Shown here piece by piece: positions 1-55,499 of a stretch of 55,499 nt of DNA; the first letter of the stretch is position 1; the number at the start of each line of letters is the position of its first letter. The notes beneath the pieces were generated by a model. That model worked only from the letters and a program-made list of their open reading frames with translations, was not told where the DNA came from and searched no databases. Both the position numbers and the translations under genes were made by a program. The stretch is taken from the NCBI GenBank assembly GCA_913009415.1, contig CAJVYM010000002.1, forward strand, positions 1 to 55,499, in the 5' to 3' direction. This stretch comes from an uncultured bacterium. GTDB lineage: Bacteria > Bipolaricaulota > Bipolaricaulia > UBA7950 > UBA9294.

Positions 1-310
1 CCAGCAGGGCACACGTCCAGAGAGCAAATGGGAATCTGAGCTGCAACGGATTCTTCATTGTCACGGTGTCGTACACCCAGCGTATGGCCTTGGCATCCAA
101 CTTCGGTGGGCGTCCACCACGCTTCTTGGCGTCAAGGGCAGGCCATCCTCCACGCCGATAGAGCGCCAACCAGTTGTAGATGGTCATGCGGGAAATGCCG
201 AACACACGCGCAACGACTTCTGGGCTCTCCCCCGCTTGGACGCTGGCTACCCCTCGTTTCCTCAATTCAGTCAATTCCTTGTGAGTCAGCTTGCGTGCAT
301 CTCGTTTCAT
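1..310 (-). mobile_element. IS630-family transposase, N-terminal HTH part only (continues beyond the 5' edge of the window)
   Basis: Manual reverse translation from ATG 310-308 gives MKRDARKLTHKELTELRKRGVASVQAGESPEVVARVFGISRMTIYNWLALYRRGGWPALDAKKRGGRPPKLDAKAIRWVYDTVTMKNPLQLRFPFALWTCALL. This shows an HTH plus GRPPKL...FALWT, typical of the IS630/Tc1-like N-terminus. It is missing from the ORF track because no stop lies inside the window. Confidence 0.7.
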
Positions 311-478
311 AATAAAACATTGTATCACACTGACATCACAATGTCAAGCCTATTTCGCACGGTTTAATAAGAGGCAATACGCACCGGCTCCTCCATAAAA
401 GCTGGGATCAAGAGCAGAGAAGCCACCTTGGCAAATGGTCCAGGGCGGGCTCTAGCCGTTCATAAGTGGGAAGGTGCG

Positions 479-922
479 CTAGTACAGCAACAAAGCGATC
501 GGAAGAAACCCAAGAGCCGCTATAGGGATGCCCGCCAGTGCTACACAAATGATCAGCGTTAGCCATGGTGTAAGTTGCCACAGGGTGAATGTGGCTAACC
601 CATGCTTGCTTAGGAGCCATGGGGCCGCAAGTGTGGCCAGAGAAAAAAATGTCAGGATGGGGAGCCCCAAGAGTACCGCGGTACAGATTCCCACGATTCC
701 AGCGACGGTGTCTACCATATAAGAACCTCTAAATGAATCCCGCGTCGCTTTCGAGAAAGTTACTTCATAGGTCAAATGATCAGCAAAACCCTGAAAGCCT
801 GCTCTGAACATCTCCACACCCAAACTAGAGAACAACCAGAGAGAGGCGGGGAAGAATTGAGCAAAGGACCGTGGCTTGAGAGCGAGAACGTACGGAACCC
901 ATGGGCCAAATGCAACCAGCAC
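479..922 (-). CDS. hypothetical small integral membrane protein (possibly a fragment)
   Basis: 147-aa ORF with a GTG start and several hydrophobic helices (LGLPILTFFSLATLAAPWLL, LTLIICVALAGIPIAALGFLPIALLLY). No family recognised. It is flanked by IS debris. Confidence 0.4.
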   Translation of the reverse strand: MLVAFGPWVPYVLALKPRSFAQFFPASLWLFSSLGVEMFRAGFQGFADHLTYEVTFSKATRDSFRGSYMVDTVAGIVGICTAVLLGLPILTFFSLATLAAPWLLSKHGLATFTLWQLTPWLTLIICVALAGIPIAALGFLPIALLLY

Positions 923-1141
923 ACTTATACCTAATCTGAGCGATTCACCAGCGATTCTTCATCGCACCCCGTGTTGGTGGTCGATTTGCTGAGCAAAATG
1001 TGGTGGACAAGCTAGCGCCAGGTAACATGTGGCCGATAACACCAATCAACAGGTAGCAAATCAGCTCACAGAGAGCCAGCAAGACACACCCTCCCCGGAG
1101 ACAGCGGCAAGAACTGTATTGGAATCGGGGTAGTGCTTGAG

Positions 1142-2564
1142 TCAGGCCAGTGGAGTCACCGGAGGTGAATTGGCGCGACCCCAGATCTTCTGAAGGTTCA
1201 ACCTCTCCCACACTACACGCGTCACCTTAAGGATGACCTGGTGGCTCGTAGCCACGATCTTCCCCGCAATGTCCAGGAATGTCCGGCGAAAGGTGGTCGG
1301 ATACACGTCAGGAGAGATGATCTCCGCAGTAACATCCCGCTTGAACGCCTCCAGCAGGTTGAACGCAAGGACCATCGTGTAGTAGAAGGCGGTGTTTGGT
1401 TCAACCCTCTTGAACGGAAGTTTCTCCGTACCAAACTCTTTCAGGGCACGGTGGCGTAGTTCGTCTCTGCCCCGGCCATGGGCCAGGCTAACCACCCCCG
1501 GGGTCGTCAACCAACCGGCTTTCCCCCCCGCGGTTAGTTTCTGCGTGAAAGTATCGTCTTCTCCCAGATTAGTGTAGTACACTTTCCGGTCTTGAGCAAA
1601 GGCAAACACTCCCTGGTGATCCTTGTTGGTTAGCCGGGTGAACACTACTCTCCTTCGCTTGTCCCACGTCCCCCGTTGGTCAGCAAACGAGGCGCAAAGA
1701 TAGCTGCGCCCGTCTTCCTTGTCTAACAGCTGCCAGTCCTCTTCAGGGATCTGCTCGGCTCGCTGCTTGATATCATTGTATAGCTTCCCTCCACATACGT
1801 AACCAATGCCCAGCTTCTCAAATGCACGGAAGTTCTCTTGGTCGAAGAAACCAGCATCTACAGTAAGCACGATCGGCACATCGGGATTGTACTCTCTCCT
1901 GATCCTCTCTACCATGTGGGACATCATACGCACCACTGTCTTGCCGTGGTTGGAGTGTTTCTTGCCGCGTCTGAACACCGCATCCACCACGTACGCTCCC
2001 CACTTCAGTTGCAGGGGTTGGAACCCGTTACGATCCTTGTAGGTGGGGTCTACCCCTTCTCTGCACCGCGCATCGTCGTTGTCCATCACCATCGTATCCA
2101 GATCCAACAACACGACGTCAGGTTTCTTTGCCCGAAGCCGCCACAGGAACAGATCTTGCAGCAGCCGGCGAAACAGGAAGTTCCTGCAGAAGGAGAACCC
2201 GTTGAGGAACCGTTTCATCTGATGCGATGAGACCATGTCGCCAAGATCCGTCTCGATGGTGGCGGCGTAGCCGGGATCGGCAGCCAGATGGTCAAAGTAG
2301 GTCAGGTGTAGATCCGTCCCATCCAGAAAGAAGCACAACAGTTGCTTGAATGCTTCTGCCACATTGACTCCCTTGGATGATTTGCGGATCGAGCCGAAGG
2401 CCTGCCCCGTGAAGTCTTACTTCATTGGGGTACCGATCAAGGAGACCGTAGATGTTGATCCTGTCCAGGTAGTGGACCCAAGGAGTCAAGCCGGCTCTGC
2501 TAGTCAAGTTATCAGGGGTGAGTTCGATACGATCGATCTTGTTCTTCGTTCGCTGACGGGTCAT
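1142..2564 (-). mobile_element. IS1380-family DDE transposase gene, split by a frameshift
   Basis: The N-terminal frame starts at ATG 2564 behind AGGAGG: MTRQRTKNKIDRIELTPDNLTSRAGLTPWVHYLDRINIYGLLD. The main frame runs FGSIRKSSKGVNVAEAFKQLL...DLDTMVMDNDDARCREG...LTVDAGFFDQENF...YYTNL...RGRDELRHRALKEFG...FYYTMVLAFNLLEAFKRD. By eye this is collinear with ISEcp1-type IS1380 transposases. The two frames can only be joined between 2295 and 2416. Confidence 0.8.
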
Positions 2565-2859
2565 AATAAAGCACCTCCTGGTGTGGATGGTGTTCACCCA
2601 TTGGGTGATACACAACACAGGGTTCTGAATGCTCTGTATTGTGCTTGTGTACTGCATTATACGCCAGGAGGCGCCTCTGTTCTAGCAAGGAAATCGCTCA
2701 ACTTAGGTTACAATTGCCCCTACAAGGGTTTCTGGCCTAACTTTGGTCAGAAAGCCTCGGAGGATAGGGTGAAGAACTTCCACTGTCTGTGGATGGACTC
2801 GCAATAGAATTAGTCCAGGGAGATCTTTATCTGCCGTGAAACGACGCGGGAAGTTTAGG

Positions 2860-3025
2860 TTATACGTAATTAAAATATAGTGTTTGCTCTGGTTGGTTTG
2901 TAGATTTCCCATCTAGAGCGCCGCTTTTTCCCAGTTCTCGGATGTCCTTGGTCTCCCAGCCCAGGCTGCGCAGAAACACCGCCGTCCTAGGGGGACAGGT
3001 TCTGATCGAGCAGGAACTTGGTCAT
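2860..3025 (-). pseudogene. DUF5615 (Mut7-C/PIN-like putative toxin) remnant, frameshifted and 3'-truncated
   Basis: ATG 3025 overlaps the DUF433 stop as ATGA. Manual translation gives MTKFLLDQNLSP then TAG. A shift of one base at the C-run (about 2990-2995) gives RTAVFLRSLGWETKDIRELGKSGALD, after which similarity is lost and the frame stops at 2860. Total length is ~55 codons, against ~110 expected for the family. Confidence 0.55.
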
Positions 3026-3276
3026 GGAGCAATTGAGCTACTCGTGGAGGTAAGCACGAGTTCATCGTCAATGAAGGCTGCAGCATACGCAATTGCCGCC
3101 TTGACATCCTTTTCTGCTAGCTCCAGATAGTACACAATAATCTGTTCGATGGTATACCCGCCAGCAAGCAGACTCAGGATGTTGCTCAGCATGATTCGAG
3201 TTCCCTTTATGATCAGCTTACCGTGGCAAACCTCAGGATCGATCACAATCTGCTCGAACTCTTTCATGGTGATCAC
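3022..3276 (-). CDS. DUF433 domain protein (antitoxin-like partner of DUF5615)
   Basis: 84 aa. The motif DPEVCHGKLIIKGTRIMLSNILSLLAGGYTIEQIIVYYLELAEKDVKAAIAYAA matches the DUF433 signature (CHGKP.IKGTR...L..G.s.eeI...YP.Lt.edI.AAL.YA). Confidence 0.8.
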   Translation of the reverse strand: MITMKEFEQIVIDPEVCHGKLIIKGTRIMLSNILSLLAGGYTIEQIIVYYLELAEKDVKAAIAYAAAFIDDELVLTSTSSSIAP

Positions 3277-3309
3277 CGACTCATTGTAGCCGATAGCGAG
3301 CGATCCTGC

Positions 3310-4098
3310 TTAGGTCAGTTTCCTCGCTCGCACGATGAGGAAGAAGGGAAAGACCTGTGCAGCCTGGAGATTCGGATGCTGCAGCACGACCTCATCGCGC
3401 GGCCTCGGTTCGGCGAAGCGTTCGAGGGCGAAGCCAGCATCGATGAGTAGGTTCAACCACTCACTCATGGTGCGGGTAAACCTGGCCACCCTGAACTTTC
3501 TGACTTGCTCCCGCTGGTCTGTGGGCAGGGCGCCGAACGTCCATTCTTCTACCTCACCGTCCAGATTGTGGAAGTATCCGCCGATCTCGAACGCGTACGC
3601 TTTGCCTTGTTCATCGCGCAGCTTCTTGCGATGTGGGGTGTCAAAGCAGGGATGTAAGATCGAAAACTGGAAGAATCCACCCGGCTTGAGGACGCGATAT
3701 GCCTCGGAAACGGCGCGTTCAACCTCTGGAAGATCCATCAGGCTCATGAACGCAGTTGTGAAATCAAACGTTTCCCTGGGATATGGGAGACTAGCCGCGT
3801 CCGCCACACGGTATGAGATCCACAGCGTCTCTTGCTCTTCTTTCGCGCGCGCATGCTCGATGAAGCGCTCCGAGATGTCGATTCCTGTCATCCTCGCTCC
3901 GCGACGCGCCAAGAGACGAGAGTTGTGCCCTTCGCCACAGCCGATATCGAGCCCTTCAAGGCCATCAATGTCAGGAAGAATATCTAAGAACGTTGGCGTG
4001 TTGAACATATCGCGGCAGGTATCGTACCCGGCCCGGCTCAGCTCGGTCCACGTGTCCGCATTCTCGTTCCACATCCGTCCCGCTTCTTTGTTGTCCAT
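3310..4098 (-). CDS. class I SAM-dependent methyltransferase (Methyltransf_11/25 type, small-molecule-like)
   Basis: 262 aa. Motif I is LDIGCGEGHNSRLLARRGARMTGIDIS, and the post-I/II region is FDFTTAFMSLMDLPEVERAVSEAYRVLKPGGFFQFSILHP. Confidence 0.85.
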   Translation of the reverse strand: MDNKEAGRMWNENADTWTELSRAGYDTCRDMFNTPTFLDILPDIDGLEGLDIGCGEGHNSRLLARRGARMTGIDISERFIEHARAKEEQETLWISYRVADAASLPYPRETFDFTTAFMSLMDLPEVERAVSEAYRVLKPGGFFQFSILHPCFDTPHRKKLRDEQGKAYAFEIGGYFHNLDGEVEEWTFGALPTDQREQVRKFRVARFTRTMSEWLNLLIDAGFALERFAEPRPRDEVVLQHPNLQAAQVFPFFLIVRARKLT

Positions 4099-4290
4099 TC
4101 ATCCTCCGTCTTGTAAGCGCAATTCTAGCAGCACTTGTGCGATGTGACCAACGCCCTTGTACTTCGCAGTATCCCTCTGGTACCGTCTTGCCATGAGCGG
4201 GGAACGGATAGCCGTGTGCAGGTGAGGGATGTGTTTCCAGGCTGCTGAGTGCTATTGTTTATTGTTTGAGACAGAAATGGGAGGACAATA

Positions 4291-7200
4291 GTGATATCTC
4301 AAGAGGGACGTGAGAAGATCCAAGATTGGGGAAGTTGCAGCCGAAGTTTTTCCATCTTCCAATGTTCCGAGCACGATGCGGCACAGATTGCGGAAATCTT
4401 AGGCAAAGTTATCCCAGATTTAGCAACGGTGCACCCATCCGACTTGCTGGATTTATCTGAACCTAGTGGGCCGGTATTGCTGTACAACATTACATCGGAA
4501 GAAGCTTATGAGAACGCTAACGCTTTGCACCGTCTGGTTCTTCGTCTGATTCGTTGGGAGAATGAGTCTGTCTTCTTATTGAGCCCTGACCGTCAAGCTG
4601 ACTGGGAGAGAGGAAATTTGTGGTTGGACAATGGCAAAATTGATAATAGAGGTCTTCGTCTCGATGCGTTGACGCTTATTCTCAAACAGGACAGTGTTAT
4701 CTCGAGTAGCTCCCTTCTTGATCTAGCTTCCGATCAACCGGAGATGACCTACATTGAAGACCTGATGGCGAAAGCCCTAAGGAAGAAGGAATTATCTTCC
4801 AAAGCGCAGGCTCTCATCGGCCGATATCACGTTGACTTCCTTGTGGAAAAGAATGGCGCACAGGTTGTTGTTGAATGTGATGGCAAGGCCTATCACTCAA
4901 GCGCTGAAGCAAAAGAGAAGGACAAAGAGCGCGACTCGTATCTGCGAGCTCAAGGGTATCCGGTCCTACGGTTTACCGGGGGAGAGATCAATAGTAGGGT
5001 CGGGCGCTGCGTGGAACAGATTGAGCAGGCCTTGGATGAGTCACAGGTGGAGAAATCGCAGGGTTTTCTGATGGACGACAAACTTGATGACTCTCAGCAG
5101 AAAGCAGTATTCACCAAACCAGGGCAGGTCTGTGTCCTTGCCCCGGCCGGCTCCGGAAAGACGCTCGTCCTCACCAATCGAGGCATTCATCTTGTTAATG
5201 AGGGCTTTCATGAGTACCGCGTATTGGCCATGGCCTTCAACAGTGAGGCAAGAAAAGATATGCAGAAACGCCTTCGGAAGATGGGCTTTTCAGACGTTAA
5301 ACGCCAGGTTCATACCTTCAACAGCTACGGAGCTAATCTGCTCGCTGACAGATATGCGTTGACAGGACGGGGGTTTGATGCATACGCAGACAAGGAATAC
5401 TCTAAGAAACTCTTTGCAGTGGTAGAAAAGCACTGCGGGGAGCTTCGTAGAAAAAGGGGAGCTTCGCAGCCCTTGAAAGAGGCCATCGAAAACACAAAGC
5501 GCGAACTAGTGTCACCAGGCCGATTCCTTGAGCCAGTATGTAGGGGTCTCATAAAAGGTAAATGGCCAAAGGAGGACAATCCGATCTGGTCTGAGATATT
5601 CGAAGATTTCCTCCAGTGGCAGAAGGGCAGCGATCACTTAACCTTTGCTGATCAGGTTTACCTCGCTGTTCGAGAACTTGCGGAAGATCCGATCCTACGA
5701 AGGAAAACACAAATGTCGCTCGATGCCCTTCTGATCGACGAGTTCCAAGATCTTGATGCCGCACAATCGATGCTTATCGAGATCCTGGCGCTTGGACACG
5801 GAAACCTGTTTGTCGTCGGGGACGATGACCAGATGATCTATGGCTGGCGTGGGGCGGACATCGAGCGCTTGAGAAGGTTCTTGAAGGATCCTCACACACG
5901 CAAGGTTACCTTGTCTACGAATTACCGCTCTTCGCAGCTTGTCGTGCGCCATGCCGGCTTTCTCATTAGCCATAACACGCAACGTGAGGAGAAAAAGATT
6001 GAAGCACAAGCGAGTGCCTCACGAGGGAAAGTTGAACTCTTCATTGGATCAGATCTCGCTCAAGAAAAGGCATTTCTAGTGCAAAGCCTTCAAGAAGCGA
6101 AGGAAGCGGGATTTGAGTGGGGGAAAATCGCGGTACTGGTGCGGTATAGGGACTTGTATCGCGCGGTTGTAGACGCCTTACAGGGGGCTGGAATCCCATA
6201 TTTCTGTATAGAAAAGCCGGTTTTCTACTCCCGACGAGCTGCCGGTGCCATGATAGGCTACTTTGCCGCAGTGCTTGGCTGGCCATCTCCTCCTAGAGAT
6301 GTTTGGAAGGCAATTCTCCACGTACCAAATCGGTATCTTAGCGACGACTATATATCCCGAGTCAATAATGCTGAGAAACCGGTCGCTTTCCTTCGCTCCG
6401 GCGAGGGTCTTACCACCAGCAAGAGCGATGTAGAGAAAAGAAGGAAAGTTGTTCAGTTACTTGACCACCTTCAAGGACTGCATGAGTTAGAGAAAATGGA
6501 TCCTTCAGATGCCAATGATCTCTTCCGCAAGATCGATGGTGCATTCGCGCTCAACAGGCACTTCAAGCAGCAACGCGGAATTTCTGACGACAATGACACA
6601 GCTGATGAAGGTTCGATTCTTGAACAGCTTGAAGAGCGCGCAAAGGAGTTTGCTAATCCACACGACTTCCTGAAGTATTGCGAGGCCCAACGAGATAGCG
6701 AAGAGGAAAACAAGGAGAGAGAAGAAAACAGCAACGGTCACGATGTCACTGTACAAGTGATGACAATCCACAGGGCAAAGGGGAAAGAATGGCGAGGGGT
6801 AGCCCTCTTCCACCTTGAATCGCGAAACAACTCCTCCTATGAATCAAACGAAAAGGAGAAGGAGAGTGTAGAGGAGGAGCGGCGCGTAGTCTATGTGGGT
6901 GCGACACGGGCGATTGAAAGGCTGTGGGTTACCGCTGAGAGGGGAAAGAAAAGCCGCTTCGTCAACGAGTTGTTTAGTGATCCAGACTTCAGCCAACTGG
7001 ACACATCTCAAGAATTAGGGTACCGACAGGAGCGGCTGAACAACATTGAACAACAGATCAATAGCCTGCAAGAAGAGAAGAATCAAGAACAGATCGCCGT
7101 TGATCGTGCACAAGGCATCGACCGAGACAGTGTGCACAAAGAGTTCGATGCACGAAAACAAAGCATGGGCTTCTTCAAGCGGCTCCTATTCTCAATAGGC

Positions 7201-7437
7201 ATAGAAGGATCGCGGGTTCGGCAACTCAAGAAGGACCTTGCAGTTGCCGAGAGAGCCGCTCGTGCAGAGCAACGAATACAAGAAATGGATGATCGAATTG
7301 CCAAAGTCCGGGAAGCGAAGCGAAATATCCTCGAAGAGGTAGATCGGCTAGAACGGGAGGAAAAGTTCCGACAGATTCTCGCAGATCCGATCGAGAAAGA
7401 TGCTGAGAATCAGGGGCCTCCATTCCAGTCGACATGA
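4291..7437 (+). CDS. DUF559 (Vsr-like endonuclease fold) - UvrD/Rep SF1 helicase fusion with an unknown N-terminal domain and a C-terminal coiled coil
   Basis: 1048 aa, GTG start behind GGGAGG. DUF559 signature: YHVDFLVEKNGAQVVVECDGKAYH...RDSYLRAQGYPVLRF. Helicase motifs: VLAPAGSGKT, LIDEFQDLD, VVGDDDQMIYGWRGAD, TNYRS, VMTIHRAKGKEW, VYVGATRA. The last ~150 aa are charged and heptad-like. Confidence 0.85.
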   Translation: MISQEGREKIQDWGSCSRSFSIFQCSEHDAAQIAEILGKVIPDLATVHPSDLLDLSEPSGPVLLYNITSEEAYENANALHRLVLRLIRWENESVFLLSPDRQADWERGNLWLDNGKIDNRGLRLDALTLILKQDSVISSSSLLDLASDQPEMTYIEDLMAKALRKKELSSKAQALIGRYHVDFLVEKNGAQVVVECDGKAYHSSAEAKEKDKERDSYLRAQGYPVLRFTGGEINSRVGRCVEQIEQALDESQVEKSQGFLMDDKLDDSQQKAVFTKPGQVCVLAPAGSGKTLVLTNRGIHLVNEGFHEYRVLAMAFNSEARKDMQKRLRKMGFSDVKRQVHTFNSYGANLLADRYALTGRGFDAYADKEYSKKLFAVVEKHCGELRRKRGASQPLKEAIENTKRELVSPGRFLEPVCRGLIKGKWPKEDNPIWSEIFEDFLQWQKGSDHLTFADQVYLAVRELAEDPILRRKTQMSLDALLIDEFQDLDAAQSMLIEILALGHGNLFVVGDDDQMIYGWRGADIERLRRFLKDPHTRKVTLSTNYRSSQLVVRHAGFLISHNTQREEKKIEAQASASRGKVELFIGSDLAQEKAFLVQSLQEAKEAGFEWGKIAVLVRYRDLYRAVVDALQGAGIPYFCIEKPVFYSRRAAGAMIGYFAAVLGWPSPPRDVWKAILHVPNRYLSDDYISRVNNAEKPVAFLRSGEGLTTSKSDVEKRRKVVQLLDHLQGLHELEKMDPSDANDLFRKIDGAFALNRHFKQQRGISDDNDTADEGSILEQLEERAKEFANPHDFLKYCEAQRDSEEENKEREENSNGHDVTVQVMTIHRAKGKEWRGVALFHLESRNNSSYESNEKEKESVEEERRVVYVGATRAIERLWVTAERGKKSRFVNELFSDPDFSQLDTSQELGYRQERLNNIEQQINSLQEEKNQEQIAVDRAQGIDRDSVHKEFDARKQSMGFFKRLLFSIGIEGSRVRQLKKDLAVAERAARAEQRIQEMDDRIAKVREAKRNILEEVDRLEREEKFRQILADPIEKDAENQGPPFQST

Positions 7438-8828
7438 CTGCGCAACAAGCTGAGCCGAAGAGGATCGTCATCGCTGGCTACTACGGGTTTGGAAACCTTG
7501 GGGACGAGGCGATCCGCGTTGCGCTGCACGAGGAACTCGCTAAGCTCAGCATCGATGCGTTCTGGCTTTCCGCTTCCCCACAGGGAGCAGATGAGATCGA
7601 TCGAAGGTCTCTGCTGCGTGTGTATACTGCCTTGCGGCACTGCCGGGCGCTTGTCCTCGGCGGTGGCGGCCTGCTCCAGAATAGAACGAGCAACCGCTCG
7701 CTCTTGTACTACCTCGGGTTGATCGCTCTTGCGCGCATTGCAAGAAGGCCGGTCTTCCTTTTTGGCCAAGGGATCGGCCCGATAAACGGGCGCTTTGCAC
7801 AGGAGCTGACGCGCATTGCACTGAAGCGTGCATCCTACATTGGCTGCCGCGATCAACAAAGCGTAAACTTCCTACGAACCCTGGAATTGGACGCGGTGAT
7901 CGAAGGCGATCTGTTCTTCCTCCTCCCGCCGGTCGAGGCTCCAGCGACACGATCCTCGGAGAGCTATCACATCATCTTGTCGATCAAAGGCGGAAAAAAC
8001 GATGGAAGCCTTTGTTATCCTAAGCGGGGCTTCAAGGAGGAAGGCTCAAGTGCCAAGATTCTCACAGAGGGACAAGACATTTCCACCGCGAAGGGCACGA
8101 AGAGCACGAAGGAGTCAGAGAGCGAAGCGCTTGATCATAATCTTAAGCTTGGTGGCATCGCACAGCCAATTACCGCATTTGACAACCCATCGAGTTCCAT
8201 TCTTCGTGTCCTTCGTAGTGAATTCTCTTCGGCTTCCGGCCTTGCTTCGCAACCGGCATCCGTACCGCACGAACCGGAATTGGAAATCACTACTCACTCC
8301 TGTCTCCCTCGCCGGCACAGGCAGGCGAAGCGACAAGGAACTGACGATGGCGAGATGGTCGAGAGGGTGGTGCACATGCTCGATAAGGTCTCGCACAGAA
8401 CTAAGATCTCCGTGACGCTCCTTCCATTCTTCCCCACACAGGATTTAGACCTTAGCAAGAGGATCGCTGATCGGCTCAATATTCCCTGCCGCATCGTGCG
8501 CGCCGATACGATCGACAATACAATTCACGTACTGGAAGACGCGGACCTCGTGATATCATCTCGTTTGCACGGGCTGGAATTCGCGCTGCGCGCGGAAGCG
8601 CCGATGATCGCGTTAAGCGAGGACGCAAAGATCGATGCCTTTGTAGCTGAGGTAAGAGATGCGAGTGGCTTTGAGATCCATTGTGGTCGTTTTCCATCTT
8701 CGGAGCAGGTTATGGAGGTCCTCAACTCGCCGCCATCGCCTGAGGCTTTGCATGCAGCATATCGCGCCATGCACGCGCGGGCGATCGAGGGATTCTCACG
8801 ATTTGTCGCCGCATTGGAGAAACTATGA
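7434..8828 (+). CDS. csaB: polysaccharide pyruvyl transferase, CsaB-like, carrying a ~115-aa low-complexity insertion
   Basis: 464 aa. The N-terminus IVIAGYYGFGNLGDEAI...LVLGGGGLLQNRTSNRSLLYYLG...FLFGQGIGP is typical of CsaB. The C-terminal half reads LVISSRLHGLEFALRAEAPMIALSEDAKIDAFV. ATGA overlap with the upstream helicase gene. Confidence 0.7.
   Translation: MTAQQAEPKRIVIAGYYGFGNLGDEAIRVALHEELAKLSIDAFWLSASPQGADEIDRRSLLRVYTALRHCRALVLGGGGLLQNRTSNRSLLYYLGLIALARIARRPVFLFGQGIGPINGRFAQELTRIALKRASYIGCRDQQSVNFLRTLELDAVIEGDLFFLLPPVEAPATRSSESYHIILSIKGGKNDGSLCYPKRGFKEEGSSAKILTEGQDISTAKGTKSTKESESEALDHNLKLGGIAQPITAFDNPSSSILRVLRSEFSSASGLASQPASVPHEPELEITTHSCLPRRHRQAKRQGTDDGEMVERVVHMLDKVSHRTKISVTLLPFFPTQDLDLSKRIADRLNIPCRIVRADTIDNTIHVLEDADLVISSRLHGLEFALRAEAPMIALSEDAKIDAFVAEVRDASGFEIHCGRFPSSEQVMEVLNSPPSPEALHAAYRAMHARAIEGFSRFVAALEKL
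7990..8350. repeat. in-frame repeat-like insertion inside csaB
   Basis: The segment has no counterpart in CsaB proteins as I remember them. It contains tandem CACGAAG at 8096-8111 and inverted tandem CTTCGT(G/A) at 8202-8217. It translates to KGTKSTKE...LRVLRSEF, which is typical of repeat-derived peptide strings. Confidence 0.4.
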
Positions 8829-9790
8829 GCATAGAACAAGTAGATTATAGAGCTATCCACCAGCCGGTGCTCATGCGTGAGGTGGTGAAGCTATTGTCTC
8901 CTAGACCAGGTGCTACGATCGTCGATGGAACCATCGGCATGGGCGGGCACAGTGAGGGACTCCTCGCAGCATACCCGACGTTCGAAGTGATCGGGATCGA
9001 TCGCGACGAAGATGCGCTGATGATCGCCAAAGAGCGGCTCGCCCCCTACAGCGATCGCGTTCGCCTTGTGCACGGCAACTACCGCGATTGTGTGGAGATT
9101 CTGAGTACGCTTGGACTAGACCAGATCGATGGCTTCCTCCTCGACCTTGGCCTGTCGTCTCTGCAACTCGATCGGCCCGAGCGCGGGTTCAGCTTCCGCG
9201 AAAGCGGACCGCTCGATATGCGCATGGATCGTACAGGCGGAGCGAGCGCAGCCGACCTGGTCAACGATGCATCAGTCGTGGAACTCTCAGGCATCATCTC
9301 CCGCTACGGTGAGGAACGATTCGCTCATCGTATCGCCGGCGCGATCGTGGCTGCGCGCACAAAGGTGAGGATCGAGACGACGGACGAACTAGCGAGGATC
9401 GTGCACGATGCCATACCGCGCAAGTTTCATCCCCCGCGCATCCATCCGGCGACGCGTACCTTTCAGGCACTGCGCATCGCGGTGAACGACGAGCTTTCTA
9501 ACCTGGAGAAGGGACTGGAGGCGGGCTTCTCCGTCCTCTCCGCAGGAGGCGTGATGGCGGTGATCAGCTTCCACTCACTGGAGGATCGCATCGTCAAGGG
9601 GTTCTTTCGCTACAAGGGCCTCTCCTGCATCTGTCCACCCGATCTGCCGGTGTGCATGTGCGATAAGAAAGTGGAGATGGAGGTGCTCACGAAACACGTG
9701 ATCATCCCCACGCTAGAGGAGATCGCGACAAACCCGCGCGCCCGCAGCGCGAAACTGCGCGCGGCGAGGAAGCTTGAGGCGATAGACTAG
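8825..9790 (+). CDS. rsmH: 16S rRNA (cytosine1402-N4)-methyltransferase RsmH (MraW)
   Basis: 321 aa with HQPVLMREV, DGTIGMGGHSE, LLDLGLSSLQLD, GPLDMRMD, ISFHSLEDRIVK and NPRARSAKLR. Confidence 0.95.
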   Translation: MSIEQVDYRAIHQPVLMREVVKLLSPRPGATIVDGTIGMGGHSEGLLAAYPTFEVIGIDRDEDALMIAKERLAPYSDRVRLVHGNYRDCVEILSTLGLDQIDGFLLDLGLSSLQLDRPERGFSFRESGPLDMRMDRTGGASAADLVNDASVVELSGIISRYGEERFAHRIAGAIVAARTKVRIETTDELARIVHDAIPRKFHPPRIHPATRTFQALRIAVNDELSNLEKGLEAGFSVLSAGGVMAVISFHSLEDRIVKGFFRYKGLSCICPPDLPVCMCDKKVEMEVLTKHVIIPTLEEIATNPRARSAKLRAARKLEAID

Positions 9791-9864
9791 ATTCCACTTT
9801 TGACGGCACGTCGCTTCAGGAGCGGACAAACACCGTGGTTGATTCGCGATATCGGGCAGTGCGA

Positions 9865-10389
9865 TCAACAATCGGAGAGTTCTCTTCTGACGAAATCCTC
9901 TATCTCAGCGATATCGGCCGAGTCTTTGGTGGATTCCTTCCAGTTGTTGATGACTAGCTGGAAATGCTCGGACGGTGCATCATCTGCCCAATTCTTGTAT
10001 TCGGATTGAGATTCCTTGCTGAAGAGGTATATTCCCTGCAAGATCCCCATACAGCAGTGCTTTGCCTCCAGGGGCATGGACAGATCCTGATACCTCTTCA
10101 TCTCACGCATGAATGGGTGCAGCGTCTCCTCAAACATCTCCCATGCCGCTTCCCCCGGCTCAATGTACTCATTGGGGTCCCCCGCGCGCTCCCAAACGTC
10201 TTCAACTGCCAGGGCGTCGAGGTCGAAGTACACATGATGAGCGATCTCCTCCGCATTTATGTCGGTCAAGCGTCTGCGTGCGATTTGTTCGATCTTTCGC
10301 TCAAGGTCCGTATCCTCCTCGGCAAGCTGTCTAAGGATACTTAGCGCTTCATCGGGAGTCAGTTGATCAATGATTATATTATTGTCCAT
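9865..10389 (-). CDS. hypothetical acidic protein (third gene of the antisense cassette)
   Basis: 174-aa ORF with an ATG start, 36 nt downstream of the nucleotidyltransferase gene. No recognisable motif. AT-richer than its neighbours. Confidence 0.6.
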   Translation of the reverse strand: MDNNIIIDQLTPDEALSILRQLAEEDTDLERKIEQIARRRLTDINAEEIAHHVYFDLDALAVEDVWERAGDPNEYIEPGEAAWEMFEETLHPFMREMKRYQDLSMPLEAKHCCMGILQGIYLFSKESQSEYKNWADDAPSEHFQLVINNWKESTKDSADIAEIEDFVRRELSDC

Positions 10390-10425
10390 ATTGTCGCTTA
10401 TTGTGTATTATGAGCACTGTTATCG

Positions 10426-10998
10426 CTAACTCTCTATCGTCTCCGCTTCCGCCTCGATCTCTTTCAGCAAGCTCTCCACCCCTATTTTCTTGGCCCAATC
10501 GTGCAAGTAGTCGATGTCCAGCGTTCCAAATTGCACCTCGTAGACTCGTAGGGCATCTGTCAACTGCTTGGCGCTGCTTCCCGAGAGCTTCGCCCATCTC
10601 AACTTTGCCAGAATAGTGTCTTCGGGAGCGGAGACAGCAATCTTGATGCCTAGTACCTTTTCAGAATGTCGGCGTGAGAAACGCATTCGATCGAATGGCT
10701 CGTCGGTGAGCAGCCAAAAATCGACTTTATTTCCTGTATCCGAATCGATGAGATTAAATACGTCTCTTCTAGCAACTGCTTCGGCAACGCGATCCTTATT
10801 CAGGTAGAAACGTGGAGGAGAAAAGGATTGAACAATATCGTCAACTGCGTCTGCCTGAATGTCAACAACAAGATCTATGTCATGACTCGATCGTGGCTCT
10901 CCCTGAAGGCTGGAAGCGAACGACCCAGTCAGCATGTATTCTACGCCAGCGCGTGACAGCGCCTGAACGACCCTTTTTAGTAATTCCTGTTGTGACAT
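10426..10998 (-). CDS. minimal nucleotidyltransferase (pol-beta fold) family protein
   Basis: 190 aa. LTGSFASSLQGEPRSSHDIDLVVD matches the G[SG]-x(9-13)-D-x-D NTase signature. It overlaps the upstream small gene by 22 nt. Confidence 0.7.
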   Translation of the reverse strand: MSQQELLKRVVQALSRAGVEYMLTGSFASSLQGEPRSSHDIDLVVDIQADAVDDIVQSFSPPRFYLNKDRVAEAVARRDVFNLIDSDTGNKVDFWLLTDEPFDRMRFSRRHSEKVLGIKIAVSAPEDTILAKLRWAKLSGSSAKQLTDALRVYEVQFGTLDIDYLHDWAKKIGVESLLKEIEAEAETIES

Positions 10999-11192
10999 TT
11001 ATCGAGGCGCTCCAGATACAGTTTCTTCAGTTCATCCTCCGGCATATCGGGAAACCGCCTGCGCAATCCAGCCTTGAACAGTTCCCGGGAGAACTCCGTC
11101 AGCTCAAACGCCTGCATTAGCCTCTCCTCAGGGGTCATATTGCGAAGCACTTGGATATAGCGCTTGTGATTCGGCCGTTTCTTGATGTCCAT
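10977..11192 (-). CDS. small helical protein, partner of the nucleotidyltransferase
   Basis: 71 aa counted from ATG 11192, which lies 4 nt after GGAGGG (the ORF track starts at 11204). Sequence: MDIKKRPNHKRYIQVLRNMTPEERLMQAFELTEFSRELFKAGLRRRFPDMPEDELKKLYLERLDKCHNRNY. I have seen this type of gene in front of similar NTases but cannot name a family. Confidence 0.6.
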   Translation of the reverse strand: MDIKKRPNHKRYIQVLRNMTPEERLMQAFELTEFSRELFKAGLRRRFPDMPEDELKKLYLERLDKCHNRNY

Positions 11193-11208
11193 CGGTCCCT
11201 CCATTGCT

Positions 11209-11263
11209 ATCTATTCTAGTATGCCGCTACGCGTCCGCAAAGCAAATGACTGTCAGAATAGAT
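11209..11263. promoter_or_regulatory. inverted repeat ATCTATTCT-N37-AGAATAGAT directly upstream of the cassette (candidate operator)
   Basis: The 9-bp perfect arms lie at 11209-11217 and 11255-11263, starting 5 nt (ORF-track ATG 11204) to 17 nt (ATG 11192) upstream of the small gene on the minus strand. Confidence 0.35.
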
Positions 11264-11383
11264 GGCTAGATTTCACGTGCACGTTGCAACACCCTTCGGG
11301 CCCGTCGCCCGGAAAGGTAATCTAGTTCGCATCGTTCGTCGACAAATGTCCCGATGACAGATCCCGTTTTCCCTTAACTTGGG

Positions 11384-11752
11384 GTGAAGATGGAACGCCA
11401 GAGAGAAGTGACGATCAGTTACCCGCTGCATCGGGCGTACAGCCGGGCCCGCGCGCGCACGGTCATCTGGCCGCACGCGACGCTGGCTGTGATATGCACT
11501 GCTGTGATCATCGCCGCGGCTTGTTTCCTCTACGTCTGGCAGGGGACGAGAATTCTTGCGCTTACCGCACAGCGCGAGAGCATGAAGCAGACGATCACCT
11601 CTATCCAGGAGGTGAATAACTGGCTTAGTTTCCAGATCGGGCAGGCGTTCTCGCTGGAGCGTGTGTCGCGCATTGCGCGTGAGCAGCTCCACATGAGCGA
11701 ACCGACCGACGTGCGTTATGTACACATTGCATCCCCCACAACAAAAAAGTGA
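11384..11752 (+). CDS. ftsL: FtsL-like cell division protein (single N-terminal TM helix plus coiled coil)
   Basis: 122 aa with a TM segment (ATLAVICTAVIIAAACFLYVW) followed by a helical region. Positioned immediately upstream of, and overlapping, the PBP gene. Confidence 0.5.
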   Translation: MKMERQREVTISYPLHRAYSRARARTVIWPHATLAVICTAVIIAAACFLYVWQGTRILALTAQRESMKQTITSIQEVNNWLSFQIGQAFSLERVSRIAREQLHMSEPTDVRYVHIASPTTKK

Positions 11753-13517
11753 GAAGGCCCCCGCGCGCGCCTGGTTCATCATCGCGCTTCTGATGATCGG
11801 CGGGATCGCTGTTGTTGGACGTCTCGTTCAGTTGCAAATCGTTCAGCACGATCATTGGCTGGCTGTGGCGAGCACGATTCAAGAGCAGACCGTCGATCTA
11901 CTGCCGCGGCGGGGGACGATCTACGATCGCAACGGTGTTGCGCTTGCCTACGACATCAAGGCAACAGCGATCGCCATCGATAGCTTCGACATGACCAACC
12001 CGCAGGCAATCTGCCAGATCCTCGCAGACGAGCTGAATCGTCCGATTGGTGAGATAGAAAGACTCGTGTACCGTCCGCGCTACTTCACCTGGATTAACCG
12101 CAGCGCCGATCTGGAGACGGCGAAGAGGATAGAAAAGCGAGCGAGCGAAGCAAGAGCGCACGGCCTGATCTTCATCGACACGTGGAAGCGCTGCTACCCT
12201 CAGGGCGATCTGGCCTCGAACATCATCGGTTTCGTCGGCACGGATGGGCACGGTCTGGAGGGAATCGAGCTTGCCTATGACAACAAGCTTGCCGGGAAAA
12301 GCGCGAAAATCCAGGTCGTCAAGGGAGCGGACGGGCGTACGTATCACACCGAGACGATGCAGGAGGGACAGCCGGGAGATGACGTTTACCTGACGATCGA
12401 CTCCGATTTGCAGTTCATATGCGAAAAGGAGATCGACAGTGGCGTGAGCCGTTATCGCGCCAACACCGGATTCGTGATCCTGATGGATCCCAACAGCGGT
12501 GAAGTCCTGGCAATGGCACAGGATCGCCGCTACGACCTGAACAAATTCTGGCAATCGACGGCAACGCAGAGGAAGAACCTGGCCACCGGTTTCATGTTCG
12601 AGCCTGGATCGACGTTCAAGGCGTTTGGTGGCCTTGCGGCGATTAACTGTGGGGCCGTCAAACCGAGCGACACATTCAACGGAAACGATGGGATCAACAT
12701 TGCCGGGCACGTGATCCACAACTCCGACCACGAGTCCTTCGGCACGGTGACCTTCGCCAAGACGATCCAGTACTCGATCAACACCGCGATGATCCGCGTC
12801 GCGCAGCGGCTGGGTGAGGATCGCCTGTACCACTTCCTCGTCGATCTTGGCTTTGGTAAGGCAACAGGGATCGAGATCCCCGGTGAAGTGAACGGCATCC
12901 TGCGCAACGTGAGCAAGTGGTCCAAGCTCGCCCTCGCCTCGACGGCGATCGGCCAATCGGTAGGGGTAACCGGGATTCAGCTTGTGCGGGCAATGGCCGC
13001 AGTGGCTAACGGTGGAAAGGTTCTACTGCCCCACATCGTCAAGCAAGTAGGCGACAAGACGACGGACACGCCGACCGTGTTGCGCAGCGTGGCCACGCCG
13101 ACAAGCTGTGCTACCATGCGTACCCTGATGCGCGCGGTCGTCAAGGATGGGACGGCCCCTTGGGCAAATCTACCGGGGTATGAAGTCGCAGGGAAAACCG
13201 GAACAGCGCAGAAGGCGGTTCCGGGAAAGGGATACGTCGATGGAAAGTACACGTCCCTCTTCGCTGGATTCTTTCCCGTCGATGCACCAAAGTATCTGGG
13301 CCTCGTCGTTCTCGACGAAGTAAAGACGACACCCGTGTGGGGCGGGTACACGGCAGGGGCCATCTTCCACGATGTCGCTTCACGGCTTGTGTTGGCTGAA
13401 CATGTTGCACCGGTCGTCAGCATACAGAGCCAGGGGAAACAGTACACAGCACCAACCCAAGGGACAACATCGTCTGGCACTACTTCTTCTCCCCCTGCTT
13501 GGTTGCGGCTACCCTAG
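11718..13517 (+). CDS. ftsI: penicillin-binding protein 2 / FtsI-type peptidoglycan D,D-transpeptidase
   Basis: 599 aa with an N-terminal TM helix and a PBP dimerisation region. Motifs: FEPGSTFK (SxxK), HNS (SxN-like) and AGKTGTA (KTG). Confidence 0.85.
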   Translation: MYTLHPPQQKSEKAPARAWFIIALLMIGGIAVVGRLVQLQIVQHDHWLAVASTIQEQTVDLLPRRGTIYDRNGVALAYDIKATAIAIDSFDMTNPQAICQILADELNRPIGEIERLVYRPRYFTWINRSADLETAKRIEKRASEARAHGLIFIDTWKRCYPQGDLASNIIGFVGTDGHGLEGIELAYDNKLAGKSAKIQVVKGADGRTYHTETMQEGQPGDDVYLTIDSDLQFICEKEIDSGVSRYRANTGFVILMDPNSGEVLAMAQDRRYDLNKFWQSTATQRKNLATGFMFEPGSTFKAFGGLAAINCGAVKPSDTFNGNDGINIAGHVIHNSDHESFGTVTFAKTIQYSINTAMIRVAQRLGEDRLYHFLVDLGFGKATGIEIPGEVNGILRNVSKWSKLALASTAIGQSVGVTGIQLVRAMAAVANGGKVLLPHIVKQVGDKTTDTPTVLRSVATPTSCATMRTLMRAVVKDGTAPWANLPGYEVAGKTGTAQKAVPGKGYVDGKYTSLFAGFFPVDAPKYLGLVVLDEVKTTPVWGGYTAGAIFHDVASRLVLAEHVAPVVSIQSQGKQYTAPTQGTTSSGTTSSPPAWLRLP

Positions 13518-13572
13518 TGTATTTAAACGCCTCCGCTCTTCATGCCCATCTTGCGCGAAAACGACCTTCTTC

Positions 13573-13601
13573 TTGTTGATACGAGCGCGAGACTTTAGTA
13601 T
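13573..13601 (+). promoter_or_regulatory. candidate sigma70-type promoter for dcd-thyX
   Basis: TTGTTG (13573-78), 17-nt spacer, TAGTAT (13596-601), ~30 nt upstream of the GGAGG RBS of dcd. Confidence 0.3.
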
Positions 13602-13633
13602 CACTGCACGAAGATTGAAGGAGGATTGCAAAA

Positions 13634-14191
13634 GTGACCGGAATTCTGAACGATCGAGAGATAAGGGCGCTATGCACAACACAGGAAGGGATGATCTGGC
13701 CGTTCGTCCCAGTGCAGGCTGGAAAGCCGTCCTACGGACTTGGAAGCTTCGGGTACGATATGCGTTTGGGTAGCAAGTTCCTCGTTCCAATCGGCGGGAT
13801 CAACGCTATACTCGACCCGATCAACTTTCCACGCGGGCACTTCCGAGAGATCGAAGTGGCGGAGACGTTGGAAGTCGCGCCCGGCTCTCAAGTCTTGGCC
13901 GAGTCGGTGGAGACGTTTCATATACCAGACGACATAGCCGGCGTCTGCTGGGGCAAGAGTTCCTACGCCCGCTGTGGACTGCTGGTCAACGTCACACCGC
14001 TCGAACCGGGTTGGAAAGGTGTTCTTACCTTGGAATTAGCTAACTTATCGCCTCTTCCGATCAGGCTTCACATTGGACAAGGGATCGCGCAGGTCGTCTT
14101 CTTTCGCGGTGGAAGGCCGCAGCGAACATATGCGGAGAAGGAAGCGGGCGGCGCCTATCAAGACCAGACTGGGGTCACCCTGCCTAAGTAG
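13634..14191 (+). CDS. dcd: dCTP deaminase family protein (possibly bifunctional dCTP deaminase/dUTPase)
   Basis: 185 aa, GTG start behind GGAGG. Motifs: GSFGYDMRLG, WGKSSYARCGLLVNVTPLEPGWKGVLTLELAN. Confidence 0.85.
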   Translation: MTGILNDREIRALCTTQEGMIWPFVPVQAGKPSYGLGSFGYDMRLGSKFLVPIGGINAILDPINFPRGHFREIEVAETLEVAPGSQVLAESVETFHIPDDIAGVCWGKSSYARCGLLVNVTPLEPGWKGVLTLELANLSPLPIRLHIGQGIAQVVFFRGGRPQRTYAEKEAGGAYQDQTGVTLPK

Positions 14192-14200
14192 GAGAAACAT

Positions 14201-14968
14201 GTGAACTACATAAAGAAGATCGCGGAAAAGGGGCTGTGGAACTCGGGAAAGGCGCAATTGTGGGACTTTGCTCGGGCAAATCAGAACGAAGAATCGCGTG
14301 TCGAAGCTGTGGCGACCGTGGCGAGCATTTGTTACGGGCGACCGGCCAAAGACGCAGCAAAGCTCGTCGAGCGACTGTGGAGCGAGAGCGGGGGGCTCCC
14401 GTCATCGGCGTTCGAATTTATCCGTGATGGCAGGAGTCCCACAATTGAAGGTAGCTTGAGAAACAACCCCGATCTCGTGCCGTATGAGAATGATCCAAGC
14501 GAATCGGCAGAAGCTCTGATAGAGAGACACAGGAAAAGCATCGCTACCTTCAGGATCAAGGTCCCGATCTTCGTCGCCCGCCAGATCATGCGTCACCGGC
14601 AGTTCAGTTATCAGGAGCTGAGTCGGCGCTATACCGACGACAAGCGTGTCCCGCTCGATTTTTGGATCCCGGCGGAGGGAGGAGATACTGAAACCGCTAC
14701 GACGGGCTTATTTCAGCTCGCCTACACGCTGGAGAAGCAAATTTATAGGCTTTTGCTCGATTCGAACGTGCGGGCGGATATCGCGCGCGCCGTCCTCGGG
14801 ACCGGCCTGTACACCGAACTGTGGATGATGGGAGACCAAGAGGCGTGGAGAAACTACTTCGCCCTCCGCCTCGACCCTCATACGCAGGTGGAGCATCGCG
14901 AGATGGCACAGGTGATGCGCGATCTGCTCGCGGAGCATCAGCCTGAATTCGCGATGCAGTCGCCATAA
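14201..14968 (+). CDS. thyX: FAD-dependent thymidylate synthase ThyX
   Basis: 255 aa. ThyX signature RHRQFSYQELSRRY (RHRxxSxxxxSxRY). Confidence 0.9.
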   Translation: MNYIKKIAEKGLWNSGKAQLWDFARANQNEESRVEAVATVASICYGRPAKDAAKLVERLWSESGGLPSSAFEFIRDGRSPTIEGSLRNNPDLVPYENDPSESAEALIERHRKSIATFRIKVPIFVARQIMRHRQFSYQELSRRYTDDKRVPLDFWIPAEGGDTETATTGLFQLAYTLEKQIYRLLLDSNVRADIARAVLGTGLYTELWMMGDQEAWRNYFALRLDPHTQVEHREMAQVMRDLLAEHQPEFAMQSP

Positions 14969-15106
14969 ATGGAGAAGATGTTGCAGGGATTTCCATAACG
15001 AGGAGGGAACATCGACAGCCGTCGCCATCTGTTCGACAAGTGGGCGAAATCCTATGACGATGCGGTACAGACCGACGCAGTCTTTCCGTTCGCCGGGTAC
15101 GATCAG

Positions 15107-15628
15107 GTGTTGGGCGAGATCTTTCGTCTTTCGGCTGCCGAACCGGGGATGCGGGTGCTCGACCTGGGGACAGGGACGGGGAACCTGGCCGCGCGGTTCG
15201 CCGCGTTCGCATGCACGGTCATCGGCGTCGATTTCTCAAGCGAGATGCTCGCCGCAGCGCGGAGGAAAGTTCCTGATGCGCGGTTCGTCCGCGGTGATCT
15301 CACCGGAGGTTTGGACCTACTCGGCGACGAGCGGTTTGATCTGATCGTGTCGGCCTACGTCTTTCACGAGTTCGATCTTTCGACGAAGGTCTCTATCTTG
15401 AAAAGGTTCGTGCGTGACCACCTCACCGAACGGAAAAGAATGATCATCGGCGACATCGCTTTTCCCACGGTCAAAGAGCGGGAAGAAGCGCACCGAAGAT
15501 GGGCCGCGCAATGGGACGAGGAGGAACACTACTGGGCGGCGGACGAAGCAATTGCTGCGTGTGAAAAGGCAGGATTGCAGGCACGATACGTACAGGTCTC
15601 CTGTTGCGGCGGCGTGTTTTCTACCTAA
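15107..15628 (+). CDS. class I SAM-dependent methyltransferase (5' end uncertain, see findings)
   Basis: 173 aa from GTG 15107. Motif I is VLDLGTGTGNLAARFA. In-frame upstream codons also look like coding sequence of this family (RHLFDKWAKSYDDAV) but contain no canonical start. Confidence 0.75.
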   Translation: MLGEIFRLSAAEPGMRVLDLGTGTGNLAARFAAFACTVIGVDFSSEMLAAARRKVPDARFVRGDLTGGLDLLGDERFDLIVSAYVFHEFDLSTKVSILKRFVRDHLTERKRMIIGDIAFPTVKEREEAHRRWAAQWDEEEHYWAADEAIAACEKAGLQARYVQVSCCGGVFST

Positions 15629-15715
15629 GCTTGCAAATTTGTGTCCGCTCGAAATAAGATGTTGCGCCAAGAGGGCTGCGGAAACGCCTGATAATCCATC
15701 AGGGAGGAGAGGCAT

Positions 15716-16237
15716 ATGAGCGACTTCGTCAATTGGTTCGTTGGTCAGGAACCACAGATCGGCCTACGCCTCGGTGGGGCGCTATTGATCCTCTTCGGCG
15801 GATGGCTGCTTGGACTCATCGTGGTCCGGGTCGCCGGACGGCTGATGGACTTCTCGAAATTGGAGTTCTCCAAACTGTTACGTCAATTCATCTACAAGCT
15901 GATCCGCTGGGGGGTTGCCGGTGTCGTTCTGATCATGGCGCTCGGACAGTTAGGAGTGGAGATCGGGCCCCTGATCGCTGGATTGGGAGTGGCCGGCTTC
16001 ATCCTTGGCTTCGCCATGCAACAGACCCTGTCCAACTTTGCAGCGGGGTTCATGCTCCTTCTCTACCGCCCTTACGACGTCGGCGACGAGATCGAAGCGG
16101 CGGGAGCATCGGGGATGGTTGAGGGGATGAACTTGGTCAACACGACGCTGCGGACAGAAGAAGGAACCGTAATTACGATCCCCAACGGCAAGATCTGGGG
16201 CGGGGTGATCAAGAACAACGGGCGGCGGACAACCTAG
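15716..16237 (+). CDS. small mechanosensitive (MscS-family) channel protein
   Basis: 173 aa with three N-terminal TM helices, then LSNFAAGFMLLLYRPYDVGDEIEAAGASGMVEGMNLVNTTLRTEEGTVITIPNGKIW (MscS pore helix plus beta domain). Confidence 0.8.
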   Translation: MSDFVNWFVGQEPQIGLRLGGALLILFGGWLLGLIVVRVAGRLMDFSKLEFSKLLRQFIYKLIRWGVAGVVLIMALGQLGVEIGPLIAGLGVAGFILGFAMQQTLSNFAAGFMLLLYRPYDVGDEIEAAGASGMVEGMNLVNTTLRTEEGTVITIPNGKIWGGVIKNNGRRTT

Positions 16238-16420
16238 CTGGTTCTTTAGTAGTCGAAGGAGAGGTTCCTTCCCCGGGGTTTGAACTCTTCCCGGTTTCGC
16301 GAACGGCGAGAACAGAGGATCGCGCGTGCAACTTCAAAAGCAAGTCAGTGTTGTAATAGCCGTTTTGCTGGGGCACAATCGCTTCATCCAACAGACAGAA
16401 CACCGCAAGGAGGGCACTAG

Positions 16421-17008
16421 ATGCAGCTTCAGGACTGGGTTCAACGTTACGGCGTCGTGGTGGGACCGGAGTTCTTACGGGTGGACGGCTTTCTCAATCA
16501 CCGCATCGACCCGGCGTTCATGGAGGAGGTGGGGCGACGGCTTTTTGATAGATTTGCCAATTCAAATGTGAGTTGTGTGCTCACCGCGGAGGCAGCCGGA
16601 AATGTGGTCGCCTATGAGGTGGCGCGTCGGCTGGGGGCGAAGGCGCTGTACGCGAAGAAGGGGCACGCCGCCACGATGAACAACCCGTACGTTCGCACCA
16701 TCATTTCGCCCACCAAGGGGACTGCGGCCGAACTTGCCGTGTCCAAAGACTACCTCACCAAACAAGAACGCGTCTTGATCGTGGATGATTTCCTCTATCG
16801 CGGGGACACCTCCGCTGCCCTGGCCGACATGGTGATTGAGAGCGGGGCGAGCCTTGTTGGGTTTGGCTTTGTGATTGCTAAGGAGTTCGGTGAGGGGAGA
16901 CAGGTGCTCTCGCGCTACGAAAAACCGGTTGTCACGTTGGTCTCGATTGCGAACATGAATCCGGAGACAGGGAGCATCGTGTTCGCTGAGGCAGAAGAAG
17001 ACCGATGA
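16421..17008 (+). CDS. xpt: xanthine phosphoribosyltransferase
   Basis: 195 aa, collinear by eye with B. subtilis Xpt ([13 protein letters not shown]...VLTAEAAGN...[13 protein letters not shown]). Confidence 0.9.
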
Positions 17009-18528
17009 GCGTCGTCATCCTCGATTTCGGGTCGCAGTACACACGCCTGATCGCACGTCGCATCCGGGAACTGCACGCCTACTCCGTGATCCTGCCCGGA
17101 AAATCTACCGTTGAGGAGATCACAGCGCACGATCCGCAGGCGATAATTCTGTCCGGCGGGCCCGCCTCCGTGCTCCAGCCGGGCGCCCCTCAGCCGGATG
17201 AGGGGCTGTTTGACCTCAATCTGCCGATCCTGGGGATCTGCTATGGGATGCAGTACCTTGTGCTTCACTTCGGTGGCCGTGTCATTCTCACCGGAACCAG
17301 GGAGTACGGTCGCGCCCGCCTCATCCAATGTGGCGGGCCCCTCTTTGCCGGGTTGGAGGACGGGGATCTACAAGTGTGGATGAGCCACTCCGATGCGGTG
17401 ACCGAGCTGCCGCCAGGCTGGCGGGGGACGGCGCGCACGGAGGACAACCCGATCGCCGCCGTCGAATCCCCGGACGGGCGGATGTTCGGGATCCAGTTTC
17501 ATCCCGAGGTTGTTCACACCCCGCAAGGGAAGATTGTATTGGCCAATTTCCTGCGCATTGCCGGCGTTGTGCTCGATTGGACCCCGTCTCGTACGCTGGA
17601 ACGCTTGCTCGCTGAGGTGCGGGAACGCACCGATGGGGGCAAAAAGCGTGTCCTCCTGGCAGTCTCCGGCGGGGTGGATTCATCCACTCTAGCCCTCCTT
17701 CTCACCCGCGCGGGTATCGAGCATATCGCGGTGTTCGTCGATCACGGCCTGCTGCGCGCGGGCGAGGGAGAGGAGGTGGAGAAGTTGCTGCGCCCACTGG
17801 GGGTAAACCTGGTGAGCGTGGATGCCTCCGAGCGGTTCCTCTCCGCCCTTGCCGGGATAGCCGATCCTGAGGAGAAGCGGAAGATCATTGGCCGCGAGTT
17901 CGTGGCCGTGTTTACAGAGGAGGCACGCGTGCACGGGCCGTCTCACTTCCTCGCGCAAGGGACGCTCTATCCCGATGTGATCGAATCTGCGGGAAGTGAG
18001 GGATCAGCGAACATCAAGAGCCACCACAACGTCGGTGGGCTTCCCGAGAGCCTCGGGTTCAAGCTTCTGGAGCCGTTCCGTTACCTGTTCAAGGACGAGG
18101 TGCGCGAGATCGCACGCCTGCTGGACCTACCCGAAGATATCCGTGAACGCCATCCCTTCCCCGGGCCCGGACTAGCAATCCGGATCATCGGTGAGGTTAC
18201 GCCGGAGCGGTTGCGCGTCCTGCGAGAGGCGGACTCGATCTTTATCTCGTCTCTCAAGGAGGCTGGGCTGTACGATCATGTCTGGCAGGCCCTCGCGGTC
18301 CTCACCGCGGCCAGGAGCGTTGGGGTCGTGGGAGATGAACGGAGGTACGGCTACATCCTCGCCCTGCGAGCGGTGACGAGCGTGGATGGGATGACCGCAG
18401 ATTGGGCCCGCCTACCACATGATTTTCTCGATCGCGTCGCTTCCCGCATCACCCGCCAGATACCGGAGATCGGCCGCGTGGTCTATGATATCACCAGCAA
18501 ACCACCGGCGACGATCGAATGGGAATAA
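17005..18528 (+). CDS. guaA: GMP synthase (glutamine-hydrolysing)
   Basis: 507 aa. GATase part: [18 protein letters not shown]-PPase P-loop: [10 protein letters not shown]-terminus: [13 protein letters not shown] overlap with xpt. Confidence 0.95.
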
Positions 18529-18536
18529 TCTTCGAC

Positions 18537-18564
18537 TTGTGCATCACGCCGTCTCGCTTATAAT
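18537..18564 (+). promoter_or_regulatory. candidate promoter of the pyr operon
   Basis: TTGTGC (18537-42), 16-nt spacer, consensus TATAAT (18559-64), 25 nt upstream of pyrB GTG 18590. Confidence 0.45.
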
Positions 18565-18589
18565 CCGAACAAAACTTAAGGGGGTTGGT

Positions 18590-19528
18590 GTGGCTACAAA
18601 CCACTTCCTCGCTTCTCTCGACTTCTCACCTGAGAATTATGATGTTCTCTTCTCACTCGCTTCTCGAATTATCGATTCTCCATCCGACTACGGCGATCGT
18701 TGTCGCGGCAAGCTGATGGCGACTCTGTTTTACGAGCCGAGCACACGCACCCGGCTGTCGTTTGAGGCAGCGATGCTTCGGCTGGGCGGTGGTGTGATCA
18801 GCGTGGCGAGCGCGAAGAGCAGTTCGGTATCCAAGGGCGAAAGCCTCGGTGACACAATACGTACCGTCGGGGGATACGCTGACCTAATCGTCATGCGTCA
18901 TCCCAAGGAAGGGGCGGCGATCCTGGCGGCGGAGTACTCGCCAGTTCCGCTGATCAACGGCGGGGACGGGGCGCGCGAGCACCCCACGCAGACCCTGACC
19001 GACCTGTTCACCATCCATCGGTTCAAGGAGCACTTCGACGGCCTGACGGTCGCGTTCTGCGGCGATCTGCGCTACGGTCGGACAGTGCACTCTCTCGTCA
19101 AGGCACTTGCCCGCTACTCCGGGGCCAAATTTATCCTGATCTCCCCGCCGGAGCTGCGCCTTCCGGAGCGGATCGTGCGTGAGGTAAAGGAGATAAACCC
19201 TGCGGCGACGCTGGAGGAGACAGCTAGGATGGAGGACGGTCTAGAGATCGCCGACGTTCTGTACATGACCCGCATCCAGAAGGAGCGCTTCTTCAACGAG
19301 GAGGATTACATCAGGCTGCGCGACACGTACATCCTCACGGAAGACAAGCTGCGGGCGGCCTCCTCGGAGATGATCGTCATGCATCCGCTCCCACGGGTGA
19401 CCGAGATCGACTACGCAATCGACGCCGACCCGCGTGCCGTCTACTTCGATCAGGCGCGGTTCGGGATGTTCGCGCGCATGGCGCTGATCGTCCATCTGCT
19501 TTCGGACAAGGAGGACGGAGATGCTTAG
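18590..19528 (+). CDS. pyrB: aspartate carbamoyltransferase catalytic subunit
   Basis: Start set to GTG 18590 behind AAGGGGG; the longer ORF-track start at 18419 overlaps guaA. Motifs: FYEPSTRTRLSFE, HPTQ, HPLPRV. Confidence 0.95.
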   Translation: MATNHFLASLDFSPENYDVLFSLASRIIDSPSDYGDRCRGKLMATLFYEPSTRTRLSFEAAMLRLGGGVISVASAKSSSVSKGESLGDTIRTVGGYADLIVMRHPKEGAAILAAEYSPVPLINGGDGAREHPTQTLTDLFTIHRFKEHFDGLTVAFCGDLRYGRTVHSLVKALARYSGAKFILISPPELRLPERIVREVKEINPAATLEETARMEDGLEIADVLYMTRIQKERFFNEEDYIRLRDTYILTEDKLRAASSEMIVMHPLPRVTEIDYAIDADPRAVYFDQARFGMFARMALIVHLLSDKEDGDA

Positions 19529-19943
19529 GGTTGACCGCATTACCGACGGGATCGTGATCGATCACATTCAAACCGGTCGTGGTCTGAAGGTGTTCGAGCG
19601 GTTGGGGCTGCGCAAGGCTGGTTATCCGGTGGCGCTGCTGATGAACGTGGCGAGCAGTAAGATGGGGCGCAAGGACATCATCAAGATATCCGATACGCTG
19701 GACATCGACCTCACCATGCTCGGGCTCCTTGCCCCCGATGCCACCGTCGACTACATAGAAGACGGCGCGGTGACGCGCAAGGTCACCCCCGGGCTTCCGG
19801 AGCGAGTGGTCGGACTGATCGAGTGCAAGAACCCGCGCTGCATTGTTGCGGTTGAGCGCCAGGTAACCTCCGTGTTCACCCTCGTCGATCGAGAAGCGAA
19901 GGAGTACGAGTGCGCCTACTGCGGCGAACGGGTCAGGGTGTGA
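19521..19943 (+). CDS. pyrI: aspartate carbamoyltransferase regulatory subunit
   Basis: 140 aa. N-terminus ITDGIVIDHI, C-terminal Zn motif CKNPRCI...YECAYCG. Confidence 0.9.
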   Translation: MLRVDRITDGIVIDHIQTGRGLKVFERLGLRKAGYPVALLMNVASSKMGRKDIIKISDTLDIDLTMLGLLAPDATVDYIEDGAVTRKVTPGLPERVVGLIECKNPRCIVAVERQVTSVFTLVDREAKEYECAYCGERVRV

Positions 19944-21166
19944 GCAAAGGTCTGCTGATCACCAACGTCCGGCTGGTCGATGGGCACAGCGATTTTCGCG
20001 GCGATCTGTACATCGAGGACGGCCTGATCAGCGCCGTCGGTAGGGGCCTGCGCATCCCGGATGCGGACGTGCTGCCGGGTGGGGGGAGGACCCTCCTCCC
20101 GGCGTTTGTCGACCTGCACGCCCACTTCCGCGACCCCGGCTACCCGGAGAAGGAGGACATCGAAAGCGGAAGCGCAGCCGCGGTGCACGGCGGCTACACT
20201 GCGGTCGCGGTGATGGCAAACACCAATCCGGTCTGTGACCGCCCGGAGATTGCCACCTACATGCAAGAGAAGGCGGCCCGGGCCGGGCTGATCGAACTGT
20301 ACCCGCTCGGGACAATTACCCGCGGGATCGCTGGGGAGGAACTATCCAACATGGACGGGCTCGCCCCACACATATGGGCGTTCTCCGACGACGGGCGCGG
20401 GGTGGAGCGACCCAATGTGGCCCTGCTCGCCTTCCGCCGCGCCGCCGCGCTCGGTCGCCCGATTGCCGAACACTCCGAGTACCGCGGGATCGACGATCCG
20501 GCCCTGGCCGAGGAGGTAATGGTGAATCGCGACCTGCTCCTCGCCCGCCGTACCGGCTGTGCGCTTCACGTCGAGCACGTGAGCTCCGTTGGCTCTGTTG
20601 AGCTGATATCCGCGGCAAAGCGGGACGGAGTACCGGTCACCTGCGAGGTGACGCCGCACCACCTGTGCTTGGAGCCGGGCTACATCGTGAACCCGCCGCT
20701 CGTCCCGCGGGAGGTCCGGGAGCGGCTGCTCGCCGCCCTCGCCTCCGGAGTGATCGACGCCGTCGCCACCGACCACGCCCCGCACACTGCGGCGGACAAG
20801 GAGAAGGGAGCCCCGGGGATCTCCGGAATTGAGACCGCGTTTCCCCTCCTACACTCACGGCTGGTGCGCACGGGCCAGCTTGATCTTCAGTCCCTCGTGC
20901 GTGCCATGGCAGCCCGGCCGGCGCGGATCCTCGGGCTGAACAAGGGATCGCTCGAGCCCGGCCGCGACGGGGACGTGGTGCTGATCGAGGAGGACGAGGA
21001 GTTTACCGTGACCGAGGATTGGCTTCTGTCGCGTGGGAAGAACACCCCGCTCATTGGACAGAGGCTGCGCGGGAGGGTGTGGGCGACCGTGCGGCGCGGA
21101 CAGGTCGTTCATCTGGACGGAAAGACTTTTGGGAGGGATTTTGATGATCATCGATCGATTGTTTGA
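19940..21166 (+). CDS. pyrC: dihydroorotase
   Basis: GTG 19940 overlaps the pyrI stop (GTGA). Motifs: FVDLHAHFRDPG and TDHAPH. Confidence 0.9.
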   Translation: MSKGLLITNVRLVDGHSDFRGDLYIEDGLISAVGRGLRIPDADVLPGGGRTLLPAFVDLHAHFRDPGYPEKEDIESGSAAAVHGGYTAVAVMANTNPVCDRPEIATYMQEKAARAGLIELYPLGTITRGIAGEELSNMDGLAPHIWAFSDDGRGVERPNVALLAFRRAAALGRPIAEHSEYRGIDDPALAEEVMVNRDLLLARRTGCALHVEHVSSVGSVELISAAKRDGVPVTCEVTPHHLCLEPGYIVNPPLVPREVRERLLAALASGVIDAVATDHAPHTAADKEKGAPGISGIETAFPLLHSRLVRTGQLDLQSLVRAMAARPARILGLNKGSLEPGRDGDVVLIEEDEEFTVTEDWLLSRGKNTPLIGQRLRGRVWATVRRGQVVHLDGKTFGRDFDDHRSIV

Positions 21167-21998
21167 CGCCGTTTTGGAGCAGGGACCGGTCTGCGTGGGG
21201 CTCGATACGTCCGTGCAGCTCCTGCCTGCGTCGTTATTGAGCAAGCTGCCGCCGGTGCGGGCGGTCCTCGAGTTCAATCGGGAGGTGATCGACGCCACGA
21301 TCGATGCCTGCGCCTGCTTCAAGGTGCAGATCGCCCACTACGAGGCGCTGGGGGTGGACGGCCTTGCCGCCTATCGTGATACGGTCGCCTACGCGCACGA
21401 AAAAGGGGCGATTGTGGTCGGGGACGTAAAGCGTGGGGACATCGCCTCTACCGGCGAGATGTACGCTTGCGCCCACCTCGCGGGGGAGTTCGCGGTGGAC
21501 ATGATCACCGTCAACCCGTACATGGGCTACGACGCGATCCGCCCGTACCTGCCGTATCTCGATGAGAAGGGGATCTTCGTCCTGATCAGGACCTCCAACC
21601 CCTCAGCGCATGACTTTCAGGAGCTTACATGCGATGGACAGCCGCTCTTCTTGAAAGTGGCGCGCGCGGTCGCGGAATGGGGCAAGGATCACATCGGGCG
21701 CTGCGGCTACAGCGCGATCGGGGGAGTGGTTGGGGCGACCGGGCCGGAACAATTAGCCACGGTGCGCGCGGAGTTCCCATCGGTCTTCTTCCTTGTCCCC
21801 GGCTACGGGGCGCAGGGCGGAGGAGGGAAAGACGTCGCCCCGGCGTTCCGGGACGGGAACGGTGCGGTGGTGAACGCATCGCGCTCGATCATCGGCACCC
21901 ACCGCGGAAAGCCCGACGGGAACCGGCGTTATGCCCACTACGCCCGCGCCGCGGCGATCGACATGCGAAAGGACATCGACCGGTGGCTGGGAAAATAG
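21144..21998 (+). CDS. pyrF: orotidine 5'-phosphate decarboxylase (long, type 2)
   Basis: ATG 21144 behind GGGAGGG: MIIDRLFDAVLEQGPVCVGLD...VGDVKRGDI...LIRTSN. The upstream part of the ORF-track entry overlaps pyrC. Confidence 0.9.
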   Translation: MIIDRLFDAVLEQGPVCVGLDTSVQLLPASLLSKLPPVRAVLEFNREVIDATIDACACFKVQIAHYEALGVDGLAAYRDTVAYAHEKGAIVVGDVKRGDIASTGEMYACAHLAGEFAVDMITVNPYMGYDAIRPYLPYLDEKGIFVLIRTSNPSAHDFQELTCDGQPLFLKVARAVAEWGKDHIGRCGYSAIGGVVGATGPEQLATVRAEFPSVFFLVPGYGAQGGGGKDVAPAFRDGNGAVVNASRSIIGTHRGKPDGNRRYAHYARAAAIDMRKDIDRWLGK

Positions 21999-22015
21999 AG
22001 GTCGCAGCGGCTCAG

Positions 22016-22717
22016 GTGGCATCGAACGTGCGAGTGGCGGAGGGGATATTTCTTCTCAAGCTGCGGGGAGATTATTCCGCCGCACCTGGCCAGTTCTACA
22101 TGCTGCGCGCCTGGGACCGCAATCCGCTATTGTCCCGTCCGCTCAGCGTGTTCAACCTCGACGGTGATGGAATCTCGTTCCTGTACGCTGTCCGCGGTCG
22201 TGGGACAGGGCTCCTCAGCAGGCTCTCGCCGGGGAATGAGATCGGGATCACTGGGCCGCTCGGGAACGGCTGGCCTAGACGTGATGGGCGGATCGCCCTC
22301 GTCGGCGGTGGGCTCGGGATCGCGCCCCTGTTCTACGCGGCCGGGGTCTTCAGTGGGAGCGACGCCTACCTTGGATACCCGGACGAGCCGTACCTGGTGG
22401 ATGAGTTCGCCCGTGTCGCGGCGCGGGTCATGGTCTCATCTGATACAGGAGCCGGCGGGACAAAAGGATTCATTACCGACATCTTCGACCCTGATGGTTA
22501 CGATGCGTGCTACGCGTGCAGCCCGCGCCCGATGCTCGCCGCGCTCGACCGGATCTGCAGCCGCGCCGGGGTGCCGCTCTTCGTATCACTCGAGGAACGG
22601 ATGGCGTGTGGGGTGGGAGCATGCCTCGGCTGCGCGGTGCGGACAGTGCACGGGTACGCGCGCGTCTGCCGGGATGGCCCGATCTTTCCCTCCTCGGAGG
22701 TGATGTGGAATGGGTGA
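22016..22717 (+). CDS. pyrK: dihydroorotate dehydrogenase electron-transfer subunit
   Basis: Ferredoxin-reductase-like body (PGQFYMLRAW...RPLSV...GPLGNGW) and a C-terminal 2Fe-2S motif CGVGACLGCAV. The start is uncertain; GTG 22016 was chosen as the first start after the pyrF stop. Confidence 0.8.
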   Translation: MASNVRVAEGIFLLKLRGDYSAAPGQFYMLRAWDRNPLLSRPLSVFNLDGDGISFLYAVRGRGTGLLSRLSPGNEIGITGPLGNGWPRRDGRIALVGGGLGIAPLFYAAGVFSGSDAYLGYPDEPYLVDEFARVAARVMVSSDTGAGGTKGFITDIFDPDGYDACYACSPRPMLAALDRICSRAGVPLFVSLEERMACGVGACLGCAVRTVHGYARVCRDGPIFPSSEVMWNG

Positions 22718-23609
22718 CATGAGAGTGGTCGTCGGTGGGCTGCGGCTACGCAACCCGGTGATTGCTGCCTCGGGGACGTTCGGGTTCGGGGCGGAGTACG
22801 CCGAGATCTACGACCCAGCCCGGCTGGGGGCGGTCTGCACCAAGGGGCTCACCCTGATGCCACGCCAGGGGAACCCGCCGCCGCGGCTGTGGGAGACCGC
22901 AGGCGGCCTGCTCAACTCGATCGGCTTGCAGAACCCGGGGATCGAGGCGTTCATTCGGGAGGAGCTTCCCCGCATGAAGGCCCAGGGGATTACGGTGATC
23001 ACCAACGTGTGGGGGAATGACCCGGGGGAGTACGAGCGGTCGGTCGCCCGCCTGTGTGATTCATCGGTCGATGCGATCGAAATCAACGTCTCCTGCCCGA
23101 ACGTATCGCGCGGCGGGCCGGTCGGGGAGGACGCCATCCGCACGGCAGCTGTGGTCCGGCGATCGCGCAAGGTGTGTACGCTGCCGCTGTGGGTGAAGCT
23201 CCCGCCGGCGGGCGGGCTTGCGGTCGCCCGCACCGCGCAGGAGGAGGGGGCGGACGCGGTGAGCGCGGTGAACACGTTCCGCGGGATGGCGATCGACATC
23301 AAGACGGGAAAACCAGTGTTTGTCAACGTGGTCGCCGGGCTCTCCGGCCCAGCGATAAAGCCGATCGCGCTTCGGATCGTGTACGAGCTTGCCGCCGCGC
23401 TGACGATTCCGGTAGTCGGGATCGGCGGGATCGGCGACTGGCGCGATGCGCTCGAATTCATCATGGCCGGGGCGCACGCGGTGCAGGTGGGTACGGCGAA
23501 CTTCGTCGATCCACTCGCCGCGGTGAAGATCGTCGCCGGATTGGAGAAATACATGGAAGAAAACAAAATAACAGATTGGGAGGGGATCCGCGGCAATGCT
23601 CAGCAATGA
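22710..23609 (+). CDS. pyrD: dihydroorotate dehydrogenase catalytic subunit (class 1B)
   Basis: 299 aa with NPVIAASGTFGFG, TKGLTL, LLNSIGLQNPG, EINVSCPN and GIGGI. Confidence 0.95.
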   Translation: MGDMRVVVGGLRLRNPVIAASGTFGFGAEYAEIYDPARLGAVCTKGLTLMPRQGNPPPRLWETAGGLLNSIGLQNPGIEAFIREELPRMKAQGITVITNVWGNDPGEYERSVARLCDSSVDAIEINVSCPNVSRGGPVGEDAIRTAAVVRRSRKVCTLPLWVKLPPAGGLAVARTAQEEGADAVSAVNTFRGMAIDIKTGKPVFVNVVAGLSGPAIKPIALRIVYELAAALTIPVVGIGGIGDWRDALEFIMAGAHAVQVGTANFVDPLAAVKIVAGLEKYMEENKITDWEGIRGNAQQ

Positions 23610-24177
23610 GGAAGTGGAAGAACTATTGATATCGGTGGGGGCGGTGCTCGACGGGCACTTTCTCCTCTCATCCGGCAACCACGCACCACGCTACGTGCAG
23701 TGTGCCAAGCTCCTGCAACACCCAGCGCTGACGGAAAAGGTGGCCGCGTCGCTGGCGGAACGCGCGGAGAAGTTCGGGAGAATCGACGCTGTCATCGGCC
23801 CAGCTCTCGGAGGGATCGTCGTCGCCTACGAGCTTGCACGTGCATTGGGAAAAGTGCGGGGGATGTTCTCCGAGCGGGATGCGGAAGGGAGGATGGCGCT
23901 TCGCCGCGGCTTTGAGATCTCACGTGGCGAGCGGATCCTCATCGTCGAGGACGTGGTCACCACCGGTGGATCGTCGCTAGAAGTAGCGCGCCTGGTGGAG
24001 GATAGCAGCAGCCTTCCGGTGGGGATCGCCTGCATCGTCGACCGCCGTCCGGAGGGGACGAAGCTTCCTCTCTCGGTGATCGGAGCAGTGCGCATGCAGA
24101 TCCCGGTCTACTCGCCGGACGATTGCCCTCTCTGTCGCAGTGGGCTCCCATTCGTTAAGCCGGGGAGCAAAAGCTAA
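23596..24177 (+). CDS. pyrE: orotate phosphoribosyltransferase
   Basis: 193 aa. HFLLSSGNHAPRYVQCAKLL, and the PRPP loop ILIVEDVVTTGGS. Confidence 0.9.
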   Translation: MLSNEEVEELLISVGAVLDGHFLLSSGNHAPRYVQCAKLLQHPALTEKVAASLAERAEKFGRIDAVIGPALGGIVVAYELARALGKVRGMFSERDAEGRMALRRGFEISRGERILIVEDVVTTGGSSLEVARLVEDSSSLPVGIACIVDRRPEGTKLPLSVIGAVRMQIPVYSPDDCPLCRSGLPFVKPGSKS

Positions 24178-24421
24178 CCATCTTCTGGAGGACAGCTAAC
24201 ATCCCGGTGAGTAACGTTAAAGGGAGGCCGGCGTCGGTCTTACAATCCAGTCCCACGAAGTCAACCCCGTGGATGATTCATGCGTATCTTGCATGCAGCG
24301 AGTCTGGTGGTGTATAAGAGCAGCCAGGCTGAAGTACATTGATGTCGTTAGCGGAGACCAAGGTAACAGTACGGGATGGGATTAGTCGCGACAGTAAACA
24401 GTCAGCGTGAGGAGGGCAGAT

Positions 24422-25129
24422 ATGCGTCCAATTATTGGAATTGTGGTATCTCTAAACAAAGAACGGGAGTTTTATGTGGGCGGAAAAGCATACGTAGACG
24501 CTATTCAATCCGCTGGTGGGGTGCCTCTGCTACTGGCTGCTATCGACGATGAAAGCATGGTCTCAGAGTTCTTCGCTCAACTCGATGGAGTTCTGCTGCC
24601 CGGCGGACCAGATGTCGATCCGGTGCACTTTGGCGAGGAACCGATGTATAACTACACCGCGATAGACCCGGAGAGAGACCATGTCGAGATTTTATTGGCA
24701 AAGCTAGCTTTGCAGAACAACATCCCAATCCTCGGGATATGCCGGGGAATTCAGATGCTCAATGTCGCTGCCGGTGGAGACATCTATCAGGACATCGCCG
24801 CTCAGAGGGAGGGAACCCTCATCCATGGACAGAAGGCTCCCCGGTGGTATCCTACCCACGCCGTAGATGTTCAACCTGGGACAAAACTGTTTAAAATACT
24901 CGGTGAGTCTCGCCTGCGCGTCAACAGTTTTCACCACCAAGCCGTGAGAAATGTTGCCCCCGGTTTTCGAGTGAGCGCTCTTTCAAGCGACGGGGTTATC
25001 GAGGGCATCGAGCACTCGTCATTGCGATACGCTGTGGGGGTGCAATGGCACCCCGAACGAATGTGGCGGAAATACCTGGTGTTCAAGCGGTTATTTGTTG
25101 CCTTAATCGATGAAGCAAGCAATACTTAA
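24422..25129 (+). CDS. gamma-glutamyl-GABA hydrolase-like class I glutamine amidotransferase (peptidase C26)
   Basis: ATG 24422 behind GAGGAGGG. Motifs: GICRGIQMLNVAAGG, SFHHQAV, GVQWHPE. Confidence 0.85.
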   Translation: MRPIIGIVVSLNKEREFYVGGKAYVDAIQSAGGVPLLLAAIDDESMVSEFFAQLDGVLLPGGPDVDPVHFGEEPMYNYTAIDPERDHVEILLAKLALQNNIPILGICRGIQMLNVAAGGDIYQDIAAQREGTLIHGQKAPRWYPTHAVDVQPGTKLFKILGESRLRVNSFHHQAVRNVAPGFRVSALSSDGVIEGIEHSSLRYAVGVQWHPERMWRKYLVFKRLFVALIDEASNT

Positions 25130-25170
25130 CCTTACTTAATCTGCCTTGCATTGCAAGACACGACACTCGC

Positions 25171-25602
25171 TCAAAGACCATGAGAGGTCATCTGGTAGTT
25201 GAACGCGTAGCCGGCGTCAATCGCTAATTTCTCGATTGCTCCCCTTATCTTCGAGGAATCAAAGGTATAGTGGTACTTCGCGCCGAACAACTTCGATTGC
25301 TCTGTTATGGTGCCGTTGCGCGGCCCAGCACCGGTCCTGTAGGTCTCTTTCGTAAATCCGAAGCCCGGGCCTGTGTCAATGTCGCCTCCGGACATGCCAG
25401 ATCCAGATTCCACCAGCATCTCTGTAAAACGCAGCTCTTTGTTGTCATCGTCCACGCGAAACTTAGCGTTGTAGGTGAGTTTCTTCTTCGAGAAGAAAAC
25501 ACGCCTTTCAGCGACGGTGAACTTAACGGAATAGACCCCTCGCTTCTCTTTCAGCGTTGCTGGTAACGCCGCGACAAATTCCTTGATTTCATCGATCAGC
25601 AT
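25171..25602 (-). CDS. hypothetical protein
   Basis: 143-aa ORF, no recognisable motif. Codon usage is coherent and there is no competing ORF. Confidence 0.55.
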   Translation of the reverse strand: MLIDEIKEFVAALPATLKEKRGVYSVKFTVAERRVFFSKKKLTYNAKFRVDDDNKELRFTEMLVESGSGMSGGDIDTGPGFGFTKETYRTGAGPRNGTITEQSKLFGAKYHYTFDSSKIRGAIEKLAIDAGYAFNYQMTSHGL

Positions 25603-25623
25603 GCTTGTATTCTCCTTCTTCCC

Positions 25624-27468
25624 TTACTGCCGCAAGATGATCGCCAGCATCGATAGGTCGGCCCTCGCTACTCCCGGGATGCGGGATGCCTGGCCGAACG
25701 TGCTCGGGCGCACGCGCGATAGCAGATCGCGCCCCTCGATCGATATGCTCTCCAGCGCCGCGTAGTCCATGTCTTCTGGAATGAGCAGCCGCTCCATGCG
25801 GCGCAGGCGCTCGATCTCCCTCTCCTGCTGCTCCAGGTACCCCGAGTACTTGGCCTCGATCTCCACTTCCGTCAGGACGTCTTCAGGATAGTCATTATCA
25901 GAGATTAGGTCTAACAGGCGCACCGGCGGGCGACGCAGCAGCTCGTACAGGCTGGCCCCGTTGTCGGTGAGAACCGGGGTTCTACGGCGGGCGAGGGCCT
26001 CGTTCAGCGGATGGTTAGATCCGATCCGCTCGTTCTTCAAGTGCAGCAGGAGCTTTTCTATCTCACTCTTGCGCACCATCGCTTGCTCGTAACAGCGATC
26101 GTCGAGCAGTCCGATCTCATGTCCAATACCTGAGAGGCGCAGGTCGGCGTTCCCCTCGCGCAGGGTGATGCGGTACTCGGCGCGGGAGGGAAGCATGCGG
26201 TAGGGCTCGGTCACGCCCTTGGTGACGAGGTCGTCGATCATCACGCCGATGAACGCTTCCGTGCGCGATATGACGAACGGCGGACCGCCCACGACGCTGC
26301 GGGCGGCGTTCACCCCAGCGACGAGTCCCTGCCCGGCCGCCTCCTCGTATCCGGTCGTCCCGTTCACCTGTCCGGCCAGGTACAGGCCCCTGATCCCGTC
26401 CAATTCTAGGGTCGGTGAGAGCTGGGTGGGGTCGATGTAGTCGTACTGGATGTCGTAGCCGTAGCGCTCGATCTGCGCGTGCTCCAATCCCACGATGCTG
26501 TGCACGATGCGGTCCTGGATGTCGGGAGGAAACGCGGTGTAGATCCCCTGCAGGTAGACCTCGGCTGAGTCCCTTCCCTCCGGTTCCAGGAAGACCTTGT
26601 GGCTCGCGCGCTGCGGAAACTTGACGATCTTTGCCTCAAGCGACGGGCAGTGGCGCGGCCCTTCGCTCGTGATCAGCCCGTTGAAGTTGGGGGTGAGGGA
26701 GAGGTTGTTACGGATGACGGCGTGGGTCTCTTCGTTGGTGCACGAGACGTAGACTGGGAAGTCGTCCGCTAGCACCCGTTGCTCGCGCCAGAAGGAGAAA
26801 CCGAGCGGGACATCGCTCGTGTGCTGACGCTCAAGCACGCTCGTGTCGATCGAGCGTTTGTTCACCCGCGGTGTTGTCCCGGTTTTCAAGCGGCTCATGC
26901 GTAGCCCAAGCTTGCGCAACGAATTTGCCAGGCCGATCGACGGCGGCTCGCCGGTGCGCCCGGCGGGATAGACGAGGTTCCCGATCAGCACCTCTCCGTT
27001 TAGGAATGTGCCCGCAGCTATGATCACCGCCCTCGCTACGATCTCCAGCCCCTCGCGCAAGCGGACGGCGCTCACGCAGTGATCGGATATCCTGAGCTCT
27101 TCGACCATCCCCTCGATCAGGTCAAGTCCATCCGTGTGTTCGAGGGTCTTCTTCCAGTGCAGCTTGTACGCATCGCGGTCGGCTTGAGCACGGCGGACCT
27201 GCATCGCCCTGCCTTTGCTCGTGTTCAGAAGGCGGATGTTGAGCATGCTCTGATCGGTGATGCGACCCATCATCCCGCCGAGGGCATCGATCTCACGTAC
27301 GATCTGCGACTTCCCCGGCCCGCCGATCGCCGGGTTACACGGCATCTTGCCGATCTCGGAGAGATTGACCGTGACGAGTGCCGTCTTAACGCCGAGACGG
27401 GCCGAGGCGTACGCCGCCTCACAGCCGGCGTGGCCGGCACCGATCACCACTACACCGTAATGCTTCAT
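25624..27468 (-). CDS. mnmG: tRNA uridine-5-carboxymethylaminomethyl(34) synthesis enzyme MnmG (GidA)
   Basis: 614 aa with VVVIGAGHAGCEAA, MPCNPAIGGPGK and GLYLAGQVNGTTGYEEAAGQGL. Confidence 0.95.
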   Translation of the reverse strand: MKHYGVVVIGAGHAGCEAAYASARLGVKTALVTVNLSEIGKMPCNPAIGGPGKSQIVREIDALGGMMGRITDQSMLNIRLLNTSKGRAMQVRRAQADRDAYKLHWKKTLEHTDGLDLIEGMVEELRISDHCVSAVRLREGLEIVARAVIIAAGTFLNGEVLIGNLVYPAGRTGEPPSIGLANSLRKLGLRMSRLKTGTTPRVNKRSIDTSVLERQHTSDVPLGFSFWREQRVLADDFPVYVSCTNEETHAVIRNNLSLTPNFNGLITSEGPRHCPSLEAKIVKFPQRASHKVFLEPEGRDSAEVYLQGIYTAFPPDIQDRIVHSIVGLEHAQIERYGYDIQYDYIDPTQLSPTLELDGIRGLYLAGQVNGTTGYEEAAGQGLVAGVNAARSVVGGPPFVISRTEAFIGVMIDDLVTKGVTEPYRMLPSRAEYRITLREGNADLRLSGIGHEIGLLDDRCYEQAMVRKSEIEKLLLHLKNERIGSNHPLNEALARRRTPVLTDNGASLYELLRRPPVRLLDLISDNDYPEDVLTEVEIEAKYSGYLEQQEREIERLRRMERLLIPEDMDYAALESISIEGRDLLSRVRPSTFGQASRIPGVARADLSMLAIILRQ

Positions 27469-27475
27469 CTATTCG

Positions 27476-28234
27476 CTATTTGTTGTCCTGTTGACCCTTG
27501 CCCTGGAGCAGGTTGAACATGTCGATTGGAATCGGGAAGACGATGGTCGATGCGTTCTCCGACGAGATGTCGACCAAGCTCTGCAGGTAACGCAACTGCA
27601 TCGCACCCGGGTTCTTGGCGATGATGGCCGCCGCCTCAGAGAGTTTGGTCGATGCCTGCAGCTCTCCCTCAGCGTTGATGATCTTCGCGCGACGCTCGCG
27701 CTCGGCCTCGGCCTGGCGGGCGATCGCCCGCTGCATGTCCACTGGGATCTTTACATCCTTGATCTCGACCGTCTTTACCTTGATCCCCCAGGGGTCGGTC
27801 TGCTCGTCGATGATCTCCTGCAGCTTGAGATTGATCTCCTCCCGTTCGGAGAGGATCTGGTCGAGCTCCACTCCACCGAGGACGCTTCTAAGCGTTGTCA
27901 TCGCGATTTGCCGCGTCGCCTCAACATAGTTTTGTACCTGTACCACGGCCGCGCTTGGATCGATCACGCGGAAGAACAGTACGGCGTTGACGCTCGTCGT
28001 CACGTTGTCCTTGGTGATCACTTCCTGTGGCGGCACATCGAGGGTGACTAGTCGTAGTGTGATCTTCACCATCTTGTCGACGATCGGGATGAGCAGGAAT
28101 ATCCCCGGCCCCTTTGCCCCAACAAGACGCCCCAGGCGGAAGATTACCCCCCGCTCATACTCACGTACGACGCGAATCGCGTTCATCAGGAAGATGAGCA
28201 CTATCACCACTATCGCTCCAATTGTGATTGCCAT
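27476..28234 (-). CDS. SPFH/band 7 (stomatin-like, slipin) membrane protein
   Basis: 252 aa with an N-terminal TM helix, [14 protein letters not shown] and the SPFH core, plus a charged helical C-terminus ([11 protein letters not shown]). Confidence 0.9.
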
Positions 28235-28348
28235 GCGTACCTCCTCGCAAGATCCTTGACTGTGTGGATCATAGGGTGCATCGTGTCAGAAGTCAATTTA
28301 CTCGCACGATTGGTGGTAAGGGCTATAATTCTACGACGGAGGTAGGAC

Positions 28349-29110
28349 ATGACCATGAGACGCCCATTGATTGCCGGCAATTGGAAGATGCATAAGACCG
28401 CCGAGGAGACGGAGCGATTCATCAAGGAATTACTGCCGAAGCTGGAGAACGTGGAGGATATCGATGTTCTCATCATCCCACCGTACACCAGTTTGGACCG
28501 AGCCGGGAGGTTGCTGCAGGGTAAGTCACTGCAGCTTGGTGCGCAGGATGTGCATTACGAGACAGAAGGCGCGTTCACCGGAGCGATCTCCACGCACATG
28601 CTGAAGGCGTGCGGATGTAGCTACGTTCTCGTCGGCCACTCCGAGCGGCGCGAGCTGTTCGGTGACGATGATACAATCGTCGCGCGTAAGCTGAATGTGG
28701 CCCTCGATTCAGACCTCAAGGCGATTCTGTGTGTGGGCGAGACTCTCTCCGAACACGATCTCGTGGAAGAGAAGATCACCCGCCAGCTCACGCAGGATCT
28801 CACCGGGATCGACGCAATGACACTAACGAAGATAACGATCGCCTACGAACCGATCTGGGCGATCGGAACCGGGAAGACGGCCACCCCTGAGGTGGCGCAG
28901 GAGACGATCAGCATGATCAGGCGCTGGATCGCATCGCACTACGATGAGGCGGCGGCGCAGGGGATGCGAATACTCTACGGTGGGAGCGTGAAACCGGCAA
29001 ACGCCAAATCGCTGTTGGCTCAACCCGACATTGACGGAGCACTCGTTGGCGGAGCAGCCCTGGTCGCCGAGTCGTTTGCCCAAATTGTGGACGCCGCTCG
29101 CCTACAGTGA
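28349..29110 (+). CDS. tpiA: triose-phosphate isomerase
   Basis: 253 aa with IAGNWKMH, VGHSERR, AYEPIWAIGTG and YGGSV. Confidence 0.95.
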   Translation: MTMRRPLIAGNWKMHKTAEETERFIKELLPKLENVEDIDVLIIPPYTSLDRAGRLLQGKSLQLGAQDVHYETEGAFTGAISTHMLKACGCSYVLVGHSERRELFGDDDTIVARKLNVALDSDLKAILCVGETLSEHDLVEEKITRQLTQDLTGIDAMTLTKITIAYEPIWAIGTGKTATPEVAQETISMIRRWIASHYDEAAAQGMRILYGGSVKPANAKSLLAQPDIDGALVGGAALVAESFAQIVDAARLQ

Positions 29111-29153
29111 TAGGATTGGCAACGGGTGACTGACACATCACAGGGGGAAAAAG

Positions 29154-29702
29154 TTGATACGCTTCAACATCCCAAATCAGATAACGCTTGCTCGTATCGC
29201 CAGTGTACCGCTGTTCATGTACCTCCTTCTGATGGAGAAGCCAATAGCGACGATCCTGGCGATCGTTCTGTTCGTGCTGGCGGCCGCCTCCGACGCGGTC
29301 GATGGCTACCTCGCGCGTAGCATGAAGCAGACGACTGTGTTCGGCAAGTTCGCCGATCCGATCGCTGATAAGCTGCTCATCGCCGGGGCGTTGATCGCGT
29401 TTGTGCAGCTGGGCGAGCTGAGCGCGGCCGTAACGATGATCATTATCTCACGTGAGTTCCTCGTCACCGGCCTACGGATCATGGCAATCGCCGAGGGAAA
29501 GGTGATCGCCGCAAGCCCGCTGGGTAAATTGAAGACCATGTCGCACATCGGCCTCGTGCTGATCATCCTCAGTGGCCGCTATTTCTCGCTTGGCCCGGCC
29601 CTATCAACGACGAAGGCGGTATTTGTCTACCTGGCAATAGCACTTGCCATCATCTCCGGGGGGGAGTACTTCTACCGCTCTCGACAACTGTTCGTGCGTT
29701 GA
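29154..29702 (+). CDS. pgsA: CDP-diacylglycerol--glycerol-3-phosphate 3-phosphatidyltransferase
   Basis: 182 aa, TTG start. CDP-alcohol phosphatidyltransferase motif DAVDGYLAR...GKFADPIADK. Confidence 0.9.
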   Translation: MIRFNIPNQITLARIASVPLFMYLLLMEKPIATILAIVLFVLAAASDAVDGYLARSMKQTTVFGKFADPIADKLLIAGALIAFVQLGELSAAVTMIIISREFLVTGLRIMAIAEGKVIAASPLGKLKTMSHIGLVLIILSGRYFSLGPALSTTKAVFVYLAIALAIISGGEYFYRSRQLFVR

Positions 29703-29810
29703 GCGTGGCGTTTGTCTCGTTCTCTATGCACAAATACGCGGGACAAGTGTGACAAGTATTACCACAATGGCGATCTCCATTGACGACACTCTCTATTGGA
29801 GGCGGAGTCT

Positions 29811-32800
29811 ATGCTTACTCGCGTGTTGCGTGTTGTTGTTGGAGCGTTTCTGGTTATTGTCGTGTCCGTCAGTCTGGTGCTGGGAAGTGTTGCGTCCATC
29901 AGCCTTAGTGTCTCGCCTCATCCGGTTGCCCGCTGGGCCAAGCTGACATACGAGGTAAAAGTCACCAACGGCGACAGTGCGACTGATCTCACAGTGAATG
30001 ACCCACTTCCTAAGGGGCTTGATCAGTACAACGCCACCTATAGCGTGGACGGCGGCGACTGGCATACGCTCCCGCCGCGCGGGAGGATTCAACTGGGGAC
30101 GGTTGGCACGGAAGCGCGGGTTACGGTTCAGATCAAGTCACGCGTGGAATCGACCGCACCAGCAAGGTTGACCAATACAGCGGAGCTCACCGACGGATCG
30201 ACCATGCATAAGTCGGCAAGCGTGACGGTGAATGTTCTGCCCTCTGTGGATGCCGGACCAGACATGATGGTCCGCTTGGGCGCTACAACCACCTTTTCCG
30301 ATGCCTGGGCGGGTGATGGAGGAGGAGCAATTGCCTCCTACGCGTGGGAAGCGCCCACGGGTGGAACACCCGTGGGGACGTTCGTCGATCCATCGGTCAT
30401 CCACCCCACCTACACGGCTCCGATGGTGAGCGGCGCGGTACGGATGACCTTAACTGTCACCGATGCGGACGGCGGCATAGCAAGAGACTCGTTCTGGCTA
30501 AGCGTAAATTCGTTTCCCACTGCCAATGCCGGCAGCGATAAGCAAGTGGACGAAGACCAGGACGTGAAACTTAGCGATGCCAGCGCCAACGATAACGACG
30601 GATGGATCCAGTCTTACGAATGGGATGACGGCGGGGCCGGTGGATCGTTTGACGACCCACACGTACTGCACGCCACTTACACCGCGCCGAGCGTCGATAG
30701 CTGTGCTGGAAAGGATGTTACACTTACGTTGACGGTCACCGACGACCTCGGCGCGACAGGGAAGGATGAGGTGCAGATCCACGTCGCAAACGTTAATCAC
30801 CGCCCGCAGGTCAGTGCCGGCGACGATCAGGCCGTGCACCCGGGCGATCACGTCACGCTATCCGGCACGGCGACGGATGCGGATGGTTCACTGGCGGATG
30901 TTCATTGGGAACAGGTCGGTGGCTCGACCGTCGTTCTCTCCGATCCAAGCGCGCTTGACGCAACATTCACCGCCCCGAACAGCGAGGCGACGCTTCGCTT
31001 GAAGCTTGTGGCAACAGATGGTTGCGGTGCCACCGCAAGCGATGAGACCGTGATCAGCGTGAGATCAGTGCCTGTTCCTCCGCCTCCGGCAAAGACTGCG
31101 AAGATCACAATTAAGAAGGTCGCGGATCGGACGGAGGCAGAACTTGGAGAGACGATCACCTACACCTACACCGTGACCAATACAGGCAAGGTAACGCTCT
31201 CCGCGCTGAGCGCAACGGATGACAAGCTTGGTCCGATCAGTCTGGGAAAGGATGTGCTGGCACCGGGAAAGACGACAAGCAGCAGCGCCGAGCTCACGGT
31301 GAGCCCCGATCTCTTCCCCGGCCCGATCGTAAACACGGTCACAGTGAGCGCGCAGACCGAGGATGGAGGCCAGGTCACGGATAGTGCGAGCGTAAGCGTA
31401 TCACTACGTTCCAACCCCGCGGGGATAGAGATAACACTCGCCGCGCAGGACAGTCGCGGTTTTCCCATCTCCCCGTTTGATTTGTTGTCGGTGGGGGAGG
31501 AGATCACCTACGTGTACACGATCACCAACACGGGTGAGAGTGTCCTCGATAATCTAACACTGTTCGATGAACGCCTAGGATCGATCCCTCTCTCTCGCAA
31601 GAAGCTTGCGCCGTGGGGAAGCCTGACTGGGTCGTTTACAGTGACGATCACCGAGGAAGATCTTCCCGGGGCGTTCTCCGATACGGTGACCGTGACGGCG
31701 ACCGATCCCTCGGGCAAGAGCCTGCAAGCAAGCGATACACTAGTTTTGTACGGTCTTTCGACCTCTGGCGATCTGAAACTCTCGAAGACGTGCGACACCG
31801 ACACGGCAGCGGTCGGCGATGTTATTACCTACACATACACGATCATAAATATCGGCAAGACGACGATAACTGACTTGGTCCTTACAGACGACCATCTTGG
31901 GGATGTCTCCCTTCCGACGCGTGTGCTCGCTCCGGGACAGACGATCGTCGCTTACGCGAAGTACACGGTCAGTAAAGACGATCTCCCCGGGCCGCTCACC
32001 AATACCGCATCGATCACGGGGACGGGGTTCACAGGTGAAGGGACGAGTAGCAACACATCATTGAGCATCGAAGTGACAGAGGCAAGTGTCGGTGGAGGAG
32101 GGAGTGTCGCTCAGTCGCTCGATGGTAGAGTGATCATCAACGAGATCGCGTGGGCGGGCACACCGGCCAGCCCGGCCGATGAATGGATCGAGCTGCGCAA
32201 TCTGGGCTCGACCCCGGTCGATTTGACCGGATGGACTGTCTGTTGGTATCGCAAGGGAAATACCGTACCACCGAAGGATCAGTGGACACGTGTGCCGCTT
32301 AGCGGCACGATCAGCCCGTCGCCGATCGATCTCTCCGTGCCGCACACTCCCGGTTCGCAGATCGCATTCATCGCTTCGAGTGGGAACACCTGGCGTGTGG
32401 TCGACATGTCGTGGTGGGCCGCTGGAAAGGGCGACGGTGAAGGTCACGGCTACTACATGCTTGAGCGACGAGGCCAATACACCGTGAGCGACGTGCCGGC
32501 CAATCTGATCTACGACAAGAATACGACCTACAAATACATCCTCCCGGATAGCGGGGCCGTTGTGCTCTTGATCGACGCGAAGGGAAACGTCGTGGACACG
32601 GCAAACGACGAGCACCCAAGCATGCCCGGATGGCCGGCGGGAAATGTTGATAGTTGTGCCACGATGGAGCGCAGCGATCCTTTAAGTGGCGATCTGGACT
32701 CCAATTGGCATACGAATCCCGGTATCCTCACCAGTGGCCATGACGCGGCTGGTGACCGCCTCATCGCAAGCGCTGGAAAACCGAATTCCCCTTCCCTAGA

Positions 32801-33089
32801 TGAGCTGACTTTCCTTGCTCAAGATAAAATCACGCCGATTGAAGCAACGAAAACAGTTGATGTATCCCTTCCAGGCGGCGGGAAGCCGCGCATCAAGGTA
32901 GCGGTACTTGGCCTTAAAGAAGTGGCTGGTGGCGGAGCCGCGGCATCCGGTCTGTCCTTCTCAACCCACTACTTCAAGGAAAAATCTCTTCTCACCATAG
33001 ATACGACGTCGCTTGCCAGTGGAACGTATTTCGTGTGGATAACCAACAGCGCTGGGGAAGCGACCCTCGTCCCGTTTTCGGTCAAGTAG
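29811..33089 (+). CDS. large secreted/cell-surface protein with DUF11-type repeats, PKD-like domains and a lamin-tail domain (LTD)
   Basis: ATG 29811, 8 nt after GGAGG, followed by a signal/TM segment. Repeated ITYTYTVTNTGKVTL / ITYVYTITNTGESVL / ITYTYTIINIGKTTI modules. PKD-like units: DAGPD...SYAWE, ANAGSD...SYEWDD and SAGDD. LTD: VIINEIAWAGTPASPADEWIELRNLGSTPVDLTGWTV. Confidence 0.8.
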   Translation: MLTRVLRVVVGAFLVIVVSVSLVLGSVASISLSVSPHPVARWAKLTYEVKVTNGDSATDLTVNDPLPKGLDQYNATYSVDGGDWHTLPPRGRIQLGTVGTEARVTVQIKSRVESTAPARLTNTAELTDGSTMHKSASVTVNVLPSVDAGPDMMVRLGATTTFSDAWAGDGGGAIASYAWEAPTGGTPVGTFVDPSVIHPTYTAPMVSGAVRMTLTVTDADGGIARDSFWLSVNSFPTANAGSDKQVDEDQDVKLSDASANDNDGWIQSYEWDDGGAGGSFDDPHVLHATYTAPSVDSCAGKDVTLTLTVTDDLGATGKDEVQIHVANVNHRPQVSAGDDQAVHPGDHVTLSGTATDADGSLADVHWEQVGGSTVVLSDPSALDATFTAPNSEATLRLKLVATDGCGATASDETVISVRSVPVPPPPAKTAKITIKKVADRTEAELGETITYTYTVTNTGKVTLSALSATDDKLGPISLGKDVLAPGKTTSSSAELTVSPDLFPGPIVNTVTVSAQTEDGGQVTDSASVSVSLRSNPAGIEITLAAQDSRGFPISPFDLLSVGEEITYVYTITNTGESVLDNLTLFDERLGSIPLSRKKLAPWGSLTGSFTVTITEEDLPGAFSDTVTVTATDPSGKSLQASDTLVLYGLSTSGDLKLSKTCDTDTAAVGDVITYTYTIINIGKTTITDLVLTDDHLGDVSLPTRVLAPGQTIVAYAKYTVSKDDLPGPLTNTASITGTGFTGEGTSSNTSLSIEVTEASVGGGGSVAQSLDGRVIINEIAWAGTPASPADEWIELRNLGSTPVDLTGWTVCWYRKGNTVPPKDQWTRVPLSGTISPSPIDLSVPHTPGSQIAFIASSGNTWRVVDMSWWAAGKGDGEGHGYYMLERRGQYTVSDVPANLIYDKNTTYKYILPDSGAVVLLIDAKGNVVDTANDEHPSMPGWPAGNVDSCATMERSDPLSGDLDSNWHTNPGILTSGHDAAGDRLIASAGKPNSPSLDELTFLAQDKITPIEATKTVDVSLPGGGKPRIKVAVLGLKEVAGGGAAASGLSFSTHYFKEKSLLTIDTTSLASGTYFVWITNSAGEATLVPFSVK

Positions 33090-33216
33090 GCGTCGATCAC
33101 CAGGTGCATCTGCTTGTGGCGGGCAACATCTCTTGGTGTGAATGGCACTTACATTACGCTGAGTCTACAGTTACTAGCTAAAAATGATGTTACATACCTG
33201 AAGTGGATTCAGTGTC

Positions 33217-33627
33217 TCAGTGGTAGTGGCGGTACAGTGCCTGCAGCGCCCGTTCGTTACTAGAACAGGTAAGAACAACGATACCCGTCTTACCTTCCAG
33301 TGGTACAGTGGCGTATAGCTCGTCTATCGCTATCGCTTTGCGCGCCAGCGCTTCACTGACGCGACACAGGAACCCTGGATGGTGTGGAATCTCCACAACC
33401 AAGACGCTGCGCTCTTTCACGGCGAAATCGGCCTTGCGCAGGGCATCGCGTGCATAGGACTGCGAATTTGTGATGAGGTGAATCGCGGTCTCGCTATCAT
33501 CAGTCTTCACCACGACGGAGAGGATGTTGATCCCCATGTCGCTTAGGATGCGAATCACCTTGGCCAGGGCCCCGATTTCGTTTGTGGCACGAACTATTAT
33601 CTCTTGTAGTATACGTATATCGCGCAT
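33217..33627 (-). CDS. ACT domain-containing protein (tandem ACT)
   Basis: 136 aa. IVRATNEIGALAKVIRILSDMGINILSV and a second unit VVEIPHHPGFLCRVSEALARKAIAIDELY. Confidence 0.7.
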   Translation of the reverse strand: MRDIRILQEIIVRATNEIGALAKVIRILSDMGINILSVVVKTDDSETAIHLITNSQSYARDALRKADFAVKERSVLVVEIPHHPGFLCRVSEALARKAIAIDELYATVPLEGKTGIVVLTCSSNERALQALYRHYH

Positions 33628-33759
33628 TACTTAATCTCCAACCCCTATTCTATGAGGATCTACCAAGTTGAACTGGGCGCATGGCCCGATAAGAATAGAC
33701 ATTCGCCCGTTTCGTTTTTCGAATCTGGCCGCCTGAATGGTCAGAGAAGGTGCCTGCCC

Positions 33760-34344
33760 TTATCCGCTGGGTGGTAGGTGTTGTATCGTTTCAAGTACAA
33801 GCTGCGCCGTACGTTCAACGCTTCCTTCCGCGTTAATCTCGATAGTTTGTCCCTCCTTCGGCGATGTTAGATGGCGCTGTAAATGCTGCGCTCGACCGGC
33901 GGTACGAAGCCGCTTTGCGCGAGTTTCGCGGCTGGCTACGAGCCATAGAATTGCATCAAACAAGGAGTAATCGACGTGCGGGGAGAGGCCGAGGAGCGCT
34001 CCCTCGAAGAAGAGAAGCTGTGTCCCTTTTGTTTCCTCCTCTCCTATGACTGCACGCAGCTTCTCGTTCAACGCCGGATGGACGATCGCGTTCAGGTCTG
34101 CAAGCGCCTTGCTATCGGAAAAGACGATCTGCGCCAGTTTCGATCTGTCGATCTCTGCGTCTGCCGCGAGGATCATTCTCCCAAATCGGGAGACGAGCTG
34201 TCTGTACGTCTTGCTGTTTGGGCGATAGCACTGCCATGCCAGTGGGTCCAGGTCAATCCACGTAACCCCTTCACGCTCTCCTAGAAGTCTCCCGACAGCG
34301 CTCTTCCCACAGCCGGCTTCACCGGCAAGTCCGATTACCTTCAT
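33760..34344 (-). CDS. coaE: dephospho-CoA kinase
   Basis: ATG 34344, 4 nt after GGGAGGG. MKVIGLAGEAGCGKSAV (P-loop), with length and layout typical of CoaE. Confidence 0.85.
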   Translation of the reverse strand: MKVIGLAGEAGCGKSAVGRLLGEREGVTWIDLDPLAWQCYRPNSKTYRQLVSRFGRMILAADAEIDRSKLAQIVFSDSKALADLNAIVHPALNEKLRAVIGEEETKGTQLLFFEGALLGLSPHVDYSLFDAILWLVASRETRAKRLRTAGRAQHLQRHLTSPKEGQTIEINAEGSVERTAQLVLETIQHLPPSG

Positions 34345-34550
34345 CGACCCTCCCACTCTTCACAAACGAACCCGGCCCCTTGCGTCCTTGCGCCATCTTG
34401 ATATGTCCACAAATCCGGCAGTGAGCCACATACTGAAACGATACCTGTGTGCGATACAGATGGCAATACGCGCATGCGAAAGGAGCCACCGTCGCGGATC
34501 GGATGAAACTAGGAACGCTTAGGAGTGTAGATCCAAGCGAGGTGATCAAG

Positions 34551-35303
34551 ATGACAAAACTACAACGTTTCTTCCTAGCTGTGCTTCTCGTCGGTTTGAT
34601 GCTGGTTCCTGCCTTGGCAAACGCGCAGAGCGCACCGACGCCACTGGGGATCGTCCCCTCTCCTAATCCTGGGAGCCTGACGGTCAACGTGTGGACGAAT
34701 AAGCAGACCTACGCGGTCGGCGAGAACGCGTTGATCTATTTCGCCGTTAACCAACAGGCCTACATCTACATCTACGATTTGCAGCCCGATGGTGTTGTGC
34801 GACTGGTATTTCCCAACGCCTACTCGCGGAACAATTTCGTCGCTGCTGGAACGCATGCCCTGCCCGATGCGGGCTACAAGTTTCTCATCACTCCCCCGAC
34901 GGGTCTGGAGAAGCTGCAGATATTCGCAAGTCTGATTCCGCTCAACCTGAGGCCGAGCACGTACACAGAACCCTACCCGCAGGTGAGCCCACAGGGGCTC
35001 CAGGGGAAGATCATGGGGATCACTCCGCAGGCCTGCTGGACAACCGCGTGGACGTCGTTCACCATTGTCGCGGGTGGATACGGCTACACTCCCCCATCCG
35101 GGTACGCGCCCCCTCCAAGCTACACACCGCCTTCATCCTGCTACTCGTGCCCACCCCCGTTCTTCGGTTGGTTCCCGGGTGGAAGCTGGTACTGGTCCAA
35201 TGGGCAGTGGCAGCAAGGGTCGCCCAGTTCAGGTTGGTACTGGTACTACGGGCCGGATGGCAGGTGGCACTTCTCGATCCGTATTCATATTGGTGGGAAT
35301 TAG
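34551..35303 (+). CDS. secreted DUF4384 domain protein with an aromatic/Gly/Pro-rich C-terminal tail
   Basis: ATG 34551 behind GAGGTGA. Signal peptide MTKLQRFFLAVLLVGLMLVPALANA. DUF4384-like core VWTNKQTYAVGENALIYFAVNQQAYIYIYDLQPDGVVRLVFPN. Tail: PPSGYAPPPSYTPP...GSWYWSNGQWQQGSPSSGWYWYYGPDGRWHF. Confidence 0.7.
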   Translation: MTKLQRFFLAVLLVGLMLVPALANAQSAPTPLGIVPSPNPGSLTVNVWTNKQTYAVGENALIYFAVNQQAYIYIYDLQPDGVVRLVFPNAYSRNNFVAAGTHALPDAGYKFLITPPTGLEKLQIFASLIPLNLRPSTYTEPYPQVSPQGLQGKIMGITPQACWTTAWTSFTIVAGGYGYTPPSGYAPPPSYTPPSSCYSCPPPFFGWFPGGSWYWSNGQWQQGSPSSGWYWYYGPDGRWHFSIRIHIGGN

Positions 35304-35344
35304 ACATACCTCCCAGGCAGTCAACCGCCCTCACTGCCGAGGTA

Positions 35345-35371
35345 AGAAGGCCCGCGAAAAGCGGGCCTTCT
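35345..35371. terminator. GC-rich hairpin between convergent genes (terminator-like)
   Basis: AGAAGGCCCGC-GAAAA-GCGGGCCTTCT forms an 11-bp stem. The T-tract is weak on both strands. Confidence 0.4.
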
Positions 35372-35441
35372 CCATTTCCACTCCCACCGAGACTTGGCAA
35401 ATGTGCCAAACCTCATTCTTCTCAGTTCTTACGAGTTTTAC

Positions 35442-36296
35442 TTAACCCGTCTCCTGTGCGCTTCCCACGACCTCCAGTTCTTTTTCTTCATACGCCACGG
35501 TCTTTCTGATTACGTGGCGCGGGCACTTCTCGATCGCTGTATCGACCTGAGTGACGTGGAAGATAGGAAGGTCCTTTTTCTCGTCCCACGTGACCGCTCC
35601 CTCCTCGGAAACCTTCTCGCAGATGTGGCAGTGGATGCACCCGTCCGGGCAGCGCTTGCGCCCAGGGATGTCTCGCTTTGCCTGGTAGTTGCAGGCGACA
35701 TACTGGGGGGTGTTTGCCGGGATCAACTCCGGAAGTCCCTGCGGGCAAGCGGTGACGCAGAGGCCGCAGCCTATGCATGTCTCCCAATCAACAACTGCCA
35801 CATGGTGCTCCTGGTCGATGGACATCGCTCCCGTAGGACAGACACGCACGCAATCACCTAGGGCAAGGCAAGAGTATGGGCACTCATTGAATCCCGATGC
35901 CAGTTGTGTCGCAGCGGCGCATGTCTGCAGCCCGGTGTACTCGACGATGGAGTGCGAGCCACCTGTGCAGTGCACGACCGCTTTCTTCCCGACGATCACT
36001 TCGGCCTGCAGGCCGAGGTAATCCTCCAACTTCTTCATCCCTCCCTTGTCCTGGGCGAGGATCGGGCAGGGTGTCTTGGCAAACACCTGTTTATCGTGTG
36101 CCACCGCTTGCGCGTAGGCGAAGCACCCGGGGTAACCGCAGGCTCCGCAGTCGGCTCCGGGGAGGAACTCCTTGACCCGCGCAGCCTCGGCGAGCGACTC
36201 GTCCTCCTTGGGAAGGACCTTGCTCGCTACGTAGATCATCAGCCCCGCGAAGAATCCGATCGAGGAGAGTATCGTCACAGTGATCGTAGCGTTCAC
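35442..36296 (-). CDS. rnfB: Rnf electron transport complex subunit B
   Basis: 284 aa with an N-terminal TM helix, CGACGYPGC, and several CxxCxxCxxxCP ferredoxin motifs. Confidence 0.9.
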   Translation of the reverse strand: MNATITVTILSSIGFFAGLMIYVASKVLPKEDESLAEAARVKEFLPGADCGACGYPGCFAYAQAVAHDKQVFAKTPCPILAQDKGGMKKLEDYLGLQAEVIVGKKAVVHCTGGSHSIVEYTGLQTCAAATQLASGFNECPYSCLALGDCVRVCPTGAMSIDQEHHVAVVDWETCIGCGLCVTACPQGLPELIPANTPQYVACNYQAKRDIPGRKRCPDGCIHCHICEKVSEEGAVTWDEKKDLPIFHVTQVDTAIEKCPRHVIRKTVAYEEKELEVVGSAQETG

Positions 36297-36872
36297 CTAT
36301 ACCATCCCCTTGAACGCGAGGAAGGAGAGCCCGAGTAGCATCGCCGTGATAAAGGCGATCGGTGTCCCCTTGAACGCCTTTGGCGTATCGGAAAACTCCA
36401 GCCGTTCGCGGATCCCTGACATGATCAGTAGTACGAGCAGGAACCCCGATCCAGCACCGCCCGCAGCGAAGACCGCTTCCCAGAAGCTGTACACCTGATT
36501 CACATTGATGAACGTGATACCGAGCACGGCGCAATTGGTGGTGATCAGCGGGAGGTAGATCCCGAGCGCATTGTACAGGGTGACGTTGGTGCGCTTAATT
36601 GCCATCTCGATGATCTGCACGAGTGAGGCGATCACGAGGATGAAGATCACCGTCTTCATCACTTCTACCCCGTAAGGGACGAGGATGTAGTAATAGATTG
36701 GCCATGTCACGGCAGAGGATATGAGCATCACCAGCAATACCGCAATCCCCATACTCACCGCGCTCTTTGTCTTCTTAGAGACACCGAAAAACGGGCACAA
36801 GCCAAGGAACTTGGCGAGGATCATGTTATTCACTAGCGCCATGCTGAAGAAAACGACGAACAGATTATTCAT
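36297..36872 (-). CDS. rnfA: Rnf complex subunit A
   Basis: 191 aa, polytopic, with LGLCPFFGVS. Confidence 0.9.
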   Translation of the reverse strand: MNNLFVVFFSMALVNNMILAKFLGLCPFFGVSKKTKSAVSMGIAVLLVMLISSAVTWPIYYYILVPYGVEVMKTVIFILVIASLVQIIEMAIKRTNVTLYNALGIYLPLITTNCAVLGITFINVNQVYSFWEAVFAAGGAGSGFLLVLLIMSGIRERLEFSDTPKAFKGTPIAFITAMLLGLSFLAFKGMV

Positions 36873-37479
36873 TCTTGGTCACCCCCATCCACCTGAAGAG
36901 AGCGAGGAGCGTACCGACGACGAGGAACGCCCCCATCGGGAGCATCAGGACCGATACCGGATTCTCGCTGAACCCGGGGATGGTGAACAGATGATGCCCG
37001 AACAGGTCGAGCTTTCCCGTCCCCAGCAGCTGCCGGATGAACGATAGCAGTAGTATCGCCAGACCGAAACCGGTGCCGATCCCTAGCGCATCGGCCATCG
37101 AATCGAGAACACCGTGCTTGCTGGCGAATGCCTCAGCACGGCCGAGGACGATGCAGTTGACCGTGATCAGCGGAAGGTAAATTCCTAGCGACTTGCTCAG
37201 CGCAGGAACAAATCCCTGCATCATCAGGTCGACGATGCTCACCAGCGTGGCGATGATAACGATGAATACAGGGATCCTCACCTTGTTCGGGACTAAGCCG
37301 TGAATCAATGAGATGAGGATATTCGACGCCACGAGGACGAACACGAACGCCGCTGTCATCCCGATAGCGTTATCCAGGGATGTACTGACTGCGAGCGTCG
37401 GGCACAGCCCGAGCATGAGGACGAACGTCGGGTTCGAACGCACAATCCCTCTTCTAAAGTTCTTCTCAAAGGAGCTCAT
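36865..37479 (-). CDS. rnfE: Rnf complex subunit E
   Basis: 204 aa, polytopic, with NPTFVLMLGLCPTLAV. Confidence 0.9.
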   Translation of the reverse strand: MSSFEKNFRRGIVRSNPTFVLMLGLCPTLAVSTSLDNAIGMTAAFVFVLVASNILISLIHGLVPNKVRIPVFIVIIATLVSIVDLMMQGFVPALSKSLGIYLPLITVNCIVLGRAEAFASKHGVLDSMADALGIGTGFGLAILLLSFIRQLLGTGKLDLFGHHLFTIPGFSENPVSVLMLPMGAFLVVGTLLALFRWMGVTKNE

Positions 37480-38021
37480 GAATTCCCTCCTTTCTGTTGA
37501 CTACCCAGCTCTCTTATGATCGCTTTCTTTACCCCTTCTACCACGGCGGAAGAACTGATCGTGGCGCCGGTAATTGCATCGATCTTACCGCCATTGCGCG
37601 AGAGGTTCACCTCGTTTATCCCCACGCCTTTGAACTGATCGAGGAAGGAGGGGTTGATGATCTTCGCGCCCAGCCCTGGCGTCTCCTGTTGAGTGATAAT
37701 CTTGATTCCTTGCAGCGACTTATTATCCGGCTTCACCCCGACGAGGATGTCGATCGCTCCACTATATCCTCGTCCCTTGGCCATAAACGCGTGCCCGATC
37801 GGCTCACCGCCGGCAAGGATGGTGTACAGGCCGCTATCCTTGTCGTAGTCAAACGACTGCATATGGGGAAACAGGGTGGCCAGCATATCAGCGACCGCCT
37901 GTTTCTTCGCCTGGATGATCTTGTCCTTGGTGATCCCGTTGGTCAGGGTGAGGGCGACAATGGCGATAATGACGACCAGGGTGAGGAAGATGACCGGCCA
38001 GAAACCTTTATTCTTGTTCAT
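37476..38021 (-). CDS. rnfG: Rnf complex subunit G (FMN-binding)
   Basis: 181 aa with an N-terminal TM helix and the FMN attachment motif DAITGATISS. Confidence 0.9.
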   Translation of the reverse strand: MNKNKGFWPVIFLTLVVIIAIVALTLTNGITKDKIIQAKKQAVADMLATLFPHMQSFDYDKDSGLYTILAGGEPIGHAFMAKGRGYSGAIDILVGVKPDNKSLQGIKIITQQETPGLGAKIINPSFLDQFKGVGINEVNLSRNGGKIDAITGATISSSAVVEGVKKAIIRELGSQQKGGNS

Positions 38022-38977
38022 GCCACCTCCTTCTTCGTCCTCTTAACCATCCCGAATACCCTTGGGTGCACATGGCGGTCGATCAGCGGGGTGAACGCGT
38101 TCATCAGCAGGATCGAGTAGCAGACTCCCTCGGGCATGCTCCCGTAGATGCGGATGATAGTAACGAGCACACCCGCTCCAACGGCGAAGATAACCTTCCC
38201 CCGCGTTGTGAGCGGCGTTGTCACGTAGTCGGCGGCCATGAAGAACGCCCCCAGGAACAGCCCGCCGGCGAGGATCTGGAAGAGCGGATCTTTCCCGAGG
38301 ACCCAGCTCAGCAGGGCAACTGTGCCGATGTAGAACACAGGAACCTGCCACTTGATCAGGCGGAAGGCGATGAGGATCAGCCCACCGATCAGGATCAAGA
38401 GCGCCGACGTCTCCCCGGCGCTCCCACTGACGTTTCCCAAGAAGAGCGCCTTGTACAGTTCACCCTTGCTCAACGTATAGGTGAAGCTCTCGCTCAGCGG
38501 GGTAGCGGTAGTAACACCGTCGGCGAGCATCGAGTGTACCGGTGCGATCCAGTGGCTAAGCGCGCCGGCGAAGGAGACGGTGACGAACGCGCGCGCGGCC
38601 AGGGCAGGGTTGAAGATGTTGTGTCCCAGCCCGCCGAACATCTCCTTGGCTACAGCAATGCTGATCAACGAACCGACGACCACGATCCATAGAGGAGAGC
38701 GCGGAGGCATGACGAGCACGAACAGGATCGCCGTGACGATCGCGCTGCCGTCCATGCGAAACGGCCGTCGTCGCATCATCTTGGCCCCGTACTCGATGAG
38801 CACGGCCGAAAGGATGGATACGGCGAGCATGAGCAGGACGTACAGCCCGAAGAAGTAGACCGCTCCTGCCGTGGGGAAGAGGAGGGCGAGGATTACCAGA
38901 TACATGTCCCGTTTGATCGAGTTTCTCCCCCGCAGGTGCGGCGACGGAGAGAGAACGAGTGGTTTGTTGTCCATCAC
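38018..38977 (-). CDS. rnfD: Rnf complex subunit D
   Basis: 319 aa, polytopic, with SPSPHL near the N-terminus. Confidence 0.9.
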   Translation of the reverse strand: MMDNKPLVLSPSPHLRGRNSIKRDMYLVILALLFPTAGAVYFFGLYVLLMLAVSILSAVLIEYGAKMMRRRPFRMDGSAIVTAILFVLVMPPRSPLWIVVVGSLISIAVAKEMFGGLGHNIFNPALAARAFVTVSFAGALSHWIAPVHSMLADGVTTATPLSESFTYTLSKGELYKALFLGNVSGSAGETSALLILIGGLILIAFRLIKWQVPVFYIGTVALLSWVLGKDPLFQILAGGLFLGAFFMAADYVTTPLTTRGKVIFAVGAGVLVTIIRIYGSMPEGVCYSILLMNAFTPLIDRHVHPRVFGMVKRTKKEVA

Positions 38978-40305
38978 TTCACCCCCAGCTTTCGCAGCTC
39001 AAGCTTCCCGACCTTGATGTAGGCGACGAGCGGGATGTTCGCCGGGCAGCCGTAGGCGCACGACCCGCATTCCACGCAGTTGTTGATGTGATAGTTTATT
39101 AGGTGATCGTAGTCCTCATGCTTCACCAGGTTGACGAACTGCAGCGGCAGCAGTCCCATCGGGCAGGTCTCGACACAGCGCCCGCAGCGGATGCAATCGT
39201 GTTCTTCGCGGAGATCGCTCTTCTTCACGAGGATGCAGTTCGTTCCCTTGATTATCGCTGTCTCAAACGATGGCTGCGCAATTCCCATCATCGGCCCGCC
39301 GAAGATCAGCTCATCGGCGTTCGAATCGCTACCGCCGCATAGGTCGATCAGGGCGGAGGCAGGCGTGCCGAAGCGTGCTAGGAAGTTCTTCGGCGTCTTC
39401 ACCAGACCGGTGACGGAGATCACCCGCTCTACGAGCGGCTTTCCCAGGACGATCGCGTCGTGGATTGCGGCCAGGGTGGCGACGTTGTGCACGAGCGCCC
39501 CCACGTCCATCGGTAGACCACCCTCTGGTACCTGTTTGCCGAGGATGGTATTGATCAGCGTCTTCTCCGCCCCCATCGGGTAGCGGCGCGGGACGACGTG
39601 CACGTTTACATCCCCTGGAAACTTCATCTGTGACACCTGTTCGCGCATCTTGGCGATCGCCTGTGGCTTGTTGTCCTCGATGGCGACGAACGCCCGCTTC
39701 ACCGAGAGGGCCTTCATCACGATCGCAAGACCGCTCAAGACACGCTCCGGATGCTCGATCATCAACCGATTATCGGCGGTGATGTACGGCTCGCACTCCG
39801 CCCCGTTGACGATCACCGTGTTGATCGTCTTCTCCGGTGGGGGGGAGAGCTTCACGTGCGAGGGGAATGTCGCACCGCCCATCCCCACGATTCCTGCACC
39901 CTTTATGCGTGAGACGATCTCTGATGGTGAAAGCTTATCCGGATCGGCGGGGGACAGTTCGATCCATTCGTCCTGCCCATCCGACTCGATGACGACCCCC
40001 GGTACCGCCTTTCCCGTCACCGAACTGGCCACTGTAGGTAGTTGCTTCACCTTTCCCGAGATGGTGGCGTGGATCGGGGCGGAGACGAACCCGCCCGCCT
40101 CGGCGATCACTTGGCCCACCTTCACTTCATCCCCCGTCTTGACGAGGACCTTCGCTGGAGCGCCGATGTGCTGCTGCAGCGGGAGGGTGACCGTCTCTGG
40201 CAAGGGAGCGCGTTCAATCGCCGTTTGCGCTCCCAACTTGGAAGACGGAGGATGTACTCCCGCGGGTCGTTTCAGGCCCAACACCTCTAGTACATGTGTG
40301 TTCAT
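38974..40305 (-). CDS. rnfC: Rnf complex subunit C
   Basis: 443 aa with GIVGMGGATFPSHVKL, CIRCGRCVETCP and CVECGSCAYGCP. Confidence 0.9.
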   Translation of the reverse strand: MNTHVLEVLGLKRPAGVHPPSSKLGAQTAIERAPLPETVTLPLQQHIGAPAKVLVKTGDEVKVGQVIAEAGGFVSAPIHATISGKVKQLPTVASSVTGKAVPGVVIESDGQDEWIELSPADPDKLSPSEIVSRIKGAGIVGMGGATFPSHVKLSPPPEKTINTVIVNGAECEPYITADNRLMIEHPERVLSGLAIVMKALSVKRAFVAIEDNKPQAIAKMREQVSQMKFPGDVNVHVVPRRYPMGAEKTLINTILGKQVPEGGLPMDVGALVHNVATLAAIHDAIVLGKPLVERVISVTGLVKTPKNFLARFGTPASALIDLCGGSDSNADELIFGGPMMGIAQPSFETAIIKGTNCILVKKSDLREEHDCIRCGRCVETCPMGLLPLQFVNLVKHEDYDHLINYHINNCVECGSCAYGCPANIPLVAYIKVGKLELRKLGVK

Positions 40306-41378
40306 TGCCCACCCTTCTCCTGATCGATATATCTGTCTACTCCTGCTGATTTGAATATCTTCTGTGGATCGTCGTAACCGATGATCAGCGCCTCCACTCC
40401 TGGGATCGTGTTCACGAGGTTGATTCCATCCACCGGTCCGAGAACGAACACCGCCGTGGCGAGGGCATCGGCCTGCACACAGGTAGGAGCGATCACGCTC
40501 GAACTCGATGAGGCATGCGACGAGTAGCCGGTACGCGGGTCCATGATATGGCCCACCTTGGCTGTGGGGTCGAAGAAACGTTCGTACTGGCCTGAGGTGG
40601 CGATTGCTCCATCGCTGATGGCGAAGGTGACGACAGAGGAGTTCTTATCCTTGGGATTGCGCAGCGCGAGCTCCCACTTCGCTCCGTTCGGCTTACCACC
40701 GAACGTGCCGATGTCACCGCCGGCGTTGATCAGAGCGTGTTGGATCCCCTGTTGGCGCAGAGTCTCCAGCCCCTTATCGACCGCGTAGCCCTTGGCGATC
40801 CCCCCGAGGGTGATCTTCATCCCCGGCTGCAGGACGATCGCTCTATGAGGAGAGGTGATCATCTCGATGCGATCGGCGCCGAGGAGGGTCATTGCCTGCG
40901 AGATAGCCTGCTGCTGCGTGGTGGGATCTAGTTCCCAGAACTGCTTTTCGGCTCCCTTTTTGTAGCGCCACAGGTCGAGAAGCGGCTCCACCGTGATGTC
41001 GAACACCCCGCCGGTGAGCTTGTAGTCGGCGATCGACTCACTGATGATCTGCCACAGATCGTTCGACGGGTTATCCAATCGCCCTTGCTCATTCAAGCGA
41101 TACGCCCCCGCCTTCGGCTCAAAGATCGACGCCTCATGATCGACCTGGGCGATGCGCGAGAATGCAGCGTTGATCGCCGTCTCGGCCTTCTTGGGATTCC
41201 GATCGTAGACGCTGATCGTCACCCAAGTATCCATCATCTCGCGACGAACCTGAAACTCGCTCATCGGTGGAGGGAAGAACGCCTTCTGTAGAGCGAACAC
41301 CGCTCCTAGAGCCACTAGAAGCAGTAGAGGAACGAGAAACCGCGCTCGGCGCGATCCAACTTGTGTTTGTGGTGACAC
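40302..41378 (-). CDS. apbE: ApbE-family FAD:protein FMN transferase
   Basis: ApbE core (MDTWVTISVY..., GGIAKGYAVD, INAGGDI) preceded by a TM/signal segment. The start is uncertain; GTG 41378 after GGAGGG was chosen, while the ORF-track start is 41486. ATGA overlap with rnfC. Confidence 0.8.
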   Translation of the reverse strand: MSPQTQVGSRRARFLVPLLLLVALGAVFALQKAFFPPPMSEFQVRREMMDTWVTISVYDRNPKKAETAINAAFSRIAQVDHEASIFEPKAGAYRLNEQGRLDNPSNDLWQIISESIADYKLTGGVFDITVEPLLDLWRYKKGAEKQFWELDPTTQQQAISQAMTLLGADRIEMITSPHRAIVLQPGMKITLGGIAKGYAVDKGLETLRQQGIQHALINAGGDIGTFGGKPNGAKWELALRNPKDKNSSVVTFAISDGAIATSGQYERFFDPTAKVGHIMDPRTGYSSHASSSSSVIAPTCVQADALATAVFVLGPVDGINLVNTIPGVEALIIGYDDPQKIFKSAGVDRYIDQEKGGQ

Positions 41379-41588
41379 ACACCCTCCCCGGAGCACAGAA
41401 GTCAATACCAGCACCGCATTGTAGCAAGCATAGCGAGTATTGGCAACTCTGGCGGTTGTATGGAGTTTGCGATTCATTCCTAGCAAAGCCAGGCAAAACG
41501 TGTGTCTCCAAGACTAAGCCTTGGCGTCAGCGTGCTTTCGCCGGGAGAGGCAAGCGCTTAGAATAGGGATGAAAAAGGAGCTGAACTC

Positions 41589-42515
41589 ATGGATAAGCTA
41601 CAGATACGTGTACCTTTAGATGTTCCGCCCGCGCTGCGGGGAAGCTATCGCGATAACTACAGCCGGATCACTCACGGTGTCGGGCGGCTGATGCTGATGG
41701 CTGGGGATCAGAAGGTCGAGCACCTAAATGGGGATTTTTTCGGTCCCAACATCGCACCCGAGGATGCTGACCCAGAACACTTGTTTCGCATCGCCAGCCA
41801 AGCTCGTATCGGTGCTTTTGCCACTCAGCTCGGGCTCATCACCCGCTATGGCATGGACTATCCCCAGGTTCCCTATCTGGTGAAGCTGAACAGCAAGACC
41901 AACCTGGTGGGAACCGAGCAGCAAGACCCGGTGAGCAGGCAGTGGCAGACGATGGAACAATTGGCTCGTTTTCGTGCTGTGTCCGGCCTGCAGATTCTCG
42001 GAGTGGGATATACGATCTACCCCGGAAGTTCTCGTGAGGCCGAGATGTTGACCGAGGCCGCCAGGATGATCTTCGAGGCGCATCAACAAGGTCTGGTCAC
42101 GGTGATTTGGGCTTACCCGCGCGGACGGGCGGTGGCCGAGGAGAGGGACGCTCACCTGATAGCCGGAGTGGCGGGATTAGTAGCCTGCCTCGGAGCGGAT
42201 TTTGTAAAGTTGAACCCGCCCAAGGTCGAAACCGGTAGCCCTGCCGAGGCGTTGAAAGAGGCGGTCCTCGCCGCTGGACGTACTGGTCTGATCTGCGCCG
42301 GTGGGAAAGAGACGAACGCCGAGGAGTTTCTCACCCGTCTGCGTCAGCAGATTCACATTAGCGGTGCAGCGGGGAATGCCACCGGGCGCAACATCCACCA
42401 GCGGCCGTTAGAAGAGGCGGTGCAGTTCTGTAACGCCATCTCGGCCATTACTCTGGATGATGCCAGCGTAAGCGAAGCAATGAAAATATACCGGGGAAGT
42501 GCCTCAATGGATTAA
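41589..42515 (+). CDS. class I aldolase of the DhnA/FbaB (DeoC/LacD) family
   Basis: 308 aa with MLMAGDQKVEH and GADFVKLN (candidate Schiff-base Lys). Overall layout matches archaeal-type class I FBP aldolases. Confidence 0.7.
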   Translation: MDKLQIRVPLDVPPALRGSYRDNYSRITHGVGRLMLMAGDQKVEHLNGDFFGPNIAPEDADPEHLFRIASQARIGAFATQLGLITRYGMDYPQVPYLVKLNSKTNLVGTEQQDPVSRQWQTMEQLARFRAVSGLQILGVGYTIYPGSSREAEMLTEAARMIFEAHQQGLVTVIWAYPRGRAVAEERDAHLIAGVAGLVACLGADFVKLNPPKVETGSPAEALKEAVLAAGRTGLICAGGKETNAEEFLTRLRQQIHISGAAGNATGRNIHQRPLEEAVQFCNAISAITLDDASVSEAMKIYRGSASMD

Positions 42516-42519
42516 GAAA

Positions 42520-42830
42520 AGCGGAAGAAGCAAGCGTGAAGAAAAGCCGTATCTCGCGCAAATGCGCAAAGTGCGCCAAGGGGAGCAACAAGAGGCAAAA
42601 GATAACAAGAAAAAAGCAGTTCTTGGCGATCTTTGCGCCTTGAGCGAGCGATCGCGAGCGGGCGAGAGAAAAAACATTTATCTCGCGCAAAGGCGCCCAG
42701 TACGCCAAGGAAAGATCAGCGGCAATGCGTAATGAGACAGAACTCCCTAGGTTGGTACTGTAAGCTGGCCGCTGAAAGCTGGTCTGTCTTGGCCGTGTTA
42801 AGCGAGAAGCGAGCGAGAGGAAACCATTCT
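42520..42830. repeat. cluster of degenerate ~28-32-nt repeats in direct and inverted orientation
   Basis: TATCTCGCGCAAATGCGCAAAGTGCGCCAAGG (42550-42581) and TATCTCGCGCAAAGGCGCCCAGTACGCCAAGG (42679-42710) are direct copies. CTTGGCGATCTTTGCGCCTTGAGCGAG (42622-42648) is an inverted copy. CTTGGCCGTGTTAAGCGAG (42788-42806) is a partial inverted copy. Confidence 0.6.
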
Positions 42831-42832
42831 AC

Positions 42833-43243
42833 TTATATCGATTTGAAGATCCGCGCCAGCGGGTGGCCAGGGGCATCCACATGGAGATCGAGGAAGAATC
42901 CAAACGGCGTCTGCATCGCTTCGTAGTCTGATTTGACCAGCCTCTCTTGTGCACTGTTAAGTAGCTTCTTGGTGAACTCAGGCGATCCCTTCTCTTCGGC
43001 GAGGTGGGCAAACGAGTGCAAGACAATCCTCTTCGTGTCGTTCTTGCGCGCTGCCCATTTAAGAAGCTTGATCAGGTGCGTCTCCACAGCACTACCTCTC
43101 TCCTCATCCTGCGGTTCGACGTGGATGAATCCGACCAGTGCATTCTCGATAGTTCGCTCTTCGTCGCGGTCGTCCTCGGATTCAAGCGTCTTTAGTGTGG
43201 TCTTGTAGGAAAAACGGTCGGCGTAGATGATCAGCAGCTTCAT
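42833..43243 (-). CDS. stand-alone homologue of the archaeal ThrRS N-terminal editing domain (tRNA-Thr_ED / DTD2-like fold)
   Basis: 136 aa from ATG 43243. MKLLIIYADRFSYKT...VGFIHVEPQDE...IVLHSFAHLAEEKGSPEF...TPFGFFLDLHVDAPGHPLARIFKSI aligns by eye along its whole length with the Pyrococcus ThrRS editing domain (MRMLLIHSDYLEFEAKE...CFIAVERED...IVVYPYAHLSS...[25 protein letters not shown]). Confidence 0.7.
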   Translation of the reverse strand: MKLLIIYADRFSYKTTLKTLESEDDRDEERTIENALVGFIHVEPQDEERGSAVETHLIKLLKWAARKNDTKRIVLHSFAHLAEEKGSPEFTKKLLNSAQERLVKSDYEAMQTPFGFFLDLHVDAPGHPLARIFKSI

Positions 43244-43380
43244 TCCTTCAAATACCCCCTCAGTAGACAATTCATCTGTGCTCGGCGTGCACCGCTCTAC
43301 GTTTCTCCACTATACAACCATTGCCTACCAGAGAAGGATACTCCGTGCAAGGCGTAGAATCCAAGGATGCTCCGCCACCA

Positions 43381-43410
43381 ATAAAAACGGGGAAGCACGC
43401 AGGCTTCCCC
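43381..43410 (-). terminator. intrinsic terminator (minus strand)
   Basis: The minus strand reads GGGGAAGC-CTGCGT-GCTTCCCC followed by GTTTTTAT. The stem is 8 bp (43389-43396 / 43403-43410). Confidence 0.55.
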
Positions 43411-43412
43411 GA

Positions 43413-43575
43413 AGGCTCTATTCATGTTAGCTGTTGATGGTGTACGATTACCAATAGATAATGGGCATCGCTGGCCAAATCAAAATCCCACCGCGGCTAT
43501 CCCTCAAGCATGGTTCCTAACTGCGGTAGGATGTTCTTGATCCATAAGTACCAACATCTAACATGAATAGAGCCT
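43413..43575. repeat. 18-bp perfect inverted repeat pair bounding a 163-bp MITE-like segment
   Basis: AGGCTCTATTCATGTTAG (43413-43430) and its exact reverse complement CTAACATGAATAGAGCCT (43558-43575), separated by 127 bp. Confidence 0.45.
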
Positions 43576-43639
43576 CGCCGAAACAAGATCCTAACAACGT
43601 AGAGGAACGTCACTGCTCAGGGAACGCTTCAAGAAGCAA

Positions 43640-44201
43640 GGTGCGCCATGCTCTTTCTCCTTACCTTGGAGATGCGATTCTCGTTTCAGTACTTCGACTT
43701 TCTCCGTCAACCTGCAGAACGAGCCTTGTCATAAGCGGTGCAGATGAGCAACGGAGATCTCACTGAGTCACTCGAACTCATCCTTGCCAAACAGGTTGTA
43801 CTCTCGCTTGAAGATAGCCACAGTCACCTTGCCGGACAACCGCTCATTATTGTTGTCCAGTTCAGCCAACAGGAGCTGATCCTCTCTGGCGTACTCAGTG
43901 GGGAAAGAATGGCGTTGGCAGGGTCGAATACGTACATGACCGCTACGGCGGAACTGGGTGATGAGTTGGGCCAGCTGTGAAAAGAGATTTCAGTCATCTT
44001 GTGCATGTACAGCCTAAGCACCCCTTTCTCCGAGCGAGGACGGGAACGATGGTTGTAGGAACGGAATGCACGCTCGATCCAAGCTCTTGTCTCTTCTTGT
44101 GAACTTCCCTTGAACCTCAGTACACCGCTTGAAGCGAGAAGTGCCTTCAGTTAGTAGATATCTCTTGCGCGGCTGTCCATCATCAAAGTAATGCCTTCCA
44201 T
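43640..44201 (-). pseudogene. decayed, truncated DDE integrase/transposase gene (N-terminal region only)
   Basis: Manual translation: MEGITLMMDSRARDIY(TAA)LKALLASSGVLRFKGSSQEETRAWIERAFRSYNHRSRPRSEKGVLRLYMHKMTEIS, frameshift, SQLAQLITQFRRSGHVRIRPCQRHSFPTEYAREDQLLLAELDNNNERLSGKVTVAIFKREYNLFGKDEFE(TGA)LSEISVAHLHRL(TGA). The pattern EKG..l.Y..k.tG.S.aQl.RLI...r.tG......F...Y...D..LLAe.D.....LSG......eRey..FG...feRLa.ISVsHLYNLR is one I recall from a family of integrase-core transposases. No DDE catalytic part follows. Confidence 0.55.
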
Positions 44202-44403
44202 CTGCCCGTATGGCGCACGCAGATAGGTGATGTGACCCACGCGCTTGCGATGCTAGTGTTATCTCATGCTCATCTTGTGTGAGACAACTCTGAAGGTGGT
44301 TTCCGGGGCGCTGTAGTAGTAAAATCTCGAACTCATGAATCGTTGAGATTGTGGCAAGATCACCAGACGAATCCCTCCGACAAAGTCTTCGTGGAAAAGG
44401 GGT

Positions 44404-45039
44404 GTGAGCATGGCCAAGTTGTCAGATCTCGGGAGGAGCAAGAGGCTCCGTAACCGGGAGCATCGACGCATCCGCAACGCGTTCACACTTCTGGTGATTG
44501 TCTCCTTGGTGGCTTTGGTAGGCTTCGTCCTACTCACGAGAAGGTCGGTTCTCGCAAATCTGGGTCCCTGGAAGCCCATGGTTCCGTTTGCGTTTGGCCT
44601 TTTCTTCGCTGTGCTTTCCTACAAGGGAGCGGATACAGCGATGTTCGGCGCCTATGTCATGGCGTTCTTCGTTTCAAGCATCGCGCCGCGCAAAGCGTCC
44701 GGGAGAGAAGAGCCGCGCAAGAAAGCCTGGGGACTGCAGCCGTATCTCCGACAGCCCCGGATGACTGTGTTGGCGACCTCGGCAGTGGCATTGGTGTACG
44801 GTGTTGCATCTCTCCTCGCCTATCTTGCGTTTCTCATCCTTGGTTCATACGAGTTGTCTAGGATCTTTGATTGGCAAATCACAGCCTCGATCGTCGGCTT
44901 GTCGCTCGGAGTTTTGACCCTCATTGCTGCGATTCCTGCCGCGCTCGGAAGCATTTCCGCGATGAGAACGTACTTCGCTTCGCGCTCGATATTGTCTGAT
45001 CAGAAGATCGATCCTGACGACTCGGTATCCATCCGTTAG
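44404..45039 (+). CDS. hypothetical integral membrane protein
   Basis: 211 aa with a basic N-terminus and 4-5 predicted TM helices. No family recognised. Confidence 0.55.
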   Translation: MSMAKLSDLGRSKRLRNREHRRIRNAFTLLVIVSLVALVGFVLLTRRSVLANLGPWKPMVPFAFGLFFAVLSYKGADTAMFGAYVMAFFVSSIAPRKASGREEPRKKAWGLQPYLRQPRMTVLATSAVALVYGVASLLAYLAFLILGSYELSRIFDWQITASIVGLSLGVLTLIAAIPAALGSISAMRTYFASRSILSDQKIDPDDSVSIR

Positions 45040-45179
45040 CTCACTGCGTTCAGAAGCTCCAATTGGTCCAGGAGCCGCGTTGAAGAACCCACGGCCAACT
45101 CACAACGGACTTCGTTTCTTGACAGTGACGGTAGTCAGCAGTTGACCCATTACCGGTTTCGGACTATCCTTACAGATTC

Positions 45180-45668
45180 ATGTCCGCAACAAGGGGAAGC
45201 AAGAACGATCCGGGCGAGAGTCCAAGGGTGATATCCACCGCTGCCTCGAGAAGGCCGGTGTACCCGATTAGTGTAGCCGCCGAACTGGCGGGCGTTCATC
45301 CACGCACGCTCTATATGTACGAGAAGCAGCAGCTTCTCATTCCTGCCCGACGAGGAACGTGGCGCTTCTACTCCGAGGATGACCTCGCCTGGATACGCGT
45401 GATCCGCTACCTGTTGCATGACAGTGGAATTAACATTGCCGGCTTGCAGCGCTTGCTTGCTCTCATCCCTTGCACGGAGATTTGCAGGTATGGTGCTGAT
45501 GAATGTTGTGAATGTTGTACGATGAGGACCAAGAGCATGCCGTGTTGGGCCGTTTCAGCGACACGGGGTGACCGCAAGTGCTATGAGTGCGAGGTGTACC
45601 AGACCGCTCGGTCTTGGGTTTGCTCTCCCGAGGAACTTGAACAAGCCGAGCTGGGCGACCTCACGTAG
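45180..45668 (+). CDS. MerR/HspR-like transcriptional regulator with a Cys-rich C-terminal extension
   Basis: 162 aa. The MerR HTH is YPISVAAELAGVHPRTLYMYEKQQLLIPARRGTWRFYSEDDLAWIRVIRYLLHDSGINIAGLQRLL. The C-terminus has 10 Cys in ~55 aa: IPCTEICRYGADECCECCTMRTKSMPCWAVSATRGDRKCYECEVYQTARSWVC. Confidence 0.8.
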   Translation: MSATRGSKNDPGESPRVISTAASRRPVYPISVAAELAGVHPRTLYMYEKQQLLIPARRGTWRFYSEDDLAWIRVIRYLLHDSGINIAGLQRLLALIPCTEICRYGADECCECCTMRTKSMPCWAVSATRGDRKCYECEVYQTARSWVCSPEELEQAELGDLT

Positions 45669-45968
45669 CACGGAACCATCAACGAGAATTCGTGCGCAAT
45701 TCGCAGTTCCACCCCATCTTCAGCAACTTACGTGATTTGATATTGCACGGATAGGCGATAAAGTATGTATTATTCCTCATTCTACCTATCTGCTAACTAA
45801 TCGTCCTGACTGATTGCTTGTCTTGAGGTCCCACGACGAGACCGAGGGACTTGTGCCTAGTGTCTCTCAGTTCAGGTGTCCTAGATCCGCGGCATTACGC
45901 TCAGATCCGAACCAGGACACTGGATACGGACTGAGATAGTTTTCTAACAACAGGGGGCATGAAGAATC

Positions 45969-45997
45969 TTGACAATAGCCAAACTCAAGGTTAGAAT
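45969..45997 (+). promoter_or_regulatory. near-consensus sigma70 promoter upstream of the hdr cluster
   Basis: TTGACA (45969-74), 17-nt spacer, TAGAAT (45992-97), ~90 nt upstream of ATG 46088. The spacer carries CTTGA-N12-TCAAG (45968-72 / 45985-89). Confidence 0.6.
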
Positions 45998-46004
45998 CGG
46001 GGAT

Positions 46005-46022
46005 GACACTTCGACCAGTGTC
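46005..46022. promoter_or_regulatory. perfect palindrome GACACT-N6-AGTGTC at the predicted transcription start (candidate operator)
   Basis: The arms lie at 46005-46010 and 46017-46022. The same hexamer pair recurs upstream as AGTGTC (45859-64) and GACACT (45916-21). Confidence 0.35.
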
Positions 46023-46087
46023 TTTGATGTTGCAGACAAGTAAAGAAACCTCTTGTCTTATACTAGTCCACAAAGGTAAGGCGGAAC

Positions 46088-49000
46088 ATGGCGATATCAG
46101 AGTCGGCAAGGGGCAAGACGGGAGCAGTTCTCGTGGTTGGAGCCGGCATTGGAGGGATGCAAGCCTCCCTGGATCTGGCGAACGCGGGATTCAAGGTCTA
46201 TCTCGTTGAGCAAGGTCCCGCCATTGGCGGAGCGATGGCACAGCTCGACAAAACGTTCCCCACCAATGATTGCGCGATGTGCACGATGGCTCCTCGCCTC
46301 GTCGACGTCGGTCGCCAGAAGGACATTGAAGTCATCACACTCGCCGACGTCGATGGCATCGTCGGTGAGCCGGGCAACTTCACAGTAAGCCTCACCAGAC
46401 GCGCCCGGTTCATCGATGTCGAGAAGTGCACCGGATGCGGCGAATGCGCCGAGGTCTGTCCGGTCAACGTGAAGAGTGAATTCAACCTTGCTTTGAGCGA
46501 CAGAAAGGCAGTCTACCGGCCCTATCCACAGGCCTACCCGAATGCATTTGCCATCGAGAAGGACGGAAAGAAGTCGCCGTGCAAGGTCGCGTGCCCGGCG
46601 AAAATTAATGCCCAGGGCTACGTTCGCTTAATATCGCAAGGGAAGTTCATCGAGGCGCTGTCCCTCATCCGAGAAAGAAACCCGTTCCCCGGCATCTGTG
46701 GCCGGGTCTGTCACCACCCGTGCGAGACTGCCTGCATGCGCCAGGAAATCGATGAGCCGATTGCCATCCGGCCGCTCAAACGCTTCGTCACCGACTACGC
46801 CATCGCTCAGGGGGAAGAGGCGCCGGTGGTACCACCGCGCACATCCGAGGCACGAGTAGCCATCGTCGGCGCCGGACCGTCAGGCCTCACCTGCGCCCTA
46901 CGGCTCGCCGAGATGGGGTACAGCACTGTGGTCATCGATGCAGCCGATTCACCGGGCGGGATGATGACCGGATGTCTGCCCGACTACCGCATTCCGGTCG
47001 ACATCGCCCGCTACGACATCGATCGTATCCTGTCTCACGGCATCGAACTCCGTCTTGGGACCCGGGTCGGGCAGGACACAACGCTGGCGCAGCTGCGGGA
47101 CGAATACGGGGCGGTCTACGTCTCGATCGGCGCACAGGATCCAGCGCCGCTGCCTCTTGAAGGGGTGGAGACACAAGGCGTGCTCTACGGCGTTCCGTTC
47201 CTACGTGCGGCGAAGCGAAGCGAGACTCCAGAAGGATTCGGCAAGCGTGTGGTTGTGATCGGCGGGGGGAACGTGGGCATTGACTGCGCCAAGACGGCAT
47301 CCCGCATGGGCGCAGATGAGGTCCACTTGGCGTGCCTCGAGACACGTGATCTGAAGTCACCAGATAGGATGCCGGCTCACGCGTGGGAGATCGAGGAGGC
47401 CGAAGAAGAGAGTGTCATCCTCCATCCCTGTGTTGGACCGAAGCGGGTTCTAACAGAGAATGGGCGCGTCATGGGACTCGAGACGAGGGTGTGCACCGCA
47501 GTCTTCGATCGCAATGGGAAGTTCTCCCCTCAATACGATGACGACGTACCGAGCGCCCTCATCAAAGCGGATACGATCATTATCGCCATCGGCCAGCGCT
47601 CCGACTTGACCGGATTCGAGGATCTTGACCACGAACGTGGTCGGATCACCGTCGATCCCATCACGTTTCAGACGAGCATCCCCAACGTTTTCGCCGGCGG
47701 CGACATCGTCTCCGGCCCGGCCTCGGTGGTCGAGGCCGTCCAGTGCGGAAACGAGGCGGCGGTATCAATCGACCGTTTCCTCCGAGGCGAAGATCTGGCG
47801 TCAGGACGCGTCGTCGATGAAGAGACCATCGACGAGGTTCGCGAGTGGCTACCCGCGAGCCCGCGGGTGGATCTTCCCAAGGCTGCGGCAGACGAACGGC
47901 GGAAGGACTTTCGCGAGATCGAATCCGGCTATACTGAAGAGATGGCGATCGCCGAGGCGAATCGCTGTCTCAGCTGCTCGGTCTGTGCCGAATGCCTTCA
48001 GTGCGTTGAGGCCTGCAAGGCCGAAGCGATCGATCACGCCATGACCGACGATCATGTAGAACTCAACGTCGGCGCCGTCGTCCTCGCTCCGGGATTCACT
48101 CTCTACGACACCGACCGGAAGCTCGAATTCGGGTCCGCATGGACCCCCAATGTCATTTCGAGTCTACAGTTCGAGCGAATCCTGTCCGCCAGTGGTCCGT
48201 ACGAGGGCCAGGTCCTCCGGCCGTCAAGCGGAGAGCATGCCAAGCGGATCGCCTTCATTCAGTGCGTCGGATCGCGCGAAGAAGATCACGACTACTGCTC
48301 GTCGGTCTGCTGCATGTACGCCACCAAAGAAGCTATCATCGCGATGGAGCACGAACCGGACATGGAGTGCACGATCTTCTTCATGGATCTTCGCGCATTC
48401 GGCAAAGGTTTCGAGGCCTACTACGAGCGGGCCAAGGAGTTGGGTGTGCGCTACGTCCGCTGCCGGCCCTCGGCTGTCAGCCAGATCGAGGGGTCGGACG
48501 ACCTGCGCGTTGAGTACATCGACGAACAGGGACACACAGCATTCGCTGACTCCGACCTGGTAGTGCTATCGGCCGGACTCGAACCGTCGGCCGGGGGGCG
48601 GACGTTGAGTGAACGCCTCGGAGTCGAGTTGGACGTAAACCACTTCGCCTCGACGTGTGCCTTCACGCCGGTTGTAACGTCGCAGCCGGGCATCTACGTC
48701 TGCGGCACCTTCTCCGAACCGAAAGACATCCCGGAGACCGTCACCGAAGCCTCGGGGGCCGCCGCGCAAGCGATGGCGCTCCTCTCCGAGAGCCGTCATT
48801 CCCTGGTGACCAGGAAGGAGTATCCGCCGGAGAAGGACGTCCGCGGCCAGCGGCCGAGGATCGGCGTGTTTATCTGTCACTGTGGAATAAACATCGGTGG
48901 TGTCGTCGACGTTCCTGCAACCGTCGAATTCGCCCAGTCGCTGCCCGGCGTCGCCTATGCCGAGCATAACCTCTATACCTGCTCGAGCGACACCCAGGAC

Positions 49001-50524
49001 AAGATCAAGGGACTTATCGAGGAGCACCAGCTGAATCGCGTGATCGTCGCCTCATGCACTCCGCGAACGCACGAGCCACTCTTCCGGGACACGATTCGGG
49101 AGGCCGGCCTCAATCCCTACCTGTTTGAGATGGCCAACATCCGCGATCAGTGTTCGTGGGTGCATAGGAACGAGCCCGCAGCCGCAACGGAGAAGGCGAA
49201 GGAACTGGTCAAGATGGCGGTCGCCAAGTCCCGTCTGCTGGAACCTCTATATATCAGGCCCGTTCCGGTCACCAGCGCCGCACTCGTGATCGGCGGTGGC
49301 ATCGCGGGGATGTCCGCGGCACTCAACCTTGCCGACCAAGGATTCGCCGTCCATCTCGTCGAGCGGGAGTCGGAGCTGGGAGGGAATCTGAGGCACATCC
49401 GGTATCTCTTGGGGAATGAGGCTGATCCTCAAGTGGAGCTGGAGACGATCATTAAGAAGGTCAGGGCACATCCGAACGTGAACCTCTGGCTCGATTCGAC
49501 AATCCGCCGAGTCGATGGATTCGTCGGTAATTTCGTCTCCACCATCGTGCGCGGTGACGAAGAGGAACTGGTCGAGCACGGCGTTGTCATCGTTGCCACC
49601 GGCGCTGAGGCGTATGCGCCCACGGAGTATCTGTACGGTTCGGACGAGCGAGTGATCACCCAGCGGCAGCTCGAGGAGCGGCTCGCCGACGGTAAGCTGG
49701 ACGCCAAGCGAATCGTGATGATCCAATGTGTCGGCTCCCGCGAGGAAGGGCGGATGTACTGCAGCCGAATCTGCTGTGGACAGGCGATCAAGAACGCGCT
49801 CAAGATCAAAGCGGACCATCCGAAGAGCGACGTGTTCGTTCTCTACCGAGACGTCCGAACGTACGGCTTCAAGGAGCAGTACTACACGGAAGCACGGCGC
49901 CAGGGGGTGAGGTTCGTCCGCTACGATCCGGAAAACAAGCCAACCGTCGGTGCACAGGGGGAAAGGCTGCGCGTCGAGGCATTCGATCCCGTTCTGCAAA
50001 CCACGCTGGCGATTGATGCCGATTTGGTGGTATTGGCACCGGCGATCGTGCCGCGGAAGGACGCGGAGGACGTGGCGCAGATGCTCAAGGTACCGCTGAC
50101 CGGCGAGGGATTCTTCCTCGAAGCCCACATGAAGCTGCGACCGGTCGACTTCTCGGCCGACGGTGTCTTCCTTGCCGGATTGGCTCACTCTCCCAAGGGG
50201 ATCAACGAATCGATCGCTCAAGCCCAGGCGACGGCCGCCCGAGCTGCCACGATCCTTTGCAAAGACGAATACACCCCGGAGGCGATCATCGCCAGCGTTG
50301 ACGAAGAGGTGTGTGCCGGCTGCGGTATCTGTGTCTCGGTGTGCAGCTACGATGCGCCGGAGATCATCAAAGTACACGGCCGGAGCGTCTCTCATGTCAA
50401 CCAGGCCTTGTGCAAGGGCTGCGGAGCGTGCGCCAGTGCGTGTCCCTCCGGAGCGATGCAGCAACTCGGATTCCGGCCGAGACAGATCGCCGAAATGGTC
50501 AGTGCGGCACTGGAGCGGAAATGA
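46088..50524 (+). CDS. hdrA: giant HdrA-like flavoprotein: HdrA FAD domain with an inserted NfnB/GltD-like NAD(P)H oxidoreductase module, fused to a second HdrA-like unit
   Basis: 1478 aa. HdrA signatures: VVGAGIGGMQASLDLA, LDKTFPTNDCAMC, CTGCGECAEVCP, IQCVGSREEDHDYCSSVCCMYATK. GltD/NfnB-like insert: CPAKINAQGYV...NPFPGICGRVCHHPCETAC, VAIVGAGPSGL, VVVIGGGNVGIDCA, VFAGGDI. Second unit: IGVFICHCGINIGG, ASCTPRTHE, NPYLFEMANIRDQCSWVH, VIGGGIAGMSAALNLA, IQCVGSREEGRMYCSRICC, and 2x CxxCxxCxxxCP at the C-terminus. Confidence 0.9.
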   Translation: MAISESARGKTGAVLVVGAGIGGMQASLDLANAGFKVYLVEQGPAIGGAMAQLDKTFPTNDCAMCTMAPRLVDVGRQKDIEVITLADVDGIVGEPGNFTVSLTRRARFIDVEKCTGCGECAEVCPVNVKSEFNLALSDRKAVYRPYPQAYPNAFAIEKDGKKSPCKVACPAKINAQGYVRLISQGKFIEALSLIRERNPFPGICGRVCHHPCETACMRQEIDEPIAIRPLKRFVTDYAIAQGEEAPVVPPRTSEARVAIVGAGPSGLTCALRLAEMGYSTVVIDAADSPGGMMTGCLPDYRIPVDIARYDIDRILSHGIELRLGTRVGQDTTLAQLRDEYGAVYVSIGAQDPAPLPLEGVETQGVLYGVPFLRAAKRSETPEGFGKRVVVIGGGNVGIDCAKTASRMGADEVHLACLETRDLKSPDRMPAHAWEIEEAEEESVILHPCVGPKRVLTENGRVMGLETRVCTAVFDRNGKFSPQYDDDVPSALIKADTIIIAIGQRSDLTGFEDLDHERGRITVDPITFQTSIPNVFAGGDIVSGPASVVEAVQCGNEAAVSIDRFLRGEDLASGRVVDEETIDEVREWLPASPRVDLPKAAADERRKDFREIESGYTEEMAIAEANRCLSCSVCAECLQCVEACKAEAIDHAMTDDHVELNVGAVVLAPGFTLYDTDRKLEFGSAWTPNVISSLQFERILSASGPYEGQVLRPSSGEHAKRIAFIQCVGSREEDHDYCSSVCCMYATKEAIIAMEHEPDMECTIFFMDLRAFGKGFEAYYERAKELGVRYVRCRPSAVSQIEGSDDLRVEYIDEQGHTAFADSDLVVLSAGLEPSAGGRTLSERLGVELDVNHFASTCAFTPVVTSQPGIYVCGTFSEPKDIPETVTEASGAAAQAMALLSESRHSLVTRKEYPPEKDVRGQRPRIGVFICHCGINIGGVVDVPATVEFAQSLPGVAYAEHNLYTCSSDTQDKIKGLIEEHQLNRVIVASCTPRTHEPLFRDTIREAGLNPYLFEMANIRDQCSWVHRNEPAAATEKAKELVKMAVAKSRLLEPLYIRPVPVTSAALVIGGGIAGMSAALNLADQGFAVHLVERESELGGNLRHIRYLLGNEADPQVELETIIKKVRAHPNVNLWLDSTIRRVDGFVGNFVSTIVRGDEEELVEHGVVIVATGAEAYAPTEYLYGSDERVITQRQLEERLADGKLDAKRIVMIQCVGSREEGRMYCSRICCGQAIKNALKIKADHPKSDVFVLYRDVRTYGFKEQYYTEARRQGVRFVRYDPENKPTVGAQGERLRVEAFDPVLQTTLAIDADLVVLAPAIVPRKDAEDVAQMLKVPLTGEGFFLEAHMKLRPVDFSADGVFLAGLAHSPKGINESIAQAQATAARAATILCKDEYTPEAIIASVDEEVCAGCGICVSVCSYDAPEIIKVHGRSVSHVNQALCKGCGACASACPSGAMQQLGFRPRQIAEMVSAALERK

Positions 50525-51081
50525 TTCCGGACACAAGCTTTGCCGCCGCCGTCCAAGAACGAAGCGGAGAGAAACTGGCCGCCTGCTATCAGTGTCTGAA
50601 GTGCACGGCCGGCTGCCCTCTGTCTTCCCACATGGATCTCAAACCGAACGCGATTCTGCGGATGATCCAATACGGGCAGCGAGAGCGCGTTCTAAAAAGC
50701 CACGCCATCTGGTTCTGCGTCTCGTGCATGACGTGTGGTGTGCGCTGCCCGAACGACATCGACATCAGCGTGGTCATGGACACCCTGCGGGAGATGGCGA
50801 TCGAAGAGGGCTACGCCTACGCCGCGGAGAAGCGCGTTGTGCAATTGCACGAAGAGTTCGTCCGGTCGGTCAAGCTTTGGGGGCGGCTGCATGAGGTGAC
50901 TTTCTACATGGCATACATGGCCCGCAGCTTAGACATAATAGCCAGCATCCCATCCGGACTGGCGTTGATGGCGCGAGGGAAACTTCCGTTTCTGCCGAAG
51001 CGAATCAAGGGCGGAAAGCAGATTAAGCGGCTGTTCAAGGAAGCATACAAGACCAAGGGCCAGCTGGAGGAGGAGGCATAG
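50521..51081 (+). CDS. hdrC: heterodisulfide reductase subunit C-like protein
   Basis: 186 aa from ATG 50521 (ATGA overlap with hdrA). Motifs: CYQCLKCTAGCP and CVSCMTCGVRCP. Confidence 0.9.
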   Translation: MIPDTSFAAAVQERSGEKLAACYQCLKCTAGCPLSSHMDLKPNAILRMIQYGQRERVLKSHAIWFCVSCMTCGVRCPNDIDISVVMDTLREMAIEEGYAYAAEKRVVQLHEEFVRSVKLWGRLHEVTFYMAYMARSLDIIASIPSGLALMARGKLPFLPKRIKGGKQIKRLFKEAYKTKGQLEEEA

Positions 51082-51956
51082 TGGCCGAGTATTCGTTCTA
51101 CCCCGGTTGCACGGCACACTCGACCGGACTCGAGTACAACCTGTCGCTTCATGCCGTCGCCCACGCCTTGGGTATCGAGTTGAAAGAGATTGACGATTGG
51201 AACTGCTGTGGCGGTGCTGCAGCACGCAGCATCAGCAATCTTCTCGGTCTGGCGCTTCCTGCCCGGAACATCGCTAAGGCACAGGAATGTGACCTTCCTC
51301 TGGTGATCCCCTGCCCAGGGTGCTTCAACGCGACGCGACGCGCGCAATATGCGTTGATAAACGATCCCGAGATGAGAGAAAGGCTCGAGGAGGTCGTCGA
51401 ATTCAAGTACAAGCCCGGGCTCGAGATCGTGTCGATGCACCAAGTCTTCCTCGAACCGGATGTACTGGATCGGCTGGCCGAATCCGTGAACAGGCCGTTA
51501 CGCGGCTTGAAGATCGCGTCCTATTACGGATGTGCACTCGTCCGCCATCCCGAGATCGTGCAGATGGGCGACTACGAAAATCCCGTCTTTTTCGATCGGC
51601 TGGTCGAGTTGCTCGGCGGCGAGCCGATCGACTGGTCGTACAAGACCGACTGTTGCGGCGCCGATCTGGCAATGACCCACGGCAAGATCGCGGCTGAGAT
51701 CGCCGACAACATCGTAGCTGGGGCGATCGAAGCAGGTGCGGACTGCCTCATGGCCAGCTGCGGGCTTTGTCAGGTCAACCTCGACATGAGACAGACGGGA
51801 AAGGAGCAGAAAAAGCTCCCCACGTTCTACTTTACGGAGCTGATGGGCGTCGCCCTCAATCTGCCCAAGCAGAGCCAGTGGTGGGGCATGCACATCGTGA
51901 GTCCGAAGCCCCTGTTGAGGGCAACGCGGCTTCTGCGGCGTGGGGGTCGATCATGA
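51081..51956 (+). CDS. hdrB: heterodisulfide reductase subunit B-like protein (two CCG domains)
   Basis: 291 aa, GTG start overlapping the hdrC stop. Motifs: YPGCT, DWNCCGG, YYGCA, CCGADL. Confidence 0.9.
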   Translation: MAEYSFYPGCTAHSTGLEYNLSLHAVAHALGIELKEIDDWNCCGGAAARSISNLLGLALPARNIAKAQECDLPLVIPCPGCFNATRRAQYALINDPEMRERLEEVVEFKYKPGLEIVSMHQVFLEPDVLDRLAESVNRPLRGLKIASYYGCALVRHPEIVQMGDYENPVFFDRLVELLGGEPIDWSYKTDCCGADLAMTHGKIAAEIADNIVAGAIEAGADCLMASCGLCQVNLDMRQTGKEQKKLPTFYFTELMGVALNLPKQSQWWGMHIVSPKPLLRATRLLRRGGRS

Positions 51957-54900
51957 GCCCCGGCGCGAATCGAGACGTGCTTGTGGTCGGAGCCGGAATC
52001 GCCGGACTTCAGTCGTCGCTGCTTCTGGCTGAGAAGGGACACCACGTATGGTTGTTGGAGAGCGCTCCGGCCATCGGTGGGTTCTTCCCGCTTCTCGACC
52101 GGACGTTCCCGACGAACTCATGCGGCGTCTGCTTCATGAGTCCAACACCTCCGGCGTTCTGTCCGATCTACGAGAGTGAGTTCCACGAGAACATTACCCT
52201 GCTCCCTCACTCCGAACTTCGCGAGGTCACCGGCGAGGCGGGCAACTTCAGCGTCTCGTACACCAGGAAGCCCAGGTTCGTCGACCCACAACGGTGCACG
52301 CTGTGCAATCGCTGCGCCGAGGTCTGCCCGGTGGAGGTCGAACGTGAATTCGGCGCCGGACTGGAGAAGCGGAAAGCGATCTACCTTCCGTTCCCTCAGG
52401 CAATTCCGCGCTCCTACGTCATCGATTCCGAGACATGTACCCGTTGCGGAGCCTGTGCAGAGGCCTGTCCCGTCGACGCCGTCGATCTCGACGCCCAACC
52501 GGACGGGGATACGCTAAACGTTGGCGCCATCGTCCTCGGCTTCGGGTTCGAGCCGTTTCGAGGGGAGCACAAGGGTGAGTACGGCCTCGGCCGCTACGAC
52601 AATGTCCTGTCGAGCGTCCAGTTCGAGCGCATGCTCAGTCTGTCGAGCCCAACAACCGGGCTCCCGACGCGACGCTCAGACGGTCGGAGTGTCAAACGGG
52701 TGGCGTTCATCCAGTGCGTCGGATCCCGTGACATCGCCTGCGGTCAGGGCTACTGCTCAACCATCTGCTGCATGTACGCCACCAAGCAAGCAATGCTGTC
52801 CATGGCCCGCACTCCGGAACTCGAAGCGACGATCTTCTACATGGATGTGCGGCCGATGGGGAAAGGCTACGAAAGGTATTACGAGCGGGCCAAGAACGAG
52901 TACGGTGTCCGCTATGTTAGGAGCGCCGTTTCGACGTTGAGAGAGCTCAAACAGACTCGCGATCTGCGCATTCGATACGCCCAGGACGACGGAGCATTGA
53001 TCGATGAGGAATTCGATCTCGTCGTCCTCTCTCTGGGATTCACACCTCCTCCAAGTGTCACTGAAACAGCTCAGCTCCTTGATGTTGAACTGGACGAGTA
53101 TGGCTTCTGCCTCACCGAGCCGTTCAACCCGACACAGACGTCCCGCCCCGGGGTTTTCGTCGCCGGCGCGTTCCGGCAACCGATGGACATCCCCGAGACG
53201 GTGGTTGAAGCATCCGCGGCGGCATCGGAGGCTTCGGCGCTGCTCTCATCTGTAACCGCCGCCGAGCCCGGCACAGATACTGCGGATACTGCGAGTGCCG
53301 TTAAGAGCGGACAGACTGAGGAGACGTCGAGGGTAGCCGTCTTCTTCTGCGATAGCAAGGGGATGCTGCGAGCCGGGATCCCACTGGACGAACTCATCAC
53401 AGAAGCGCGCTCCAACCCGGCCGTGTGCCACGTCGAGGAGATTGACGCAACGGTTCTTCGCGACGGTGCGGAGAAGATCGCCGAGAGAATCTCGGACCAA
53501 GGGCTGGATCGCGCTGTGCTCGCCGGGTACCGTGCTATGTCGTTGAAGAATGCACTGCGGCGGATGCCCAACAATGAGATGGCGCGCTGCGTGATCGAGT
53601 ACACAAGTATCGGAGAGCAGTGCGTCAGCGTCCATTCCGAGAATCCGGAGGCCGCTCTGCGCGTCGCGGGGGCACAACTTCGTGCCGCCATTAGGAAGGC
53701 TTCTCTGGCAACGCATCAGGCTGCGAGCGTACGTCCGCTCGAGTCCCGCGTCCTCGTGGTTGGGGGAGGGGTAGCCGGGATTACGTGCGCCCTGAGTCTT
53801 GCTGAGCAAGGAAACCCGGTGACACTCATCGAAGCGTCGGAAAGACTGGGTGGCAATGCGCTGCAGGCACGATACACCATCGATGGGAGCGACGTGCAAC
53901 CCTATCTCGCCGACCTGCTCGCCCGCGCAACAGGACATCCGGAAATCGAAATTCTGACCCAATCTACGTTGCAGGAGCTCACGGGAATCTGGGGAGCTTA
54001 CCGATCCGTCATTTCCACCCACGGTGACGAGAAGAACGTCACCCACGGAGCCGTCGTCTTTGCGGTCGGCGGAGCGGAGATGGTTCCGAACGAGTACTTG
54101 TACGGAGAGCATCCAAACGTGGTCACGCAACGGACGTTGGAGCAGATGCTCGCCGACAGCGATGTCAGAACCACCGCCGCGAAGTGTCTGGTGATGATCC
54201 AATGCGTCGGCTCGCGCGACGAGGATCACCCCTATTGCAGCCACGTCTGTTGCACGCACGCGGTGAAGAACGCCCTGAAAGTGAAGGAGCTGAATCCGGA
54301 GGCATCGATCGTCGTGCTCTACCGCGACGTAAGGACCTATGGACCGTATGAGGAGTACTACCGCCGGGCGAGGGAGGTTGGCGTCATGTTTGTTCGCTAT
54401 GACCCCGACGAAAAGCCAGTCGTCTCAGCGGAGGGAGGATCGCTGAGCGTCACGTTCCGCGATCCGGTCGCGCTCGACACACTGACGTTCGATGCGGATC
54501 TGGTCGCACTCAGCGCGGGAATACTGCCGAACGAGCAGATCACCGAACTCGCCGAGATTGCTCATCTGGATCTCGATCCGGACGGGTTCTTCGCCGAGGC
54601 GAATCCGAAGTCGGCTCCGCTCGATGCCGTCGATCGAGGGAAGTACTTCTGCGGGCTGTGTCATTCCCCGCAGCACATCGACGAGGCCATTCTGCAGGGA
54701 CGGGCCGCGGCGGCCCGTGCGGCGGCCCTTCTTTGGCGCGGGGTCGCGGAGCTGGCGGACAACCTGGCTACGGTGAACGAGAGGCGCTGTACCGGATGCG
54801 GCCTTTGCGTCAGCGCCTGCCCATACGAAGCCCGCGTCATCGACGAGGTCAGCGGGAAGGCGAAGGTGCTGGTGGAACTGTGTAAGGGATGCGGAACCTG

Positions 54901-54988
54901 TGTTGTGACGTGTCCGAATGCCGCCAGCCAACAAGAGAGTTACGAACGAGCAACCGTGATGGAAGTACTGGACGAGGTAATGACGTAG
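51953..54988 (+). CDS. hdrA: second, paralogous double HdrA-like flavoprotein (no NfnB insert)
   Basis: 1011 aa from ATG 51953 (ATGA overlap with hdrB). Motifs: VVGAGIAGLQSSLLLA, LDRTFPTNSCGVC, CTLCNRCAEVCP, CTRCGACAEACP, IQCVGSRDIACGQGYCSTICCMYATK, VVGGGVAGITCALSLA, IQCVGSRDEDHPYCSHVCC, CTGCGLCVSACP, CKGCGTCVVTCP. Collinear with the 1478-aa protein. Confidence 0.9.
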   Translation: MSPGANRDVLVVGAGIAGLQSSLLLAEKGHHVWLLESAPAIGGFFPLLDRTFPTNSCGVCFMSPTPPAFCPIYESEFHENITLLPHSELREVTGEAGNFSVSYTRKPRFVDPQRCTLCNRCAEVCPVEVEREFGAGLEKRKAIYLPFPQAIPRSYVIDSETCTRCGACAEACPVDAVDLDAQPDGDTLNVGAIVLGFGFEPFRGEHKGEYGLGRYDNVLSSVQFERMLSLSSPTTGLPTRRSDGRSVKRVAFIQCVGSRDIACGQGYCSTICCMYATKQAMLSMARTPELEATIFYMDVRPMGKGYERYYERAKNEYGVRYVRSAVSTLRELKQTRDLRIRYAQDDGALIDEEFDLVVLSLGFTPPPSVTETAQLLDVELDEYGFCLTEPFNPTQTSRPGVFVAGAFRQPMDIPETVVEASAAASEASALLSSVTAAEPGTDTADTASAVKSGQTEETSRVAVFFCDSKGMLRAGIPLDELITEARSNPAVCHVEEIDATVLRDGAEKIAERISDQGLDRAVLAGYRAMSLKNALRRMPNNEMARCVIEYTSIGEQCVSVHSENPEAALRVAGAQLRAAIRKASLATHQAASVRPLESRVLVVGGGVAGITCALSLAEQGNPVTLIEASERLGGNALQARYTIDGSDVQPYLADLLARATGHPEIEILTQSTLQELTGIWGAYRSVISTHGDEKNVTHGAVVFAVGGAEMVPNEYLYGEHPNVVTQRTLEQMLADSDVRTTAAKCLVMIQCVGSRDEDHPYCSHVCCTHAVKNALKVKELNPEASIVVLYRDVRTYGPYEEYYRRAREVGVMFVRYDPDEKPVVSAEGGSLSVTFRDPVALDTLTFDADLVALSAGILPNEQITELAEIAHLDLDPDGFFAEANPKSAPLDAVDRGKYFCGLCHSPQHIDEAILQGRAAAARAAALLWRGVAELADNLATVNERRCTGCGLCVSACPYEARVIDEVSGKAKVLVELCKGCGTCVVTCPNAASQQESYERATVMEVLDEVMT

Positions 54989-55040
54989 TCGGGAGATCGG
55001 ACGGCAAGTCGTTCGGACCCGGTGGATAAAGGAGGAGGCA

Positions 55041-55365
55041 GTGGACCAATTCGAGCCGAAGATCATCGCGTTCCTGTGCAACTGGTGCACCTACACCGGC
55101 GCGGACCTTGCGGGAACCAGCAGGCTCCAGTACCCGCCGAACGTGCGAATCGTGCGGCTGATGTGCACCGGCGCGGTAGACACAATCTATGTGCTGAAGG
55201 CTCTGATAGAGGGCGCGGACGGTGTTCTGATCGGTGGATGCCACCCCGGGGACTGTCACTACCAGAACGGGAACTACAAGGCACGGCGGAGGGTCGCAAT
55301 CCTGAAGGAGATCCTCGGGCAGATCGGGTTCGACGACGATCGGATCTGGCTCCGCTGGATCAGTG
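55041..55365 (+). CDS. mvhD: MvhD-like (methyl-viologen-reducing hydrogenase delta subunit family) protein, 3'-truncated by adapter sequence
   Basis: GTG 55041 behind AAGGAGGAGG. IIAFLCNWCTYTGADLAGTSRLQYPPNVRIVRLMCTG...GCHPGDCHY. The ORF-track C-terminus (EIGRAHV, stop at 55386) is encoded by Illumina adapter. Confidence 0.85.
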
Positions 55366-55499
55366 AGATCGGAAGAGCACACGTCTGAACTCCAGTCACA
55401 CTGATATATCTCGTATGCCGACTTCTGCTTGCAAAAAAAAAGTCACACTCATATATCTCGTATCCCGTCTTCTCCTTAAAATACAGATTGCAACACTTT
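55366..55499. other. Illumina TruSeq adapter read-through (non-biological sequence)
   Basis: AGATCGGAAGAGCACACGTCTGAACTCCAGTCAC + ACTGATAT + ATCTCGTATGCCGaCTTCTGCTTG, then poly-A. A second error-ridden partial copy follows (GTCACACTCATATATCTCGTATCCCGTCTTCTCCTT). Confidence 0.93.

Follow-up and report, generated by a model that had tools for sequence, protein, structure and literature searches.

What does a bacterium gain from joining an endonuclease and a UvrD-type helicase in one polypeptide, and why does the gene for it stand at the head of a cell-division cluster? Nucleases fused to SF1 helicases are met again and again in bacterial immunity and DNA-end processing, and the initial annotation of this gene saw in its product a candidate defence or genome-surveillance protein. 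The gene lies in a 55,499-nucleotide stretch of an uncultured member of the Bipolaricaulota (assembly GCA_913009415.1, contig CAJVYM010000002.1), referred to here as the window. A library search for papers on DUF559 or Vsr-like nucleases combined with UvrD, also in defence, returned none on this architecture.

Domain architecture

The open reading frame (Table 1) starts with a GTG codon whose position matches the start in aligned orthologues, and the full-length AlphaFold2 model of its product has a mean pLDDT of 81.7. The N-terminal part had been described as about 160 residues without a recognisable motif, and the HMM libraries leave it equally blank, with zero matches to aa 1-150 in Pfam (also at E ≤ 1), NCBIfam, PADLOC and PHROGs. 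Structure prediction and Foldseek, which had been proposed for this region, gave a confident model (pLDDT 85.5, pTM 0.82) and only a weak resemblance to AAA+ cores (IstB at TM 0.62, DnaI-like proteins, clamp loaders); nothing was matched at E ≤ 1e-3 in either library, the best values being 9e-3 (PDB) and 1.3e-3 (BFVD). The residues after strand 1 are FSIFQCSEHDAAQ, and a P-loop is absent from aa 1-148. Assignment of the domain as an AAA+ ATPase was rejected on these grounds (no GxxxxGK[ST] P-loop, TM at most 0.62); as modelled, the resemblance is one of fold only.

Table 1. Coordinates of the nuclease-helicase gene, its parts and its neighbours in the window
Feature	Position	Strand	Basis or remark
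Whole ORF	4291..7437	+	1048 aa; N-domain, DUF559 nuclease, UvrD helicase, helical tail
Shine-Dalgarno-like GGGAGG	4279..4284	+	6 nt 5′ of GTG; read off the sequence
N-terminal alpha/beta domain, aa 1-148	4291..4734	+	Family signature; degenerate AAA+/P-loop-like fold without Walker A
DUF559/MTES_1575 Vsr-fold endonuclease, aa 151-248	4741..5034	+	Pfam; D182, E195-x-D197, H202, R214-D215
UvrD/PcrA/Rep-type SF1A helicase core, aa 266-882	5086..6936	+	Pfam, motifs, Foldseek
Charged helical (coiled-coil-like) tail, aa 895-1030	6973..7380	+	AlphaFold2 helices; charge
Recently exchanged block	5236..6960	+	93-97% nucleotide identity to L001 (sliding window)
ATGA overlap of helicase stop and csaB-like start	7434..7437	+	Translational coupling, operon shared with rsmH
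Class I SAM methyltransferase (small-molecule type), divergent	3310..4098	-	Pfam, NCBIfam
DUF433 gene	3022-3276	-	Upstream of nuclease-helicase gene
Weak DUF5615 fragment	2703-2912	-	Upstream of nuclease-helicase gene
IS1380 transposase	1142-2362	-	Upstream of nuclease-helicase gene

The domain that follows is placed by Pfam in both DUF559 (E 2.7e-15; 56.6 bits against a cut-off of 20.6) and the MTES_1575 Vsr-type REase family (1.5e-13; 51 against 38.2). This agrees with the DUF559/Vsr signature and intact ExD core read earlier from the translation, whose landmarks VDFLVE and VVECDG fall at aa 181-186 and 193-198. Across the 30-31 family members aligned, the core residues E156, Q173, D182, D197-G198 and R214 are invariant, while E195, H202 and D215 are at least 90% conserved. 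Searches against PDB sequences returned 3hrl (E 4e-4) and I-Bth0305I (3r3p, E 0.07), and the PADLOC homing-endonuclease model HEase also matches the domain (E 1.8e-4). No Vsr model is found among the Pfam or NCBIfam matches of the ORF. Vsr proper with a Dcm-type partner was considered and set aside: the adjoining methyltransferase is of the small-molecule class I type and not a DNA C5-methyltransferase.

A short, presumably flexible linker (aa 249-262) connects the nuclease to helicase domain 1A. The helicase comprises UvrD-helicase (aa 266-533, 6e-46) and UvrD_C (aa 540-882, 5e-32), and the complete SF1 UvrD/Rep motif set attributed to it is borne out: the Q motif, the Walker A motif APAGSGKT (aa 284-291), DEFQD (aa 483-487), VGDDDQxIY, NYR, TIHxAKGxE and EEERRxxYVxxTR are all seen, and every helicase motif is invariant across the same 30-31 members. 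With motifs Q, I, Ia and II-VI and the 1A/1B/2A/2B fold, the protein belongs to the SF1A UvrD/PcrA/Rep superfamily, and its best Foldseek matches are UvrD1, UvrD, PcrA and Rep (E about 1e-30), with ~670 columns aligned to UvrD/PcrA. Orthology to PcrA, UvrD or Rep was rejected on the NCBIfam equivalogs, where the scores are 235 vs 911, 219 vs 1144 and 207 vs 951 bits. As for the charged heptad tail of about 150 residues that had been proposed, its charged helices stand: AlphaFold2 predicts helices at 905-939, 945-958, 961-968 and 974-1030 and 40% of tail residues are charged, but the heptad periodicity is only modest, the observed value being reached by 2.3% and 10% of shuffles. Compared by sequence, the tail shares 50% identity with that of P0001 and 73-75% with those of P0003/P0004, and it behaves as an exchangeable module.

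A rare family, some members of which lack the nuclease

Membership of the family rests on the combination of the N-domain with a UvrD-like helicase. Profile searches with the N-domain found 79 cluster representatives in 1.84e9 proteins, the domain being always N-terminal, and a UvrD helicase is present in 39/39 long matches. Among the fetched proteins, family-specific HMMs detected the N-domain with the nuclease in 55, the N-domain only in 23, and the nuclease alone in 0. A neighbor-joining tree separates the family from PcrA/UvrD as a single clade, with the nuclease-less forms nested inside, and from these sequences the nuclease appears to be ancestral and to have been repeatedly lost in some branches. 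The ancestral order would then be degenerate AAA+-like N-domain, Vsr/DUF559 endonuclease, UvrD-type SF1A helicase and coiled-coil tail. Members are patchily distributed across phyla (Bipolaricaulota, Fraserbacteria, Chloroflexota, Calditrichota, KSB1 and others), and none occurs in 72,556 plasmid and 50,697 phage records, where only isolated DUF559 domain matches were found. All-against-all BLAST of the neighbours at about 40 loci found no partner gene conserved across phyla. An aldo/keto reductase, an MFS transporter, an epimerase and BacA recur beside the gene and were rejected as partners, since they reflect lineage synteny of the nuclease-less branch.

Gene neighbourhood

In the window, the 3′ side of the gene is occupied by a csaB-like gene, followed by rsmH and the dcw cluster. 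The description of the gene as bordering IS and toxin-antitoxin debris is only loosely true: such debris lies 1-3 kb upstream, with the SAM methyltransferase gene in between. The methyltransferase is 89% identical in amino acids to a neighbour in L082, where the divergent pairing recurs; its sole PADLOC match is mad2, taken as a generic class I methyltransferase-domain match. We rejected it as a modification partner, as it is of the small-molecule type and stands beside the helicase gene elsewhere only in L082. There is no mutS in the window by tblastn, no GajA match among the neighbours (SAM methyltransferase, CsaB-like, RsmH) and no McrBC gene in the window neighbourhood. Promoter and terminator scans of the window gave counts no higher than in shuffled sequence, and neither RNA elements nor tRNA integration sites were detected in it.

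Elsewhere, mobile or defence genes lie within 8 kb in about 10 of the 20 contexts examined, as a raw count. These contexts hold integrases, toxin-antitoxin genes, McrBC and DISARM-like genes, and the other half is housekeeping. Single contexts contain an integrase with SNase, H-NS, PIN/Phd and IS elements; integrases with a recombinase; DUF5906; a NERD-UvrD helicase with an SLFN-type helicase and an integrase; PLD with MZB/DUF1998 and a large helicase; or AbiE. McrB and McrC lie directly 3′ of the gene in L091, a distant member. No convincing att direct repeats were found around the L089 island. Upstream of the gene, mutS is the next neighbour in L001, and a single gene separates the two in L081. 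The nuclease-less members (KSB1, Cytophagia, Ignavibacteria) have conserved metabolic and housekeeping synteny. In three related genomes the gene occupies the same locus; in L082 and L083 it lies at other loci. Comparison of neighbourhoods does not yield the universally syntenic core gene that would have spoken against the initial annotation.

Mosaicism and selection

The gene was said to be AT-richer than core genes, and its composition agrees. Its G+C is 0.500 and its GC3 0.527, against a G+C of 0.576 for the whole window and a GC3 of 0.62-0.71 for its neighbours there (0.714 in rsmH, 0.707 in ftsI); the hand counts offered in support, 30/60 G+C at 4321-4380 and 45/60 at 20041-20100, are exact on recount. 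The same holds in 5/5 Bipolaricaulota-like loci, where the gene has a GC3 of 0.50-0.53 and its core neighbours 0.68-0.72.

Identity to L001 changes sharply at about 4280 and about 6960, and the near-identical block within the gene (Table 1) comes to an abrupt end where the helicase gives way to the tail. Between the window and L001 the helicases are 83% identical, yet FtsI is only 64% and RsmH 68% identical, and the flanking core genes overall reach only 50-74%. The opposite is seen between L001 and L081, where MutS (93%), FtsI (92%) and RsmH (87%) are close, yet the helicases are only 71.5% identical. Synonymous divergence tells the same: between the window and L001, dS is 0.23-0.42 within the gene (0.23 in the exchanged block) vs 1.6-1.9 in rsmH and ftsI. 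The nearest relative differs from domain to domain of the protein, and the gene tree is at odds with the core-gene tree. On these comparisons, the modules have been exchanged repeatedly between lineages, and the locus offers a clear case of recent, gene-precise exchange within an otherwise conserved cell-division locus. The L081 allele carries an in-frame TGA ahead of motifs V and VI. In the Bipolaricaulota-like clade, dN/dS is 0.14-0.26, indicating purifying selection, and therefore the gene is functional.

Function and rival explanations

The proposed role in defence or surveillance survives in part. Traits of an accessory, conflict-type gene are present (low GC3, tree conflict, breakpoints, a nonsense allele, mobile or defence contexts in about half), and defence itself is a candidate role; to our knowledge, no family member is known to show a defence phenotype or activity. 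Our best reading, to which we give slightly less than an even chance, is that of a stand-alone, horizontally exchanged nuclease-helicase, most likely acting in defence against mobile elements (phages or plasmids). UvrD-family enzymes unwind as dimers. In the proposed mechanism, the UvrD-type motor would load at nicks, gaps or forks and move 3′→5′ on ssDNA with ATP, while the Vsr-like nuclease, tethered via aa 249-262 to domain 1A, would nick or cut the tracked DNA. The coiled-coil tail may dimerise the protein or recruit partners, and the catalytically dead AAA+-like N-domain could serve as a sensor or regulatory surface. The protein would restrict invading phage or plasmid replication intermediates in the manner of Nhi, Hna and Hhe and, if this is defence, the surfaces under conflict would be the variable 2B region and the tail. 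The more specific proposal, of a new single-protein family of anti-phage or anti-plasmid immunity that shuffles its 2B region and coiled-coil tail as surfaces of specificity or evasion, is plausible but somewhat less likely than not. A defence role would make this a further compact, single-gene system, and one from phyla that are little studied, and the module shuffling would amount to a natural experiment on which surfaces meet the invader. The points we counted against defence are the generic or single-domain PADLOC matches, the housekeeping contexts in about half, the csaB-rsmH coupling, the mutS neighbours, the nuclease-less synteny, and the lack of plasmid or phage members.

Repair is the main rival because mutS adjoins the gene in two relatives. 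Here, the protein would be a genome-maintenance 'nick-and-unwind' enzyme: its Vsr-like domain would cut the DNA at a mismatch or lesion, perhaps guided there by MutS, and its UvrD motor would then remove the nicked strand. A single polypeptide would thereby take over the separate MutH/Vsr and UvrD steps of E. coli and couple incision to unwinding. In favour of this explanation, the Vsr fold is that of a repair nuclease, and mismatch and excision repair use UvrD as their helicase. The co-orientation and overlap with housekeeping genes, the purifying selection and the stable housekeeping synteny of nuclease-less relatives also count for it. However, the mutS adjacency in L001 (direct) and L081 (one gene away) is one syntenic arrangement in two close relatives and counts as one event, and mutS is beside the gene neither in L082, L083, L003 and all distant members nor in the window. 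Core repair genes are not expected to deviate in GC3, to have a discordant phylogeny, to shuffle modules or to exist as nonsense alleles, the family is very rare, with a patchy spread over phyla, and NCBIfam scores fall far under the PcrA/UvrD/Rep cut-offs (235 vs 911 bits). We therefore regard repair as unlikely, and as highly improbable its narrower form, a self-contained mismatch or lesion excision module in which a Vsr-type nickase and a UvrD motor, directed by the neighbouring MutS (L001, L081), replace the MutH/MutL-endonuclease and UvrD. Single-protein immunity is more probable than such a MutS-directed module, which, if real, would represent a type of bacterial mismatch repair not recognised so far, and a horizontally spreading one too.

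That the protein is simply the ordinary UvrD/PcrA orthologue of the lineage, with functionally minor extra domains, would fit the full motif set, the rank of UvrD, PcrA and Rep as best structural matches and the shared locus in three related genomes. It sits poorly with scores below every equivalog cut-off, a clade of its own defined by the N-domain, the different loci in L082/L083, the truncated L081 allele and horizontal exchange; moreover, the nuclease active site is invariant among members only ~30% identical, and therefore the domain is not decorative. We give this explanation very little credence. The matches of DUF559 to HEase (E 1.8e-4) and I-Bth0305I (E 0.07) raise the alternative of a selfish nuclease, a homing endonuclease whose cutting drives gene conversion with no host benefit. 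This would account for the recent spread of a gene segment between lineages, and the conversion-like tracts are indeed recent and the nuclease an optional insert at the N-domain/helicase junction. Yet the latest exchanged tract falls within the helicase instead of centring on the nuclease (Table 1), the nuclease is found in every member of the Bipolaricaulota-like clade with no empty target allele seen, it looks ancestral and repeatedly lost rather than invading, and purifying selection acts on both nuclease and helicase, all of which make a selfish element most improbable.

Comparison with known systems

The view that no named system fits holds up in PADLOC, which among the matches listed gives generic GajB/UvrD helicase models and single-domain DUF559 matches, the latter to PDC-S37, Hhe and the homing-endonuclease model. 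The best PADLOC scores are those of GajB models (E 4e-65), and Gabija resembles the present gene in pairing a nuclease with a UvrD-like protein. In Gabija, however, the nuclease GajA (OLD/TOPRIM) is encoded by a separate adjacent gene, none of which flanks this ORF, and the sequence match to solved GajB spans only about 100 residues (E 6e-10); membership was rejected, with gajA absent beside the ORF. AddA, RecB and AdnB likewise combine a UvrD-like SF1A motor with a nuclease of the PD-(D/E)xK superfamily (Foldseek E 1e-19 to 1e-22), but theirs is C-terminal, RecB-type and part of a heteromer (with AddB, RecC/RecD or AdnA), whereas here it is N-terminal and Vsr-type, with no partner gene. Scores far under the cut-offs and the missing partner gene led us to reject AddAB, RecBCD and AdnAB.

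CnuH of the CoCoNuT systems is a UPF1-like helicase. In type III-B CoCoNuTs it is fused to a Vsr-like nuclease and occurs with McrBC homologues (eLife 2024, PMC11090510), so that these systems share with our protein the fusion of a Vsr-like nuclease to an SF1 helicase and the coiled-coil elements. CoCoNuT systems are always accompanied by CnuB/CnuC (McrB/McrC homologues), in contrast to the window gene, which has no McrBC neighbour, and UvrD goes unmentioned in the CoCoNuT paper (PMC11090510). Type III-B membership was rejected, McrBC being missing nearby and the helicase UvrD-type. Nhi and Hna are single proteins with nuclease and helicase that act against phage DNA replication intermediates (PMC10732053); the likeness is one of logic only, as the ORF helicase is UvrD-type and its nuclease Vsr/DUF559, from other domain families. 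Models of Nhi and Hna are absent from the best 25 of 46 PADLOC matches, and Nhi gives none for aa 1-260.

Hhe, a single-gene defence system of a helicase and a Vsr endonuclease (HheA, PDLC02194), and the PADLOC candidate PDC-S37 share with our protein the combination of an SF1 helicase and a DUF559/MTES_1575 nuclease in one polypeptide. The match concerns the nuclease only (Hhe E 2e-4, PDC-S37 E 5e-8) and falls near the C-terminal end of profiles that are much larger (1686-1761 of 1911; 1238-1344 of 1550), while in our protein the nuclease precedes a UvrD-type motor, unlike the C-terminal Vsr position in the Hhe model. Hhe is driven by an Upf1-like helicase (DUF4011/AAA_11/AAA_12). Hhe membership was rejected: only aa 158-229 match HheA, and Hhe is absent from the best 25 of 46 full-length PADLOC matches. 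Closest in the motor itself are UvrD, PcrA and Rep, which share all helicase motifs and the 1A/1B/2A/2B fold (Foldseek ~1e-30 to M. tuberculosis UvrD1, E. coli and D. radiodurans UvrD, and PcrA). The protein is nonetheless only ~24-26% identical to them and forms its own clade; relative to UvrD/PcrA, it gains two N-terminal parts, the AAA+-like domain and the Vsr-like nuclease, and has a coiled-coil tail in place of the usual C-terminal region.

Domain architecture and predicted structure

The gene under study encodes a family-specific N-domain, a DUF559/Vsr-like nuclease, a UvrD-type helicase and a charged tail on a single polypeptide. The initial annotation had read this ORF and its domain order from the translation alone; the ORF proved real, Pfam recovered the same domains, and the quoted motifs (VDFLVE, VVECDG and GSGKT) were found where they had been placed. 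A GGGAGG, read from the sequence, lies 6 nt 5′ of the GTG, and the start position agrees with those of the orthologues in the alignment. The gene had also been described as AT-richer than core genes, which holds at a G+C of 0.500 versus 0.576 for the window, with both hand counts behind the claim exact (30/60 at 4321-4380 and 45/60 at 20041-20100). Its GC3 is 0.527, that of rsmH and ftsI is 0.71, and the helicase gene has a GC3 of 0.50-0.53 in all five loci compared, where core genes have 0.68-0.72. Elsewhere in the window, positions 17001-24000 have a G+C of 0.60-0.69, markedly above the first 16 kb (0.50-0.585).

Features of the window and of two related loci (residue ranges refer to the product of the gene under study)
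Feature	Location	Strand	Details
IS1380-family transposase	1142-2362	-	220 bits, cut-off 180; model positions 49-417 of 419
Weak C-terminal DUF5615 fragment	2703-2912	-	17 bits, below cut-off
DUF433 gene, intact	3022-3276	-	E 9e-20
Class I SAM methyltransferase	3310-4098	-	89% amino acid identity to the counterpart at L082 6884-7672
Nuclease-helicase ORF	4291..7437	+	GTG start, 1048 aa
DUF559 and MTES_1575 (Vsr-type restriction-endonuclease fold)	aa 151-248		Pfam, E 2.7e-15 and 1.5e-13
UvrD-helicase	aa 266-533		Pfam, E 6e-46
UvrD_C	aa 540-882		Pfam, E 5e-32
csaB-like polysaccharide pyruvyl transferase	7434-8828	+	464 aa; Pfam match in two stretches
Two low-GC genes	9865-10998	-	174 and 190 aa; between rsmH and ftsI, within the dcw cluster
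717-aa ORF, locus L081	7805-9958	+	between mutS and the helicase gene; GC3 0.50, like the helicase
McrB-like (AAA_5, McrB_lid) and McrC, locus L091	7959-11257		directly downstream of a distant family member, same strand

We modelled the full-length protein with AlphaFold2 from a 30-sequence family alignment (mean pLDDT 81.7, confident). With Foldseek, the helicase superposes over ~670 aligned columns on UvrD1, UvrD, PcrA and Rep (E about 1e-30), which are also its matches by sequence, while NCBIfam scores fall far under the equivalog cut-offs (235 versus 911 bits for PcrA); it is therefore a UvrD-like helicase and not a housekeeping orthologue. A short low-confidence linker (aa 252-257) ties helicase domain 1A to the nuclease. 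The latter is similar to 3hrl, a DUF559 structure (E 4e-4), and has a weak likeness to the homing endonuclease I-Bth0305I. Its core (E156, Q173, D182-F183, E195-x-D197-G198, H202 and R214-D215) is invariant or nearly so among members only ~25-30% identical. The first 150 and last ~160 residues have no match in Pfam, NCBIfam, PADLOC or PHROGs, bar a marginal PADLOC LmuB match on the tail (E 0.039). Modelled alone, residues 1-148 form a four-stranded alpha/beta unit (pLDDT 85.5, pTM 0.82) whose sole structural neighbours in the PDB and a viral library are AAA+ cores (IstB, DnaI-like proteins, clamp loaders and ClpX; TM ≤0.62), with no Foldseek match in either reaching E 1e-3. This domain lacks a Walker A motif and, with low certainty, may be a degenerate P-loop/AAA+-like domain. 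In the tail, 40% charged and with a modest heptad signal, long helices are predicted at 905-939 and 974-1030.

Size and distribution of the family

The family is rare, with clear limits. Searching 1.84 billion cluster representatives with an N-domain profile recovered only 79 proteins, always matching at the N-terminus; a UvrD helicase is present in every one of the 39 long hits, and Pfam sees DUF559 in 15 of these. Family-specific HMMs, applied to every fetched protein, detected the N-domain together with the nuclease in 55 and without it in 23; the nuclease never occurred in the absence of the N-domain. In a neighbour-joining tree without support values, the N-domain helicases form one clade relative to PcrA/UvrD outgroups, with nuclease-bearing lineages basal and nuclease-less ones nested several times; the window architecture therefore seems to be ancestral, the nuclease having been lost repeatedly. 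A further fusion variant, P0017 (1494 aa), adds leucine-rich-repeat and other Pfam domains to N-domain/DUF559/UvrD. Members occur in MAGs labelled Bipolaricaulota, Fraserbacteria, Anaerolineae, Thermomicrobiaceae, Calditrichaeota, KSB1, Bacteroidota, Patescibacteria, Wirthbacteria and Marinibacterium, and none is present in collections of 72,556 plasmid and 50,697 phage records. At 57-83% identity, the proteins nearest to that of the window all come from metagenomes; one match to a named genome is to Candidatus Bipolaricaulota.

Mosaic evolution at a cell-division locus

The helicase stop codon overlaps the start of the csaB-like gene (ATGA), the latter also overlapping rsmH, at the head of the dcw (cell-division) cluster, and the order helicase-csaB-rsmH-...-ftsI is common to the window and two related loci, L001 and L081, both of which have mutS upstream. 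At two further loci, L082 and L083, the gene lies elsewhere. Core proteins of L001 and L081 are close to one another (MutS 93%, FtsI 92%, CsaB 88%, RsmH 87%), and those of the window are about 64-68% identical to both (FtsI, RsmH). Helicase identities are discordant with this pattern, at 71.5% between L001 and L081 and 83.3% between the window and L001. Between the latter two, dS is lowest in the helicase core (0.23), followed by the nuclease (0.36) and the N-domain (0.67); the tail is saturated (2.8), and the flanking rsmH and ftsI stand at 1.6 and 1.9. In sliding windows, nucleotide identity is ~50% up to the ribosome-binding site (~4280), where it jumps to 85%; it stands at 93-97% from 5236 to ~6960, and then falls sharply to 46-65% at the helicase/tail junction. 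The modules have different nearest relatives: the window helicase is closest to P0001 (91-96%), and the tail to P0003/P0004 (73-75%, versus 50% to P0001). Family member P0007 combines a P0001-type N-domain and tail with a P0004-type helicase, and P0008 is likewise composite. At 0.14-0.26, dN/dS shows that selection maintains the gene. In L081, an in-frame TGA (12392-12394), upstream of motifs V and VI, cuts the orthologue into 797-aa and 236-aa products, the truncated product being on record from two contigs. Taken together, synteny, discordant identities, dS, breakpoints, mosaicism, selection and GC3 mark the gene as accessory, repeatedly exchanged and reshuffled; it is not a vertically inherited core gene. 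It is thus not the universally syntenic gene that the initial annotation had named as the counter-case to its proposal: L082 and L083 locate it elsewhere, identities are discordant, and modules are shuffled. The evidence is unusually clean that, within a conserved cell-division locus, the family has recently undergone gene-precise exchange and shuffling of modules.

Other genes at the locus also vary. The window CsaB-like protein exceeds those of L001 (353 aa) and L081 (349 aa) by residues ~186-310, which have no counterpart there; by this comparison, the ~120-aa stretch is a lineage-specific insertion. The two low-GC dcw genes, the second with weak nucleotidyltransferase matches (Aminoglyc_resit, DUF6932, NTP_transf_2), are conserved in L081 (71-76% identity) without a tblastn match in L001, and are possibly an accessory pair of the TA-like MNT type. 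The 717-aa ORF of L081, missing from L001 and the window and without a match in Pfam, PADLOC or PHROGs, is a probable further accessory insertion at the helicase site.

Genomic neighbourhoods

The gene had been said to border IS and toxin-antitoxin debris. Such material is present, but 1-3 kb upstream, beyond the SAM methyltransferase gene. The in-frame piece upstream of the DUF5615 fragment has no DUF5615 likeness; fragment and DUF433 gene are probably a decayed toxin-antitoxin pair (2703-3276). The SAM methyltransferase gene is divergently paired with the helicase gene in both the window and L082, two otherwise different contexts, with the helicases only 62-63% identical.

An all-against-all comparison of neighbours at about 40 loci found no conserved partner gene. 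Of 20 contexts, roughly 10 by raw count have a mobile or defence gene no more than about 8 kb from the family member, and the others are housekeeping only. The former comprise IS1380 and DUF433 in the window; ParE/RHH and nucleotidyltransferase genes in L081, with the unannotated low-GC 717-aa gene directly upstream; AbiEii/AbiEi in L082; DUF5906 in L084/L085; a recombinase, integrases and SNase in L086; an integrase, SNase, H-NS, PIN/Phd and IS elements in L088/L089, with fragments annotated epimerase/GDP-mannose dehydratase flanking both sides in L089; the McrB-like/McrC genes of L091; NERD-UvrD, SLFN-type and RecQ-like helicases with an integrase in L092; and a ResIII helicase in L008. On the P0033 contig, PLD, MZB/DUF1998 and a 1718-aa helicase, of DISARM/Druantia-like look, lie 2 kb from the family member. 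Housekeeping genes alone surround L001, L083, L003, L006, L010, L035, L011, L005, L087 and L090, and the nuclease-less branch shows conserved metabolic synteny.

Possible roles

The best-supported statement is that the product is a stand-alone, horizontally exchanged nuclease-helicase. Its architecture, an evolution of conflict type and the occurrence of many relatives in island settings point to anti-mobile-element defence as the most likely role, a prediction that we hold tentatively, at a little short of an even chance. The candidate-defence proposal of the initial annotation thus stands in part, supported by this evolution and these contexts, but weakened by their being only about half of those surveyed and by the lack of a conserved partner. 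In such a mechanism, the UvrD motor would load at nicks, gaps or forks and the tethered Vsr-type nuclease would cut the tracked DNA, while the tail may dimerise the protein or recruit partners and the dead AAA+-like N-domain may sense or regulate.

A nick-and-unwind repair enzyme is the main rival, though an unlikely one: adjacency to mutS suggests a repair link, but amounts to a single case of synteny shared by two close relatives, and mosaic evolution is a poor fit. That the protein is an ordinary UvrD/PcrA orthologue is highly improbable given the failed equivalog cut-offs, the separate clade and the existence of a dispensable allele. Least probable is a homing-type selfish nuclease, since the centre of the conversion tract lies away from the nuclease.

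Comparison with known systems

In predicted mode of working, the protein is closest to the single-protein nuclease-helicase immunity systems Hhe, Nhi and Hna, and is also like the helicase-nuclease end processors AddA and RecB. Judged by its sequence, it is not a member of Hhe, AddA or RecB, and the window has no gajA, McrBC, AddB or RecC partner. Among the best 25 of 46 PADLOC matches and those of residues 1-260, the helicase models are of a generic GajB/UvrD kind, and DUF559 matches a homing-endonuclease model, PDC-S37 and Hhe at domain level; no Nhi or Hna model is among these. This accords with the initial annotation, which could not assign the combination to a named system. CoCoNuT type III-B likewise fuses a Vsr nuclease to a helicase, there UPF1-like. 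That system is built around McrBC homologues (PMC11090510). The literature searched makes no mention of DUF559 and UvrD together. Fusions of nucleases to SF1 helicases are common; what is new here is one whose N-domain is peculiar to the family and whose modules can be exchanged.

What the first reader, a model, noticed from the sequence alone, without database searches (positions are those of the whole stretch)
46088..55365. Unusual Hdr module: two paralogous double-HdrA giants flanking hdrC-hdrB, followed by mvhD
All junctions are start/stop overlaps (ATGA at 50521-24, TAGTG at 51079-83, ATGA at 51953-56), so this is one translationally coupled unit.

Both large proteins (1478 and 1011 aa) are collinear. 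Each has an HdrA FAD domain with the TFPTN(D/S)C motif and ferredoxin clusters. This is followed by a unit resembling the HdrA N-terminal domain, then a second FAD domain (IQCVGSR-type) and 2x[4Fe-4S].

Canonical HdrA is about 650 aa and is present once per HdrABC. Here the complex would carry four HdrA-like flavin modules. In acetogen-type clusters hdrCBA-mvhD is followed by metV-metF, but that part is cut off by the adapter. The physiological disulfide or acceptor partner is therefore unknown.
Basis: partly seen in the sequence, partly recalled or inferred. Interest (0 to 1): 0.7.

Follow-up and report, generated by a model that had tools for sequence, protein, structure and literature searches.

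The report
NADH-linked giant Hdr redox operon
A marine Bipolaricaulota bacterium carries a real operon with two giant fused HdrA flavoproteins flanking HdrC and HdrB; both giant types are already described and widespread but biochemically poorly understood, so this is an interesting variant and not a new kind of system.

Summary
The ORFs, the overlapping junctions and the motifs are all present as described. An independent assembly (L081, 99.975% identical) confirms them, so neither giant is a chimera.

G1 (1478 aa) equals G2 (1011 aa) plus a 461-aa GltD/NfnB-like FAD and NAD(P)H module, inserted into the ferredoxin domain of the first HdrA unit. This is the domain order published for Moorella thermoacetica HdrA (1487 aa, oxidises NADH), also called 'HdrL' or 'type III HdrA'. 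G2 is a 'type II' fused HdrA.

Both types are common. For G1, 91 of the best 120 protein clusters are full-length look-alikes. For G2, at least 568 loci were found in species-representative genomes.

The gene after mvhD is FdhB-like, not metV. The core hdrC-hdrB-doubleHdrA-mvhD-fdhB-like is conserved across phyla, and 27 of 45 loci carry a second HdrA pair upstream.

The most likely function is an NADH-linked flavin-based electron-bifurcating or confurcating complex. It would connect NADH, ferredoxin and an unknown HdrB substrate, working alongside the neighbouring Rnf complex.

Verdict: new variant of a known but biochemically uncharacterised kind. Interest is moderate.

The parts
45969..45997 (+). 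Promoter-like site TTGACA-17-TAGAAT, about 90 nt upstream of G1
   Evidence: 11 of 12 consensus matches. The hexamers are conserved upstream of the G1 homologues in L084 and L085. This is a consensus match only.
46005..46058 (+). Leader with two inverted repeats: GACACT-N6-AGTGTC (46005-46022) and AGACAAG-N11-CTTGTCT (46034-46058). Possible operator or leader hairpin.
   Evidence: The second repeat is recognisable in L084 and L085. Function was not tested.
46088..50524 (+). G1: 1478-aa 'type III / HdrL / Moorella-type' HdrA, made of two fused HdrA units with an inserted NAD(H) module
   Evidence: 91 of the best 120 homologous clusters are 1466-1570 aa at 98-100% coverage.
46088..46567 (+). G1 unit A, first part (aa 1-160): FAD Rossmann motif GAGIGG, TFPTNDC62AMC65 (equivalents of Cys194/Cys197), and the first cluster motif of the inserted ferredoxin domain
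   Evidence: Numbering to 5ODC HdrA was derived from the G2 alignment and carried over to G1 through the G1-G2 alignment.
46568..47980 (+). G1 GltD/NfnB-like insertion (aa about 161-631): two [4Fe-4S] clusters (Fer4_20), FAD (GAGPSG) and a dinucleotide site GGGNVG...ACLETRD
   Evidence: Pfam and NCBIfam hits. Best solved relatives are 9BOV_A, 9N5U_A 'NfnA', 8OH5_C and 5JCA_L NfnI. The YRR NADPH motif is replaced by CLE.
47981..48802 (+). G1 unit A, second part (aa 632-905): second ferredoxin motif CAECLQCVEAC, FERIL (E356 equivalent), QCVGSR...CSSVCCMYATK (cluster plus K409 equivalent). No C-terminal ferredoxin domain.
48845..49237 (+). G1 MvhD-like 'N-terminal' domain (aa about 920-1050) with five conserved Cys (930, 932, 965, 990, 1022)
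   Evidence: G1 residues 924-1154 match positions 1-231 of the NCBIfam HdrA2 model, and the domain aligns with the G2 middle domain that matches 5ODC HdrA residues 5-173.
49265..50524 (+). G1 unit B (aa about 1060-1400; GGGIAG, QCVGSR...CSRICCGQAIK; no TFPT/Cys197, no inserted ferredoxin) plus a C-terminal 2x[4Fe-4S] ferredoxin domain (aa about 1401-1478)
50521..51081 (+). hdrC-like gene, 186 aa, two [4Fe-4S] motifs. Its start overlaps the G1 stop (ATGA).
   Evidence: TIGR03290 scores 75.7 bits, below the cutoff of 160.
51081..51956 (+). hdrB-like gene, 291 aa, two complete CCG domains. Its GTG start overlaps the hdrC stop (TAGTG).
   Evidence: Both C...CC...C..C patterns can be read directly in the translation.
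51953..54988 (+). G2: 1011-aa 'type II' fused double HdrA. Unit A (aa 1-440) has Cys57/Cys60 and an intact inserted ferredoxin domain. The middle domain (aa about 455-590) is degenerate and MvhD-like. Unit B (aa about 595-935) is followed by a C-terminal ferredoxin domain.
   Evidence: At least 568 related loci exist in species-representative genomes.
55041..55365 (+). mvhD (FlpD family), cut at residue 108 by the adapter. The full gene is 140 aa in L081.
45180..45668 (+). MerR-family regulator gene, a conserved upstream neighbour (possible regulator; not shown)
   Evidence: Pfam MerR_1. The same 162-aa MerR gene and a preceding gene of about 210 aa lie upstream of the 81%-identical G1 in L084.
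35442..41486 (-). apbE-rnfCDGEAB (ferredoxin:NAD+ oxidoreductase) as context. The likely functional partner.
   Evidence: In L085 the same operon sits directly upstream of the Hdr cluster and runs in the same direction.

Best explanation
This is a chromosomal operon of a marine Candidatus Bipolaricaulota (Acetothermia) bacterium. It encodes a soluble HdrABC-type flavin and iron-sulfur complex for flavin-based electron bifurcation or confurcation.

The parts:
- G1 is two HdrA units fused into one chain, acting as its own 'heterodimer'. Unit A supplies the Cys197-type ligand and the inserted ferredoxin domain. [quoted passage not shown] A GltD/NfnB-like FAD and NAD(H) module splits the inserted ferredoxin domain.
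- G2 is the same fused scaffold without that module.
- HdrC and HdrB (both CCG domains intact) form the high-potential exit.
- MvhD and the FdhB-like protein encoded just past the contig end form a further entry or exit branch.

Proposed working: NADH is oxidised at G1's inserted module. Electrons pass through its two clusters and the split ferredoxin domain to an HdrA-type FAD. There they are split between HdrC/HdrB, which reduce a still unknown disulfide or other acceptor, and a low-potential route that ends at ferredoxin (G2's intact ferredoxin domain and/or MvhD with the FdhB-like protein). The reaction could also run in reverse as a confurcation. Together with the neighbouring Rnf complex this would balance the NADH and ferredoxin pools.

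Shown: genes, domains, cofactor motifs, synteny and distribution.
Inferred: NADH rather than NADPH, that all the proteins form one complex, the direction of the reaction, and the acceptor.
For: - Domains and motifs.
- All four thioredoxin-reductase-like units keep the FAD motif, the four cluster cysteines and the E356/K409 signature that the literature uses for bifurcating HdrA (PMC9430772; PMC12054007).
- G1's domain order and length match M. thermoacetica HdrA, for which NADH:benzyl viologen activity of 190 U/mg is quoted (also PMC5861303).
- In G1's dinucleotide site, GGGNTAMD...YRR of the closest solved NfnB-like relatives is replaced by GGGNVG...CLE, with an acidic residue. This variant occurs in 65 of the 120 closest homologues, and 26 keep YRR.
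- The complementary Cys197 / N-terminal-domain pattern of fused HdrA is described in PMC9012536.
- FdhB-MvhD-HdrA is a solved electron path in methanogen complexes. The FdhB-like neighbour matches 7BKB_E at 5e-30.
- Conserved core synteny hdrC-hdrB-doubleHdrA-mvhD-fdhB-like: 55 of 67, 53 of 75 and 33 of 68 loci.
- Start/stop overlaps and a single promoter-like site.
- Rnf is nearby, and directly adjacent in L085.
- The same parts list (HdrABC, an FeS protein, MvhD, HdrL) is expressed as protein in Syntrophobacter fumaroxidans (PMC5947623).
Against: - No biochemistry exists for any member with this gene order.
- Complex formation between G1 and G2 rests on operon structure alone.
- G2 has lost three of the five cysteines of its middle domain. 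On the methanogen model this cluster lies on the path to the inserted ferredoxin domain, so G2's ferredoxin branch may not work as drawn.
- HdrB, HdrC and both giants score below every NCBIfam equivalog cutoff, so the substrate cannot be transferred from methanogen Hdr.
- The NADH/NADPH call rests on a motif rule, not on a structure or an assay.
- S. ovata HdrBCA-MvhD showed no bifurcation in vitro, so an HdrA signature does not guarantee bifurcation.
- No direct sequence comparison with Moth_1194 or Sfum_0824 could be run.
Confidence: 0.55

Rival explanations
1. Two separate enzymes share one operon. One is a G1-type NADH dehydrogenase that serves a partner encoded elsewhere. The other is the widely conserved core HdrCB-G2-MvhD-FdhB-like complex, which has its own donor.
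For: - The core hdrC-hdrB-doubleHdrA-mvhD-fdhB-like occurs without any G1-type gene in most loci.
- G1-type proteins occur with other partners: hdrCB-G1-mvhD-mvhG in L083, and G1-mvhDGA in L086.
- The window's HdrC and HdrB are about 54% identical to the pair next to G2-type genes in Syntrophaceae, against 32-47% for the other pair in those loci.
Against: - The G1 stop overlaps the hdrC start (ATGA), and only one promoter-like site was found upstream.
- The order G1-hdrC-hdrB-G2 is kept in relatives at 90% and 69% identity.
- 27 of 45 loci have a second HdrA pair in exactly this position, which suggests the two pairs work together.
Confidence: 0.25
2. [quoted passage not shown] This is the first reader's idea.
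For: - G1 has the architecture of the M. thermoacetica HdrA that belongs to that enzyme.
- The host phylum includes Wood-Ljungdahl acetogens, and some Acetothermia have metVF next to hdrA-mvhD (PMC9586279).
- Carbon monoxide dehydrogenase genes lie near relatives' clusters: cooC-cooS-cooF in L028, and DUF3786 plus a CooC-like gene in L082.
Against: - The gene directly after mvhD is FdhB-like, not metV.
- In the relatives with sequence beyond that gene (L085, L004, L002, L003, L028, L009) none of the downstream genes examined is metV or metF. L085 and L004 continue with hdrC2, [frhB] and a third double HdrA, and L004 then with mvhD2 and flxCBA-like genes.
- In the Acetothermia described in PMC9586279 the metVF-linked hdrA-mvhD is separate from hdrBC.
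Confidence: 0.1
3. The complex is driven by H2 or formate, not NADH. The MvhD/FdhB-like branch would dock a hydrogenase (MvhAG) or FdhA encoded elsewhere, as in methanogen Mvh-Hdr or Fdh-Hdr complexes.
For: - MvhD and the FdhB-like protein are the adaptor subunits of those complexes.
- G1-type genes are followed by mvhD-mvhG-mvhA in L086 and by mvhD-mvhG in L083.
- hdrBCA-mvhD-fdhBA clusters are described in sulfate reducers and Chloroflexi.
Against: - No fdhA or mvhAG lies next to the FdhB-like gene in the relatives checked.
- G1 carries its own complete dinucleotide-binding flavin module.
Confidence: 0.08
4. Artefact: one or both giant ORFs are assembly chimeras or fused by a sequencing error.
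For: The contig ends in adapter sequence, which shows imperfect read trimming.
Against: - An independent assembly gives identical ORFs.
- Full-length homologues of both giants are abundant across phyla.
- Relatives at 90%, 81% and 69-71% identity keep the same gene lengths and order.
Confidence: 0.01

Closest known systems
HdrA of the Moorella thermoacetica MetFV-HdrABC-MvhD methylene-tetrahydrofolate reductase (Mock et al. 2014, as described in PMC9430772 and PMC5861303)
   Same: G1 has the same length class (1478 vs 1487 aa) and the same domain order: ferredoxin plus a thioredoxin-reductase-like domain interrupted by a GltD FAD/NAD(P)H module, then an MvhD-like domain, a second thioredoxin-reductase-like domain without inserted ferredoxin, and a C-terminal ferredoxin. 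It has three FAD sites. HdrC, HdrB and MvhD are encoded alongside.
   Different: - The gene order here is G1-hdrC-hdrB-G2-mvhD-fdhB-like instead of hdrCBA-mvhD-metVF.
- A second giant HdrA is present.
- No metVF is adjacent.
- The sequence-level relationship to Moth_1194 was not tested.
HdrL and the HdrABC/HdrL cluster (Desulfobacterium autotrophicum HdrL1-3; Syntrophobacter fumaroxidans Sfum_0819-0824)
   Same: Both have an HdrA/glutamate-synthase-small-subunit fusion with an NADH site. The parts list matches: HdrA, HdrB, HdrC, an FdhB-like FeS protein, MvhD and HdrL. The proposed role is as an NADH-linked confurcating system.
   Different: - The gene order differs.
- There is no selenocysteine here.
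- The host is not a sulfate reducer, so DsrC is not an obvious acceptor.
- HdrA in the window is itself a fused double unit.
Type II (fused) and type III (GltD-inserted, including 'A9-TRX-C') HdrA of ANME and other methane-metabolising archaea (PMC9012536, PMC12054007)
   Same: G2 corresponds to type II and G1 to type III with an extra C-terminal thioredoxin-reductase domain. [quoted passage not shown] The insertion sits inside the inserted ferredoxin domain. Type III genes occur in clusters with several hdrA genes.
   Different: - The host is bacterial.
- The unit order is permuted relative to ANME HdrA3/4: here the Cys197-bearing unit comes first.
- G2's middle domain has lost its cluster ligands.
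Methanogen MvhADG-HdrABC and FdhAB-MvhD-HdrABC complexes (PDB 5ODC, 7BKB, 8RVU)
   Same: The HdrA fold and cofactor motifs match (G2 against 5ODC_A, E = 1e-138). HdrB has two CCG domains, HdrC has two clusters, and MvhD and FdhB act as adaptors.
   Different: - In methanogens a single 650-aa HdrA forms homodimers.
- The substrate there is CoM-S-S-CoB.
- All NCBIfam equivalog cutoffs are missed here.
- No hydrogenase or FdhA catalytic subunit lies in the cluster.
Class II benzoyl-CoA reductase (Bam) of Geobacter metallireducens and FlxABCD-HdrABC of Desulfovibrio
   Same: In Bam the HdrA-like subunit has two flavin sites carrying the bifurcation signature and tandem bifurcation has been proposed for it. 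FlxABCD-HdrABC is included as an NADH dehydrogenase/heterodisulfide reductase on the strength of its cited paper title. NuoF-like or Flx-like NADH modules occupy the equivalent positions in relatives L001, L004, L035 and L038.
   Different: The window has no Bam tungsten subunit and no flxABC. NADH input is built into G1 instead.

Membership tests
Methanogen-type HdrABC (CoB-CoM heterodisulfide reductase) | HdrA with FAD, the thioredoxin-reductase-domain [4Fe-4S] cluster and the E356/K409 signature | tested here: met
   All four units carry GxGxxG, QCVGSR...CxxxCC..K and the FER/LE(E/Q) glutamate.
Methanogen-type HdrABC (CoB-CoM heterodisulfide reductase) | HdrB with two CCG motifs and HdrC with two [4Fe-4S] clusters | tested here: met
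   Pfam CCG matches in two stretches, and both cysteine patterns can be read in the translation. HdrC has Fer4_17 and two CxxCxxCxxxCP motifs.
Methanogen-type HdrABC (CoB-CoM heterodisulfide reductase) | Scores above the NCBIfam equivalog cutoffs for HdrA, HdrB and HdrC | tested here: not met
   Scores against cutoffs: G1 980 vs 1100, G2 764 vs 1100, HdrB 141 vs 345, HdrC 76 vs 160.
Methanogen-type HdrABC (CoB-CoM heterodisulfide reductase) | CoM-S-S-CoB as substrate | not testable with these tools
   The host is a bacterium (Bipolaricaulota). No methanogenesis genes are in the window.
Moorella-type MetFV-HdrABC-MvhD methylene-THF reductase | HdrA of about 1490 aa with a GltD module interrupting the first thioredoxin-reductase/ferredoxin unit | tested here: met
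   G1's domain map matches the description in PMC9430772. The match is at architecture level only.
Moorella-type MetFV-HdrABC-MvhD methylene-THF reductase | metV-metF in the same cluster after mvhD | tested here: not met
   The next gene is FdhB-like. No metVF was seen among the downstream genes examined in relatives.
Moorella-type MetFV-HdrABC-MvhD methylene-THF reductase | NADH-dependent benzyl viologen reduction by HdrA | not testable with these tools
   This needs an enzyme assay. Only the dinucleotide-site motif (CLE instead of YRR) could be read.
HdrL / type III HdrA (GltD-inserted HdrA) | A GltD/NfnB-like FAD and NAD(P)H module fused within HdrA | tested here: met
   PRK12771 scores 522 bits against a cutoff of 516 over G1 161-663. 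Fer4_20 and Pyr_redox_2 also match. The insertion lies between the two cluster motifs of the inserted ferredoxin domain.
HdrL / type III HdrA (GltD-inserted HdrA) | mvhD directly downstream of hdrL (D. autotrophicum pattern) | tested here: not met
   hdrC follows G1, and mvhD follows G2.
Type II fused HdrA | [quoted passage not shown] | tested here: met
   In G2, residues 4-378 match 5ODC 141-510, residues 460-627 match 5ODC 5-173, and residues 868-1001 match 5ODC 506-641. Cys197 equivalents occur only in unit A. The middle-domain ligands are lost in G2.
Nfn/Stn-type transhydrogenase | An NfnB-like subunit with an NADPH site (GxGxxA...YRR) plus an NfnA/PyrK-like or NuoF-like partner | tested here: not met
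   The module is homologous (9N5U_A, 8OH5_C and 5JCA_L), but its site reads GGGNVG...CLE and no NfnA-like gene is in the cluster.
FlxABCD-HdrABC | flxABC genes (an NAD-binding flavoprotein plus two FeS proteins) next to hdrABC | tested here: not met
   They are absent from the window. Flx-like genes occur only in the second module of relatives (L004, L035, L038, L086).

The most novel reading that the evidence does not exclude
G1, HdrCB, G2, MvhD and the FdhB-like protein form one multi-flavin machine. It may also include the third double HdrA and the Flx-like module that follow in the nearest relatives. The window alone would supply five FAD sites. The machine would perform two bifurcations in series, as proposed for class II benzoyl-CoA reductase. 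It would couple NADH, ferredoxin and an unknown thiol/disulfide, or a third two-electron carrier, giving a previously unrecognised energy-coupling partner of Rnf in an acetogen-related phylum.
Probability: 0.15. Interest if true: 0.7.

Novelty: new variant of a known kind. Interest (0 to 1): 0.4.

Why it matters
HdrA-based bifurcating complexes set the energy budget of many strict anaerobes. Only the methanogen enzymes are understood structurally. Fused (type II) and GltD-inserted (type III, HdrL, Moorella-type) HdrA proteins are very common in genomes but have almost no biochemistry.

This operon places one of each around a single HdrCB, next to Rnf, in a Bipolaricaulota lineage. It is a compact, well-defined candidate for asking three questions: how NADH enters an HdrA, whether fused HdrA proteins act as built-in heterodimers, and what bacterial HdrB reduces.

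It does not define a new class of system.

Tried and rejected
- **Assembly chimera:** rejected using an independent contig and abundant full-length homologues.
- **metVF immediately downstream:** rejected.
- **Mock et al. 2014 (PMC4135698):** not held. The Moorella comparison therefore rests on secondary descriptions.
- **2024 bioRxiv preprint on HdrA evolution:** nothing on fusions.
- **Bipolaricaulota papers** (Oman serpentinite fluids, PMC9586279; Lost City, bioRxiv 10.1101/2022.01.25.477282): they mention only generic MvhD-HdrABC or metVF-hdrA-mvhD.
- **Direct comparison with Moth_1194 or Sfum_0824:** not possible.
- **Structure prediction:** not run. G1 exceeds the 1200-aa limit. No multimer mode or coordinates are available, so the key question (cluster distances within and between subunits) could not be answered. 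A monomer fold search would only repeat the sequence match to 5ODC.
- **NCBIfam scan of the FdhB-like protein:** only generic ferredoxin hits.
- **Synteny statistics:** these cover the best 80 of at least 568 loci, so the fractions are for close to mid-distance relatives only.
- **First tblastn table:** too verbose to use. It was replaced by per-ORF architecture strings.


Full report
**1. What is in the sequence**

- G1: 46088-50524, 1478 aa.
- An hdrC-like gene: 50521-51081, 186 aa.
- An hdrB-like gene: 51081-51956, 291 aa, GTG start.
- G2: 51953-54988, 1011 aa.
- mvhD: from 55041 onward.

The three junctions are start/stop overlaps: ATGA, TAGTG and ATGA. mvhD follows after 52 nt and a strong AAAGGAGGAGG ribosome-binding site. 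From 55366 the window is Illumina adapter.

A separately assembled 12.4-kb contig from an ENA marine metagenome (L081) is 99.975% identical over window 43575-55365. It has the same five gene calls and continues past the adapter. It gives a complete 140-aa MvhD and the first 60 codons of a further gene. Neither giant ORF is therefore an assembly chimera.

**2. Host and surroundings**

MnmG from the window is 89-90% identical to proteins named Candidatus Bipolaricaulota. The window is ordinary chromosome. It carries mraW, a penicillin-binding protein, thyX, guaA, the pyr operon, mnmG and tpiA.

An apbE-rnfCDGEAB operon lies on the minus strand at 35442-41486. A MerR-family gene (45180-45668) sits upstream of G1, together with a promoter-like TTGACA-17-TAGAAT at 45969-45997. 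Both are conserved in relatives.

**3. Anatomy of the giants**

Against solved HdrA (5ODC_A, E = 1e-138), G2 aligns in three pieces:
- Residues 4-378 match HdrA 141-510, the thioredoxin-reductase domain including the inserted ferredoxin domain.
- Residues 460-627 match HdrA 5-173, the N-terminal MvhD-like domain and the start of a second thioredoxin-reductase domain.
- Residues 868-1001 match HdrA 506-641, the end of that domain plus the C-terminal ferredoxin domain.

Each giant is thus two HdrA units in one chain.
- Unit A has the TFPTxxCxxC motif (equivalents of Cys194/Cys197) and the inserted ferredoxin domain. It has no N-terminal domain and no C-terminal ferredoxin domain.
[quoted passage not shown] It has no Cys197 and no inserted ferredoxin domain.

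All four units keep the FAD Rossmann motif, the QCVGSR...CxxxCC cluster cysteines, and the glutamate and lysine equivalent to E356/K409.

G1 and G2 are collinear at 45% identity (G1 9-170 vs G2 4-173) and 41% (G1 632-1475 vs G2 161-1010). Unit A of G1 matches unit B of G2 at only about 29%. The fusion therefore predates the G1/G2 split.

**4.

G1 residues about 171-631 are a 461-aa insertion between the two cluster motifs of the inserted ferredoxin domain. It is a GltD/NfnB-like module:
- Fer4_20 at 161-241 and Pyr_redox_2 at 256-553.
- NCBIfam PRK12771 at 522 bits, above its cutoff of 516.

Its closest solved relatives are the NfnB-like parts of 9BOV_A, 9N5U_A ('NfnA'), 8OH5_C and NfnI 5JCA_L.

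At the dinucleotide site, the closest solved NfnB-like relatives read GGGNTAMD...YRR, which I take to be the NADPH-type form. G1 reads GGGNVGID...ACLETRD, with an acidic residue and a 5-residue insertion. The same 'CLE' form is in 65 of the 120 closest homologues, and 26 keep YRR. By the usual Rossmann-fold rule (cited in PMC12054007) this predicts NADH. This is an inference.

The window therefore encodes five flavin sites, not four.

**5. These architectures are already known**

- PMC9430772 describes M. thermoacetica HdrA as a 162.8-kDa, 1487-aa protein. Its N-terminal ferredoxin and thioredoxin-reductase-like domain is interrupted by a GltD domain (clusters, FAD, NAD(P)H). Then come an MvhD-like domain, a second thioredoxin-reductase-like domain lacking the inserted ferredoxin, and a C-terminal ferredoxin. 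It has three FAD sites and oxidises NADH at 190 U/mg with benzyl viologen. That is G1's map.
- The same fusion was named HdrL in Desulfobacterium autotrophicum.
- It is expressed as protein in Syntrophobacter fumaroxidans in a cluster with HdrABC, an FdhB-like FeS protein and MvhD. That is the same parts list as here.
- In archaea, fused HdrA ('type II') and GltD-inserted HdrA ('type III', including a class with an extra C-terminal thioredoxin-reductase domain) have been catalogued. The idea that fused units act as their own heterodimer has been proposed, along with the suggestion that the insertion turns the ferredoxin exit into an NADH entry. No biochemistry exists for those types.

**6. Distribution**

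For G1, 91 of the best 120 protein clusters are 1466-1570 aa with 98-100% coverage at 52-90% identity. The source names attached to some of these clusters include Anaerolineae, Cloacimonas, WOR-3, Thermoplasmata and Promethearchaeota. The other 29 are variants of about 1650 aa.

For G2, at least 568 loci were found in species-representative genomes.

**7. Synteny**

Per-ORF architecture strings were made for the 80 best loci. The counts are:
- hdrC-hdrB lies directly upstream of the double HdrA in 55 of 67 loci with enough flank.
- mvhD lies directly downstream in 53 of 75.
- mvhD plus an FdhB-like gene follows in 33 of 68. Flx-like genes follow instead in 7.
- Of the 45 loci that have hdrC-hdrB directly upstream and at least 6.5 kb of upstream flank, 27 carry a second HdrA pair in front of hdrCB. 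In 22 of these (mostly Syntrophaceae, Thermodesulfobacteriota and some Chloroflexota) the pair is split into two genes and has its own hdrC'B'.

Four HdrA units around hdrCB is therefore a recurrent design.

The upstream slot varies:
- A G1-type protein in the window lineage: the window itself, L082 at 90% identity and L085 at 69%.
- A 1076-1082-aa protein whose N-terminus is a [2Fe-2S] domain, preceded by a NuoF-like gene, in L001 and L004.

Every version brings an NADH-type input module.

**8. What lies past the contig end**

The 60 codons after mvhD in L081 are 67% identical to the start of the FdhB-like gene at the same position in the Bipolaricaulia MAG L002. They also match more than 30 other loci there.

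That protein's best solved relatives are the FdhB subunits of the methanogen Fdh-MvhD-Hdr complexes (7BKB_E at 5e-30, 9T1S_M, 8RVU_E). Pfam gives only a weak FrhB_FdhB_C hit, and NCBIfam gives only generic ferredoxin hits.

In the nearest relatives with more sequence, the cluster continues:
- L085: hdrC2 (158 aa, no hdrB), frhB and a third double HdrA.
- L004: hdrC2, a third double HdrA, mvhD2 and flxCBA-like genes.
- L028: cooC-cooS-cooF.

No metVF was seen among the downstream genes examined.

**9. How it most likely works**

[quoted passage not shown] They leave by two routes:
- through the thioredoxin-reductase-domain cluster to HdrC and HdrB;
- through the cluster formed by the N-terminal domain and Cys197 to the inserted ferredoxin domain, and then to ferredoxin.

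Applied here, NADH would be oxidised at G1's inserted module. Its two clusters and the split ferredoxin domain would feed an HdrA FAD. HdrC/HdrB, with both CCG domains intact, would reduce an unknown acceptor. A low-potential branch would run through MvhD with the FdhB-like protein and/or G2's uninterrupted ferredoxin domain to ferredoxin. The reaction could also run in reverse.

Rnf lies 4.6 kb away in the window and is directly adjacent and co-directional in L085. It would link the same NADH and ferredoxin pools to the membrane potential.

I put this at about 0.55. The domain and synteny facts are shown. NADH specificity, single-complex assembly, direction and acceptor are inferred.

**10. 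A caveat and a lead**

In 48 of the 60 aligned double-HdrA sequences (58 from loci plus the window's G1 and G2) the middle-domain cysteines are conserved. In the window's G2 and its closest clade (L001, L003, L004, L005, L028, L035, L038) three of the five are replaced, often by Tyr, while the Cys194/197 equivalents stay.

On the methanogen model that cluster lies on the way to the inserted ferredoxin domain. G2's ferredoxin branch may therefore be rewired, or may depend on the partner giant, whose domain is intact.

**11. Rivals**

- Two separate enzymes in one operon (0.25). The core occurs without G1 elsewhere, and G1-type proteins pair with Mvh in L083 and L086. Against this, the overlaps and the conserved order favour one unit.
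- A methylene-THF reductase with metVF elsewhere (0.1).
- An H2- or formate-driven complex with catalytic subunits elsewhere (0.08).
- Artefact (0.01, refuted).

**12. Verdict**

Both giant types and the idea behind them are in the literature, and the proteins are abundant. This is a new variant (gene order, two fused giants sharing one HdrCB, an orphan FdhB-like partner, a degenerate middle domain in G2) of a known, biochemically under-studied kind. Interest is moderate at 0.4. The value lies in offering a compact test case for how NADH enters HdrA and what bacterial HdrB reduces.

Noticed in passing
window 55366-55499: The last 134 bases are Illumina adapter read-through (AGATCGGAAGAGCACACGTCTGAACTCCAGTCAC...) followed by low-quality junk. 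The contig end is an artefact. L081 gives the true continuation.
   Followed up: yes
window 53315-53722 (G2 aa about 455-590); loci L001, L003, L004, L005, L028, L035, L038: The MvhD-like middle domain of G2 has lost 3 of its 5 conserved cysteines (equivalents of G1 C932, C965 and C990, often replaced by Tyr). This holds only in the window's clade. 48 of the 60 aligned double-HdrA sequences keep them, and the Cys194/197 equivalents are retained everywhere. It implies a missing [4Fe-4S] cluster on the presumed ferredoxin branch.
   Followed up: partly
L085:10001-14971 and 29 of the 120 closest G1 homologues (P0004-P0006, P0032 and others): Variants of G1 of about 1650 aa carry a duplicated dinucleotide-binding subdomain. 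In L085 one copy reads GGGNAAMD...VLYRR (NADPH-type) and the other GGGNVAVD...ACLES (the window's type). This hints at a built-in NADH/NADPH pair, reminiscent of Nfn.
   Followed up: partly
window 35442-41486 (- strand); L085:3848-9714: apbE-rnfCDGEAB lies 4.6 kb from the Hdr operon on the opposite strand. In the 69%-identical relative L085 the same Rnf operon is immediately upstream of the Hdr cluster and runs in the same direction.
   Followed up: partly
window 45969-46058: A near-consensus promoter-like site (TTGACA-17-TAGAAT) is followed by two inverted repeats, GACACT-N6-AGTGTC and AGACAAG-N11-CTTGTCT. The promoter hexamers and the second repeat are recognisable upstream of G1 homologues in L084 and L085. 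A MerR-family gene (45180-45668) is a conserved neighbour.
   Followed up: partly
L085:19921-24971; L004:13511-21634; L086:18203-24503: In relatives the cluster continues with an hdrC-like gene lacking hdrB (158-162 aa), usually a bona fide FrhB/FdhB (N and C domains; absent in L004), and a third double HdrA. L004 and L086 then add a second mvhD and Flx-like FeS and NAD-binding genes. In L085 and L004 it follows the G2-mvhD-fdhB-like core; in L086 it follows G1-like-mvhDGA. The window's operon is probably only the first half of a larger locus.
   Followed up: partly
L028:14639-17850; L082:770-2142: Carbon monoxide dehydrogenase genes (cooC-cooS-cooF) directly follow the FdhB-like gene in L028. 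A DUF3786 gene plus a CooC-like ATPase precede the 90%-identical G1 in L082. This may link the cluster to CO or Wood-Ljungdahl metabolism.
   Followed up: no
L009:14883-19810: In a Syntrophaceae MAG the cluster is followed by an FeS protein, a fumarate-reductase-type flavoprotein (FAD_binding_2) and succinyl-CoA synthetase. The window's HdrB scores best against the SdhE anchor of methylmenaquinol:fumarate reductase (158 bits, below cutoff).
   Followed up: no
window 1142-2362 (-), 4291-7437 (+), 29796-33089 (+): Three other features: a DDE transposase gene; a UvrD-type helicase with an N-terminal DUF559/restriction-endonuclease-like domain; and a 1097-aa DUF11/PKD/lamin-tail surface protein. 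A similar large Ig/PKD protein precedes apbE-rnf in L085.
   Followed up: no
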